Shown piece after piece: positions 1 to 64,000 of a stretch of DNA of 64,000 nucleotides. The notes beneath the pieces are model-generated. The model worked only from the letters and a program-made list of their open reading frames with translations, was not told the origin of the DNA and made no database searches. Location of the stretch: NCBI GenBank assembly GCA_002269645.1, contig NIVC01001020.1, positions 310,001-374,000 on the forward strand, written 5' to 3'. A program made the translations under genes and the position numbers. The first letter of the stretch is position 1, and every line of letters starts with the position of its first letter. The stretch comes from Macrostomum lignano. Taxonomy: Eukaryota.

Positions 1-1474
1 TAAAAAGGGGTCTTTTATTGTTGAAACTGAATCTAGGATTAATTTGATTCTACATAACATTATTTAATATGTAGGCCTATTCTATTGACACTGGCTGCTA
101 ACGCCTAGGCAGCTAGGCTCATATAGTATAGTAGAGATATATATTATTAAATTGACAAATTACAGTTTTAGGAACAAAAAGGCAGTTTTGTACAGCTAGG
201 CAAGCTAGGCCTAGCTACATACCTACACGGCTACAGGCACAGCCCAAAGGCTACATTCACTACAACTACAAATAACGCACGCAGTTATCTGAGAAGATTT
301 CTGAAAACATTGCTAAATTTTACTTGATTTTTTAGGAGTTTCTGGATCTGTACGTCAATGTTCCTTGACATGACCACTGACCAGTACCATGAGGGCAAGA
401 CATTAATTGTCGCAACATTTTTGGTTGTTTGTTTTATATTCAACTTCCACTTAACAACATAACTAATATACAACACAAAATTACGATAACAGTTTTTAAA
501 TTTGTAGTGCCGATTAAAACAAGGTTATACGTATTTTTTGTGCTGATAACTTTATGAAACGCAATAATAATAAAAAAGTATTTAAAGCTTATTAAAGCAA
601 ATAAATTAGCTGTTTAAAAAACTGCTGTATATAAATGTCGTTTAATCAGATTTTCAAGTTACATATTTTCTAAGAAAGCTTCCTTTATAAATACTAGGTA
701 GTGCGATTTGATTTGATTGTATTCTGCTCTCTTGGATTGTTGTTGATCTTTATCTTACTAAGCTGATTATGCAGTGTCGAGATTGTATCGTAACTTTCAA
801 AAAGAAAATCGAATTGATATCAGAAAATAATTTGCGTAAAACATCGTGAGCAGGAAAAAATAATGACGTTTTTACCCTCGTGTATTTTTGTGTCTTTGTT
901 TTTATTAAATCTACTTGCAAAACAAGTTATATATATTTCCTGTTTGTACATGACACTTCAATTTATAATTTTAAATATTTTTCTCAATCACCAAAAGACT
1001 GGAAAACTGTACAAATTTGTAATAGGTAAATTGAAACTATATCAGTTGGTAATGGTATAGTAGTGAATAGTGCATATACAGTACAATGTAGCAATTGGGA
1101 CTGGGTTACCTAGCAGTTGGCTAGCTAGCTAGATAGCACAGTTAATAATTGAATATTGCGAGCTATTTCTAATTTTGTGTAATTTTCACAAAAATACAAA
1201 AATTTAAATTCGCTACAAAATATTTTGTTAACTATGTGTATCCTATATACTAAAAATGAAAATCTTGCTTGTGTGCTTGTATTACCTAGAAGTATTTAGA
1301 TATAGTTTTAGATAAAACACAGCTTCATTGTACCTAAAAAAGTTGGCGTGACATGTAAAAGCACATCAATTGTGTGACGTCTTGCGTGCATGATTTAAAA
1401 AAAAGTATTTATCGGATCCTTATGCTAAACAATACATATTTCAGACCCTGGTTTATGATCAATCTGGGGCAATA

Positions 1475-2990
1475 ATGATGGAAGAGCTTCCAAAGTTACC
1501 ACCCCGACAATGGGTATCAGTGTCTCAGCATGCACCAGAGGAAACGTTCACGCTGGCCTCTTACAACATTTTATCGGAACAGCTGCTCAGAAAATCGTCA
1601 TATTTTCACAAGATCAAACCGGAGAATTGGAATCGTGATGTGCGTCACCTACGGCTAATCACTGAACTCGAAAGTCTGAACACCGATCTACTCTGTCTGC
1701 AGGAAGTCGACAGGGACTACTGGGTGCAACATTTGGAGACGGACTTGCGGCTGCGTGGATTCACAATCTGTGCCTGCAGTTGGCGCAGCGCTGCTCCAGT
1801 CGAAGGTGTCGTCATTTGTGCCCGAGACGCTACTCTCCGACGAGTAAACGTCGCCAAAGAGAGTTCGGGTTTGAATGACGGCGGCTGTCTGTCAGATTTG
1901 GTGACGGCTCGATTGCTGAATGCCCGACAGCCAGACTTTGAAGCGCTCTCTGAATACGCATCGGCACCGCAGCGGTATTGCCTCCTGCGACTCGAGCATA
2001 GGGCCACTGGGCGTCAGTTGACTATCGGTAGTGCTCATGTTAGTTATCAAAGACCTCCGAAGCCAGACCTACGAGCAGCTCAGGTGCGTTAATGTAGCTC
2101 ACCTATAGACCTACATGTCAGCTACCTCATGCTAACCTCAGGCGATAGTGACTATGAGATTGCATACTAATAAAGTGTACACCAAAACTATATAAATGCA
2201 TAATTACAGTTGAACTATACCTGAAATTTAAGAATGGGGGGCAGAACAGCGATAGACCCCACGGTACAGAGTGTGCATGCCGGATGATGCCAGAGAAATT
2301 CAGGGCCAATGTAGCTCGTATGAGCGCAAATTTGCCTTGAACCTCGGAATCTCAGAAATTCCTTTTAGTTGTTGGCATCCCAGCGTTCCCCTGAGCTTAA
2401 GCGGAGAAACAAAAACGACTCTGCCTTGTGGGTTACATAGAGTTGCTGTATTCCCCCTTGATTCCAGTCCTAGGAGGCACTGTAACAAATTCAGACTGAT
2501 TATATAATTCCTTCTTAATCCCGCAACCAATGATTGCTAGGCCGTTGCCATGATTGCGGAGACCGCATCAGCCGCAAAAGGGGGTGCATTTTTGGTCTGC
2601 GGCGATTTCAATTCCACGCCAGACTCCCTAGCCTATCACTGCGTCGTGCGCAAGACAGGAGAGTACACCAGTTCTTCCTGGGAGTCTTTGCAGAAACAGC
2701 AGCTACCTTTGATGAAGGTTTTATTAGGCGAGTCTGGCAAGCAATTTTGCCGAGGACAAAGCATTTCCAGCGCCTATCTGGACGTACTTGGCAGCGAGCC
2801 AGCCTGCACTCTAAACCTGACCAACAACTCCGGCTGCGTTGACTTCATTTTCTACGAATTGCAACACCTGCGGCCCCTGGCTGCACTGGAGGTGCCGTCT
2901 TGGTACATTCAGCGGGACAAAGACTGCACACCTGATCACAATTTAGCGTCAGACCATTTGAGCATAGCTGCCAAGTTCTCGTTTGTTTAA
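1475..2990 (+). CDS. EEP (endonuclease/exonuclease/phosphatase) family, CCR4/nocturnin/Angel/PDE12-like phosphodiesterase; 2 exons (1475-2083, 2541-2990)
   Basis: Motifs SYNIL, CLQEVD, AHV, GDFNS, DFIFY and SDH are present in order. Donor CAG|GTGCGT at 2083/2084 and acceptor CTAG|GCC at 2540/2541 join in phase 0 (LRAAQ-AVAMIAE). A possible in-frame acceptor at 1444 means an upstream exon cannot be excluded. Confidence 0.88.
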
Positions 2991-3620
2991 ATTCGATAAT
3001 CAAAGTGACAACCACAAGCCTAATCTGTAATATTTGTTTTAATACATGCTTCATACCTTGATTACAACTTTAACTCTAACTGTAAATGAATGCTTTTTAT
3101 ACACCAATTTGAACCGATGCCGATAGTCTGAGAATTGTCTGCGTGGCTCTACACTTGATGATTTTTTTATTCACATAACAATGACAAATAATTGGTCTCA
3201 TCATTGATTTCCGTTATAACGTAGGTCTTATTGACAAAAATATTAAAAAAATGATTCAGTGATAATTTTAGCGACCTCTACCTGTCCTAAGCGATATTCT
3301 AAGAGTTTATGAGACAATTTGGGTAGGACAAGTTAAAACAATTGCTTAAGTTAAACAAAGATTCCTCATGCGACTGCCACATCATTCAATTGTCTGGACG
3401 GAATGAAGATCCGGTGAAAAATTAGCATTTTTACCTAAATACGAGTATTTGGTAACGCGTGCAGAAACTGTTTGACGCATAAACAATCTCAAATATATTA
3501 AACTCTGCCAGTTTAATTGTGACTAAAGTGTGACCGAATTGTGACCAGTAATTGTGACCAGTAATTGTGACCGAAGCAAACCATTCACGTGAGTAGCTCA
3601 CAATTTTGTCTTGAAAGTTG

Positions 3621-6600
3621 TCAGACAATCGGCTCCGGTTCTGTTTCGACCGGATTTTCATCGCTTCCTTGGACTCCCGTTGAGTTGATGTAGACAGGCG
3701 AGGCTGCCAGGTCGGCTCTGGGCCTCACCGGAAGCTGGCAGTAGTCGTAGATGGAGCTCTCCAGCTCATCGCCTCCCGACTCGAGCGTTGATGTCAGACT
3801 GAGCCACAGGCTGTCCTGGTCTGCTTCATACTCGAAGGTATTGTCAGAACTTCTCTCGCGGCGGCGGCCGCCACCTCGGCGCTTCCGACGACCCTCTGGC
3901 AGGGGTCGACGACGGCGCCAGCTGGCCAGACGCTGCAGGCACCGGTGGATCATGCGGTATTCACGAGCATCAATAGCCGCGTCACCGCCACATCGACGTT
4001 GGCGCCGTCTCACTACAGCGCACAGGTCGGCGTAGCCGTCCTCGATCAGCTGATGCCAGGTTTGCGCGGCGACAGCGAGGAGACCGCAGCGGCGCGTATC
4101 GGCGTCGACAAGAATGCACTGGCCTTCGACAGTGTCTCTAGAAGCAGCCGCTGTCAAAGCAGCCACAGCGTTAGCCAAATCGGCTATTGAAGAATCTTCA
4201 TCAAAGCTATCACCGTCAACTGGAGCAGATTTCCAGCTCAGCATCAGTAGCTCTATCTTTGATGATGCATCCTCTGTACCAGGAGTTGTTGAGCCTTGAG
4301 TTCGCGGGCGGATGATAAGCGTGCGACTATTGTGACTGTTTCTGGTATCGGCGTCAGGTTTGACTGCAGGAAAACTTATCTGCAAGTCGTTACAGGCATG
4401 ATATTAAAAAAAAGCGATGTCTTGGCTGAAGCATCCTCTTTTATAAAGATTGGAGCATCCAAACCTGTAAATCCGGCAGCTCAAGCGTCGGTTTCTGCTC
4501 GCCGCTGTCAGACGCCAGTAGTGCACTGGCAGGCAGCACTGACGCCGTGTTAGCGGCTGAGCTGTCCAGAATGGCCACTATGATAGCCTGCCGATGGAGC
4601 ACGTCGAGCCAGAAGGCGTTGCGACTGGCAGTAACTGCAGCAGCGTCGTCGGGCTTCACCGTCGATGGCGGTGCGAAGCAAAACACGACTTCTGCTTCTC
4701 TGTGGTTGTCGAAGGTGACTTTAGCGGTGCCGCTGACTGCTGCTGCTGACTTGGGCTCGTCCAAAACTGGTCCCAGTCGGGTCAGCAGGTCCAGCTGTTC
4801 CTGCAGTGCAGTCATTGCTGACGGCATCACACGGCGATCAAATGCTGCCATGAAGGCGTCAATGGCACTGACGGAGGGCACCGCTAGGAAGCTGCGTCTT
4901 AGGAAGGCTTCGAAAAGAGCATCGTAGAGAAGAGCGTACTGGCGAGCGTCGGGCAGGGCGTTTGGACGGCCCCGGCGGAGATCGCGAGCGCACTGTTAAA
5001 TCGGTGAGGGAAAATAGAGGTGCAAATACTTTGTTTAGTGTTTCATTTTCTGATATTTTCTTTCCTGACTGTACAGTCTCACCTTGCAGACGCTGACACT
5101 GCCGTTCTCTCGTGCCGCCTGCTGCAGCAGCCAGTCGAGTCCGATAAACACGCAGGTCGCTCCGATGCCTGTTCGGCAGTGCACCAACATCGGACCGTCC
5201 TCAATTCGAGCAGCCGACCGCACAGCGATGTACATGGCCACCAGACCAGGGTGTCGGCTGCTCGACAGGCCAGCTGGTAGTGGGTCACCCGCATTCCGTT
5301 GACTCTCAATCGGGTGACGGTGAACTCGTGACGTCGCTGTCGAGACTCACAGCGAACGGTCACGCCGCCTATGCTTAGAGTCTGCCCAGCCGCCTCAGGC
5401 CAATATTGAAATGCCAGATGCTCCTGAAATCAGGATCGAATTGGTTTATCACATGTAGTTGAATTAGGATATTTGATGTAACCTGTAGTTCTCTCTCACC
5501 TGACTTCCACCAGCTGCCACCACCTGAGCAACATTCTGCTCCAGCACGGCTCTCCAGAGCAACTCTGCCGACCTGTCATCCATAGGTGACTGAGCAGCAA
5601 TGTAGGCGTCCCGTCTGACATATCCCTTCATTACTGACGCATTGTAGTATGCATCTTCGTCTTCTTTGAAGGTCACTCGATTGTAGTCGTAGGGGAAACA
5701 CAGCGGAGTGGCGTTCTTCGACGCGTTCTCCAACCGCCTGGCGACTTCGCACGGTCTGTGCGGCTGGTGACCGCGCGGCAGCGAGTCGAATTCAGCCTGG
5801 AATGTAGCGGAGGAAGTTTCCGTTGACCGGTGAACTCACACACCTTCAGCCAGGTGTGCATTTATTCTAGCTTTCTCATTGCCAACGGAACTCCCGTGAG
5901 TTCGCTCTCACGAGAGGGATACACTCATACTTCTAGTATTTTTTGTCACCTGGAAGCTCAGCTGGCCATCAGATTTGGTCAGATCGGCTGTGCCGTGAGA
6001 ATTATCCGGAGTAGCAGATGACGCAATCGGACCGCTTAGCACTGGTCGACGCGGCTCGATAAGGTCCGTGATCGGAGTCCAGTAGCGCGCCGACCTGGGC
6101 TCGGCCAAGCTCACCTGACCCCCCATAGTTGTCATGGCAACACCAGGCGGCGGTAGCTTTTTCTCGCTTGGAAATCGTCCGCGCAGCCGGCACCACAGCA
6201 CCGCGGCAGCGATGCAGAGTGCCAGAAAGAGAACAATGCAGAGAGCCACGATGAGACCCATGCTGTCTGCTGGGCCAGGCGGAGCGGAGGTCGCTGCAGT
6301 TGTCGGTGGCGAAGTGGCTGAACTTGTTGCTGAAGTATCCGCTACAGTGGAACTCGCTGAAATCGAGTGCATGAGTCGCAGAGTTGTACGCTAGTGTCAA
6401 AGAAAATTCATACACTGTATTGAATAAATAAACCTAGATAACTTTTTGTCTAGCCCATTCAAAGCGTGCTCTTTTGCTTGGAAAATAAGCTCGTAAGTAA
6501 AATCTCACGAGTTTCAGAAGTTGTTGCCGCGTCTGCTGTTGTAGTCGCACCATCAGTTGACGGTTTGTCTGTAACTGTAAAGGTGCGAGATGAGTCAAGT

Positions 6601-8292
6601 CAAACCATGAGTTCTCGTAGATAATAACTAATCACAATATACTAAATCTCTAATAATAACTAACGATTGATTGCACCTGCCCTAATGGGCAGGCTGAAGG
6701 CTGCGTACGGCTGTTCAGTCCAAGGACTGGGATGTCACAACACACACCCTCAATTACCCAGCTAATGCTGGCACCCATTTTACAGCTGGGTGAACTGAAG
6801 CAATGCAGAGTTTAGTGTCTTGCTCAAGGACACAAATTGTTTCGAGTGGGTCGAGAGTCGAACCCCCGACCTTCAAGTCGTGAGTCCGACACTCTAGCCA
6901 CTAGGCTACCTCGTTGAATAGTAAACATATTTGCAAGCGATGACACAACAGTAAAAACTACGCCTAACTGAGTATTCAGATTTTGCTAAACTCCAAAAAA
7001 TCAAATAATTTAACCAATTGAATTTGAACATCAGTTATAGAGGACTCGCTGCGCAACTGTATAAATCCAATCAAGATAGAAAAACTGTGGCCTTGAATTT
7101 CTGCAGTAAATCATAATCACCCTCTTTAATTTTGTTGAACGATTGCAACAGTAATACGAGGACAACAAAATAACAGTACAGAGCTCAGATGCGGCGTTAC
7201 CTTCTCTATCTGTAGTTACTGAGGAACTGCTCAAGGTCGTGGTGAGTGCTGTTTAATCAAGAAAATATAGCACATTTCTCTTATCTTTTCTGAGGATTTT
7301 ATCCTTTAGGCGAAAAAACTGAATATAAAACAGGATTAACTGTATCGTACTTGTTGTCTGAGTAGATGTTGATGAACCTGGAGTTGTGCCTGAAATTTGG
7401 TAGACAAAAATTATCCTTCTATTTAATGGTGTCCTCTGGCCCCTCGATTTCCCAGGAAAACAAACACATGGCATTTCCACACCGCAAGCTGCCTTATCAC
7501 GGGGTGTAACCAGGAATTTTGTTCTTTTAGTTGCTCATATTTGAATGGTCATTCAACCTCCTGCAGGGAGGTACTACATGATATCCAGAGGATAAAGGGT
7601 CGCCTTGTCCAAACCTCTGGCTACGCCCCGACTTACAGCATTCAGTTGTTGCCATTTCCAAAAATGTTTACCTGCGCAATCGACGCTGCTGGCAGCGCTG
7701 GAGTTCCCTGGCGGCGCGAATCTCTCGTAAAAGTCCACCGATCGGTAGAATATCCGAACGCGGAACTGATGCTGCAGGGATGGATCAACGCTGCCGACAT
7801 CGACCCAGGCCTGGTGGGGAGACCCGGTGACATTCGCACGCTCCGTCCACAGGTCCCGACCGACCACGGCCGACTCAATCTGGTAGAAGCCGACATTTCC
7901 TACTCCAACGTCAAACGTTGAGTTGAACGGTCGGAAAGCGACGAGAAACCTGCCGCAGCCGGACTCCACAATCCAGGGCGGCGTTGTGATCTCCGGCATT
8001 CTCACATGGCAGCTGCTCTCCGCCCACCTGGGGTCGCAGCCGCTCTGGCAGTTGCCGTTCTTCCTGTCGCAAACTTCGGTGGCGTTGGCGCAGTGGCACC
8101 GCAGGGCGCAGTTGTAGGAGAACCAGTTCGGCTCACAGAGCGCGTTGCACAGCGGCAGGTTCTTCCAGCCTTTCTGACACCGCACGGTGCAGCCACCGTC
8201 TGTGGAACTGTTGCAGTTGGCTTCAAAGTCGCAGTGCTCCGTGCAGCTGAGGTTGCAGCTGGGACCGAAGCTGCCGCTGCTGCAGGCGGCGA
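3621..8292 (-). CDS. Receptor-type protein tyrosine phosphatase-like protein (EGF-like Cys repeats, FN3-like domain, S/T stalk, TM, degenerate PTP D1 and D2); 5' exon(s) not resolved
   Basis: Exons reconstructed by hand with matching phases: 8292-7672, 6356-5950, 5796-5500, 5423-5083, 4992-4465, 4379-3621. PTP hallmarks are AEFDSL..KN, PYDYNRV, YYNAS, YIAAQSP, QYWP, VHCRTGIGAT and LRRGRP..QYALLYDAL. The TM segment is GLIVALCIVLFLALCIAAAVLW. One frameshift falls within about 5290-5240. Confidence 0.82.
6650..6912 (-). mobile_element. tRNA-derived CORE-type SINE (copy 1)
   Basis: The minus strand has A-box TAGCCTAGTGG, B-box GGTTCGACTC, then GTCCTTGAGCAAGACACTAAACTCTGC...CAGCTGTAAAATGGG, which resembles the MIR/CORE domain, and an AT-rich tail. 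A second copy is at about 30847. Confidence 0.8.
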
Positions 8293-9366
8293 CTGCAGGA
8301 TTGACGCAGCGATCAAAAAGTTGCATTTGAACTCGATTGATTATGCAAAAATTTGGAATTCGGGCAATACTGTACGCAGGCACACACTCATACACTCGCT
8401 CACACAGGGTGAACAGGACTTTCTAATTGTCAGGAATGTACACTCTAATCGAACCACTGTCTTACCGTCTTGTGTCCTAATTTTTGGCAGTCAAATCGCA
8501 ACGGCACAATCAATTTGAGTTCTTAATAAGACAAACTCACAGCTTTTGGAATGAACGCCCGGAAGCAGAAACCCCAGACAGAACAGAAGACAGCAGGTGG
8601 TTGAGACGGTCAAACTTCTTGAAGAGACCACCTGCATGTTCGCCGTTTGCTTCAACAAAGCCAGTTGCTAACCGGCAACAAATTCTTTGTCTGTTGACCA
8701 GGACTTTTTGCAGCCAAGCTGACTCACTATAGCTCAGCTGGAGTTTGTGTTCTGCTTTTGGGCGGGAAAGACAGACAGTCTTATCAGCTGGCCTTATCAA
8801 CACGGCGCTCGCGATTCCAAGACTCAGGTCGGAGTAATTCTCGATGCGAAACAGCAAATCAACGCGTATCCTAGCAACGCGTGAATGCAATATCTGTCCT
8901 CAAGAAAATGACAAAATTCGGCAAAAATTCGACTTGTGAATTACTCGTATTTCACTAGCAAATTTATTTTTTGGAACATGCATCCAGCAACAAGCAAAAA
9001 AATTAGACAAAAGCACATAATTTTAAATTTGTACACGCAATCAGCAAAACATGTATCCGATGGTTAGAAAGAATTTCAACAAAGTTAGGCATGTAAATTT
9101 ACAAGTTATCGTTTGGAATCTTGAGTCTATATTTCTACGAAAATATGAATCGTAATCGATTTCCATTGCGATTGAATCAGAATGCGTCAAGTTCTGGAGA
9201 CATGAAGGACGTCTCACATTCGGTGTCTGAAAGGCGAAAAAGTTTCTGAAGTTTTTGGCTTCTTATCTGGCCTACATATAAATTGGCCTTAGGCTAACAT
9301 TTGCCTCAAAAATTGCGCATTAAATTCTCTAGTATCCTACTTATAGTAAGCGATATTGATTTTATT

Positions 9367-10050
9367 CTAATTTTTGTACACGTCGCATCGCGTCTTACAC
9401 TGAACCTCCTTGCCGGGATTCACTTCGTATTTCGACGGTTTTTTAAGTCGTTCCAACAGAGTCCGGCGAATCACGGCGGCGAACACCAGCCCGACGCTGA
9501 CGAGCAAAGCGCTAGTCAGAATGATGCCGATCCGAGAGAAGCTGTCGCCTTGGTAACCGGGGGTGCAATTTTGCTTTAGATGGAAGCTTTTAGTATATAG
9601 GACTAGCAATCAGCGCCCCCCGTTGGGAAGCTCACAAATAATGGAATATTTTTTGAATAAACTACATGTAGCTTCTAACCTCTCAGCCTTGACATCTCAG
9701 CAATTCCCCCGTCAGCCTTGACATCCCAGCTATTCTACCCAAGAATCCCATAATTATAGCAATCAATGCACACGCTCACACAGGATGCACAGCAGCCTTG
9801 ACTTTCCAATCGTCAGGCATGTATCCTGAGATACTTTACGCAGACACGCACTGGCACACTTGATCATCGAAGCTCACTGTTGTACTGAAAGCAGGAATTG
9901 TCCTCCTTGTCCATCGACTCGTCGCTCAGGTCCGGACACTGGGCCAGGCCGTCACAGCTGGCCGGCTTCGGGATGCAGATTCGGCTGCTCCGGCATTTGA
10001 AGTCTTCGCAGAGGTGCGCTGTCAGAGAATCAGAGGTTGCAAGTTGTTCA
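9367..10050 (-). CDS. 3' exons of a single-pass membrane protein with an LDL-receptor class A module
   Basis: Exon about 10050-9878 encodes CEDFKCRSSRICIPKPASCDGLAQCPDLSDE (LDLa pattern). The exon ending at 9367 encodes the hydrophobic IGIILTSALLVSVGLVFAAVI followed by RR and a short tail. Splice phases between the two exons do not reconcile, so the gene model is incomplete. Confidence 0.55.
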
Positions 10051-10685
10051 CTGCAACACAAAGAACAAGTAAAAGAACCACGTACCGCCTTCATGCCTCA
10101 TTCGCTGAGTTTTGCAACAGGGCTCCTGTCTCTACTTCGAAGTGCATTTACATTAACTCTATTCATATTTTTGTCCTTGTCCGAAGTTCCAGACTTTCAC
10201 AACACTAAATGCACACAATGATCTTTTCTAACTAGCTGAGAGGCACAAGTTTCCTGTGCATGAATGAATGAATGAGCCACGACCTTGGCTCAGCTCTCTC
10301 TCTCTCTCTCTCTCTCTCAGTCAAAAGGTTTTTGTTTGTTAAGCAAAATACACCATGGCAATTCGTGCTTTGAACTGAAAGAAAACACAGGTCAGTTACA
10401 GGGTAAGACTGCATCCCTGTTTACCCCACTGTCAATCCCATGTTGAGCTCACTAAGAGTGCACGGCCAGGATCGATTGCAGCTCGCTTTGATGCGAGACT
10501 GAGTCCCAATCGATTAGAGACAAAACATGCTCAGGTTTCACTGAAATCAGGCCGGAATTCTCACTAAATTGCATGTGAGTATATGGCATTAAGTGACAGT
10601 GCAAGGTCGCTGCAGGGACTCGGGTTACTGCTCCACTTTCTCTCCATGGAAACTCAAGTGCACTCGCTCTTCAAGCATGTGTTTC

Positions 10686-11669
10686 ATTCAGTGCCTCACT
10701 GCCAAATCAGTGCCTCAGTGCCAAATCAGTGCCTCAGTGCCAAATCAGTGCCTCAGTGCCAAATCAGTGCCTCAGTGCCAAATCAGTGCCTTAGTGCCAA
10801 CTCAGTGCCCCACTGCCAAATCAGTGCCTCACTGCCAACTCAGTGCCCCACTGCCAAATCAGTGCCTCACTGTCAACTCAGTGCCTCACTGCCAAATCAG
10901 TGCCTCACTGCCAACTCAGTGCCCCACTGCCAAATCAGTGCCTCACTGTCAACTCAGTGTCTCACTGCCAAATCAGTGCCTCACTGTCAACTCAGTGCCT
11001 CAGTGCCAAATCAGTGCCTCACTGCCAAATCAGTGCCTCACTGCCAACTCAGTGCCCCACTGCCAAATCAGTGCCTCAGTGCCAAATCAGTGCCTCAGTG
11101 CCAAATCAGTGCCTCACTGCCAAATCAGTGCCTCACTGTCAACTCAGTGCCTCAGTGCCAAATCAGTGCCTCAGTGCCAAATCAGTGCCTCACTGTCAAC
11201 TCAGTGCCTCAGTGCCAAATCAGTGCCTCAGTGCCAAATCAGTGCCTCAGTGCCAAATCAGTGCCTCACTGCCAAATCAGTGCCTCAGTGCCAAATCAGT
11301 GCCTCACTGCCAAATCAGTGCCTCACTGCCAAATCAGTGCCTCACTGTCAAATCAGTGCCTCACTGTCAAATCAGTGCCTCACTGTAAAATCAGTGCCTC
11401 ACTGCCAAATCAGTGCCTCACTGCCAAATCAGTGCCACACTGTCAACTCAGTGCCTCACTGCCAAATCAGTGCCTCACTGTCAACTCAGTGCCTCACTGC
11501 CAAATCAGTGCCTCACTGCCAAATCAGTGCCTCAGTGCCAAATCAGTGCCTCACTGCCAAATCAGTGCCTCAGTGCCAAATCAGTGCCTCACTGCCAAAT
11601 CAGTGCCTCACTGCCAAATCAGTGCCTCACTGCCAAATCAGTGCCTCACTGCCAAATCAGTGCCTCACT
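10686..11669. repeat. 19-bp minisatellite (TCAGTGCCTCACTGCCAAA)n, about 50 copies
   Basis: Direct reading. The overlapping ORFs 10583-11726 are just translations of the repeat. Confidence 0.95.
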
Positions 11670-12720
11670 CCCGCACTTACGCCTGTAAAACGCGGCCGCA
11701 GTGAGCAGCAGAGGATCTGCTTTTAGCGAGTTCGAGTGCTGCTGAAATTCGGCCGGCTCAGCGCTCGGTTCCGCCTGGCTAAGCAGTCTCACGGACAGGC
11801 TGGTCTGGAATATCTCCCTCGGCCAGCTGCAGACCGACAGCGATTTCTAAGAAATGGTTGGTGAATTCCGGAGCTACTATTTTTAAAGGCCGTCCTGAGA
11901 GAAGCTACGGTGCTTTAAAAGAAATGGCTCACATTATTAACCAGGTCGTCGATTTGGATTGACAGCCGGCACACGAGATGCCTGTTCACGATTCGGAACA
12001 CGAAGTTTTCCGCGCGCTGGCCGAACTGCGGGTCCGGAGTTAGCAGCACCGAGCAAGCTGCCGCGTCAGGCTGCGGACCTGCTGACGAAGAGTTCTGCGC
12101 CAGCTCGAACGTGACTAATGAGCTTTCTACGGGTAGCCAGGTACAGTTCTGATGAGGCGTTGTCAGGAATACTGAAATTTCGGATAGAAAAGGATATATT
12201 TACGAGCGTATGTTGCAATGGGAGGGGCATGAGACTTCCTGCCTTCTCGCTGCATGTCAACGGGTCGGCAGCATCACACCTGCCGATATTATTATTCACA
12301 ATCAGGATTCTTTGCTACCAGGGCGCGTCTTGAGCCCGCGCAGCAATCGGTTGCGTATGGTTTCCCCAGGACAGTACGTTCTGCTACAGTAAAGTGCATT
12401 TTCGGTTTTGAGACATGCAGTACGCTCGTTCGCGAGGACCCATGAGCGGATCTAGTCAGCAGAGACAAGCGCGGATGCATTCGTTCTTGAGATTATTAAG
12501 ACAAATCAACCACTGCATAATATGCGGACCATGCAGTCGATGCTTCATCTTTTATGAAATACAAATGCCAGCTGTGGCTGAATTTTCATCAGTCACAAAG
12601 CATCCACAGCCGGGAGCCATGAAACCTCATTCAGTTTGCTTTCGTATTTCTTCTTCTCTTCTCTTTGCTTTCAATAAACCTATAGTCTAACGTTGTGCGA
12701 AGATCTTTTCTTTATTTTTA

Positions 12721-12912
<192 letters not shown>

Positions 12913-13408
12913 AATCTGGCATACAAATTGTGTTAAACTGTGTGCAAGGCAATTCTATCCATTTATCACAAGCAGGGAGCCTCATTCAAGTTCCTATCAT
13001 GCCTCGGGACTTTTTGTCAGGCAGCCGTGCTTAGCAGAGCAGTGTCACGCATCTGCCTTCCTGCCCCGGCCAGACTGGCAATGCCACAGCAGTCCTGGGC
13101 TCAAAGGCAAACCAGAAAAAATCTCTTCATCAATGGAAAAAGAAACGAGAGAGGGATGCAGATAAGATGAGGCGCGCGGATGCTGGGAAGAGAGAGAGGG
13201 GAAGCTAATTGGGAACTGCAGAGCTGCCGGACAAAAGGCCCATCAGCTCATTACTCAACTGGCCTGTGCAGGTCACCTGCGCACTGAGCACTCAAAGGTA
13301 TAACTAAAAATTAATCAATTTTCTGCGGCTGCAATGCAATGCATGAATTCGTCCCTACGCAATGTGAAAGTTCATAAATCCATAAAAAACAACTATTTTT
13401 TTACTGTG

Positions 13409-15415
13409 ACACAGAGAGTTTCTTTAATTGAAGCTTTCTCGGCGAGACACAAATCTCGCTCACAATATATTTATAGAGGTGAAACTCCTAATTGCACGTT
13501 GCATTGCCAAATCGATACGCAATCACCTACACATTCTAGTCTGAGTACAGTATACGCCCACGCATTCAATAAGGTCAATAGTTAATTGTCAGTGGTCAGT
13601 TCATTGCGCAAGCATTGTCAATCACTACATTCTCCCCCCTTCCGGAAGAGGATAACGCGCCGGTTGCCGTCAAGCTCGAGTTGACCTTCGAAGTTCAGGT
13701 GGAGGTGGCGGCTCGCCCGTCCGTGGGGCGGAGCCGGCGGCAGCGGCAAATCGAACCAGTCGTCCTCTTGGTCGGCCGCGCCGTTGTCAGCCGGTGGGCT
13801 GTTGCACTTAACCAGCCGACTCGCTTGCCACTTTGTACCGTCGGACAGCACGAAGGTGTTGCGCCCTGCTCGGGAGGCGATCTTTAGCGGTTCCTTCAGT
13901 CGGGTCGCCAGCTTGTGCGCTCGGTGCGGCGTCTGTCGCCAGACCCAGTCTCCGGCCTGGAGCATAGAGTCACGAGCTCGCCTTCGCTTGTTGGTGTAGT
14001 CGGCATTCTTGGCTTGCCTCTGTGCGATGCTGTCTCGCAGGTCGCTGTCGTCCCGCTGTTGCACTGGAGTTGGCCTGAGCAGCTGCAGTCCGGACCGCAG
14101 CTTGCGCCCGATCATCAGCTCGGCTGGAGTCAGCCCGGTGAGAGCGTGCTGGCTGGTCCTGTAGGTCTTGAGCACCAGGTCGATGGCGTCCTCGAACTTC
14201 GCTCCCGCCCTCAGGTTCGCTGCCAGGCCCTCCTTCAGACTCCGGTTGAATCGCTCGACTCCGCCGTTGCCTTGCGGGTAGTACCGGCTCACTCGGCTGT
14301 GCTGGATGCCCTCGGCTCGCAGGAACTCTTCGAACTCGTCGCTGACGAACTGGGGTCCGTTGTCGCTGATCAGCATCTTCGGGAGTCCCCACCGGCCGAA
14401 TAGCTTCCGAAGCGTCTTGATGATGTTGGCAGAGGTGACGGTTTCCATGGCTGCAATCTCCGGCCACTTGCTGTACAGGTCGTGGATCACCAGTAGAAAC
14501 CGCTGGTGTCGAGGAGCCGCGGCGACCTCGCCGAAGATGTCGATCTCGACCTTGTCCCACGGTCCATCTGGCCACTCGATTGGTGTCACGATCGTCTGTT
14601 GAGGCTTGCCGGACTTCTCCGCCAGAGTGCAGGCCGTGCAGTTCTTGACGTAGTCCTCCACCTGCCGGTCAATTCCAGGAAACCAGACCGTGTCGCGACA
14701 CAGCTGCTTTGACCGAACGACGCCCGGATGCCCTTCGTGGGCCTCCTCGATGACTTGAAGTCGCAGGCTCGTCGGAATGATCGCGCGTTCACCACGACCG
14801 AGGCACTGACCGTTGTTCCAGCAGAACAGCTCGTCCCGGACGTTGAAGTACGGCTTTAGAGAGCTGTCCACCTTCGTTGGCCAGCCGCCCGAGATGTACC
14901 GCAAAACCGCCTGCAGCACTTCGTCCTCCTTGGTCGCCGTTGCCAGTGCGTCTGCCGTCAGCGTTGTCTTCGAGTCGACGACTGCGTAGACGTAGCCCTC
15001 CTCGTCGGTCTCCTCGGCTGGAACGCGCTCCGTCGTGGCCCATCTGGACAGCATGTCCGCGCACTTGTTGTCAGCGCCAGGGATGTGCTCAAACCGGACG
15101 TCGTAGCCGCGAAGTCTCTCGACCCATCGATGAATGGCATCGATGAGGCCTGTGCCCCATCCCATCCTCGTCGCCATTTGTTGTGTTCTAATTAACACAG
15201 AGAGTTTCTTTAATTGAAGCTTTCTCGGCGAGACACAAATCTCGCTCACAATATATTTATAGAGGTGAAACTCCTACTTGCACGTTGCATTGCCAAATCG
15301 ATACGCAATCACCTACACATTCTAGTCTGAGTACAGTATACGCCCACGCATTCAATAAGGTCAATAGTTAATTGTCAGTGGTCAGTTGATTGCGCAAGCA
15401 TTGTCAATCACTACA
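13409..15415 (-). mobile_element. Ty3/Gypsy LTR retroelement, internally deleted (integrase-only), about 2.0 kb
   Basis: 5' LTR 15415-15179 (TG...CA on the minus strand). 3' LTR 13629-13409, which is near-identical but lacks its last ~16 bp. PBS TGGCGACGAGGATGGGAT at 15176-15159. PPT GGAAGGGGGAGAA just before the 3' LTR. Confidence 0.93.
13618..15177 (-). CDS. RNase H C-terminal stub plus complete retroviral-type integrase (HHCC zinc finger, DDE core)
   Basis: RWVERLRGYD..HIPGADNKCADMLSR (end of RNase H); HEGH..CTAC; EIDIFG; ISDNGPQF; NGGVERFNRSLK. The ORF is uninterrupted from an ATG at 15177 that overlaps the PBS. Confidence 0.9.
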   Translation of the reverse strand: MATRMGWGTGLIDAIHRWVERLRGYDVRFEHIPGADNKCADMLSRWATTERVPAEETDEEGYVYAVVDSKTTLTADALATATKEDEVLQAVLRYISGGWPTKVDSSLKPYFNVRDELFCWNNGQCLGRGERAIIPTSLRLQVIEEAHEGHPGVVRSKQLCRDTVWFPGIDRQVEDYVKNCTACTLAEKSGKPQQTIVTPIEWPDGPWDKVEIDIFGEVAAAPRHQRFLLVIHDLYSKWPEIAAMETVTSANIIKTLRKLFGRWGLPKMLISDNGPQFVSDEFEEFLRAEGIQHSRVSRYYPQGNGGVERFNRSLKEGLAANLRAGAKFEDAIDLVLKTYRTSQHALTGLTPAELMIGRKLRSGLQLLRPTPVQQRDDSDLRDSIAQRQAKNADYTNKRRRARDSMLQAGDWVWRQTPHRAHKLATRLKEPLKIASRAGRNTFVLSDGTKWQASRLVKCNSPPADNGAADQEDDWFDLPLPPAPPHGRASRHLHLNFEGQLELDGNRRVILFRKGGECSD

Positions 15416-15728
15416 CTCACCTCGAAGCGAGCCCGAGCCAAAAACTTGCAAATGAGTGCAGAAGAATATTAACAGTGTTCCGGTTGCTAGGGCCCATAGC
15501 AACGGCATGTCTGGCTTGGAGAATGCAACTTGGGATGCTGAACTGCTGGATTTCCCTGCCCTGGGCCTGAACTACACGGGGCACAGCCGCTTAACAGGCC
15601 GCTGTTTGGCCAATGAAACCGGTCGGTATTCACTGTCCAATCAGCCTTGGGTTGCGTCTCCTTTTCAAACTGCAAAAGAAAGAAAGAACGTAAGGAAAGG
15701 AATTCATTGACTGAAGGACTGCTTGAAT

Positions 15729-18700
15729 CAAGGGTCGGTAAATGCTTTTTTACCGTAGGGGCCAGGCAGAGAAACCAGGGAGAGAGGGGAAGAAATAGGG
15801 AAGATAGAGGAGAGATAGGAAAAAAGAAGAGTTGAGGGAATAAAGGAAAAGAGAAAAGACTAAAGGAGAGGACAGGGGAAAGAAGGGAAAGGGAGGAGAA
15901 GAGAAGAAGAGAGAAAGGAGCGAAGAGGAGAGGAGAGACGAGAAGAGAGGAGAAGAGAAGAGAGGAGAAGAGAAGAGAAGAGAAGAGAGGAGAAGGGAAG
16001 AGAAGAGAAGAGAAGAGAAGAGAAGAGAGGAGAAGGGAAGAGAAGAGAAGAGAGGAGAAGGGAAGAGAAGAGAAGAGAAGAGAAGAGAGGAGAAGGGAAG
16101 AGAAGAGAAGAGAAAAGAAGAGAAGAGAAGAGAAGAGAGGAGAAGAGAAGAGAAGAGAAGAGAGGAGAAGAGAAGAGAAGAGAAGAGAAGAGAAGAGAAG
16201 AGAAGAGAAGAGAAGAGAAGAGAAGAGAAGAGAGAAGAGAAGAAGAGAGAAGAAGAGAGAAGAGAGGAGAGAAGAGAAGAGAAAAGAGAAGAGAGAAGAG
16301 AAGAGAGGAGAAGGGAAGAGAATAGAAGAGAAGAGAAGAGAAGAGAGGAGAAGGGAAGAGAAGAGAAGAGAGGAGAAGGGAAGAGAAGAGAAGAGAAGAG
16401 AAGAGAGGAGAAGGGAAGAGAAGAGAAGAGAAAAGAAGAGAAGAGAGGAGAAGGGAAGAGAAGAGAAGAGAAGAGAAGGGAAGAGAAGAGAAGAGAAAAG
16501 AAGAGAAGAGAAGAGAAGAGAGGAGAAGAGAAGGGAAGAGAAGAGAGGAGAAGGGAAGAGAATAGAAGAGAAGAGAAGAGAAGAGAGGAGAAGGGAAGAG
16601 AAGAGAAGAGAGGAGAAGGGAAGAGAAGAGAAGAGAAGAGAAGAGAGGAGAAGGGAAGAGAAGAGAAGAGAAAAGAAGAGAAGAGAAGAGAAGAGAGGAG
16701 AAGAGAAGAGAAGAGAAGAGAAGAGAGGAGAAGGGAAGAGAAGAGAAGAGAGGAGAAGGGAAGAGAAGAGAAGAGAAGAGAAGAGAGGAGAAGGGAAGAG
16801 AAGAGAAGAGAAGAGAAGAGAAGAGAAGAGAGGAGAAGAGAAGAGAAGAGAAGAGAAGAGAAGAGAAGAGAAGAGAAGAGAAGAGAGAAGAGAAGAAGAG
16901 AGAAGAAGAGAGAAGAGAAGAGAAAAGAGAAGAGAGAAGAGAAGAGAGGAGAAGGGAAGAGAAGAGAAGAGAGGAGAAGGGAAGAGAAGAGAAGAGAAGA
17001 GAAGAGAAGAGAGGAGAAGGGAAGAGAAGAGAAGAGAGGAGAAGAGAGGAGAAGGGAAGAGAAGAGAAGAGAGGAGAAGGGAAGAGAAGAGAAGAGAAGA
17101 GAAGAGAGGAGAAGGGAAGAGAAGAGAAGAGAGGAGAAGGGAAGAGAAGAGAAGAGAGGAGAAGGGAAGAGAAGAGAAGAGAAAAGAAGAGAAGAGAAGA
17201 GAAGAGAGGAGAAGAGAAGGGAAGAGAAGAGAAGAGAGGAGAAGGGAAGAGAAGAGAAGAGAAGAGAAGAGAGGAGAAGGGAAGAGAAGAGAAGAGAAAA
17301 GAAGAGAAGAGAAGAGAAGAGAGGAGAAGAGAAGAGAAGAGAAGAGAAGAGAGGAGAAGGGAAGAGAAGAGAAGAGAGGAGAAGAGAAGAGAAGAGAAGA
17401 GAAGAGAAGAGAAGAGAAGAGAGGAGAAGGGAAGAGAAGAGAAGAGAGGAGAAGGGAAGAGAAGAGAAGAGAAGAGAAGAGAGGAGAAGGGAAGAGAAGA
17501 GAAGAGAAGAGAAGAGAAGAGAAGAGAGGAGAAGGGAAGAGAAGAGAAGAGAAGAGAAGAGAGGAGAAGGGAAGAGAAGAGAAGAGAAGAGAAGAGAAGA
17601 GAAGAGAGGAGAAGGGAAGAGAAGAGAAGAGAAGAGAAGAGAAGAGAAGAGAGGAGAAGGGAAGAGAAGAGAAGAGAGGAGAAGGGAAGAGAAGAGAAGA
17701 GAAGAGAAGAGAGGAGAAGGGAAGAGAAGAGAAGAGAAGAGAAGAGAAGAGAAGAGAGGAGAAGGGAAGAGAAGAGAAGAGAAGAGAAGAGAAGAGAGGA
17801 GAAGGGAAGAGAAGAGAAGAGAAAAGAAGAGAAGAGAAGAGAAGAGAGGAGAAGGGAAGAGAAGAGAAGAGAAGAGAAGAGAGGAGAAGGGAAGAGAAGA
17901 GAAGAGAAGAGAAGAGAAGAGAGGAGAAGGGAAGAGAAGAGAAGAGAAGAGAAGAGAGGAGAAGGGAAGAGAAGAGAAGAGAAAAGAAGAGAAGAGAAGA
18001 GAAGAGAGGAGAAGAGAAGAGAAGAGAAGAGAAGAGAGGAGAAGGGAAGAGAAGAGAAGAGAGGAGAAGAGAAGAGAAGAGAAGAGAAGAGAAGAGAAGA
18101 GAAGAGAAGAGAAGAGAGGAGAAGGGAAGAGAAGAGAAGAGAAGAGAAGAGAGGAGAAGGGAAGAGAAGAGAAGAGAAAAGAAGAGAAGAGAAGAGAGGA
18201 GAAGAGAAGAGAAGAGAAGAGAAGAGAGGAGAAGGGAAGAGAAGAGAAGAGAGGAGAAGGGAAGAGAAGAGAAGAGAAGAGAAGAGAGGAGAAGGGAAGA
18301 GAAGAGAAGAGAAAAGAAGAGAAGAGAAGAGAAGAGAGGAGAAGAGAAGGGAAGAGAAGAGAAGAGAGGAGAAGGGAAGAGAAGAGAAGAGAAGAGAAGA
18401 GAGGAGAGAAAAGAAGAGAAGAGAGAAGAGAGAAGAGAAGAAAAGAGAAGAGAAGAGAAGAGAGAAGAGAGGAGAGAAAAGAAGAGAAGAGAGAAAAGAG
18501 AAGAGAAGAGAACAGAAGAGAAGAGAAAAAAAGAGAGAAGAGAAGAGAAGCGAGAAAGGAGCGGAGAGGAGAGAGAGGATTTGTCAGAGAAGGAGGTGAA
18601 GACAGGAAAGAGGAGAGGAGAGAGGAGATAAATAAGAAAAGAGCAGAGCAGAGACACAAACCCCGAGTGGGCCAGATTGCTGCTCTGAAGTTTCAAAGGA

Positions 18701-18751
18701 CCCGAGGGCCGCATAGAGAGGCTTCGCGGGCCGGAGTTTGCCGACTCCCTG
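15729..18751. mobile_element. Putative non-autonomous hAT (Charlie/MER58-like) element enclosing the GAAGA array
   Basis: The left end is CAAGGGTCGGTAAATGCTTTTTTACCGTAGGGGCCAG and the right end is ...GCGGGCCGGAGTTTGCCGACTCCCTG. These form imperfect TIRs and resemble the two termini of hAT-Charlie MITEs as I recall them. The 8-bp flanks (GCTTGAAT / ACTTTAAA) match at only 5 of 8 positions. Confidence 0.5.
15780..18650. repeat. Homopurine (GAAGA)n satellite with recurring GAGGAGAAGG variant blocks, about 2.8 kb
   Basis: Direct reading. The 1116-aa and 969-aa S/L/F ORFs are artefacts of this array. Confidence 0.97.
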
Positions 18752-19429
18752 ACTTTAAAAAATGTTTTTTTTCCCAAAGGCTCGGCACATCTGCTGACTC
18801 CCATGGGGGGGGGGGGTTCAGCACACACCTGCGCCATAGGGATCTAGAACTAGAACCTGGAGTCCCAACTCTTATTGGCCCGGACGCTAGTAGGCTGACT
18901 GGGGAAAATTACCCCACATAGCCACATATGCTTTTGCATTTGAACAAATCTTTGACTAAGATGCACGCTAAAAACCGAAATCGGATTTTCAAGTATGGAA
19001 ACGAAACAAATATTGTTTTTTGTATTTAATAGACAATAAAAGCAGACACTGATTCATATCATTGCATTCAAAGTGTATCATCAAGGCAACAGAATTACGA
19101 TTTCGGCAATAAAAATGATGGATAAATATGCGTACCTATACTATGAGCTAGCTCGTCATTCGACATCATTCAGAATAAAAAATGTGAATTTAAACAGTAT
19201 AATACGGAAATAATTAATGACTTCAAGCAATATTTAACAAGTTATTGTTGTGACAGTGCAACGTGACTCATTCACATGACTGATTGATCGAATAGTTTTG
19301 CTCTGACTCTGACATCTAATTGATCGCACAATCAGTGTTCAGTCAATGACATCTTGATTGACTTTTGACAGTTGAAATTTTGATTCTCAATTTTAGCCAG
19401 CTATTAAGCAATGTATAACAGTAAAGAAA

Positions 19430-20145
19430 GCCGCAGTCAGCTTCTTGATGTTTCGTTACACAGATAATGCCGACTCCTTCAGTCCTTCTGATTGACCTCC
19501 CGCACCAGCATCTTCGCCATGCAGTTCAAGCAAAGCACAGAAGCACGCCTTACGATTTCTTGCACAATGTCGAGCCCATTCGTGCAGTGTTTCCTGTAGA
19601 AATCAATTTCAGGGCTTCAGACTCGCTGTGCTTTAGACTTAGAGTTCCAAAAACACTAGCCAGCAAGACACGAAGTTGAAAAATGTGCTCCTCATCAATT
19701 GCAGCCAGGAAGTCGAATGCACCTTCGCCTGCTGAATGTCTTTGAAGTCGAAGACTGCAACGGCAGTGTCGCAGACGAGGGAATCCTTACAGAACTCACA
19801 CTTCTTCTTTGTCCGGAGTAATGAACGGGCGCAGAAGCCGCTGATGCAGTAGACGATGGCCAGGTGACTTTTGTCCGGAAAGCAATCGAATACTACTTCG
19901 CCGTGAATCTGATCTGCCAGTTGCCGCAGGTCCTCTTCATCGAACTATATTCTTATTCCGCAGCACCACTTCGATGTCAGTGACAGCAATACTGGAATAC
20001 TTCAACAGAGAAACAGCTCTGATTTTCCTGTCGCTTTCAGATAGCTGGCGCATATAGATAAAAGTTTGCTGCAACTGAGCTGCCGAATCCAGTTGAAACG
20101 CGCTTCGATGCTGTCTGATTGGAATTTTCGTAACTGGACATCGCT
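19430..20145 (-). pseudogene. Degenerate P-element (THAP9-like) transposase, C-terminal portion
   Basis: Manual minus-strand translation across frameshifts gives LRKFQSDSIEARFNWIRQLS..ANFY..RQLSESDRKIRAVSLLKYS, then VYCISGFCARSLLRTKKKCEFCKDSL, then HCTNGLDIVQEIVRRASVLCLNCMAK. These match the catalytic-E region and the Cys-containing C-terminus of P transposases. This region is absent from the ORF track. Confidence 0.72.
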
Positions 20146-20702
20146 GCAGTCGCCAGCCTACTACGGTCCGGGTCCGAGCGCCTCCACTTAAGAGTTGGTA
20201 TTCCAGCTGCTAGATCTAGATTTCCTTGCCTGCGCCCACCCAGCCTCATCTTCAGCTTCCACTGGCTTCACTTCCTCTCTAGTCAAAGAATCTCCAGCAG
20301 TCCATCTATAAATAAAACAGAGCCTGTGATTAACTGCCAGAGAGGAACACTGCTGGTCACTCACGGCTGGTCAGTAGCAAAATGGAATTCTTTCTTAGAA
20401 ACGAGTAAAAGTGCATTGCACAGAAACCCGAGCCTTCTAAACGGTACGAGCAACGGTTAATCTGGCCCTCCCAAGCTGACTGCCTACCCAATGGCCTATA
20501 CCCATGGGATGGATCTGTTAGCCCACTATATCCCTTATCGTTTGCAAAGTTCGCTCTAATCAAAATATTTGGATAGCTGAAAGCAAATTTATTGCCAGCT
20601 CGAGGCAACGCATTTGCTTTGATGCCAATGCTCTGCCACCCCCCCCCCCACCGCCCAGTGACCGGCCTTCGGTATATTTCTAAAATTAACTCTATTAAAA
20701 TT

Positions 20703-21758
20703 AAATGAGTGACCGTGGCGCTAAAGTGAGTGACTGCGACGCTAAAATGAGTGAGTTTGGTGCTGAAATGCGTGACAGTGGCGCTAAAATGAGTGACTGT
20801 GGCGCTAAAATGAGTGAGTTTGATGCTGAAATGAGTGACAGTGACGCTAAAATGAGTGACTGTGGCGCTAAAATGAGTGACAGTGGCGCTAAAATGAGTG
20901 ACAGTGGCGCTAAAATGAGTGACAGTGGCGCTAAAATGAGTGAGTTTGATGCTGAAATGAGTGACAGTGGCGCTAAAATGAGTGAGTTTGGTGCTGAAAT
21001 GAGTGACAGTGGCGCTAAAATGAGTGAGTTTGGTGCTGAAATGAGTGACAGTGGCGCTAAAATGAGTGAGTTTGGTGCTGAAATGAGTGACAGTGGCGCT
21101 AAAATGAGTGAGTTTGGTGCTGAAATGAGTGACAGTGGCGCTAAAATGAGTGAGTTTGGTGCTGAAATGAGTGACAGTGGCGCTAAAATGAGTGACAGTG
21201 GCGCTAAAATGAGTGACAGTGGCGCTAAAATGAGTGACAGTGGCGCTAAAATAAGTGACAGTGGCGCTAAAATGAGTGACAGTGGCGCTAAAATGAGTGA
21301 GTTTGATGCTGAAATGAGTGACAGTGGCGCTAAAATGAGTGAGTTTGATGCTGAAATGAGTGACAGTGGCGCTAAAATGAGTGACAGTGGCGCTAAAATG
21401 AGTGACAGTGGCGCTAAAATGAGTGAGTTTGATGCTGAAATGAGTGACTGTGGCGCTAAAATGAGTGACAGTGGCGCTAAAATGAGTGACAGTGGCGCTA
21501 AAATGAGTGACAGTGGCGCTAAAATGAGTGACAGTGGTGCTAAAATGAGTGACAGTGGCGCTAAAATGAGTGAGTTTGGTGCTGAAATGAGTGACAGTGG
21601 CGCTAAAATGAGTGACAGTGGCGCTAAAATGAGTGACAGTGGCGCTAAAATGAGTGACAGTGGCGCTAAAATGAGTGAGTTTGATGCTGAAATGAGTGAC
21701 AGTGGCGCTAAAATGAGTGAGTTTGATGCTGAAATGAGTAACTGCAGCGCAAAATGAG
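20703..21758. repeat. 21-bp minisatellite with two interspersed unit types (GAGTGACAGTGGCGCTAAAAT and GAGTGAGTTTG[G/A]TGCTGAAAT), about 50 copies
   Basis: Direct reading. ORFs on both strands arise because 21 is a multiple of 3. Confidence 0.95.
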
Positions 21759-22321
21759 TGTGAAGTCGTTGAGTGTAAAGGCATATCAGCCACAGTAACC
21801 CAGTTGCAGCCAATCCTCTGTAATTATATTTTATATAAATAAATACGGTATATGACTTCTATTCTATCTTGAATCCCATCTCTTTCAAACTTCGCTCGTG
21901 CCTCTCCACAGTGGGAACTGGTACAACCCTACTAACCCTATATTGCGTTCACATTTCACCCACTTGTGCCGCATCCCCTTAGTAGCCTCAGCGGTGGTGC
22001 GAGAGCATTCTGTTGCAATCGAAAAGTTCACTTTGTAACCTTCCCGGTTTATCATTCGCTTTTACGCAGAAATGCATGGCCACTTGGTTGCAGCAAAAAT
22101 TATTCTCTTTCAGCGCAATGTTGAACTGCACCTGCGGAAGCACCTGCGGAATTTGCAATGCCCAGGAAATTCCTTCACGAACTATTCGACGAAAGCTTCG
22201 AATAGTGCATGGCTACATTCGGTGTGCAACGTTTTACGGCAAGTCTGTGTTATTCGGGGAGTAGAAGAAATGTTCGGGGTTGTGCGTTGCAATTTTAATT
22301 TGAGGGGATCGCAACCCTGAG

Positions 22322-22954
22322 CGCCCCCTGTCTCTTGGTTCGCGTTGGCACCCGTCTTTTTTGGTGGGCGCCCCTGTCTCTTGGTTCGCGTTGGCACCCG
22401 TCTTTTTTGGTGGGCGCCCCTGTCTCTTGAGTTGGGCGCCCCTGTCTCCTGAGTTGGGCGCCCCTGTCTCTTGAGTTGGGCGCCCCTGTCTCTTGAGTTG
22501 GGCGCCCCTGTCTCTTGAGTTGGGCCCCCCTGTCTCTTGAGTTGGGCGCCCCTGTCTCTTGAGTTGGGCGCCCCTGTCTCCTGAGTTGGGCGCCCCTGTC
22601 TCTTGAGTTGGGCGCCCCTGTCTCTTGAGTTGGGCGCCCCTGTCTCTTGAGTTGGGCGCCCCTGTCTCTTGAGTTGGGCGCCCCTGTCTCTTGAGTTGGG
22701 CGCCCCTGTCTCTTGAGTTGGGCGCCCCTGTCTCTTGAGTTGGGCGCCCCTGTCTCTTGAGTTGGGCGCCCCTGTCTCTTGAGTTGGGCGCCCCTGTCTC
22801 TTGAGTTGGGCGCCCCTGTCTCCTGAGTTGGGCGCCCCTGTCTCCTGAGTTGGGCGCCCCTGTCTCCTGAGTTGGGCGCCCCTGTCTCCTGAGTTGGGCG
22901 CCCCTGTCTCCTGAGTTGGGCGCCCCTGTCTCCTGAGTTGGGCGCCCCTGTCTC
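22322..22954. repeat. 22-bp minisatellite (GGGCGCCCCTGTCTC[T/C]TGAGTT)n
   Basis: Direct reading. Each unit contains the palindrome GGGCGCCC. The left-most units are diverged. Confidence 0.95.
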
Positions 22955-23537
22955 CATGGATGCCTGTGCAGTTAAACTAAGTTTGTTTTAATATGCACTA
23001 ACCACACTACTGGTTTGATAAATCTTCAGTAGCATATCATTCATCTGAGTGTAAATAATTAATTGTATGTTTTGCATGCGAACTGCCCTATATGCTGAAT
23101 TTTCACTTTGGTAACAGAAATTAATTACGGCAAAATTGTTTTGCAAAAAGTAAAAATAAAAAATATCTATCTATTTAAAAAAATAGAACAAAGCATAGTT
23201 CAGTTGCGCGTACTTTTAATCTACATTCTTGTTAAAAAAATTTCAATGAGAATATCTGTGTGCAACCAAAATACACAGGTTACGCTGCTATGCAGTATCA
23301 GGAGATCGGAGGGCTATAATTGAGCAAGCAGAAAATCCTTGTCTTACTGTGGCGGAAAGAACAGGCAATTAATTTGAAGCAGAAGAATCAAAGACAGCAA
23401 AGTAGAGGAGCCAAAAATCTTTGAGGCCCGGTTTAGATGAACGCGTAAGTTAAAAAGCTTCAATTTGGTGAACAAATAACTTCAACCGGCCTCCGAAAAC
23501 ACTAAGGGGTAATATTGTCTGCTTATCTATCAAAACG

Positions 23538-23975
23538 GCGGGATGGTGGCTCATCAAAGGAACAACTCAAAGGGACGGGATGTCGGCTCATCAAAGGATT
23601 GAACAGCTTAAGGGAACGGGATGTCGGCTCATCAAAGGATCGAACAGCTTAAGGGAACGGGATGTCGGCTCATCAAAGGATCGAACAGCTTAAGGGAACG
23701 GGATGTCGGCTCATCAAAGGATCGAACAACTCAAAGGGACGGGATGTCGGCTCATCAAAGGATCGAACAACTTGAGGGAACGGGATGTCGGCTCATCAAA
23801 GGATCGAACAGCTTAAGGGAACGGGATGTCGGCTCATCAAAGGAACAACTCAAAGGGACGGGATGTCGGCTCATCAAAGGATCGAACAGCTTAAGGGAAC
23901 AGGATTTCGGCTCATCAAAGGATCGAACAGCTTAAGGGAACAGGATGTCGGCTCATCAAAGGAACAACTCAAAAG
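23538..23975. repeat. 41-bp tandem repeat (GGGATGTCGGCTCATCAAAGGATCGAACAGCTTAAGGGAAC) with shorter variants, about 11 copies
   Basis: Direct reading. Units are head-to-tail with no unique spacers. Confidence 0.92.
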
Positions 23976-24104
23976 GATGAGATGCCGGCGCTTATCAAAG
24001 GAATGGGCTGTCTCTTCAAAAGGAAAGGAAAGCAGAAGCAGTTATACAAGAATCGCATCAGATCACAGCTCCTAAGACGTCAGGTAGGCAGGCGGCAATC
24101 TGGA

Positions 24105-24860
24105 TCAGGGGTAGAAGGCGGTGCTGAAGAACAGTCCATGCTGTCGGCCCATCCGCATCATTCCAGCCGACATAGGAGTCTGGTAGGACTTGTCGTAGGA
24201 GCCCGGCGCCGGGACCTTGTTGTAGGATGAGACAAACCGTGGGCAGCTGGAACGGAACGATGAGCGCACGCCCTGCTGGCTCAGCGTGCTCCGACTCGAA
24301 TCGTACGCACCTGGAGGCGGTCCTTCGCGCGGCTCGAACTCCTTGATGACGCGACGGGATCGCGACTTGAAGCAGGAGCCTCTGGCTGGCTCGGGGTCGA
24401 CGCGGATGCTGTGGTAGGTCTCCACGTTGTACTGCCCGGGTGTCAGGTTCGACAGCTGTCGATCTACCAGACCTTCGGTCAGTGCGTCCAGCGAGGATTT
24501 CTTCGAGTTGCGGAAACCGTAGCTGCGAATGTCTTTGCTCATCTCGTCAGTGAAGCTGCGGTGGCTGTAGGCTCCAGGCGGCACTCCGCTGCCTCCACCG
24601 CCGCCCAGGCCCGTTGCCGCTTCAAGGTTGCGCTGCCGGCCGGAGCTCTTGAAGGTAGACGAAGGATAGTTGACTCGCTGTATGGAGCTGACCTCGCGCG
24701 GCTCGTACTGACCGACTGCCGGGTAGCGGTTGAGCTGGTCCCGCCACCACGCGCTGCGGTCGGTGGGCTTGTACCGGTCCCAGTCGTTCAGGGGCGCTGG
24801 CGGCAGTACTCTTGGCTGGTGCTGGCGTCTCTCAGTAGGCAGCGCTTCCAGCTGGCTCAT
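24105..24860 (-). CDS. PG-rich repeat (SHIPPO/STPG/ODF3-like) ciliary or sperm-tail microtubule-associated protein
   Basis: Repeats PAVGQYEP, TPGQYN, PPPGAYD and PAPGSYD, with C-terminal GRQHGLFF. The start has a strong Kozak context (GCCGCCATG). Confidence 0.75.
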   Translation of the reverse strand: MSQLEALPTERRQHQPRVLPPAPLNDWDRYKPTDRSAWWRDQLNRYPAVGQYEPREVSSIQRVNYPSSTFKSSGRQRNLEAATGLGGGGGSGVPPGAYSHRSFTDEMSKDIRSYGFRNSKKSSLDALTEGLVDRQLSNLTPGQYNVETYHSIRVDPEPARGSCFKSRSRRVIKEFEPREGPPPGAYDSSRSTLSQQGVRSSFRSSCPRFVSSYNKVPAPGSYDKSYQTPMSAGMMRMGRQHGLFFSTAFYP

Positions 24861-26826
24861 GGCGGCTACAGCGGCTGCTCTTTTTTCCCGTTGCAGAAGA
24901 ATTTACTTTTAACGGAAAATGTACAGTCTCGATGCTGATGCAGCTATGACAACAGGTGGGATGAACTGATTGGAAAGTTCCCCCGGTTTGCGCCTTTCCT
25001 CCCCTTTATTCAATTCTCTTTTTACCGGCTGCGCTTCCTTTTCAGCCGCTTAAAACCAGCTCAGGAGGGCCTCTGTCTGGGCGCGGGTCGATGGCGCTTG
25101 CGACAGCGGGATGCTGAGTGGGAAGAGGGAGGAGGGGAAGAGGGAGAGTCAGTGCTTGAATGAGAATAAACTGAGTATGTTTAAGAGTTTTTAAAGAGCA
25201 GTTCTGGGGGAGCGGCTGGCATAAATCATTCAGTGGTTGGGGTGGTCGTAGACTGTTTTATTCTGTCTCTACATTTCTCGCCGCATTGTCACTGAGCAGA
25301 CAGCCTGTGTCCTCTCCACCCCCTGTCTCTCTGTCTTTCTCGTTCCTGAAGCAACTGCTCAAACTCAGCAACGGTATAGTGGCAGTGTCAGTTTCTACTT
25401 CATACACCGCTGCAGGAGTATCTCTCTCTCGCTCGCTCTCTTCATCCAGCTCACAGCCTCTCCTCCCTTCATCTCCGCCCTCCCAGCCAACAAGCGCACT
25501 GGATAGAGACTGCGGCACCGCGCGCCAGAACCGGTCTGGCGCCTGAGCTGGCTGGGACTGAGCTATCTATGAGCTAAGAGAATGAAAAAATATTGAAGGG
25601 AGGAGGGTGAATTTGAAGTGGCTGAGTTGATCTGTTTGAACGGCTCACAGAGAGGAGTGCAGAAGAGACAGGAGAGAGAGAGGGAGAAGGCAGTCTGCGG
25701 CGGAAGACGCCCTCCTCACCACCTGAAAATGCATCGCACACAAGTGCAGGTGCTGCAGGCGCATCTCAGAACGGTGGCTGCGGGTGGGGTGTGAGGTTGA
25801 GCCCAGGAAAAAATATTGGCATAGCGACGAGCCTCACATTCTCCGCTAGAGCTCATGTTCTCTGTCTGTCTATTTTTTATTCGGCTTAAGCTTTACTGTA
25901 ACGTTGCACCAATGCCGTCAGCTGCTGAATGCGCAGCCAAGTTTGCCAAGCCACCAGTTCGTAAAAAAAGTTTTGTTTAATAGCGTTTTAGCGCTTTCTA
26001 ACGGAAGTCCTAAAAAGGGGCGGGACTTTGTCAACTTTGTTACATGGGTAACACTGAGTAAACTTTTTTGAGTGAGTAGCTATAACCCTACATAACTGTG
26101 TTGGTAGTAAACATGCGCGATTTCTTCACCCAAAATCAAATTTTAGACATTCTTAATTTGTTTTCTGACATCAATGCAGGTCTGAGTTATCTATGTGCCA
26201 GAAAACTTCAAGATGTCAAAATAGTTCAAATGTGTACCCAAGGACAATTACATTTTTTGTCCAACACATAAAACTGGGTGTAATTCAATGTCAAAAAATG
26301 AAAATAAGCTTCAAAAGAACTCGCCTAACTACTATCAGGCCTCGAAGTCTGTGTTTTATTCAGTTTTTGTTATTTTACTACATGCCCAAATAGCACTCAA
26401 CTTGTTTTTCCAACAATTCTTGGCAACGGCAATTCGATGGAGTGAGTTGCATTCGATTCTAGAACTGAGACTAGAACTGAACTGAATCGCAAAAACTGAG
26501 AGACCTTTCTAATGGCTTATGTTTCGACTCTAAGAAATAACCTGACCCTCGAATTTCCAGGCACAATTGATTTCCTTTTGAATTTATTATCAACTCACCT
26601 GCTTAAGACATGTTATTCAGTAAATAACAAGTAGCAACTGAAGACGGGAAAAAGGTTGCTTGGGTAGACAGGTTCTTTCATAAATCTGCTGTCGCATCTA
26701 CCTTAACAATACAATTTTACTTTGCCATGATGTCGGAAACGGTCTGCTGAAATGTAAAATTAACAACCAGTGTGCAGAGAACTCCGGTCGAGTCTCAGGC
26801 ACTTCAGCTTGAGTAAAGTCCCGTCT

Positions 26827-27634
26827 TCAGTAGAACCCAAACGCGATGAACTCGCAGATTGTCAGAGCCTGGGCGGGTCGCTGCGAGCCACAACTCGGAC
26901 CCGAGAGCCGAAAGCGCCGCAGGTGAAGTTGGCCACGGAGAACGGAGCGCTGAGCCTCACCTGGTTGCACACGGACCCGTCAACCAGCAGGTCGAACTTG
27001 TTGAGCCTCTCAGCGCAGCAGTCCTGCCTGTTGTGGATGGTGACGAAGGACACAAACAATGGAACAGCCAGGCCGGCCTCCCACCACTCGTTAGCACTGG
27101 ACTTTGTGTGGGTGCACATGTCATTCGAGCTGCTGGATCTGGCGTCGCCATCGAATGCTCGGTCGCAAAGATACCTGTCCGCATAGTAGTTGGAGCTCTG
27201 GCTGCAGTTCAAAAACTTCAGCTTTTTGATGTCTGAAATTATGAAAGCTGTGAGAACAGATAAATGCAGAGGAATTTGTGAAGATAAGCAATAAATGTCA
27301 GAGTTGCAAAATCTCGTCTAAATTTACCCAGCACGTAGACATCGCACGAGCCGGTGCTGACCCAGGCGCTGGCATTGAGGAACGCCTGCAGGTCGAACAG
27401 CCGACACGCTCCGAGCAGCCAGTAGAAGCCGAAGCAGCCCGGCCTGCGGCTGCACAGGAAACCACAGCTGATCTTGTTCGGTCTGGGCTGCACGAGAAAC
27501 TCCGGCGGAGCGACGGCGCTGCTCTTGTTGACTCGATCGAATCGATCAGACTTGGTGAGCACTTCAGCAGAGGCAACCAGCAGAGACACTGAGCCACAGA
27601 GCGCGAGCACACAAACCGGAAAGGAAATCGGCAT
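26827..27634 (-). CDS. Secreted PAN/apple + F-type lectin (fucolectin, F5/8 type C fold) paralog A, with a 1-bp frameshift near the C-terminus
   Basis: Signal peptide; PAN core SCGFLCSRRPGCFGFYWLLGACRLF; phase-1 intron 27327-27233; canonical fucose-binding motif H-x26-R-x-D-x4-R (CTHT..NRQDCCAER). A 1-bp deletion at about 26870 relative to paralog C gives an early stop at 26862. The paralog-equivalent end LTICEFIAFGFY* (stop at 26827) is in the shifted frame. Confidence 0.82.
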
Positions 27635-28519
27635 GCTTTTGAATGCAGAATCTGATGCAGTCTGTCGACCTGCTTCCAGTCTTCGATTTCCAGCTGCGAG
27701 CTATGCAGCGCTTTTAAGACTTTTCGCGTTTTTTTTTCCAACGACATTTCGTGACATTCGCTATGCATTGTGAACCCAAACTGACTGCTAAAAAAAGCGT
27801 TTGCTTAAACCTTGGTGTTCGCGTGACTTCAAGCGCGACTCCAGCCAAACTCACACGCAGTTTCTGACTGACTGCATCAGGCGTTGGAAGCTCGTGGGCA
27901 CAGGAAGAAAAGTTTTTTCTTCTCTGAAAATCATTGATAGTAAATTTCAGAATTCTGTTTGTACTTTTGTGTCCAATATTGTTTAGTCAGTGAGAGAACA
28001 GTGGAAAATACATGTAGCAATGCAGCATCAGCGCGACTCTCAGAGCATCGAAGGCCTATTAAAACCTGATCCAACATAAATAATTAAATTAACAACAAAT
28101 CAGAGATCCATAAGTATCCACAGAGATCCACAGTCCGGCTGCATGTCTGCATGGTTCCAGTTTGTCTTCCAAGTTCTTTTAGGGTAATTTAATTAGAAAA
28201 TCTGGAACCTGCTTAATGTTTTCATCTGTCTTAGGACGTCGCAAATATCTTCTCAGATGATCACTCATCGAATGCCATCTCCAGAAACGAGCTTGCTGGG
28301 GGCATATATTATCAGTATTAAACCTTCTGAGCCCGTCAGACTGCAAGCACACTTCAGCAAATTCCATACTGCCTGGAAACTACAGCTGAAGTCACAGCAA
28401 CAGGCAACTGAGTTGCTGAGTAGATTTTATGGCTTAAAAGTCATGTGCAGAGAGCTTTTTATCAAACGAGACCAAAGCAACTATGTTTAGTAAATGAAGC
28501 TGGGGCCGCAGGCGGGCCA

Positions 28520-29017
28520 TCACTTTCTATTCTCATTCTCCAGCTCCTTCATGTACAGCGCAAACAGCGGCGGCGACATCTGGATGTCGATGTTAGGCTG
28601 GCGCAGTCGCACCGCTCTGGGATGCTGCGGCAGCGGGTAGGGCCCGAAAATCCTCAGAGTGGTGTACTTTGAGGAGTCCTCGCCAGCCGTCCAGCCGATG
28701 TGGATGTAGTCGCCGTACAACAAGTTGTACCACCTGCTGTGCACCCTGTACGAGTTCACCAGAGTGCCCGAGATGCTGTGATCGTAGTACCACATGGTGG
28801 TCCCGGAGTCGTCCCGGTGCAGGAAGATGAAGCCGTGGTAGCGGCACACCCGCGTGTCCTCAACCAACATGAGGTCGTTCTCGCGGTCGCTGCCGATTCG
28901 GTACACGGAGTCGTAGAGCTCGAACACAAAGTCGGGGAATATTCGAGGACAGAGATTGCGCGGCTCCAGCATGCCCCAGGGGCGCCTGACGCCGTCCTGC
29001 TGCTGCTGCTGCTGCAT
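28520..29017 (-). CDS. Small stand-alone FHA-domain protein (non-canonical binding motifs)
   Basis: PWGML; YRIGSDRENDLML; VCRYHGFIF; DHSISGTLVNS; LLYGDYIHIG. This is FHA beta-sandwich spacing. Confidence 0.72.
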   Translation of the reverse strand: MQQQQQQDGVRRPWGMLEPRNLCPRIFPDFVFELYDSVYRIGSDRENDLMLVEDTRVCRYHGFIFLHRDDSGTTMWYYDHSISGTLVNSYRVHSRWYNLLYGDYIHIGWTAGEDSSKYTTLRIFGPYPLPQHPRAVRLRQPNIDIQMSPPLFALYMKELENENRK

Positions 29018-30165
29018 ATCACCTTGGCATTGCTTAGTAATAGAATGATTAGTGCGCTATGCAGGACGGAAGCCACTATTATATCATTGTTGAGGTGATT
29101 TTTAAGTCCTTCAATCAAGGAGTTCTATAAGTAGCAATCTGGAGTGGAAACGAGTTTTTCAGTTTTACCTCATGAGGCCAGACTAGCATAGACAGAGTCA
29201 GACAGAGCCATAGACATTCAGTGCTGGCTCCTTATTCTTTACAATTGGCGTGGCCTCATGAGGTAAAACTCGCTTCCGCTCCAGATAGCTAATTGTAGAA
29301 CTCCTTGCCTCCAATGAAGCCGGATCTTTTACACCTTGGATGTCTATGGCCAAAACACGAAAAGCAACTTAGAAGCCGAGTGTAATTCATAATACGCCTA
29401 ACGCACAATATATCAATAATCTTATAATAACAATATATGTAATTTCATACAGTACTTTAATTGACCTTTGACGCCCGCTCGATCTGAACTGCTGCTCACT
29501 TTTACTCAAAACCTTTAACAGTTCTGTACCTTTGTAGATGTCAAAAAGAACGCCTATGAAAACAGTCCCCCTCGGAGAATACGAGCTACAGCTGTAGTTG
29601 AATATCTTGACGGCCTGGAAGGCTTCCGAAGTGATTCCAAAAACAATGACCCTTTCATTGACTCCGATTCGCAACCCCCAAGGAGTCGTCACGGGACCAA
29701 ATCCGAACGGTTATGAAAAATAGTCAAAAATGCAGACAGTGAAATCGAACTCACGACCGTAGACTAGAGCAAACACGGAGTTCCGCCAGGCGGCGCCTCT
29801 GCGCAGAGTTGCCAGTGCAGGCGACTCATCGGCTTTCGCCCACAGGAAGAGCCGCAGAAGCAATCAGACCTGTACTGCACGCCGAAGCATGGCGAGCCCC
29901 TCTGAGATCAGAAGCTGCTGCAAAACTCGTGCGACATCCTGCTGCTGATCTTTTTGGAGCAGCCGAAGCAGGCGAACTGAGTGACCGCACCGCACCGGCG
30001 ACTGTACGGGCAATGATAGCAGAGTTCTTGCGGGACATTTGGTACCTTTTGCTGTTGGCGAAGGCTGCTCAGCTACCTGCTTTATACTCACCACAACTAA
30101 AGGCACATTGTTGCAGACACTTCTGGTTGTACTACTTATAGTAGCAAACCTGAGCATAAACTATA

Positions 30166-30865
30166 GGTTGTAGCCTTAGTGCGGAGTTGTAGCCTAGTAG
30201 GGGGTTGTAGCCTAGTGGGGGTTGTAGCCTAGTGGGGGTTGTAGCCTAGTGGGGGTTGTAGCCCAGTGGGGGTTGTAGCCCAGTGGGGGTTGTAGCCTAG
30301 TGTGGGTTGTAGCCTAGTGGGGGTTGTAGCCCAGTGGGGGTTGTAGCCTAGTGGGGGTTGTAGCCCAGTGGGGGTTGTAGACTAGTGGGGGGTTGTAGCC
30401 CAGTGGGGGTTGTAGCCTAGTGAGGGGTTGTAGCCTAATGGGGGTTGTAGCCTAGTGGGGTTGTAGCCTAGTGGGGGTTGTAGCCTAGTGTGGGTTGTAG
30501 CCTAGTGTGGGTTGTAGCCTAGTGTGGGTTGTAGCCTAGTGGGGTTGTAGCCCAGTGGGGGTTGTAGCCTAGTGTGGGTTGTAGCCTAGTGGGGGTTGTA
30601 GCCCAGTGGGGGTTGTAGCCCAGTGGGGGTTGTAGCCCAGTGGGGGTTGTAGCCTAGTGGGGGTTGTAGCCTAGTGTGGGTTGTAGCCTAGTGGGGGTTG
30701 TAGCCCAGTGGGGGTTGTAGCCTAGTGGGGGTTGTAGCCCAGTGGGGGTTGTAGACTAGTGGGGGTTGTAGCCCAGTGGGGGTTGTAGCCTAGTGGGGGT
30801 TGTAGCCTAGTGGGGGTTGTAGCCTAGTGGGGGTTGTAGCCTAGTGAGGGGTTGTAGCCTAGTGG
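30166..30865. repeat. 17-bp minisatellite (GTTGTAGCCTAGTGGGG)n, about 40 copies, derived from the SINE 5' end / A-box
   Basis: The last unit reads directly into the SINE body (GTTGTAGCCTAGTGG-TTAGAGCGTGGGACTCACGAC). Confidence 0.93.
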
Positions 30866-31110
30866 TTAGAGCGTGGGACTCACGACTTGAGGGTCAGGGG
30901 GGGGGGTTAGATTCTCGAACCACTCGGAACAATATCCGTCCTTGAGCAAGACACTTAACTCTGCATTGCTTCAGCTCACGCAGCTGTAAAATGGGTGCCA
31001 GTATTGACATGTTATTTGAGGGGAGTGGCGACCCCCAGTCCTTGGACTGAACAGGCATACGAGATTCGCCGCGAAATAGCTGCGGTTGAGCTGTCGGTTG
31101 CACATCAATA
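30847..31110 (+). mobile_element. tRNA-derived CORE-type SINE (copy 2)
   Basis: It shares head and core with copy 1 (GACTCACGACTTGA..CCTTGAGCAAGACACTTAACTCTGCATTGCTTCAG..GCTGTAAAATGGGTGCCAG..CCCAGTCCTTGGACTGAACAG). The B-box is degenerate and the tail differs from copy 1. Confidence 0.8.
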
Positions 31111-31351
31111 AAGAATTGAGCAGAACGATTACTGCATTTGCTCACAGTATTTGATGATATTTTTGTCACCTTTGTATTTTTATCAAGATTAGTGTTTTTC
31201 AGTTTGTTGGAATTTGTTTAGAAAAATCTTTTCAAAGAGATAGATTTGGACTCTGGTAGTGTGAATCAATCCATTCCGCTATCTTGGATGCCCTTAAGTA
31301 TCTAAATATTGCAGTTTGACAATTAATCAATAGTAATTCCAGCGTCTTGTT

Positions 31352-32357
31352 ACAAAACCAGCATCTCGAACTCCATCAGTGAGTATAGTAGTAGCCGAAA
31401 TACAAGCTCCAAATGACACCCTGAGCATAGGGATCTCCAGTGGCCTTAGAGGCATCTCTGTAATACTCATTCGGGTGCGTGCAGTGGCAGGCGGTGAACC
31501 ACCAGGCTCCGTGAAAAATCACTGCGCAGTTACAATCAGAGCAAGTGTCGTGATCGGCGTCCTTTGTGGTGAACTGCTGCCCGTTTAGAGCAGAAAAGCA
31601 GTCGCCGATGCCGGCGCTGCCGGAGAAGCCGGACACGCTCAGCCGGTAGTTGTCGGACTCGGGACCCACGGAGAAGCTGGAGTACTCAGCCCAGTGCTCA
31701 GAGCCGTTCCAGGCTTTCATGAGAAACCGCACCTTGTGACTTCCATGCTGCGTGATTTCGTGAAGAGCGTTCAGACCTGAAGTAGCAATTGCCAAGCCAT
31801 TAGCAGTAGGCATTTGAACATGCAGATATTTTAGTCTGTACAATAGCTCTAATAGGTCACAACTTTTTGGTCCTCACCGATCCAGTAGTTTCCGTCGGGT
31901 CCCTCGCCGAACTCGCTCTGGTACTGAGTCCAGTTGCGGTAAAAGTCCACTGAGCCGGACACCCTGTGCTGCACGGTGGTCCAGCAGTCACTGCCGGCTG
32001 TCTGCAAGGAGACGTCACGCATTCTAAATGAAGGCATTCGAAGAAGCAACGAAGAGCTAATTCAGTATCTTACCCATAAACCACGCGGAGCTGCCTTGTT
32101 TAAACTGCGCGGCACTTCCTGCAGTGGCTCAGGCCCAGGCGACACCTGAAGTGAGCGCACAGTCCGGAGCTGGCGTTGAACGCTGGCAGCAGCTGAGCAC
32201 TCAATTCTGGACCGGACCGAGAACGATTTGACAACTTCGTAATCGGAGAGGCTCTCGTCGCTTGCCCACCAACCGACTCGGAGGAAGCTGCGTCAGACGC
32301 GCCAATGCGACCTGCGGCTAGCAGTAGAAGCATGAGAGCATTGAAGTTTTGCAACTG
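31352..32357 (-). pseudogene. Fibrinogen-related (FReD/FREP/ficolin-like) gene with frame disruptions
   Basis: [30 protein letters not shown]|GLNALHEIT..WAEYSSFSVGPESDNYRL..FTTKDADHD..NCA..GAWWFTACH. The terminal SLMEFEMLVL* lies in a shifted frame after YYY. Exon 1 (signal peptide plus a PAN-like remnant) has a stop before its donor. Assembly error cannot be excluded. Confidence 0.72.
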
Positions 32358-33954
32358 CATTTCTCTTTTCATTGCGCTGCCCGAATGAAAGTAAAAGCTA
32401 CCTTGGCTGACACTGCTTTCTTGCTTGTTTTCATCTTTTATGGCAATTTAACACAAAGCGTGAAAGCCACTGCAAAGACACCGACTGTTGATTGACAAGT
32501 CTGTTGTTGCGGATGCAACAAGCAGGAAGTCTTATTCATGGTTTGAGACCATTGTTTGGGCGGCTGGCCTGACTCACTCACCTAAGCTTGGCTCCGCTAT
32601 ATATCGCGATGGCTTCTCTGCTTCCTGCGTCTTTGCTGGAAGAAACTTTCTTGCAGTCAGGAAGGCCAGCAAACTGTGGTTGAAAGAGTCTCCGAATCAA
32701 TAATAATGGCATTGTCGCTGCAATGAGCTCACCTGAATGGTGTTCCCTGTTTAGTGGAAAAAACTCTGCAAACAGATTTTTTTCTGAATCTTTGCTTTTT
32801 AAAAGCAAGGTCGAAAGCACATCAAATGTGAGGAGTCAGTTTTAGTCAGACTCCAATGGCGAGTGGTTCCTCACTATGACGGTCTGTCCTGACTCGGCAA
32901 CAGACTCAACTACCTCGGTCCTGACTCGAACTTCTCTGCGCTTCAGACTTGGCTGTCCGACAATCTCGGCCAGCTCGTATGGGAACTGAAGAATTCAGTT
33001 TGTCCGAGCTACAAAGCTCAGCCCCCTGATTTCTCTGGACCCACGTTGCGACATCCCAGATCTTCGTTACACCACATCAACAGATTCTCGATGTTGAATC
33101 TAATAAGTACCTACTTTATATCACTTTACTACAAATGTATTATTGAATATATTTAGAAACTTGGTAGCGCGGATTATCCCGAAGGTTTCTGCATTAATTG
33201 ATCATCTGTTTTGTGAGTTGGGAGAATTAAAATCTGACACTACTTATACAGTAGTAACATGTGGCACAAGTATCTCCAATTGAGCATTGCATTCAATTCA
33301 TTCATTCAAGGCTGCTTGCCTTCTCCTATAGTAGAATTTGATTGCCATCATGTGCGCTTCCATCTGACATTTATCCCAGCTATGTATTTGCCAAGTTTGT
33401 CAAGACTGATAGATCAGGGCGTGGGAAAGGGAGTCGAGGGTGATCAGACATTATCGCAACACTGGAATTGCTGGCCCCTTCAGTTGGGCTGAATTTCAAA
33501 AACACACCATCTCTGACAAAATATTTGACTGATTAGTCAGTTCAATTGTTTGAAAAAGAACCTACTTCACGAACACTTTTTGGCATATTGTCACAACATT
33601 TTTGACAACGTGACATTAAAAGACAGCTATAATTAGGCACAAAATCTTTCATCTAAACTTTTTGTCTCTTAGGAAGCCAATCAAAAGACAATGGCTTGCA
33701 TCTCAATCATTCATCGGTTGTCATTTGTGTTGCTGTGTGCAAATTCTTTTAGCAACAGCTCTCAAGCTTCTCAAGCAGCGAGAGTTGCTCCAGCTGGGAG
33801 GGCAGGCTGAATTTTCGCCTTCCCATTGTTGAATTGCTTGGGCTGGCGTTTCTACCCATCCAGGCCTTCAGAATCAGGAATATGAGCCTTCGCAGAAAAC
33901 GCGCTTAGGATGGAATTGATTTTGAAATTCTGCAGCAACTCCAATCTCAAAACA

Positions 33955-34585
33955 ATGCAGCCAACTGTAGCAATTTTCTTCTTAGCTGTCTTCGTCTTCG
34001 GGACGGGCGCAGCCGCAGCGGAGGCCCTCCGGCCGGTTGCGCAATTTGTTGCGACCAGAACGGGCAGCGCTGTTGCTCCGTTGGAGTTTCTGGCTCAGAA
34101 CGGACCCAACTTGATCAGCTGCGGCTTCGTGTGCAGCCTGAGGTCGGGCTGCTTGGAGAGTGTCGGCTGTTCAACTTGCAGGCGTTTTCCACTACCAGCT
34201 CCTGGGTCAGCGTGGAGAAGAGCGATGTGTTTGTTCTGCGTAACTGGAACTTATTTTCGGCACGATCTTACGTCAACAATTGCGTTTCGAAACAAAAGCT
34301 ACAAAAACGCACTTCATTTCAGCCGTTTCAAAGCTTTCAATCGCCAGCTGCATCCAGTCGAGCAATAAAAGCGCCAGCAGAGGCTGCGAGAAGGCTTACG
34401 ACGGCAACACTCGCGCTGTAATGACGGGGGAGTCCTGCGCCAACACGCAACTCGATTCCAACTCGTGGTGGGAGGCCGTCCTGACCGCTCCGTCCGTCGC
34501 GTCTTACGTCACCATTTACAACCGGCAGGACTGCTGCCCATGGAGGTTCAACTTTTCTTTCTTGAAATTCCTTCAGAAAAAGTAG
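33955..34585 (+). pseudogene. PAN + F-type lectin paralog B, pseudogene
   Basis: Homologous to paralogs A and C with the same phase-1 intron. It has a 19-bp deletion between GGCTGCT direct repeats in the PAN exon (frameshift), a His-to-Asn change in the lectin motif (CANT), and homology ends after RQDCCPWRFN. Confidence 0.8.
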
Positions 34586-34932
34586 GAGAGTCAAAAGTTG
34601 TTTATTGGTAGTCGTATTGAGGAGAGTTTGACTATAGATGTACATCCTTCATAACCCATGTCCCATTACAATATTTCTGAGTTTGAATAAATGGAACTTG
34701 ATTGACCAGCCTCATAAAGCCGATGTCAAATTAAGTGGCAGAAGGGAAAAAGAAGATCGAATTCTCTGAATTTCTTCTTGATAAAACGTTTAGAAAACTT
34801 GGAAAATAGCAGCAGGTGATTATGACACAGACATTCGAATCTAGATGTTTATCTTGTAACCCACTTGTTAATTAGTATGGTATTTCACTGGGCATTCGGT
34901 GATCCAACACTGAATTTCTCAGAATTCCTCGA

Positions 34933-35760
34933 TCAGAAGAAGCCGTAGGCCATGAACTCGCAGATTGTCAGAGCCTGTGGCGGGTCGCTGCGAGCCACAA
35001 CTCGGACCCGAGAGCCGAAAGCGCCGCAGGTGAAGTTGGCCACGGAGAACGGAGCGCTGAGCCTCACCTGATTGCACACGGACCCGTCAACAAGCAGGTC
35101 GAACTTGTTGAGCCTCTCAGCGCAGCAGTCCTGCCTGTTGTGGATGGTGACGAAGGACAGAGACGGGGCGGCGAGGCCGGCCTCCCACCACTCGCTAGCA
35201 TTGAACTGAGTGTGAGAGCAGGAGTCGGACCACAGAGACTGGCTCGTGTTACCGTTGATAGCTCTGTTGCATGGGTAGAACCATGTCGGACTGGTTGAGC
35301 TCTGGCTGCAGTCCGCAACCGGCAGCTTCTTGAAATCTGATCGAGAGACAATAAATGTATCTACTCATAAGATACAATCAATGAGTTTACAGAAGCTGTT
35401 GTTATATTAACAAAAAAGAACCAAAGTGAGCGAAAGCACCAGAAACGCACCCAGCACGAAGACGTCGCACTTGCCGGTGCTGACCCAGGCGCTGGCATCG
35501 TAAAACGCCTGCAGGTCGAACAGCCGACACGCTCCGAGCAGCCAGTAGAAGCCGAAGCAGCCCAACCTGTGGCTGCACATGAAGCCGCAGCTGCGCTCGC
35601 TGAGTCCGGGCTGCGATAGAAACTCTGGCGGAGCGACAGCGCTGCCCGTCCTGGCCGCGGTGAACCGGACAGCCGGCCTGGGCACCTCCGCAGCTGCGAC
35701 AGCCAGAAGCGCTGCGAGACCGCAAAGGAAACTTATCCAGATGATGATGTTTGACTGCAT
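34933..35760 (-). CDS. Secreted PAN/apple + F-type lectin paralog C (intact); exons 35760-35451, 35336-34933
   Basis: Signal peptide and PAN core. Exon 2 reads DFKKLPVADCSQSS..CSHTQ..EWWEAG..NRQDCCAERLNKF..LTICEFMAYGFF*. This frame is not in the ORF track because it has no start codon of its own. Motif spacing is H-x25-R. Confidence 0.86.
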
Positions 35761-36620
35761 CCTTGAAGTGCTTTGTAGCGTTTCAGTTGCCCAGTTGATT
35801 TTTCAGGCAAAGTAATCTAATGTGCGGCAATCCAGTCTCAACTGCAGCAGGTGAAATTCGGATCATTCCACTTGTAAAACGTCTCTTTAAATACCATGTC
35901 AGTAGAGTTTCTGATTAAAGTGATGGTGAGTCACTAACGCAAGCTAATGGCTTGCTAAACACATCAGGAGTTGACAGTTTTGGTAGTGTGAGCTAGCAGC
36001 GTCGGTCGGCTTCAATGTTGGACTGGCAAACTAAAAGTTATAAGCTTCATTTCTCTGCAATTTGCTTTTAGTCGATGCGGACACGAGACAGCTGGTTCTC
36101 ACTGTGCAGCTGTAAATCAGGCCTTTCCTTCCACATGCTTTCAGCTAGCAATGCAATTATTATTTTTCTAACAGGCAGGGGGGTTGTGTGCACCCCCTGC
36201 CTCTAATGGCTACGGCCCCCCCCTCTAGCAATGCAATTATAGGGAGTAGTTTAATTCCCTAAGCGATTTTGCGTGACTGACACATTTCCAGCAACCGAGA
36301 TTGTCAAAGTTTGCCACAGACTGGGAGTACTATTGCATCGCATAGCTTTTTATCAGAGACAACTAATGTATAGGTACTTTATGCAGATCGAGGTACCGCT
36401 TATTGAGGATGCTTGTCCAGCGTGGAGACAGCATTTATTGCATATGGTACTGCTGCTTCTGAATTACTTCTGAGGTGAAGCACACGATGCATTTTTAGTA
36501 GCCGCAGAATGCCTGCAGTAGTATAATACGCGTACATGTGTACAATTTACATGCACCCAGCAGAGATCTTATATCTTATTTAGCAAGCGGAAAAAAAGAA
36601 AGCGAAACAGCACAACAGCA

Positions 36621-37088
<468 letters not shown>

Positions 37089-38195
37089 AAGGCGCGGACG
37101 CCCATTCCGCTAATCCTTGAACGGCAGGTAGGGATTTAGAAAATTTTGAACGGGGGGCGCAGATACTAAGGTACATGCATATGCAGAACACGATAATGTG
37201 TATATTTTTTCCATGTAAAAAATTAAAAAATTCTAACTCGACGGGGGGCGTGCCCTATGCGCCTTCCCCCCTAAGTCCGCCACTGCTAAACGGACTACTA
37301 CGAGTACTACGCACTCGTGCCTACGTACAATTGCAAGCTCAATTAATTTAATATACATGTACATGTATGTAGACATCGACGACATGGGTCGAGCATTATT
37401 GCTGTACTGTAGCTGCTACTACCTGCATTTTTTCATAGCGAACGCAGACTAGCTGCCGACTTCAATTCTAATGTCAATTTGAACCAATAAATCGGCAACC
37501 ACTTGTACAGGTACGCCGCTCAGTTTACGTACGCTCGCTGTGACGCTTCCCTTTTAGCGCTTTCGTGCGTAAAATTCGTTTTCTCTTGTGTTAACACAGT
37601 TAAGCAAAACTTAAGTACAATTCTCTTTTGAAACGTATGTTGTAAAAAATAACTTGATAAATGCATTTTTATATTATTTCTGAAACAAAAAATTTATTGA
37701 AATTCTAGTTGCAGAAGCTGGAAACAAATAACACCGTGACTGCCTGACTGACCCGGGCGGTAGTAGGCCAAAAATAAATTTATACCTAGTTACCGTCAGG
37801 CGCCATTTCTATATAGCACATCACTCTACCTAAGTGGGTTTCACTTCACTTCACGTCAGCTATGAGCTATTCCATGGATGTGATTATGGATTGTTGCTTG
37901 ATGTTTTTTAGCAAAGTGCCGATGTAGTGTTCGGCGTTCGCCAGTAAATATCAGGATTCAGGGTGCGCCATCGCCAGTATTATGTCAGAACATAGCTTTG
38001 AGTCCTGAGATAAATTTTGTATGCCTGCAGGTCATGTCATGCACTATGCTATGGCCAATACTGGGCAATGGGTCATCATAGCCTAGTGATTCTTCTAGGG
38101 GCCTATCCAAGTCATAGGGCCTAATCCCTTGGCTTTAATTATATATAGGGCCTATATATATTAAGACGCAGAGGGGAGGCCCCTTGCGCGCAGGC

Positions 38196-38520
38196 GTTCA
38201 CAGAAGGCAATGGCTAGAGTTCCGGCACTGGAACCCATTTTCTAATGTCTACAGATCCGGCAATGCCATTATAGGGCCTAATATAGATAGAACATTATAT
38301 TTTTCTTTCTATAGTATAGGTGGCTGATATTGAGATTTTGTTCTAGATTAAAATTTAAGATGATATGATAAGATTCGGGATAAGATGCTTCTAATATTCA
38401 GACTTCTTAAGATATGTTCTTCTTAGCAGTCTTTATATGCTTCTATACAGCACTGCCGGATCCCTAGCTGTTAGAAAACGGGTTCCGGTGCCAGAATTCT
38501 AGCCATTACCTTTGCAGAAC
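38196..38520. repeat. Imperfect ~70-bp inverted repeat pair around an AT-rich spacer (MITE-like, about 325 bp)
   Basis: AAGGCAATGGCTAGAGTTCCGGCACTGGAACCCATTTTCTAA..GATCCGGCAATGC pairs with the reverse complement of 38451-38520. AGGC flanks both ends. Confidence 0.6.
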
Positions 38521-39365
38521 AGGCGGGAGGGCAGGCAGCAGCAGCCTGAGGCGAGGGGTTTTGGCTTTAATGCCAAACCACAAAGCTATTTTGAATATCT
38601 AACCTAGGCCCAACCTAGCCAATTTTAGGGGCGCATGACCAAGACCGCCACACACCAAGACCGCCACAGCTCTTACTGGCTACTGGAATTGAGGGGGAGC
38701 TACCAATCTTCCAGCATTGCTATTGGTTGTGATGGGTTGTGGAGTTAGATGAGGAAGAAGCGTCCCAAGATTGGTCAGGAATAAGATGAATAATTAAGTG
38801 GCCCAAAACGATTGCAAGTCAACAAGGGCAATTTTAAAAATATCTTTAACAAAAGCACAATTTGTTACTTTTAGCAGTGGATGAGCATGAATAATGCTTT
38901 TGAGAGCAAAAGCTTGAGTAATTAATTTTAACTTCACTTTCAAAAAGCCTCTCAAAAGTTCAATTGCAAGTTGCTGTAATTTGAAAAGTTTTTTTACGAG
39001 CTCGCACGATTATTTGAGTGTATATTCGGCGTCTGGGTGCGTCTAGTGCATTATTACGGACAAACAAATCTAGCGGCTTGATATTGTGCTATGGTACGTG
39101 GATTTAGAGGTGCCATTCATTTTGACGAAGGTTTACATGTACTTTGACGAAAGCAAGTTAACCACTATCGTTCACTCACATAACAGAAAAAGCGCATCTT
39201 AGGCCCAATGCCTATGAGAATGTCTGTGTAAATGTACGAGCATTATTGTGTGTATTTTATTGTGTACTCAAAGCCGAGAATTTTGGTGAAAGCAAAGGGA
39301 GGGGATGAGAGTAAATGTACATGCACATGTAATTTGAGAGAATATATGGATCCGGGGGTTAGGAG

Positions 39366-39382
39366 ATCTCTCACTCTCTCAC

Positions 39383-39424
<42 letters not shown>

Positions 39425-39918
39425 TCTTTAACTCACTCTCTCACTCACTCACTCACTCACTCTCTCTCTTTCTCTCTCTCTCACTCACTCACTCTCTCAC
39501 CCTCACTCCTATATTCTCGCTTTCTCTCTCACTACTCTCTCTCACTCACTCACTTACTCACTCACTCACTCACTCACTCACTCTCTCACTCACTCACTCA
39601 CTCACTCTCTCTCTTTCTCTCTCTCTCACTCACTCACTCTCTCACCCTCACTCCTATATTCTCGCTTTCTCTCTCACTCACTCTCTCTCACTCACTCACT
39701 TACTCACTCACTCACTCACTCACTCACTCTCTCACTCACTCACTCACTCACTCTCTCACTCACTCACTCACTCACTCACTCACTCTCTCACCCTCACTCC
39801 TATATTCTCGCTTTCTCTCTCTCTCACTCTCTCTCACTCACTCACTCACTCACTCACTCTCTCACTCACTCACTCACTCTCTCACCCTCACTCCTATATT
39901 CTCGCTTTCTCTCTCACT
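39366..39918. repeat. (CT)n/(TCAC)n pyrimidine-rich compound microsatellite with four copies of CTCTCACCCTCACTCCTATATTCTCGCTTTCTCTCTC
   Basis: Direct reading. Confidence 0.92.
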
Positions 39919-40167
39919 TTTAATGCTATATTTCTTGATCAAAAACTATTTAAGCTCCGATATCAGAAAACCAGTTTTTATTATATAGATATGCTAATCT
40001 AATACAGTTATACATAAACAGAAAATTCAAAATTCGGGGCCCGTATCAGTGGGGGGGGGATAACTGCTATTTGATGAGCGCCCAGCCAATGAGAGTTCTG
40101 GAATTTTTGGAAGAGCGATCAATCCACTGCCAAAAATAAATTTTATGGTAAAAAATCACTGTTTCTT

Positions 40168-40640
40168 ACCCACTGTTTCACCCAATGTTTCACCCACTGT
40201 TTCACCCACTGTTTCACCCACTGTTTCACCCACTGTTTCACCCACTGTTTCACCCACTGTTTCACCCACTGTTTCACCCACTGTTTCACCCACTGTTTCA
40301 CCCACTGTTTCACCCACTGTTTCACCCACTGTTTCACCCACTGTTTCACCCACTGTTTCACCCACTGTTTCACCCACTGTTTCACCCACTGCTTCACCCA
40401 CTGTTTCACCCACTGTTTCACCCACTGCTTCACCCACTGTTTCACCCACTGCTTCACCCAATGTTTCACCCACTGTTTCACCCACTGTTTCACCCAATGT
40501 TTCACCCACTGTTTCACCCACTGTTTCACCCACTGCTTCACCCAATGTTTCACCCACTGTTTCACCCACTGTTTCACCCACTGCTTCACCCACTGTTTCA
40601 CCCACTGTTTCACCCAATGTTTCACCCACTGTTTCTCACC
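40168..40640. repeat. 12-bp minisatellite (CCCACTGTTTCA)n, about 39 copies
   Basis: Direct reading. The VSPT, HPLF and KQWV ORFs are artefacts. Confidence 0.97.
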
Positions 40641-40651
40641 CATTGTTTCTC

Positions 40652-41208
40652 GGAGAGTGGAGAGAGGGTGAGAGTGGAGAGAGGGTGAGAGTGGAGAGAG
40701 GGTGAGAGTGGAGAGAGGGTGAGAGTGGAGAGAGGGTGAGAGTTGAAAGAGACTGAGAGTAGAGGGTGAGAGTAAAGAGAGGCTGAGAGTTGAAAGAGAC
40801 TGAGTGAAGAGAGGATGAGAGTGGAGAGAGGGTGAGAGTTGAAAGAGACTGAGAGTAGAGGCTGAGAGTAAAGAGAGGCTGAGAGTTGAAAGAGACTGAG
40901 AGTAGAGGGTGAGAGTGGAGAGAGGGTGAGAGTTGAAAGAGACTGAGAGTGAAGAGAGGCCGAAAATGGAGAGAGGTTGAGAGTAGCCGTAGAGGGTAAG
41001 AGTGGACAGATGCTGAGAGTTGAAAGAGACTGAGTGAAGAGAGGATGAGAGTGGAGAGAGGGTGAGAGTTGAAAGAGACTGAGAGTAGAGGGTGAGAGTA
41101 AAGAGAGGCTGAAAGTGGAGAGAGGCTGAAAGTAAAGAGAGACTGAAAGTGGAGAGAGGCTGAGAGTGGAGAGAGGGTGAGAGTGGAGGGAGGGTGAGAG
41201 AGGAGACA
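40652..41208. repeat. Purine-rich degenerate tandem repeat (e.g. GGAGAGAGGGTGAGAGT, 17-bp core)
   Basis: Direct reading. Confidence 0.88.
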
Positions 41209-43804
41209 GTGTGAGATAATTAAAGAGAGACATCGAGAGATTATTTCCTAATCCAATTTAGCTGTACAGAGCATGGATATACATGTACCTGTATCTATCA
41301 CACAATGCGCATATTGTATACCAGGTCAATCATTGCCAATTGATTGCATGGTAAATTAAAAGCAAGTAGTGTAGCGACATACTGTCCGGCTGTTGTATGG
41401 TCAGAACGGCGTACAAGCACGAGTATACTACATGGTACCCAATGTGATGTACAAATGTACATTTATAGCTATTATACGTTCAAATAGTTTTAGAACGTAT
41501 TTTTTAATGAACAGGGAGAACATCCGAAATCAAAGTAAACGATTACATGTACATGTGATGTACATGCATTTTCGTGCCATACATTTTGATTGTATTAAGA
41601 GCGATCACAGTAACTTTTGAGTGAGTGATCATGTGTGCGAGTGAGTGAGCGAGTGAGCTAAATGAGAGGGTGAGAGAGTGAGTGAGTTATATAGTGATTG
41701 AGTGATTCAAAAGTGAGTATATGAAAGCTGCTTACCAGGCCTCGGTACAACTCGATCGAGGCCCAGCTAGTACAAATCACGGACTACTTGAGTGTCGTTT
41801 TATAGGAAGCCTGTACATGTACACGTACTCGTAATAAAAACGGTATGGCTGCACGACTCACCAATGGCACATTGGCAATCGAACATGCTCGAATCACTCA
41901 TGAAAACTAACATTATAACAAATTATAACAATGACAACCAACTCAAGGACCACATTCAAAACTGCGAATTAAGAATGTAGTTAAGTCAAGAGCCTTTTTT
42001 CACAGCTTTCTACTAAAAGTAGCTGTTTATTTAGGATTGATAGTTCCTTTACAATTCAAATTGAATGAAAAAAACGAGGGCTCACTCACGGTCTCGCACC
42101 CACCCGGCCCGCTCACTCACCGGTTCCTCTCTCGCGGCCTTGTCGTCCCCATCTCACCCCTCCCCAGCACCATCCAATAACATGACGAGCCAAATTCCTC
42201 CCCCCTAGCTCCCCCAAGTGTGGCGGTCTTGGTGTGTGGCGGTCTTGGTCCTACACCAGCTACGGCGGCTACCATGACAAGAACCACTAGAAGTTACTAT
42301 TGTATTTATTAATAAAATATTTCTTTATTTTTTTTAATTTAACCATCATAGTATTTGCACAGCAAGTTTGTCACTTCATTTAGATGGTATTTGTTTTAAG
42401 TGTAAAACTGTAAAAATAACTGTCTCACTATTTATAGAGTCACCATAACATAACAATAACAACTGCCTCACAAAAACTAGGCCTACTTCTTATTCCAATT
42501 TGCCTTTTGTATGCATATTAGGTCACGGGACCAGGACGCTCGGCCTCAATGACTGAATTCATTGTAGGCCTACTAATGCAATGGCTACCCACTAAATTTA
42601 ATGCTTAGGATAAGCCATATGTTTTGCCTTTGGCTTTGAAGTAGGCCCTAGGGAGGGCGGCTAGGGCCTACCCAGTGTTCCTCATGCCGGAATTATTCCG
42701 GAATTTAAAGCCGGAATAATTCCGGCATAAATGTCTGGCTACTATTCCGGAATAATTCCGGCATGAAAATTCCGCCTACATTCCAGAATTATGCCGAAAA
42801 TATTCCGTTAGTTCATGTTTTTTAATTGCATGGCTGGCCACCTAATTGGCCTAGTTTTCATGTTAAGCCTTTTTTATAATAGGAGAGCTTTGATAATTTT
42901 GGCTAAATATCCTTTCAAGGGTAGTTCTAGTTCATGCGCTTTTCTGTCATGCTTGTTTGAAGCTCGTAGCTCGTAACTGTAGAGAAAGTGCTTTTCTCAT
43001 AAAAGAAGTTTTCCAAAACATTTTAACCCAGCTTAAGACAAACAATTGCATGAATTCAATAGTCGCAGCTGACATTAAGTTATTAACAACAATAAACGCA
43101 AAACGATATTGCGATGTGACAAAAATTATAGCTACATGGTTAAAAAGAGACAACCAGAATGGATGAGACCACTTTATTTTGACAAAGAGAAAATGTGTTT
43201 TGTGTTTTTACAGTTACATAATTAATGATAAGCGCAATATGTGCGCAAGTACGTAGACATGGGTTTGTAAAAAGCAGCTGGCGCAAATACGTAGTAGAAA
43301 ACTAAATACAAAAGGTGGATAGTGCAACAAATAACAGATCTGCGATTAATATTGCATAAAGAAAATTAAGTAACAAAACGTAAGTAAGTATATTGGATAC
43401 ACGAAATTCGGTTAAATAACTTCAAATAAAAATTTGATAAAATTTAGGACAAAAACGACGTGCATTTAAATATGATGGAGTGTAAAGTCTGCATTAGAGT
43501 CAGAAGTCATGCGCAACTCACATACATGTGTACATTAAATTGCATTATGCTACATTGGTGCAAAGTGACGCAATAAGTATGCACACAAATAAAAACGAAA
43601 TATAGCAAAAAACTAAATAACAAAACAAAAGCAAAATACTAGGCACAAAGCAGATATAAATTATGAAATTATATAATTATGAAATTATATAAATTATCGG
43701 TGGAGAAATCCAACCGGGGGCGCTGATGATTGCTAGACCCCTAAAAACTTGTTGAAACGGGAATGCTTAGAAAAGCACATCAATAAAGAAACAAACTGGG
43801 GACT

Positions 43805-45763
43805 TCAGGGACTGGTATTAGAGGCATAGGGTATAATAACGAACCCATTTTCGGTTGGAATACAAATGGCCTTGCCAGTTGGATGCACAGTAACAGACGT
43901 AGCATGACACCTCACGATATAGTAGCCAATTCCTAGGGTGGAACTGGGGTAAGGATACTTGTACAAATCTCGCGAAAACTTAAGACTATGACCTGTGACA
44001 GAGCCATCATCGTGCGTTGAAGTTATTAGTAGTACCCTTGTACCAACCATAGCACAGTTGTTAGGAGCCGTGGACCTAAAAGCAAGGTCAGCGCAACTGG
44101 GGCTGGAAAGAGTTTGCATAAACTGCAATTGTGATAACGCGTGTTCAAAAAAAAACCTTGTTTTTTTGGTTCGACTCTTAAGCACGTTAAGATAGGCTTC
44201 AAACGGAAAGGTTGAAAAATTGTCTAGCTCTCCAAACTGCTTGACGCACTCTGCTAAATGCAGAATCGCATGAAAATTGTACGACACGGCATGTTCACCA
44301 TACAGTACAGGAACTTGGCTAACAAAGGTTTGGATACAATGAGCAGCGTGGTCTCTCAAATGCCTGAACCGCGGAGAGCAAAAGACATAAATTGAAAAAT
44401 GCAGTAGCATGAAATGATCATAGTAAAGGCCAGACAGAATGTCTTTAAAAAGAAACGGACCAAGGTACAACAAATGAAGACGATACTCAGTGGCTTTAAA
44501 ATTGACTAATTCAGTATCGAATCGTCGTGGGCGTCGTTGAAATTCAGAGGGGATATACTTGGCTAGGCTATGGGAGAGATCTGAAAGCCTTGTCAGCTGA
44601 TCAGCAGTAACACGACCACGAATCCGAAAACCTTTTACTAAACTAAACATCCAGGAAAAAATACGGCGAGTAATGCCAAGAATGGCAGCATGCTGATAGT
44701 CTAGAGGAAAACCAGTTAGCAACCCTGTGATTTCATGCAGAGGGGACAGAGACGATTGATTATTCTCTCTCAAAGCACTGTAATCCTCATCAGTACGAGG
44801 CTCTCCAGGAACAGTGGAGTACACAACTCGACTTAACAGCGTTCGACCAACTGAGCGGCAGAAACCACATCCTCGATGGGCTGTATGCGATGCAATGCAT
44901 TGGAAGTAAGCACGAGCAACTGCATCACAGATGAATGCCACATTGCCGAGCTTTACTCTTCCATTCTGCACCATCATTCCAACTGACTTCAAAACCTTGA
45001 TCTCGTTAATGAGCTTACGGAGGAAAGGCTCAATTGGTGGCTTTCCAACTCCACAGTATAGCCCTACTGGATAGACTCGACTGACAGGCCTTCCGACACT
45101 AGAGAACTGAATCAAAATTGGCCAAAATTCTGTCTTTGAACTCTTCCAAAGTGGCAAGCCATCGATGTTGACTTTAAGGTCCAGAAAATTGTCTGTTTCG
45201 CTACGTAACTTGACACTCATCAACTTCAAGGCTATTGGAATACTTTTGCTTATCGAGAGATAGGCAAAGTTCCCTCCTGGCATGGCTTCCTTGCCAACAG
45301 TTGAGTGGGACATGTTGCTCTTCTTAAGTTGCTTAAAATTAGCAGGAACGTCGTGGCCCAGTCGGAGGAGCAGCTGAAGTATCATGGTCACAGCTCGCTG
45401 GGGGAGACAAAACAAAAGATAGATCTTCCACAATTCGCTAATCACAGAGCAACCTTGGCCAACTCCAGTTCCATCTCCATTATCAGTGCCAGCTTCATCT
45501 GCGCCATCGACAGCCTCGCAGTCATCATCATCGGAATCGTCATATGACTCACCAAACAGTTGGTCATGGACAAAATCCTCATCAACCAACAGTTTATACA
45601 AGCCATCGTTGTTGACAACGGACTCAATTAAGTGATCCATGCCCACAAACTCACCACAAGAACAATCAGTACTCGCGTCCTCCCCGAGATCCATGGCTAC
45701 CTCACCAGTTGCAGCATCAGAAGAATCCAAACCAAAGTCTATCCCTGCTAGGTACTTATCCAC
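43805..45763 (-). CDS. CACTA/EnSpm-type DDE transposase (main exon; probably begins at a splice acceptor near 45813)
   Basis: VNIDGLP..FWPIL; FICDAVAR..HTAHRGCGFC; DYQH..LG; YNFHAILHL; FPFEAYL. Confidence 0.87.
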   Translation of the reverse strand: MDKYLAGIDFGLDSSDAATGEVAMDLGEDASTDCSCGEFVGMDHLIESVVNNDGLYKLLVDEDFVHDQLFGESYDDSDDDDCEAVDGADEAGTDNGDGTGVGQGCSVISELWKIYLLFCLPQRAVTMILQLLLRLGHDVPANFKQLKKSNMSHSTVGKEAMPGGNFAYLSISKSIPIALKLMSVKLRSETDNFLDLKVNIDGLPLWKSSKTEFWPILIQFSSVGRPVSRVYPVGLYCGVGKPPIEPFLRKLINEIKVLKSVGMMVQNGRVKLGNVAFICDAVARAYFQCIASHTAHRGCGFCRSVGRTLLSRVVYSTVPGEPRTDEDYSALRENNQSSLSPLHEITGLLTGFPLDYQHAAILGITRRIFSWMFSLVKGFRIRGRVTADQLTRLSDLSHSLAKYIPSEFQRRPRRFDTELVNFKATEYRLHLLYLGPFLFKDILSGLYYDHFMLLHFSIYVFCSPRFRHLRDHAAHCIQTFVSQVPVLYGEHAVSYNFHAILHLAECVKQFGELDNFSTFPFEAYLNVLKSRTKKTRFFFEHALSQLQFMQTLSSPSCADLAFRSTAPNNCAMVGTRVLLITSTHDDGSVTGHSLKFSRDLYKYPYPSSTLGIGYYIVRCHATSVTVHPTGKAICIPTENGFVIIPYASNTSP

Positions 45764-46229
45764 CTCGCGAAGAACCTTACGTCGAGAAGCCTTAAAAAAT
45801 CGGGGGTTGATATCTGGTTTAGAAAACTACTAACTGATCCTTAAGCATTTAGTCTATTTTTACACTATAGGAAACCAACTATTGTGACAGACTACACATA
45901 CAAAAAAATGAAACCGATAAAGCTGACACTGACACTGAAAACACTGACAAAATGGAAAAATAATTGTCAATTAGCTAGTAACAAAAATGAGCGCAATTGA
46001 CAGTTGTGCCACAGCTTTACAACTGTTCCACAACTGTCATTTATTCTGTTCGGCAAAGTAATATATACTCATTAGCATAATTTTGTCACAATTGTGGCAA
46101 AGGGCAGTTGAATACAATCATAGATGTGTAAAAGGGCATAGTTGTAGCCAGTTGGAAGAATCGCAGCTTTTTCTAGGACAATTATTTCCTACCGGGGTCA
46201 CCATTTTTATTGAGTGCAACACTATTCAG

Positions 46230-47678
46230 TCAATTTCTACTGTCTTCCGAAACGTCAGCTTCATCATCGGAGCTCTGCTGTTCCTGGAACTCTGGGGCAA
46301 AAACTCTCGATCGCTTTGCATTGGGGTCTGACTGTGGGGGCTTCCTTGTCCTTGCTTGTGCCACTTTTAGAGCCGCCACAATCGCCTCTTCAACAAGCTT
46401 GGCATTCAGGCTGGTGTCGATGTTGCACACATACTCCTTGATGAAGTCCTCCAGCTTGCCTTTGATCTTGATCTTCCCATCTGTACCATGCCTGTTACAC
46501 CTTGCCAGAACTTCGTCCGTAAACAATGCACGCAATGTGCGACGTACCAGTTCTTTGCCCGAGCCTCCAGCAAAGCGATTCAGATACTGCCCGATGTTAC
46601 GCTTCTTGTCAGGTTGATCAAGCGAAGAAATTAATTCCTCAACACCCGCCATCGATGAGACCTGATTCATTGAAGCTTTAGGAAACGAGACACCTGCAGA
46701 CTGTTCAGACGGCAGAACACTCATCCTATCATTGAATGATTTGAGTTGACTCTCCAGAGTGAGAACCTTTTTGAGAATGACAGAGCACAGAAAATTAGCT
46801 GACTCAATCGTGTTCGGTCTGATTTTATGTCGCTCCAGTAGCCTGTCAACGCTGTCAGTTGAAAAGCTCCCAGCAAATGAGACACTCTTGCTAGCATCAG
46901 AGCGCTTAGAATTGGGATCGAAATTTGCTCCATCCCTATGACTACACTGTGGCATGGGTGATGACAGTATTGGTGTTGGATGCTGGCTGCTTTCTGGCAT
47001 GGAGTATGACGAAGGTGGCTCTTGATGGCTTGTTACCACAGCTGCTGACATCGGTTGCAGGTTTCCTCTTGGCGTGTGTGGCGACAGTGAAGGTGGCGGT
47101 GCAGACAGTGGTGGCATTTGTGGCATGGAAACAGGACTAAATCTTGAAACAGGAGAAGCAACTAGTGACAACCTGGCAGAATTCCCAACAGTTTCTGAAT
47201 GCCTTTTGGTTGAAGCAGACCTTTTGGAGTTTTCACTCAATGGCTGGGAACTACTGTTAATATGCTGCAAGTTGCTCTCTCCTGTTGCAAGTCTTTCCAA
47301 ATCTGTGGCACTGTCAGACAAATCAGTATCAAAGCAGTTTAATGGCTTCCAGACAAACCGCTTTGATGGATCAGACACACGGCTAACATAATCTAGATCA
47401 CGTAACATTCGCTCAATTGGCCACTTTTTGTATGTCTTATGTTCGGTGACATGATTCAAAACAGGCTGAAGAGATGATTTTGCATGACTAGCTTGTACAA
47501 CTATTGCTGAATGGGGCTTACCATCATACTGTGCAGAGACAATCACAACTTCTGATGGAGCCTTAACAAGTGCCTCAAAGTGACTTAGGCTAAAGTCAGT
47601 CTGGTTGCTATGAAGAATCTCAAAAGTTTTGTCACTTGGAAAATATAGTAAGAGGTGTGTAATATCTTGGAAAGCCAA
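46230..47678 (-). CDS. CACTA accessory ORF with a DUF4806-like C-terminal domain
   Basis: S/P-rich linker, a coiled segment (LKKVLTLESQLKSFN), then GGSGKELVRRTLRALFTDEVLARCNRHG. The frame opens at acceptor TTCCAG|GCT near 47687. Confidence 0.7.
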   Translation of the reverse strand: MAFQDITHLLLYFPSDKTFEILHSNQTDFSLSHFEALVKAPSEVVIVSAQYDGKPHSAIVVQASHAKSSLQPVLNHVTEHKTYKKWPIERMLRDLDYVSRVSDPSKRFVWKPLNCFDTDLSDSATDLERLATGESNLQHINSSSQPLSENSKRSASTKRHSETVGNSARLSLVASPVSRFSPVSMPQMPPLSAPPPSLSPHTPRGNLQPMSAAVVTSHQEPPSSYSMPESSQHPTPILSSPMPQCSHRDGANFDPNSKRSDASKSVSFAGSFSTDSVDRLLERHKIRPNTIESANFLCSVILKKVLTLESQLKSFNDRMSVLPSEQSAGVSFPKASMNQVSSMAGVEELISSLDQPDKKRNIGQYLNRFAGGSGKELVRRTLRALFTDEVLARCNRHGTDGKIKIKGKLEDFIKEYVCNIDTSLNAKLVEEAIVAALKVAQARTRKPPQSDPNAKRSRVFAPEFQEQQSSDDEADVSEDSRN

Positions 47679-50600
47679 TCTCGAAGCCTGGAAAGGTAAA
47701 TGTAGAACAATTATGCTTAAATTAAAAAAATAAAACCTTTTTTAATGCAGAATTAGTACATTAACAAATAAATTTTAGAATGTAGTAATAAATTAAAAAA
47801 AATTTGATACCTAGACTAGATGATACCCAACATATCTATAAAGATTAGATAATATTTAGTATAAGTGGATTTTAATATATAAAATAGCCTAAAGCCTACT
47901 CTGGAAAAATTTCTGTTTTTCCATATAAGTTTTGATGCTGACTTGTCAGAATTGTAGGAGTTCAATTGCAACAAACATACAGACAGACAAACATTGTGTC
48001 AGTTTTAATATTAGGAGAGGATAGCATATAGCAGGTCTTAGAAAAGGTATTTTTAAAATTACATATTTATATAAGTGTCTATATTAAGAATATTTGTATT
48101 TTATTTGAGGCTATTTATTTTAATTTACTTTATATCCAAGATTCTTAGCAAATTCAATCAATATTTGATTAAGAAAAAAATCAAAATCTTGACTTGATTA
48201 AGATTGAAATCTTGTTTCACTTTACTTTAAACTGCTTACTAAGAAGATTAAAAAATAAAAGCTAAAGTTAGCATATTAAAAGTTAAAACTAACTTAAAAA
48301 GTAAAAAAATATATAGGCCCTTAATTCAATATTGTTAGGCCTACTATATTATAAAAAGTACTTCTTTGTTGTATATCTTAGGCAGGCTAGGCCTAGACCT
48401 TAAGCTTTGCAATAGTATAGTGTAGCACCAAAATTTAACAATTTATGCAGTAATAGTAGACATAAGACAATCATATACCATGTGTAATTTTTTTCAAAGG
48501 CCATCCATCTTTTAGTTTAAAAAGGTAAATATAGAAAAATTATCCTTTTTATACACTTTGCCTAGGCCTAAAAGCCTTTACAAAGAGTCAAAATTTAAAA
48601 TTCAATATTTTAGGTCTCAGCTAAGCCTAAGGGTCTAATCTACTAGATTAGTTAGTTCAATCAAAAGCATTTTTAGCTTAAAACTTTTTCAACTTAGCCT
48701 TAGGCAAAATTAATATTAGAGAGTTGTTATTGTTAGTGATTATATAAACAGCGAGATAGTTATTTTTACATTCAAAACAAATACTATCTAAAAGTAATAA
48801 ACTTGCTATACAAATACTAAGACGATTAAGTTTAAAAAATAAAGAAACCTCTTACTAATAAATATTTTAGTAACTTTAGTGGTTCTTGTCGCGGTAGCTT
48901 TGTTTTAGGTAATTGATAACTATTAATTTATAATTTAACTAAACTTTTTTTCCACATGACCATAAAAATAGCCATTTTGCTTTCTATCTACAGTGACAAC
49001 AAAAATACCCATTTCTATTTTTATGGTTACATTAAATTAAGACCCTAGGCCTAGATAGCGTCTTATGTGTTAACTGTAAAAATAACCATTTTAGGGGCCT
49101 ATTATTTATATGGTCAATGTAATAATAATAACTGGATTAATATCAAGCCCTAAATATTAGGCTTATAATAGTTATATCTTTAAGGTTTAGAATAGTTTTT
49201 AATAAGTTAGGCCTAGCTTAAAACTTTTTAATTAGGGGCCTATTCTATTAATTAGTATAATTATAAAATTATTTAAAATGATGTCTACTAGATTCTTTGC
49301 CTTGTTTGATTAGGGTAAGGCTAGGCCCCTATAAAATGTCATGGTCTATCCAACCCAAGCATCCACAGGACCATAAGCATATAAATAATTTTAATTCTTA
49401 GCAAATATTTTTTTTAATTTTTTCACCTTGGCCTGATTCATTATGCTTTAAAACTTATAGGCTAAATTGTTTATTAGTCTACTAGCCTGGATGGAATTCT
49501 TGCAGAAAAATCACAACATGTTATGCGATTGCATGAAAAAAATGCGATTTTGCATCAAAAAATCTGGAAAAAATGCGTCGCAGAATTTCAGACAAAATTG
49601 CTAATTCTTAATATATGCAAAAGTGCGCTTGAGATATTGGATTTTGCAAAAGATAATCCTACTTGCTAAGATCACGAAGAAAAAAAGAATAAAAAGTAAA
49701 AACTAAATAAGGCACAAAAGTAAAAATTCAAAAAAAATCTATAAAAAGTAGAAACTTGTAACATTCTCTAACATACGTATTTGGACGAAAATTCAAATCA
49801 CTACATTTTCTTAGAATGCATTTTTTGTTATTGTCTTTTGTTATTTTGTTATTTCATTATTTTGCGACGTGCTAAGTACCAAAATAAAAAATGCGACCAA
49901 TAAAAAAATATTTTGCGCGCCATAAAAAAATCGCATAATTCCGTTTGACTTAAGAAATACAAGAATTCCATCCTGGTCTACTAAGAACTTTTTCACAAAA
50001 TCTTGTCTAGCTAGATCATAGATGACTTTGCATGGGTCCTATGCTATCTATATAGACATTTGTATAGGCCTACACCTTGGTCCTTGCATTCGCCATTCTT
50101 AAATCTATTTAAAAACTAGTAATGTAAAGGTACCTTAGCTATAGTATGGTTATGGTAGTAGGCCTACCTAGCTATTATGCAAGGCTAGGTGGTCCTATTT
50201 CCTATTTTAAACTTTTACACATATGCTTTGAAAAGCCAAAAAGTGAGAAATGGACCAGGCCTACAGCCAAGGTCCAAGGAGAGAATAAAAAATAAAAATC
50301 AATGAATGATTTAATTAAAAAAGTTTACTGGCACCAAAACCCATTCATTAGACTATTTAGCGGGCTCGTTTCAATTTCATAAACATGTTATTTCCACGAT
50401 TTCACAACAAAAGCAAGAGATTCTAACAATGTTTTTGCTTAATAAAGTATGAAAGGTGCAGGTAACGTTCTAAGAAAGTGCTCCATATAGTCAGCCATAT
50501 TGAATATGTCATTTAAAACAAAGCCTAGCTAAAATAACTTTTATACTGTATGAAATCGCTTTGAATCAGCTAATTTTATTATTTAAACGATTATTGTCTC

Positions 50601-52429
50601 TTATTTGAGTTGTTACATACAGAATAAAATCTATCTAAAAATACACAGCAATGTTTTCAAATTCACCTGGAACGAGAGTGGTAATATTTCGATCGGAATA
50701 ATTCTGTAAACAATATTCCAAAAATATTCCAGAAAAAAACTGACTTAACTGAAGTATATTAGGGTTTCTTATTGCCATCAGTTAATGTTTCTGTTAGTTT
50801 CTCTTAAAAATAAACTAATTTTTGCTATATTCCGAAAATATTCCATGTGCCAGAATTATTCCGGAATAATTCCGGCATTGGGAACACTGGGTAGCCCTTT
50901 TTGCTTACTTTTTGACATATCTAGGAAAAAACAAGCAATAAAGTTTTGTCATTGTCTCACGTAATGCGATCTGAATGTAGGAAAGAGGTTTCTAAGCAAA
51001 AAAGTTGGCCGCTGCCTGCTTAGAAAGACCCATTACTGGAGCACGCATATGCCTATCACGTGTCGTGTGATATGGCGCGACAAGATTTTAAATGAAGTTA
51101 AAAGGCATTATCTGCACAAAGCTTCAAAAAACGCGAATTAGCTAGCTTTGTTTTTTAGCTTTTTTCTAACTTTTTATTCGCCTTTAAATCGGTCACTCTG
51201 CACTTTAATTTTTACAGTTTTATTTAAGTTTTGTTTTAAGCTAATTAATTGTAGCGAACGCGAACTTAAATGAATCAGGCTTGAAGGCAAGAACTAGCTT
51301 TGCAAGCGGTGGCACTTTTGTTTTGTCTTTGATCACTAGTTTTCCATGTGGAAAAGATAGGCTCGAGTATACGGAGTGTCGGGTGCTTTTAGTTAATCAT
51401 TTATAGACAATGATTACGGTGGGTTCTCTACACTCTTCCGTTGCACCGTGTGTGTACATGTTCGTGGTACATGCATGTACGCCGTGGTATATGTACGACT
51501 TCTGTACATGGAGCCAAACATATAGCTTCTTATGTAGCTACGTATGTACCTACGATGAGAGGATATTGGTAAAGTTCCGCTTCGAACTGTGTTCCGCGAT
51601 TGGGATGACCACTACATGTAGTAGCTAGGCTCTTAATTATATTGGCATTCTTCATATCGATCGATGGCCCGTACACGTACATGTACATGTACTCCTCCAA
51701 ATCATGAGATTCATGTGGCTGTAGTGTGTAGAGTTGTGCATGTGCACTTTCCAGTTTGTTTTAGCTCGGCGTTTGGGCCGGCCAACTCCCAGTGTACTGC
51801 CCTTCTCTGATCGAGAAGCTGGCTTTACTATTGTCAGCTCTGCCCTTCCGGGTTCGGGCCACGCTGATTGACTGCACCCTTTGCCTGGTTTCGCTCTCGA
51901 TCTAGATCTGTTCCCCTTTTTGCGTGTTAGGGTCGGTTTTGGGTATTACATGTATTGGCCGGAGGTTGAGTACATGTACTCTTGCTCCGCCCGGTTTTGA
52001 CACCAAATTGAGGGTTAAAAGCTAGTTCAAATAGAGACCCCCAAAAGCGAAGAGACTACACAGACTACACAGACTAGCCTTCCTACGTGCAACAATTCAG
52101 TGCGCACAACCTACGTATTTTAAAGTTCATCGACGTGTCACTATTTCACAATTATGGTCAACTGAAAAGACCAAAAAATAAAGGCGTGATGATTGAATTG
52201 TCTTTGGACTGTCGTCCTCCGCATTTGAAATTTGATGATGCACCAGATCCTGTTTACTACATTTCGTGGTGCCATGCAAGTAGCAAGTGAAGCTCTGAAT
52301 GTGCCGTACTGGGTAGCTACCAGTACATGTAAATTTATCTAATTTCGTGACTTGTTAAGGGCACGGTTTAGTCAGTGCACATAGTCGTCGCTACTACTCG
52401 TACTACGTATATATGTACTACTATGAGTG

Positions 52430-53050
52430 CCTCGTCCGACTTCTTAACCATGTGTGGAGTGGTGATGCCTGAGAGCTCTTAGATGGCCGAATATAGTCGG
52501 TGTCGATTAGCTGTTGAAATTCTTCTCAGGCCACGCGGCCAACTTCTCCACGTGCAGCTGACGGGCTCTGGAGTGTACCGGGTATTGGTTGCTGGTGTCG
52601 ATTCGATGCACTGTGTCGTGCTGAACCACATCAAACTCCTTTCGTAGCTGGGCGAATTTTTCCTGGAAGCGGTCGATCAACTGCGCTTGATCCGTGCGTT
52701 GCAGCCTACCGGATAGGCTGGTGTGACGGTAAAAGCTGGGATGCTGAGGGTGGTAATGGAATTCTGGCGTATGAAGTCACGTCGTGGGATCTACCAGAAG
52801 TCGTGCCTTGCAGTCAGAAATTCGGTAGGAAATCGTAGCCTAGTATTGAAAGACAAAGGCCACGAGGTAGGTTCAACGGAAGGAACGCTGCAGGCCTCGA
52901 ATCGCTACCTCGAGTGGAATTTCACCTGCGACGGCAATCATACCTTTGGCGGTACATGGTTTGGTGGTATCTCATTGCGTCTCATGTACGTTTCAGCTTA
53001 GATAAATGTACTGCGGAGGGATGATGGAAACTGCTGCTCCAGTGTCTGTT
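52430..53050 (-). pseudogene. Degenerate Ty3/Gypsy pol fragment (aspartic protease to N-terminus of RT)
   Basis: Manual translation gives DTGAAVSIIP, GEIPLEVAIRGLQRSFR*TYLVA, ILGYDFL, HRIDTSNQYPVHSRARQL and EEFQQLIDTDYIRPSKSSQASPLH, with stops and frameshifts. Confidence 0.75.
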
Positions 53051-53769
53051 GTGTAGCCGAGACTTGAGGTTTCCAGTTGTAGTTGAAAGCTAGGTGCGCA
53101 CAGTTGCTTTATTTATATATTGTTATTTAAGAAAAACTGCACGATCGATAAATTAAAGACCCAGAAATGTCACGTGATTAATAATACATTATACAAATTA
53201 TTTATGAACTATTCTACTTAAAGTGGCAGTATACGTAAAAGACAACAATAATAATAATAGTTAAATGCTAATAGTTAGCATTTACGTTATAGTAGAAATT
53301 AGCGTAACAATATATCTATCATTAAGTTGGTCTGTCAGGTTACACGACACAACAGTGTTGACTAGGAATGACAAACGAGGTACATGTAGGACTAATTGTG
53401 CGCCACTAGATTGGTGGCACTGCTCACTGCAGTGCCATGGTCGGGCGGGACCAGGTCTCTCATGCAGGCCACACTGTTCCAAATCGGCGGTCAAGCGCTT
53501 GACCAACACGGACGGTTTGTCCCCGACAAGGTCCAAGGTGTTCAGCACTTAAGGGTATATAGCAGAAGATTCATGGAACGATCACCCAAGAATTAAAGTA
53601 TTAAGTCTACGACAAATTTTGTAATGCAATTGCAATTTTATTACTATAGCAATTTGATGCAGTGATTTTCGCCAGTCTCATAAAAGTTTTAAGGTTTTCA
53701 CTTCAACGATCAAAGGTTTCAGCAACCATGATGAGTCTTTCTTTTGAATCAGGCACGAACGGAGATTCT

Positions 53770-54613
53770 TCACAAGCGAACGGCGAAATCTCCAGCCACG
53801 GCCCTCAGCTCGTGCGGCACAGCGGCGAATCTCAGCAGGTAGCAGGCGTTCAGGTGGAACAGCACGGCCTGGCAGTCGGCATGGCAGCAAATCAGACACA
53901 AATTCAGGCTCATCACGGGCTGCACGGTGCGGTAGAAGGGCCCGCTGGAGGAGGTCATGTTCAGGTAGACTCGATCAGCAAAAGTGAAGTATCCGCTGAC
54001 TGTTAGGGACAGAGAGAGTTCACAGCAATTCCGGTGATACTGACCCAATGAGCCATCAGAATTCAGTTAGCATTGCACTGTGTGTCGTGACGTGTGACGT
54101 GTACGAGCGTATCAAAGTTTAAATCGGCTTTGACGCTAGCTTGCTCATACTCTGAGTTTACTTTCTCATGACAAATCAATAAATACTGTTAGAACAATTG
54201 AACTCACCTGGACGAAGGTAGACCTGCCGGTACACGGAGTTTCTCCAAGCTGATCCGCAGATTTGGGCAGAGTTGCCGGCGCAGTTCATGTTGCAGTCGC
54301 TGTTGGCAGCCTGGCCGTGGATGCCATAGGAGTTTCCGCAGCGGCATTCGCTTGCATACTGCGCGCCAAAGTACTCAAAGTTTCCATAGGCGCAAATCTC
54401 GCTGCACAGTTCCAGAGTCATCTCGCTGAGGTCGACAAATGAACCTTTCAGGTGAGACACCGAGTACGGCCCGATGGTGGACCTGCCTTCGAGTCCGCCG
54501 AGGTCTCGAGTTTCGGTGTCCACGAAGCAGCCCACCAGGCCGAATTCGGCGCCCAGCGAGCAGCCGAAAGCGACGCAGCAGCAGAGAAGCGACAGAATTG
54601 ATGAGGCCTGCAT
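53770..54613 (-). CDS. Secreted WSC-domain protein with a C-terminal PAN/apple-like module; exons 54613-54208, 53999-53770
   Basis: Signal peptide; WSC pattern LVGCFVD..MTLELCSEIC..YFGAQYASECRCG..CNMNCAGNSAQICGSAWRNSVY; phase-1 intron; C-terminal CLICCHADCQAVLF..ACYL. Confidence 0.83.
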
Positions 54614-56455
54614 TGTCAGCGGCTGTGCAGATTTAGAAACGAGTAGGCTTGTTGCTTCTGTCTCTTGCTACCTGCTTGGGCTGTCGTCTTTTTTGAATTT
54701 TCTCTAAATCAACGGTTGGGATGGCAGGCGCGGCAATGGGGATGCTCAATTGTTTGATTCGGCATTTTTCGCTACTTTGTTGCCAAAGCGACACTGCAAA
54801 CTGTTTACTGGGAGCGGCTTGCAGACTCCGCGCTGTATCACTGCTCCCCAGCGCCTGCTTTTTCACATCATGCGAGGCATCGCAGTGTGGCGTTCGGCAG
54901 TTTTTATGAATTCTCCTTCCTTTCGGCCTAAAAGCCTTGTGTTGTTTGTTTCAACGCGTCTCAAATATCTGCTTTTACTTCTGCTTTCTGTAAGTACACG
55001 CATTGCTCGTTTTCAATTCTCAACTAATTATTCTGTCGTGATTCAATTCGTCACCCAGTGGTACTTCATTGAAAGTACGAGTAATTCAGTAGAATGGGAT
55101 AGTAGATTTCTCTATGGACTAATGGAATTCCCTATCACATACATTATATCTTATATTCTTTCAGTCAGTCAGTCAGGTGAGACACCGGTAGTGAGAAATC
55201 GGGTGAGTCAATTGCCCAAAAAACCATTAAAATGGCACGGCACAGCTCATTGGTTTTATGAATCTATTTTGTTATTCTTAGCTATCTGGGTAACAATATG
55301 TGTAACGGAGATGATAAGATAGATTCATAAAACCATAATTTTTATGATTTTTAGTTGCAGAAAATGTACGTAGAATAAAGGATTAACATGAATCCTATTT
55401 TTTGAACCAAAAGCTTTATATATGAATGGAGCTATAAGAAAGGCACAACATTTCAGAATATTAAAGTTGGATCTGCCTCCTATCGAATGCAATAACAATT
55501 TTTTGCTTAAAAATGAAAATTTCCCATCTCCGTAGTGTATTTTTCGGCAAAAAGTGGCCTTCAAAACATTTTCGATAAATTTCGAGTGTTGCGTCCTTCT
55601 ACGAGTACTTTAGTAGTCCTTGACAGTCAGCTTTATTTGAAACATTCAATATCGCGACCGCCCTACTATATAATTTTTGGATTTTTCATGTCCAGCCAAT
55701 ACTACGAACCTACATGGAGGACGTTAAAACGTAGTATAATAAAACAAAGAGCGGTTACACGTAAGGATATGCATCTAATCCGGATAAGGGATATCAAATC
55801 AAAACGCACTTTTCAAAAAAATTAATACATGCAATTGCAGGTTTTGTACAGCATATTTGTACTTTACAATATACATGATTAGAGAACCGTATGCGCTGGA
55901 CAGAAGCTCGTACCAAAATTGAGGCACATGAGAAAAACAGTTTTAAGACAAAAACGATTGCATATAATTGTCATTCGAATAAACTATATAACTACAGCGC
56001 TATTATTTCTTTTCAGTCAAAAAAGGAATAAACTTATTGTAGGAGCCTAGAAAGACATGCCTTCGGTTGACTTCCTTTTTATATTTTTTATAATTTAGCT
56101 TTGGTCAAGATTTAATCAATCAGACTTGAATGTGCGATAATGTCCAGCAATTATGCAACTCACATTAACATTTTCTCCTTATTTGAAATCGATCACATAA
56201 AGTCACAGTTTTCTTTCTAGTGTTGATAAGGATTATTAGAACAGTTTATACGAGCTAAAATAAAGCTTTTGTATTCTATTGATATCGCCCTTCCTGCCTT
56301 AAATTTTTGCCTTGCACCTGTAATAATGATGAACCCAGGGTGACTTGTACAATAAAGCCTAATAGTCTTTCCTAAGGTTATTTCTAAATCATGTAAAAAA
56401 AATCCCAACTGAATGCTATCCAATATCAGACTTATTGTTTGTTAAATATTCGAAT

Positions 56456-59400
56456 CTACTTATTGAGTGACAGCTTGTCAAGGACGAGTCGAAGTTCGTC
56501 GCCATCCAGGGTAACGCGTTTCTCAGAGATTATGGTCTCGATTTGGTGCCTGCAGAATTCCCTGTGTTCCAACGACTGGCTGTAGTGGGCCAGGGTAAGA
56601 AGCTCCTCTAAATCCGGGTCTTCTTGCAGTTCAACACGCCACTCATCAAAAATGTCGATTGGAAGATCTCGTAGAAGCTCAGCTTGGAGACTCCAGCTGA
56701 GGCAGCGAAAATTCACGTACAGGTGGGCGGAGCCAGGCTGCGACAGTCTGGCTTTCAACAGAGTCTGAGTGAACTCAGGGAGGAACGGCAGTCGAGGCGG
56801 ACTGTCGCAGGGGAGGCAAAACCTCCACGCCCAGTCTTCCTCAATATCGAAAAAGTCTTTACTCAGAAGGTTTTCAGGCTTCCAACCTCTCTGCACTTGA
56901 TGCGATTGCAGCTTCTTCAGGAGGATGTCAGCCTGTGCAGAATCCTTGGATTTCACATACGCCATGACTTTCATGCACAAGACTGCGCATTTACACCACT
57001 GAAGCTGATCCAGGATATTAAGCTGTTCCATTAGCTCGTCCTTGTCAGTTGCTTCTGACTGCAGATCAACCATGCATTGGTTCACCATGCAGTAGACCGC
57101 AATGGATGAATCTGCAGGTTGTGTGGCTTGAAAAGGTTTTTCTACTTTTCTGGTTAGAGGTAGCAAAGTGAACGGGTGAAAGTAGAAGTCCTCCGACTGT
57201 AGAGACATCATCTGTTCTTTCATTGCCTCATACACCTGTCTTATATTGCTTCTAATCTCTCTGAATTGGTCCGAAACTTTTGTCCTTGCGTTGACTAAGT
57301 CACCTCCGACTCCAGCATTTTTGAAGTACAACGGAGCGTCAAGCATGAAGAAGTGCGGCATGCAGACATCAGGCGAGCTGCCGGAAGCAACGAAGCTTAG
57401 CATCGTGTCGAGCGATTCATTTAGCAGATCGACCAAGTTCTCCACCGAATGCCAAACGCTGCTATCTTTGCCTTGCTTCTCCAGCATGAACAGGAGCAAA
57501 GTCTTGGCGTGGTAGGTCTTGAGACCTGGTGTTTGCAAATTGATGGGCATGTATATCTTAAATATGTATTTCAAGATGACGAAAAGTTGGCCTTGTACTT
57601 CGCTTACGCTCTCCAAGATTTCTTTTTCATGGAAGCTGAAACTCACTCTGAGTTCGTTCGGCGAGTTGGGTCGAGTCGCTCTAACGAGGTGCACTGGGGG
57701 CAGATCTCGGTTAGGAAGAAGCTTTGCAATTCGGTCCTGACAGAAGTCGCTGCAACATTGGATAGCTTCGCAGATGTCTTCTGTGGGTCGAACACCGCTC
57801 GCTGGGGTCGTCATCGCCGGCTGGCTGCCTGAAAAGAGACAACAACAGTTTATACCTTAGTCGAATTGTTGCCAGGGCTCAGTTAGTACTTTAAATCAGT
57901 CTTTGATCTTCGTTGCGGCTTGACTATTAAAGTTGTAAGGTTTAACAGAGCACAAGCAAGCGTTACTGATAAGCTGGGCAAAACTTACCCGATCCAGCTT
58001 GCACCTGAGCGTGGCCTTCTCTAACCTGAAGCAGTGGAGAATTTTTGCAATTTTCAGACCTTTGGCAGCCTCCTTTCAGGTGAGTTACTTGTCTAGAGTC
58101 CATCGTAGTCCAGTCGATGTCGGATTGAGCCCCTACTCTGCCGTTCACCTGCACGAGACTGTTCCCCCAGCCTTCTCGGTAGCTGCCAGTCATCTGCCTC
58201 TGACCATCTGAAGAGCTTTGAACCAGCGTTTGCAGAGTGCGACCCAGTACTTGCTGACACTTTGCCCTGCGCAGACTGAATCCTGCCTGGGTAAGCTGCT
58301 GGTGCCAACTCCGACTTAGCTCTCTGTTTCTAAATTTGTTAAAGCTAAATATTCAGTAACACATACGATCGTATTTAAAAAAACAGAAGCAAAATTTTCT
58401 TAGAAACATGCTCTCAATAGTAGATTGTGTCTATGGTTTTGGCACCAGGACAATGCATTTAGACAACCTCCGAATCGCTTACCGAGTTTGTTGACGCAAA
58501 AATCCATTGTCGTGTTTTCCGAAGTTCTAAAAGCACAAAATTAATTTTAAAACACTTAAATTCGTTTTTGTACATGGAAGACATTGTAAGAAGGAGGATG
58601 AGTGAAACTCAAAAAATTTCCTGAATTTCATTGGGGCCAATTTTCGTTGCAAGCATGTTAGCTATGGTTGCTTGTCTAAACGGATTTCGCAAGGATTTTG
58701 CTCTTGCATTGCATACATTAAATAGAGCTTTACCATAGACAAACTTGGTCGAGAGAAACAACATTACCAGAACAAAACCGGCCTCCAGTGAAATTTTCAC
58801 GACTTGTTACATCTTTTTGCATTCAATTTCAACCAAAGTCGCATTCAATTTCAGCAAGCTGGCATTCAAAATCGGCAATCTAAATTAGCCATCTAAATCT
58901 TCATTCAATTTAAGCATGCTCGCATTCCATATCAGCGAACCACATTCAGCGAACTGCATTCAATTCAATTTTGCCTCAAACTTGTCTGCTCGTCTATGGG
59001 TAAACTTTATTGACGCGTGCAGATTTTGCGCTCAATTTCGGCAATCTGCATTCAAATTCAGCAAAATTTTATTAACTTAACGTAAAACAAAACGAACGTC
59101 GTCCAATACATGTACAGTGTCATAGGGAACAAAAACAGAAAATCGAAGTCACGTCAAGTGTGCTTCAGTCCCCATTGGTGTTCATGAGCTCTGCAAGTTG
59201 TAAATAGTCCTGCCCTGTCTCGTGGGCATCGATAAGGCGGGCTCTATCTCCGTCAGAAACTCGTGCGTATGGTCCTCGACCTCTTCTTCTTCTCACTCAA
59301 TTTCTTCGACAGCTTGTTCTTTGATGATCTCATTGTCACTCATATCTATGTCGATATCTACACTTGCAGTAAAAAAAACAGAAAGCTGGGGTGAAGTGAA

Positions 59401-61558
59401 ATGAAAGGATCGACAAGCCTCTTTGGATGTAAACTGTACATGGAATTGAACATTCGTCTGTGGTTGAAATCGAATGTGTTTTGCTGAATTGAATGCAGAT
59501 TGCCGAAATTGAGCGCAAAATCTGCACGCGTCAATAAAGTTTACCCATAGACGAGCAGACAAGTTTGAGAAAAAATTGAATTGAATGCAGTTCGCTGAAT
59601 GTGGTTCGCTGATATGGAATGCGAGCATGCTTAAATTGAATGAAGATTTAGATGGCTAATTTAGATTGCCGATTTTGAATGCCAGCTTGATGAAATTGAA
59701 TGCGACTTTGGTTGAAATTGAATGAAAAAGGTGTAGTGTCCTTTCGTAGTCTCTGAATTTGCATTGATATTCAGAAAAAAAGAAATTTATATTGATTAAA
59801 AGACGCACCCATTTTGCAGCACCGGAAGCACTTGGTAGTTATGATATTGATTAGCCAGCTGCTCGCATGTCATGCCTTGGTGATCTTGATGACTTGGGTC
59901 TGCTCCTTCGTTTATCAGAACCTTGGCAGATAAAACATGGCCCGCTATGCACGCTCGAGACAGAGCCGTCCGACCTTGGCCATCTACAGCCCTCACAGAC
60001 GCACCGTGAAGCAGCAATTCATTGATGACGTCGTGCTGACCCGCATCTGCTGCCAGCATTAAAGCGGTTGCTCCTGTGCTATTCTGCTGATCGACATGCG
60101 TGTCGCTATAGTATTGGCTTCTGATTATCGTGAGTGCCAGTGCGACAAGACTGTGCGTGATGGACAGGCAGAGCAGTTGAGCGATGCGAACGGCATGCAT
60201 TTTAGACAGCGTATATCGTAAAACTGAATCGTCACCAGGAATCTCCAGGTGCTGAGAGAGCAGCTTCAGCAGTGGAGAGTTGCGGAGCAGCCAGTCAGCT
60301 GGAATGGCTGCCACCGCTTTTCCGTCCGAGCTTGAGGAATAAAATCGGAACTGACCCCGACTCCGGCTTTTGAAGCAGTGGACACAAGAAACTCGTTGAG
60401 TCTGCGGATATCCATCTTTTCTGCAACAGTCTCCGTCGCGGACCTCCAGTACTCGTCTTTCAGCAACATGCTGGAAGGAATATACTTGCCGACAGTCGCG
60501 ACAACATCCCAGTTTTTCGTATCTGCTGCAGCCCCTGCAGTTATCATGCAGCTACTTTCGAGAATGCTTTGATCGTCAATGATCTCAATGAAAGTTTTCA
60601 CTTCATTCCATTCGTTTCTGTCTGCAAGGATTTCTACTGCTTTCAGGCAGCACTGATCCCTCATGTTTTTGTCTTCAATGGTTAGAGCCAGAAAAACCAG
60701 ATCTTCGCACTGAGCAGATGAATGTGCTAAGTCTGCAAGCTTCATGCAGCACAGATACCTGCGACTGGGGTCAGCGATCAGCTCAACTAGAGACTTCGCG
60801 ATATCCCAACTGCCAGATAATACAAAGGATTCAGCAAAATCGATGCATTTTTTATCTCTAAGTGCTGGATTAGAAATATTTCTTAAAAGCGAAGTAGCTG
60901 CTTCCAAGCAATTGGATGCAGCAGATTGCTCTGCATAGGAGATGCAGAAAGAATCCCGGCCGTCCGAATCAGAAATCATCTGCCCAAGAGAGGCCACACA
61001 GTTCATATTGCCATGGCTGGACGCAGATTCTGCAGCGTCTATGCAGTATTGATCTTTGAGTTGCCTATCGCGAATTGTACCTGCTAGAAAAATAATGAGT
61101 TCATCGTTAAAAAGATCGTTATTTGCAAGTGCAGGAGCGTCTTCAAAAGTTTCGTCTGTTGTGCCAGCGTTTTCCGAAACGGCCTTTATGTAAGATGAAC
61201 AGAAGTCATCTCGCAGTTGTTCGTCAGAGATGCTTTGCACCAAAAAAGTCACAACATTCCAGTGCTGATTTCCTGCAGCGATCCAGGCTGCTTCCGCACA
61301 ACAACTATCTTTACTGCTTTTGTCGAAAAAGAATTCCATCAGAGCAGCGACAACTTCTCCGTGGCCATTGGCTGCTGCAGCTTTTGTCGCCTCCGTGCAA
61401 CACTTGTCCGAGCTGTCTCTGTCCGAAATCTTTTGCAAATATTTTTCCAGATCTTCTCTTGTACCACTGGCGGCGGCTTTGACTGCATTTTCTGCTGCAT
61501 TCTTCTCCAAAATATCTTCTATTTTGCTTTCCAGGAAGTTTCGAGCACGATTGAACAT
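56456..61558 (-). CDS. Ankyrin-repeat cGAS-like receptor (cGLR / Mab-21 nucleotidyltransferase); exons about 61558-59809, 58329-57989, 57828-56456; one frameshift near 60300
   Basis: About 10 degenerate 33-aa ankyrin-like repeats, then canonical ANK repeats (TALMLAADAGQHDVINELL, TALSRACIAGHVLSAKVL). Phase-2 splice (QNG|NRELSR). NTase motifs TGSYREG..SDID. Phase-1 splice (AGSG|SQPAM). Third acidic residue in EDICEAI. Mab-21 motifs HLV..ELRVSFSFHEK, LKYIFK, KTYHAKT and MPHFF. Confidence 0.85.
58810..59733. mobile_element. Foldback/MITE-like element (924 bp) with ~255-bp near-perfect TIRs and TA target duplication, in cGLR intron 1
   Basis: 58810-59068 is the reverse complement of about 59479-59733. 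TA lies at 58808-58809 and at 59734-59735. Confidence 0.88.
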
Positions 61559-62289
61559 AATTATATGCGTGAAAAACTCACTTGACGCAGTTTTCTTAAT
61601 TGGCAAGGTATTTCGTTGAAACCATTTATTTGCTGTGAATTCGAAGATTATCGTTTGTAATGCTTTAAACACTTACAGACTCGCTGTGCTTCGAGGGGGG
61701 TTGACAGAATTGATAAGTTAAGGCTTAGGGCATAAAATCCAGACCAGCTAGCTATCGGAAACAAAATTCCAGCAGTCTTAGTTAAAATAATAGTTATATA
61801 TATCGGCCAATCTTTTGCCCCTCCCCTCTCTCCACCAGTCTGCCACATGTAGTTAACTGGTGAGAGTTAGTGGAACCCGACTGCAGGAAATTCCGTGGAA
61901 ATTCCATGGCTAGTTCAACTACTGGAGAGATCGGTGGCTATGTTAAAGATAGTAGTGCCAGGGGTGATCAGGTGTCGCCTACTGAGAAAAAGAGAGATAA
62001 AGTTTGGGGCACGGACGGACAGGTAGAGGGGTGCACAGGTGGCAGTCCCAATTGCCTAACATTTACAAGCCTAGCCTCCACTTGAGCACTCATATATGAG
62101 GGAAACTATAGGTTTATGCAACTATAGGTTTATGCAAATACGTACTTGGAAGGTAGAAATCGATCGATCAGCGCATAGAACGAATAAAATAGTGGTGCTG
62201 CGGGTCCCTAAGTTAGACACAATCTGCTGCGTGGCACTGCAGGAAAAAAGCATTGCGGGTGTTGTGTCGTGACAAGGGAGCCCTTGAAA

Positions 62290-62611
62290 GGGGGCATCAC
62301 AAATCCGAAAAATCACAACTCCGAAAAGCGCTTTCCATCACAAGCCCGAAATATCATACGAGCGTAACTCCGAAATTGCTAGCAACGCACATCATATACC
62401 CGAAAAATCATAACTCTGAAATTTCTAGCAATGTCCAACACTATTTTGGTTTTCGGAGTTATGATATTTCGGGTTTGTGATATTTCGGGTTTGTGATATT
62501 TCGGGTTTTGTGATATTTCGGGTTTATGATATTTCGGGTTTATGATATTTCGGATTTATGATGGGAAGTGCATTCGGAGTTGTGATTTTTCGGGTTTATG
62601 ATGGCGACCCC
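62290..62611. mobile_element. Palindromic MITE-like element with ~65-bp TIRs and internal 16-17-bp tandem repeats (GATATTTCGGGTTT[G/A]T)
   Basis: CATCACAAATCCGAAAAATCACAACTCCGAA at the left pairs with TTCGGAGTTGTGATTTTTCGGGTTTATGATG at the right. TTAA follows the right end only. Confidence 0.65.
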
Positions 62612-64000
62612 TTAAAACGACCGTTTTACTAAATATCAAGCTTAGTTTGAATAGGGTTATTTTTCTTACTACTCTACTGTAAGTAGGCGTCAACGTAAAT
62701 GTTATGCAAATAATTAGTATTTTTTGCGTTGCCGAAATTATCGATCTTATAATAACTCATGCTTGAATGCAAATATAAGCGCAGCTTACTCGTCTTCCTA
62801 AGTGGAGCGCACCTTCCTCGAATTCTTGTTTGGCTAATTAATCGCGGCTTTCTGTGTTAGTCTATTGAGACACGACACCACAGCGGGCAGATGGTATAAC
62901 TCGAGCCCGAAGCGACCGAAAATCACAGTTGATGATGAGTTCGTTTGCGGTGAATCGAGAACCTTCGATGCAGCGACTCCCAAACCAGTCTGAGGCTGCT
63001 TTAGTAACCGAAGTGAACTCGATTTCTTATTTTCCCTTTCTATGTACTGGTGAGATCGCAGTGTTATTTTGACTGGTGTGGACATCCGGTTACAATACGA
63101 GTAATATTAGAACCATATGTTGGTAGGTGAAGCATCCATACGGATATTGGAGTAGAAAAAGAACCTGCTCTGAGGTGAAATACTTGCAAGCGTTGTATGT
63201 ACGTATCCAAATATTTATTGACTAATGACTGTAGGAACTGCTTTAAAATAGTGTGTTGCCAAAGAAGATATACATGTAGGTTAATTTTAAGTTTTACTTT
63301 TCACCCAATTTAATTGCTTAACCTAATAAACTTCCTTAACGCTTTTAAATCTTACTCAGTGTTCTTTTAACCTTTGCATGCAACCTATAACCTATGCATG
63401 TAATGTCACATGAAGACAAACTTTCGTTCAACTTTCAAGTTCAAGTTCAACTTCGAAACTTCTAGCTCTGTACATGTAAATCGACAATCATTTTAGACAA
63501 ACTCCTTTTAAATATCGACAGACCAGCACAGATTTGCATGAAGAAGAAAGCCTATATTTTTTTGGCATTGACAAAACTTCATTTTAGTTTTGTCAGACTC
63601 CAACTCATATCGACAATCTGCTGACGCAACTTCTATAAACTCGGATTCACTTTCGTCAAAACATTGATTCGTCTAAAATCGTCAATTTACGCTCACTTTA
63701 GCCAGGAGAACCTACGAAATGTGCTGGGACCCAAGCACAGCTGGAATAAAATAAAATAAAGTTACAAAAAACAAGAAATTCTACTGTTGAGTAAATAAAT
63801 ACTGTGGTAATCTTTTTTTTCAACACCTAAAAACTTACATTAAAAGTTTGAAGTTAAACAATTTTCACAATATTAGATTTAAAATCAAAATATTAATAAA
63901 TACCGTAATCAGCAAGAGTAATAAGCGAGAAATAGTAGAAGAATATATATCAGATAATCTCAGCTTTTTACAAATATATTACCATCCTTAAAGTTAGTTT

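What the first reader, a model, noticed from the sequence alone, without database searches (positions are those of the whole stretch)
56456..61558. Hidden ankyrin-repeat cGAS-like receptor (ANK-cGLR) with an intact catalytic triad
Seen: four separate ORF-track pieces join into one gene with phase-matched GT-AG introns. The domain order is about 10 divergent 33-aa repeats, canonical ankyrins, an NTase core (GSYREG, SDID, distal EDI), a Mab-21 C-lobe and about 200 aa of C-terminal helical region. Established: cGAS/OAS/Mab-21-fold enzymes use G-S plus three acidic residues to make cyclic or 2'-5' oligonucleotide second messengers in innate immunity. Inference: this is a possibly active nucleotide-messenger synthase whose long ankyrin solenoid could sense a protein or non-nucleic-acid ligand, or act as an autoinhibitory clamp, unlike canonical nucleic-acid-activated cGAS. 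It is the best candidate in this window for an undescribed immune system.
Basis: partly seen in the sequence, partly recalled or inferred. Interest (0 to 1): 0.88.

Follow-up and report, generated by a model that had tools for sequence, protein, structure and literature searches.

The report
Unannotated flatworm ankyrin-cGAS-like receptor paralogue
This is a real but unannotated and probably frameshifted copy of a large Macrostomum lignano gene family that fuses ankyrin repeats to a cGAS-like enzyme, and both the family and this type of fusion were already catalogued in 2023.

Summary
The gene is real. It lies on the minus strand at 56456-61558 of a window that is exactly Macrostomum lignano contig NIVC01001020.1, positions 310001-374000.

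**What holds up**
- It encodes about 10 degenerate 33-aa ankyrin-like repeats, three canonical ankyrins, a cGAS/Mab-21-fold core and a 235-aa C-terminal domain with no solved-structure match.
- The AlphaFold model of the core has pLDDT 88, and its best Foldseek hit is human cGAS.
- The catalytic residues G48-S49, D70/D72 and D131 are present. They are conserved in 84-100% of 67 paralogue domains. A profile alignment places D131 on human cGAS D319.
- Two of the three joins are canonical GT-AG introns. The 57989/57828 intron matches an annotated paralogue in position and phase; the 59809/58329 donor is about three residues away in the same phase.

**What does not hold up**
- The first join, between the repeat array and the ankyrins, has no credible intron. 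A paralogue reads straight through it. The assembled gene therefore carries a frameshift: either an assembly error or a pseudogene.
- The system is not undescribed. Li et al. 2023 list ANK-cGLR fusions and cloned five M. lignano members of this family, including a 56%-identical paralogue. None is among their 15 characterised active enzymes.

Verdict: a new, possibly defective member of a known kind.

The parts
60327..61558 (-). Piece A. ATG at 61558, then about 10-11 degenerate 33-aa ankyrin-like repeats (acidic, pI 4.6) and a variable linker. In its own frame it runs to a stop codon at 60266-60268.
   Evidence: ORF and translation. Repeat register by eye and by HMM. Pfam Ank_2 2.7e-4. Homologous to the strongly ankyrin-like repeats of M. 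lignano paralogues.
60326..60371 (-). Zone where the reading frame must shift from frame 1 to frame 0. It is a frameshift or indel, not a credible intron.
   Evidence: tblastn of paralogues ends in frame -1 at 60371 and resumes in frame -3 at 60326/60305. Candidate introns have weak donors compared with real short M. lignano introns. Paralogue P0004 has no intron here.
59809..60326 (-). Piece B: conserved linker (ADWLL...) plus three canonical ankyrin repeats.
   Evidence: Pfam Ank_2 5.2e-24 and Ank 1.7e-12. 52% identity to paralogues.
58330..59808 (-). Intron of 1479 nt (GTGCGT...TTTAG), phase 2. It contains a foldback element.
   Evidence: Sequence. Same phase as the P0004 intron at a nearby position. 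Inverted repeat arms of 241 nt, 98% complementary, at 58815-59055 and 59489-59729.
57989..58329 (-). Piece C: N-terminal spine helix and first half of the nucleotidyltransferase core. G48-S49 are codons 58187-58182. D70 is 58121-58119 and D72 is 58115-58113.
   Evidence: Translation. Conservation: G 67/67, S 66/67, D70 64/67, D72 61/67. Model strands E44-47 and E70-84.
57829..57988 (-). Intron of 160 nt (GTAAGT...CTCTTTTCAG), phase 1.
   Evidence: Sequence. Identical position and phase to the P0004 intron, HAQV..G|G|SQPA.
56456..57828 (-). Piece D. It holds the rest of the core, with D131 at codon 57778-57776, and the Mab-21 C-lobe (Pfam region 57577-57344). It ends with a family-specific 235-aa C-terminal domain (57166-56459) and the stop TAG at 56458-56456.
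   Evidence: Pfam PF20266. hhalign places D131 on cGAS D319. C-terminal domain model pLDDT 84, with no PDB match better than E 0.26.

Best explanation
This is an unannotated, divergent paralogue of the Macrostomum lignano ankyrin-repeat cGAS-like receptor family (cGLR, Mab-21 fold). It is at most 58% identical to any annotated copy.

The encoded protein would be about 1,150 aa. Its parts, in order, are:
- an acidic array of about 10 degenerate ankyrin-like repeats;
- three canonical ankyrins;
- a bilobed cGAS-type nucleotidyltransferase with the G-S loop, the DxD pair and the third Asp;
- a family-specific C-terminal helical domain.

Inferred mechanism: like other cGLRs, the core uses the three acidic residues to hold two metal ions. 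It joins nucleotide triphosphates into a cyclic or linear oligonucleotide signal once a ligand rearranges the active site. The ankyrin solenoid is the likely ligand-binding or partner-binding module. The near-neutral core and very acidic whole protein argue weakly against nucleic-acid activation.

As assembled, the gene has a frameshift between the repeat array and the ankyrins. This copy therefore makes the full protein only if that shift is an assembly error.

Shown: identity, fold, motifs, exon structure and the frameshift. Inferred: catalysis, the ligand, and the role of the ankyrins.
For: - **Family:** about 40 full-length M. lignano homologues with Ank plus Mab-21_C. There are 130 clusters at 50% identity, and every named full-length one is M. 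lignano.
- **Fold:** AlphaFold pLDDT 88.2 and pTM 0.91. Foldseek top hits are human cGAS (1e-6), MAB21L1, MB21D2, MiD51, CdnD and DncV.
- **Sequence:** the family profile hits cGAS at 1.2e-10 and cGLR1 at 7e-10. hhalign gives probability 98.8% and E 1.2e-16, aligning PAMT..RPTEDICEA with cGAS SPAVTL..ISVDITLAL.
- **Catalytic residues** are conserved through 29-58% divergence: G48 67/67, S49 66/67, D70 64/67, D72 61/67, D131 56/67.
- **Spacing** of D72 to D131 is 58 residues. That fits the published cGLR motif [DE]h[DE]h X50-90 h[DE]h.
- **Splice sites** are canonical, and paralogue P0004 has introns at the same or a nearby position in the same phase.
- **Locus:** the window is identical to NIVC01001020.1.
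- **Charge:** pI is 7.7 for the core and 5.2 for the whole protein, against 9.1 for the human cGAS core.
Against: - The frameshift at 60371-60326 has no credible intron.
- No gene model or protein from this locus is in any public set. This is compatible with a silent or dead copy.
- Pfam's Mab-21 nucleotidyltransferase model (PF03281) does not match at all. Only Mab-21_C matches, barely above its cutoff.
- The GS-to-DxD loop is about 8 residues longer than in cGAS.
- The residues flanking D131 in this copy (E, I) only half fit 'h[DE]h'.
- Five family members were cloned by Li et al., but none is among their 15 characterised active enzymes.
[quoted passage not shown] A receptor for any signal is unknown.
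- I could not inspect model coordinates, so the metal-site geometry is unchecked.
Confidence: 0.6

Rival explanations
1. It is a recent pseudogene. The frameshift is real and the locus is not expressed. It is a decaying copy in a rapidly duplicating family, so it does nothing.
For: - The frame change has no credible intron.
- The paralogue reads through as one exon.
- There is no annotated model and no matching protein in 15 billion sequences.
- The locus sits among transposons and satellites.
Against: - There is only a single disruption in about 1,150 codons.
- All four pieces are otherwise free of stops. The chance of that is about 6e-11 for each long piece.
- All catalytic and family-invariant residues are kept, and both real introns keep canonical sites.
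- A one-base indel in a long-read assembly would look the same.
Confidence: 0.35
2. It is a non-catalytic Mab-21-type scaffold or adaptor, like MAB21L1, MB21D2 or MiD49/51. The cGAS-like fold would bind a nucleotide or a partner, and the ankyrin and C-terminal domains would assemble a signalling complex. No second messenger is made.
For: - MAB21L1, MB21D2 and MiD51 are among the top structural matches.
- Some paralogue models carry a caspase or kinase directly on the same chain. The caspase fusion is joined by short canonical introns. This suggests signalling by proximity rather than by a diffusible messenger.
- No M. lignano member is among the 15 characterised active cGLRs.
Against: G-S, DxD and the third Asp are retained in 84-100% of 67 highly diverged paralogues. 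That is hard to explain without catalysis. [quoted passage not shown]
Confidence: 0.2
3. There are two separate products. One is a 429-aa repeat-only protein from piece A, ending at the stop at 60266-60268. The other is an ankyrin-Mab-21 protein from B-C-D, started at an internal Met (MHAVRIAQ...) or by trans-splicing.
For: Several annotated paralogue models start just before the canonical ankyrins and lack the repeat array, for example P0018, P0020 and P0029. The frame-1 ORF has its own stop.
Against: Full-length paralogues encode both parts in a single exon. Homology in frame 0 starts upstream of any Met. The short models may simply be truncated annotations.
Confidence: 0.1

Closest known systems
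Macrostomum lignano ANK-cGLR paralogues. Examples: PAA68676.1 / BOX15_Mlig016402g1 and PAA93208.1, which are samples 93 and 92 in Table S3 of Li et al. 2023.
   Same: Same species, same domain order (33-aa repeats, ankyrins, cGAS-like core, C-terminal domain) and same motifs (GSYxEGW, SDIDW, RPxxD, LRVSFSF, YHAKT). The 57989/57828 intron has the same position and phase in paralogue P0004.
   Different: - Only 40-58% identical.
- The N-terminal repeats are far more degenerate (Ank_2 2.7e-4, against 1e-33 to 5e-92 in paralogues).
- It starts MFNRAR rather than MGQxxS.
- It has an insertion of about 25 aa and a frameshift in the linker.
- It is unannotated.
ANK-fused cGLRs of the coral Stylophora pistillata, and the 'ANK-cGLR' architecture class of Li et al. 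2023 (Fig. 1C, S2A, 4C)
   Same: Ankyrin repeats appended to a cGAS-like nucleotidyltransferase with a predicted complete active site.
   Different: Different phylum. I did not compare sequences directly. No function has been reported for the ankyrin part in either case.
Human/mouse cGAS and Drosophila cGLR1
   Same: Bilobed fold, G-S loop, acidic triad, the WRLSFS/EK and YHxKT motifs of the C-lobe, and the third Asp aligned to D319.
   Different: - 12-16% identity in the human and mouse cGAS structure alignments.
- The GS-to-DxD loop is longer.
- No match to the Pfam Mab-21 N-domain model.
- The core is near-neutral rather than basic.
- There are added ankyrin and C-terminal domains.
- A conserved Cys/His set lies in the N-lobe instead of the cGAS zinc thumb (its role is untested).
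MAB21L1, MB21D2 and MiD49/51 (Mab-21-fold proteins with no shown messenger synthesis)
   Same: Same fold, with comparable Foldseek scores.
   Different: Mab21L1/2/3 are described as lacking a predicted functional active site (Li et al. 2023). That MiD49/51 also lack a complete triad is my own knowledge, not tested here. This family keeps the triad.

Membership tests
cGAS-like receptors (cGLR; Mab-21 / CD-NTase fold) | Bilobed cGAS/Mab-21 nucleotidyltransferase fold | tested here: met
   AlphaFold pLDDT 88.2. Foldseek against human cGAS gives E 1e-6, probability 1.00 and TM 0.47-0.54 normalised by target length. hhalign probability 98.8%.
cGAS-like receptors (cGLR; Mab-21 / CD-NTase fold) | G-[GS] loop after the first strand | tested here: met
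   G48-S49 (GSYREG) come straight after model strand 44-47. G is present in 67/67 and S in 66/67 family domains.
cGAS-like receptors (cGLR; Mab-21 / CD-NTase fold) | [DE]h[DE]h metal-binding pair | tested here: met
   D70-I-D72-W lies at the start of model strand 70-84. Conservation is 64/67 and 61/67.
cGAS-like receptors (cGLR; Mab-21 / CD-NTase fold) | Third acidic residue, h[DE]h, 50-90 residues downstream | tested here: met
   D131 is 58 residues after D72, in model strand 129-138, and is aligned by hhalign to human cGAS D319. It is present in 56/67 domains. The flanks in this copy are E and I, so the upstream 'h' is not met.
cGAS-like receptors (cGLR; Mab-21 / CD-NTase fold) | Convergence of the three acids on a two-metal site in 3D | not testable with these tools
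   Model coordinates are not exposed. Only the secondary-structure positions are consistent.
cGAS-like receptors (cGLR; Mab-21 / CD-NTase fold) | Match to Pfam Mab-21 (PF03281, N-domain) and Mab-21_C (PF20266) | tested here: inconclusive
   PF20266 scores 25.6 bits against a cutoff of 24.1. PF03281 has no hit even at E<=10.
cGAS-like receptors (cGLR; Mab-21 / CD-NTase fold) | Ligand-dependent synthesis of a nucleotide second messenger | not testable with these tools
   This needs biochemistry. Five paralogues were cloned by Li et al. but are not among the 15 characterised active enzymes. Their TLC figure is not readable here.
cGAS-like receptors (cGLR; Mab-21 / CD-NTase fold) | A cognate receptor (STING or other) in the same genome | not tested
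   No practical query was available. Li et al.'s cGLR/STING count table holds six platyhelminth rows; the four shown read all zeros. M. lignano is not in that table.
Ankyrin-repeat proteins | 33-aa helix-turn-helix repeats matching Ank profiles | tested here: met
   Piece B: Ank_2 5.2e-24 and Ank 1.7e-12. Piece A: weak (2.7e-4) but homologous to strongly ankyrin-like repeats in paralogues.
Intact protein-coding gene | One continuous reading frame after removal of canonical introns | tested here: not met
   A frame change is needed at 60371-60326 and no credible intron is there.

The most novel reading that the evidence does not exclude
[quoted passage not shown] 2023). In this reading the ankyrin arrays are the variable sensors for non-nucleic-acid ligands. 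Output goes either through a nucleotide messenger to an unknown receptor, or directly through caspase or kinase domains fused to some paralogues. The window's gene would be one divergent sensor allele of that network.
Probability: 0.2. Interest if true: 0.7.

Novelty: new member of a known kind. Interest (0 to 1): 0.35.

Why it matters
On its own this locus adds one unannotated, possibly broken, paralogue to a family already listed as cGLRs. Its practical value is as an annotation fix for the M. lignano genome.

The wider family is more interesting:
- It has at least 130 clusters at 50% identity that appear restricted to Macrostomum.
- The catalytic residues are conserved and the ankyrin arrays are highly variable.
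- Some copies carry fused caspase or kinase domains.

M. lignano is a transgenic, RNAi-tractable laboratory flatworm, so these questions can be tested.

Tried and rejected
- **Pfam on piece C alone and on the spliced Mab-21 part.** The nucleotidyltransferase-domain model gave no hit.
- **phmmer of the spliced Mab-21 part against PDB sequences.** Nothing.
- **Profile of whole proteins (A1) against PDB.** It was swamped by ankyrin hits and was uninformative. I replaced it with the trimmed alignment A2.
- **Search for a GT-AG intron at the A/B join.**
  - 28 frame-restoring candidates were listed.
  - All were rejected. Their donors (GTTTCT, GTCCGC, GTTCCG and so on) do not resemble real M. lignano donors (GTAAGG, GTTAGT, GTGAGT).
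  - The one decent pair, donor 60355 GTCAGT with acceptor 60252, would delete about 33 residues, including a 22-aa segment homologous to paralogues.
- **Paralogues inside the window.** None.
- **Fold of the C-terminal 235 aa.** The model is confident, but no PDB relative scores better than E 0.26. Only generic helical-repeat noise appears.
- **Literature on Macrostomum with Mab-21 or cGAS.** Nothing beyond the Li et al. supplement.
- **Exact look-up of the ORF translations in the protein collection.** Absent.
- **Earlier idea that the window came from another Macrostomum species.** Rejected. The window is base-for-base M. lignano NIVC01001020.1 over the 23.7 kb compared.
Full report
**1. What is in the sequence**

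The minus strand between 61558 and 56456 carries four long open pieces.
- Piece A runs from the ATG at 61558 in frame 1. Its own stop is at 60266-60268.
- Piece B (~60326..59809) is in frame 0.
- Piece C (58329..57989) is in frame 0.
- Piece D (57828..56459, stop TAG at 56458-56456) is in frame 1.

Pieces A and D are open for 468 and 466 codons. At the window's stop-codon frequency of 4.9%, the chance of either is about 6e-11.

Piece A holds about 10-11 units of 33 aa with the register [KR]D..C..A..A....W..V..L....I.D.... Piece B has three canonical ankyrins (Pfam Ank_2 5.2e-24). Piece C carries GSYREG and SDID. Piece D carries the EDI motif and Pfam Mab-21_C (25.6 bits against a cutoff of 24.1), followed by 235 further residues.

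**2. Gene structure**

The B/C junction is GG|GTGCGT ... AAATTTAG|A, phase 2, with an intron of 1479 nt. The C/D junction is GG|GTAAGT ... CTCTTTTCAG|G, phase 1, with an intron of 160 nt. Both are canonical and keep the frame.

I rebuilt the exon structure of the annotated paralogue P0004 from its genomic locus L001.
- Its last intron sits at exactly the same place and phase: HAQVAVGA|G|SQPA there, HAQVQAGS|G|SQPA here.
- Its first intron leaves the ankyrin exon in the same phase, three residues away.
- P0004 has an extra 18-aa mini-exon (54 nt, frame-neutral). I could neither find nor exclude it in the window's 1479-nt intron.

The A/B join is different.
- Paralogue homology stops in frame -1 at 60371 and resumes in frame -3 at 60326/60305.
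- P0004 encodes the equivalent region as one uninterrupted 1718-nt exon.
- None of the 28 frame-restoring GT..AG candidates has a donor like real M. lignano short introns: GTAAGG, GTTAGT and GTGAGT, from four introns of 73-102 nt in L004.
- The only decent pair (donor 60355, acceptor 60252) would remove about 33 residues, including a 22-aa segment that aligns with paralogues.

I conclude that the assembled sequence has a frameshift in a variable linker. That linker also carries an insertion of about 25 aa relative to paralogues. The frameshift may be an assembly indel or a real mutation, and I cannot tell which.

**3. Where the window comes from**

The neighbouring ORF at 43808-45763 is 100% identical to M. 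lignano transposase BOX15_Mlig024569g1. The fetched locus L002 is record NIVC01001020.1, positions 343805-367527, reversed. It is base-for-base identical to window 33805-57527.

The window is therefore M. lignano assembly GCA_002269645.1, contig NIVC01001020.1, positions 310001-374000. The gene lies at record positions 366456-371558.

In L002 the only called gene is the transposase, although the locus covers the 3' kilobase of piece D. No protein more than 58% identical exists in the searched collections. The exact ORF translations are absent from the 15-billion-sequence collection. The gene is therefore unannotated.

**4. The family**
- The joined 1154-aa model finds about 40 M. lignano proteins at 34-57% identity with Ank plus Mab-21_C.
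- An exhaustive HMMER search with the 570-aa Mab-21 part finds 130 clusters (50% identity level) at E<=1e-3, and 91 at E<=1e-10.
- All ten of the stronger hits I looked up are M. lignano, or in one case unnamed.
- The weak hits, which match the C-lobe only, include bivalve and hydrozoan Mab-21-like proteins.
- One 467-aa homologue comes from a JGI metagenome contig.
- A second paralogue, P0029, lies about 195 kb away on the same contig.

**5. Is it a cGAS-like enzyme?**

Direct sequence search against PDB found nothing. A profile of 14 trimmed family domains hits cGAS (1.2e-10), Drosophila-type cGLR1 (7e-10) and MAB21L1 (4.7e-4). Those matches cover the C-lobe only.

AlphaFold2, run with a 31-sequence family alignment, gives a confident model (pLDDT 88.2, pTM 0.91). 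Its best PDB matches are human cGAS (E 1e-6, TM 0.47-0.54 by target length), MAB21L1, MB21D2, MiD51, CdnD and DncV.

I compared the family alignment by profile-profile search with cGAS/cGLR sequences taken from Table S3 of Li et al. The result was probability 98.8% and E 1.2e-16. It places SQPAMT...RPTEDICEA on cGAS SPAVTL...ISVDITLAL, so D131 corresponds to human cGAS D319.

Across 67 family domains that share only 29-58% identity with the window copy, conservation is as follows:

| Residue | Present in |
|---|---|
| G48 | 67/67 |
| S49 | 66/67 |
| D70 | 64/67 |
| D72 | 61/67 |
| D131 | 56/67 |
| E130 | 3/67 (not conserved) |

In the model, G48-S49 follow strand 44-47, D70/D72 open strand 70-84, and D131 lies in strand 129-138. 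This is the expected topology. I could not read coordinates, so the metal-site geometry itself is unchecked.

Differences from cGAS:
- The GS-to-DxD loop is about 8 residues longer.
- Pfam PF03281 does not match.
- The core is near-neutral, pI 7.7 against 9.1 for the human cGAS core. The whole protein has pI 5.2.
- A conserved Cys/His set (H83, C88, C94, H106, C139, H160) may be a zinc site. This is inference only.

The C-terminal 235 aa fold confidently (pLDDT 84) but have no solved relative (best E 0.26).

**6. Comparison with what is known**

Li et al. [quoted passage not shown] They list ankyrin-repeat fusions as a recognised architecture (Fig. 1C, S2A; S. pistillata examples) and define the active-site motif used above.

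Their Table S3 contains five M. lignano proteins (samples 89-93), cloned as Mab-21-only constructs.
- Sample 93, PAA68676.1 (BOX15_Mlig016402g1), is my hit P0009. It is 56% identical to the window's Mab-21 part.
- Sample 92 shows the same subfamily motifs, judged by eye from its printed sequence.
- None carries the 'Note' label that marks the 15 active enzymes chosen for in-depth study.

The paper says 'many' enzymes were active and that 15 were selected. The TLC figure is not readable here, so activity of the M. lignano proteins is not established either way.

[quoted passage not shown] Its table of cGLR and STING counts per species holds six platyhelminth rows; the four shown read all zeros. 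M. lignano is not in that table.

I found no paper that studies this family further.

**7. Mechanism and rivals**

The most likely reading is that this family consists of ligand-gated nucleotidyltransferases. The main support is that the catalytic residues survive very deep divergence.

The ankyrin array is the obvious variable partner-binding or ligand-binding module. Between paralogues it ranges from near-perfect repeats to the degenerate acidic array seen here. Whether it senses or inhibits is untested.

For this particular copy, the main rival is that it is a young pseudogene: it has a frameshift and no annotation, and it sits among transposons and satellites.

A second rival is a non-catalytic scaffold. 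One hint in that direction is paralogues with a caspase or kinase on the same chain. The caspase fusion P0045 is a compact gene with short canonical introns, so it is probably real.

**8. Verdict**

One of the three joins is wrong. The claim of an undescribed system is not supported. This is a new, unannotated and possibly defective member of a known kind.

Noticed in passing
window 58815-59729 (inside the 1479-nt intron): A foldback or MITE-like element of 915 bp. Its terminal inverted repeats are 241 nt long and 98% complementary (58815-59055 and 59489-59729). This explains the mirrored short ORFs on both strands.
   Followed up: partly
window 15896-18550: A 2.65-kb (GAGAA)n purine-only satellite with 531 copies. 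It produces spurious ORFs of around 1,000 aa on the minus strand and a GC/AT skew of 1.0.
   Followed up: no
window 10688-11669, 20703-21760, 22365-22954, 30166-30865, 40157-41206: Several long minisatellite arrays with periods of 12-47 nt and 25-52 copies. They account for many of the long 'ORFs' in the window.
   Followed up: no
window 43805-47678 (-): A transposase gene with no Pfam match here. The 652-aa ORF at 43808-45763 is 100% identical to M. lignano BOX15_Mlig024569g1, which UniRef names a DUF4218 domain-containing protein. It has relatives in insects and spiders. This match identified the window's origin.
   Followed up: yes
window 13618-15249 (-): An ORF with a retroelement-type integrase (Integrase_H2C2 5.7e-16, rve 1.7e-14).
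   Followed up: no
window 54248-54535 (-): An exon encoding a WSC (carbohydrate-binding) domain (Pfam 5e-17), just downstream of the gene. It is 44% identical to the N-terminus of the 2381-aa M. lignano model P0044, which looks like a merged WSC + ANK-Mab21 + RING model.
   Followed up: partly
M. lignano paralogues P0045 (locus L004), P0169, P0050 and P0019: Some family members carry a C-terminal ankyrin plus caspase (Peptidase_C14, about 1e-25) or a protein kinase domain after the Mab-21 module. In P0045 the parts are joined by canonical introns of 73-102 nt, so the fusion looks real.
   Followed up: partly
Family alignment; window codons for H83, C88, C94, H106, C139 and H160 of the 570-aa Mab-21 part: A conserved Cys/His set (57-62 of 67 paralogues) lies in the N-lobe. 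It may be a zinc site, at a different place from the cGAS zinc thumb.
   Followed up: no
N-termini of paralogues P0001, P0004 and P0007 versus window 61558: Three of the seven paralogues I read start MGQxxS, a possible N-myristoylation signal. The window copy starts MFNRAR and lacks it.
   Followed up: no
window 24105-24860 (-): An ORF with a weak SHIPPO (sperm-tail PG-rich) repeat match (2.6e-5).
   Followed up: no
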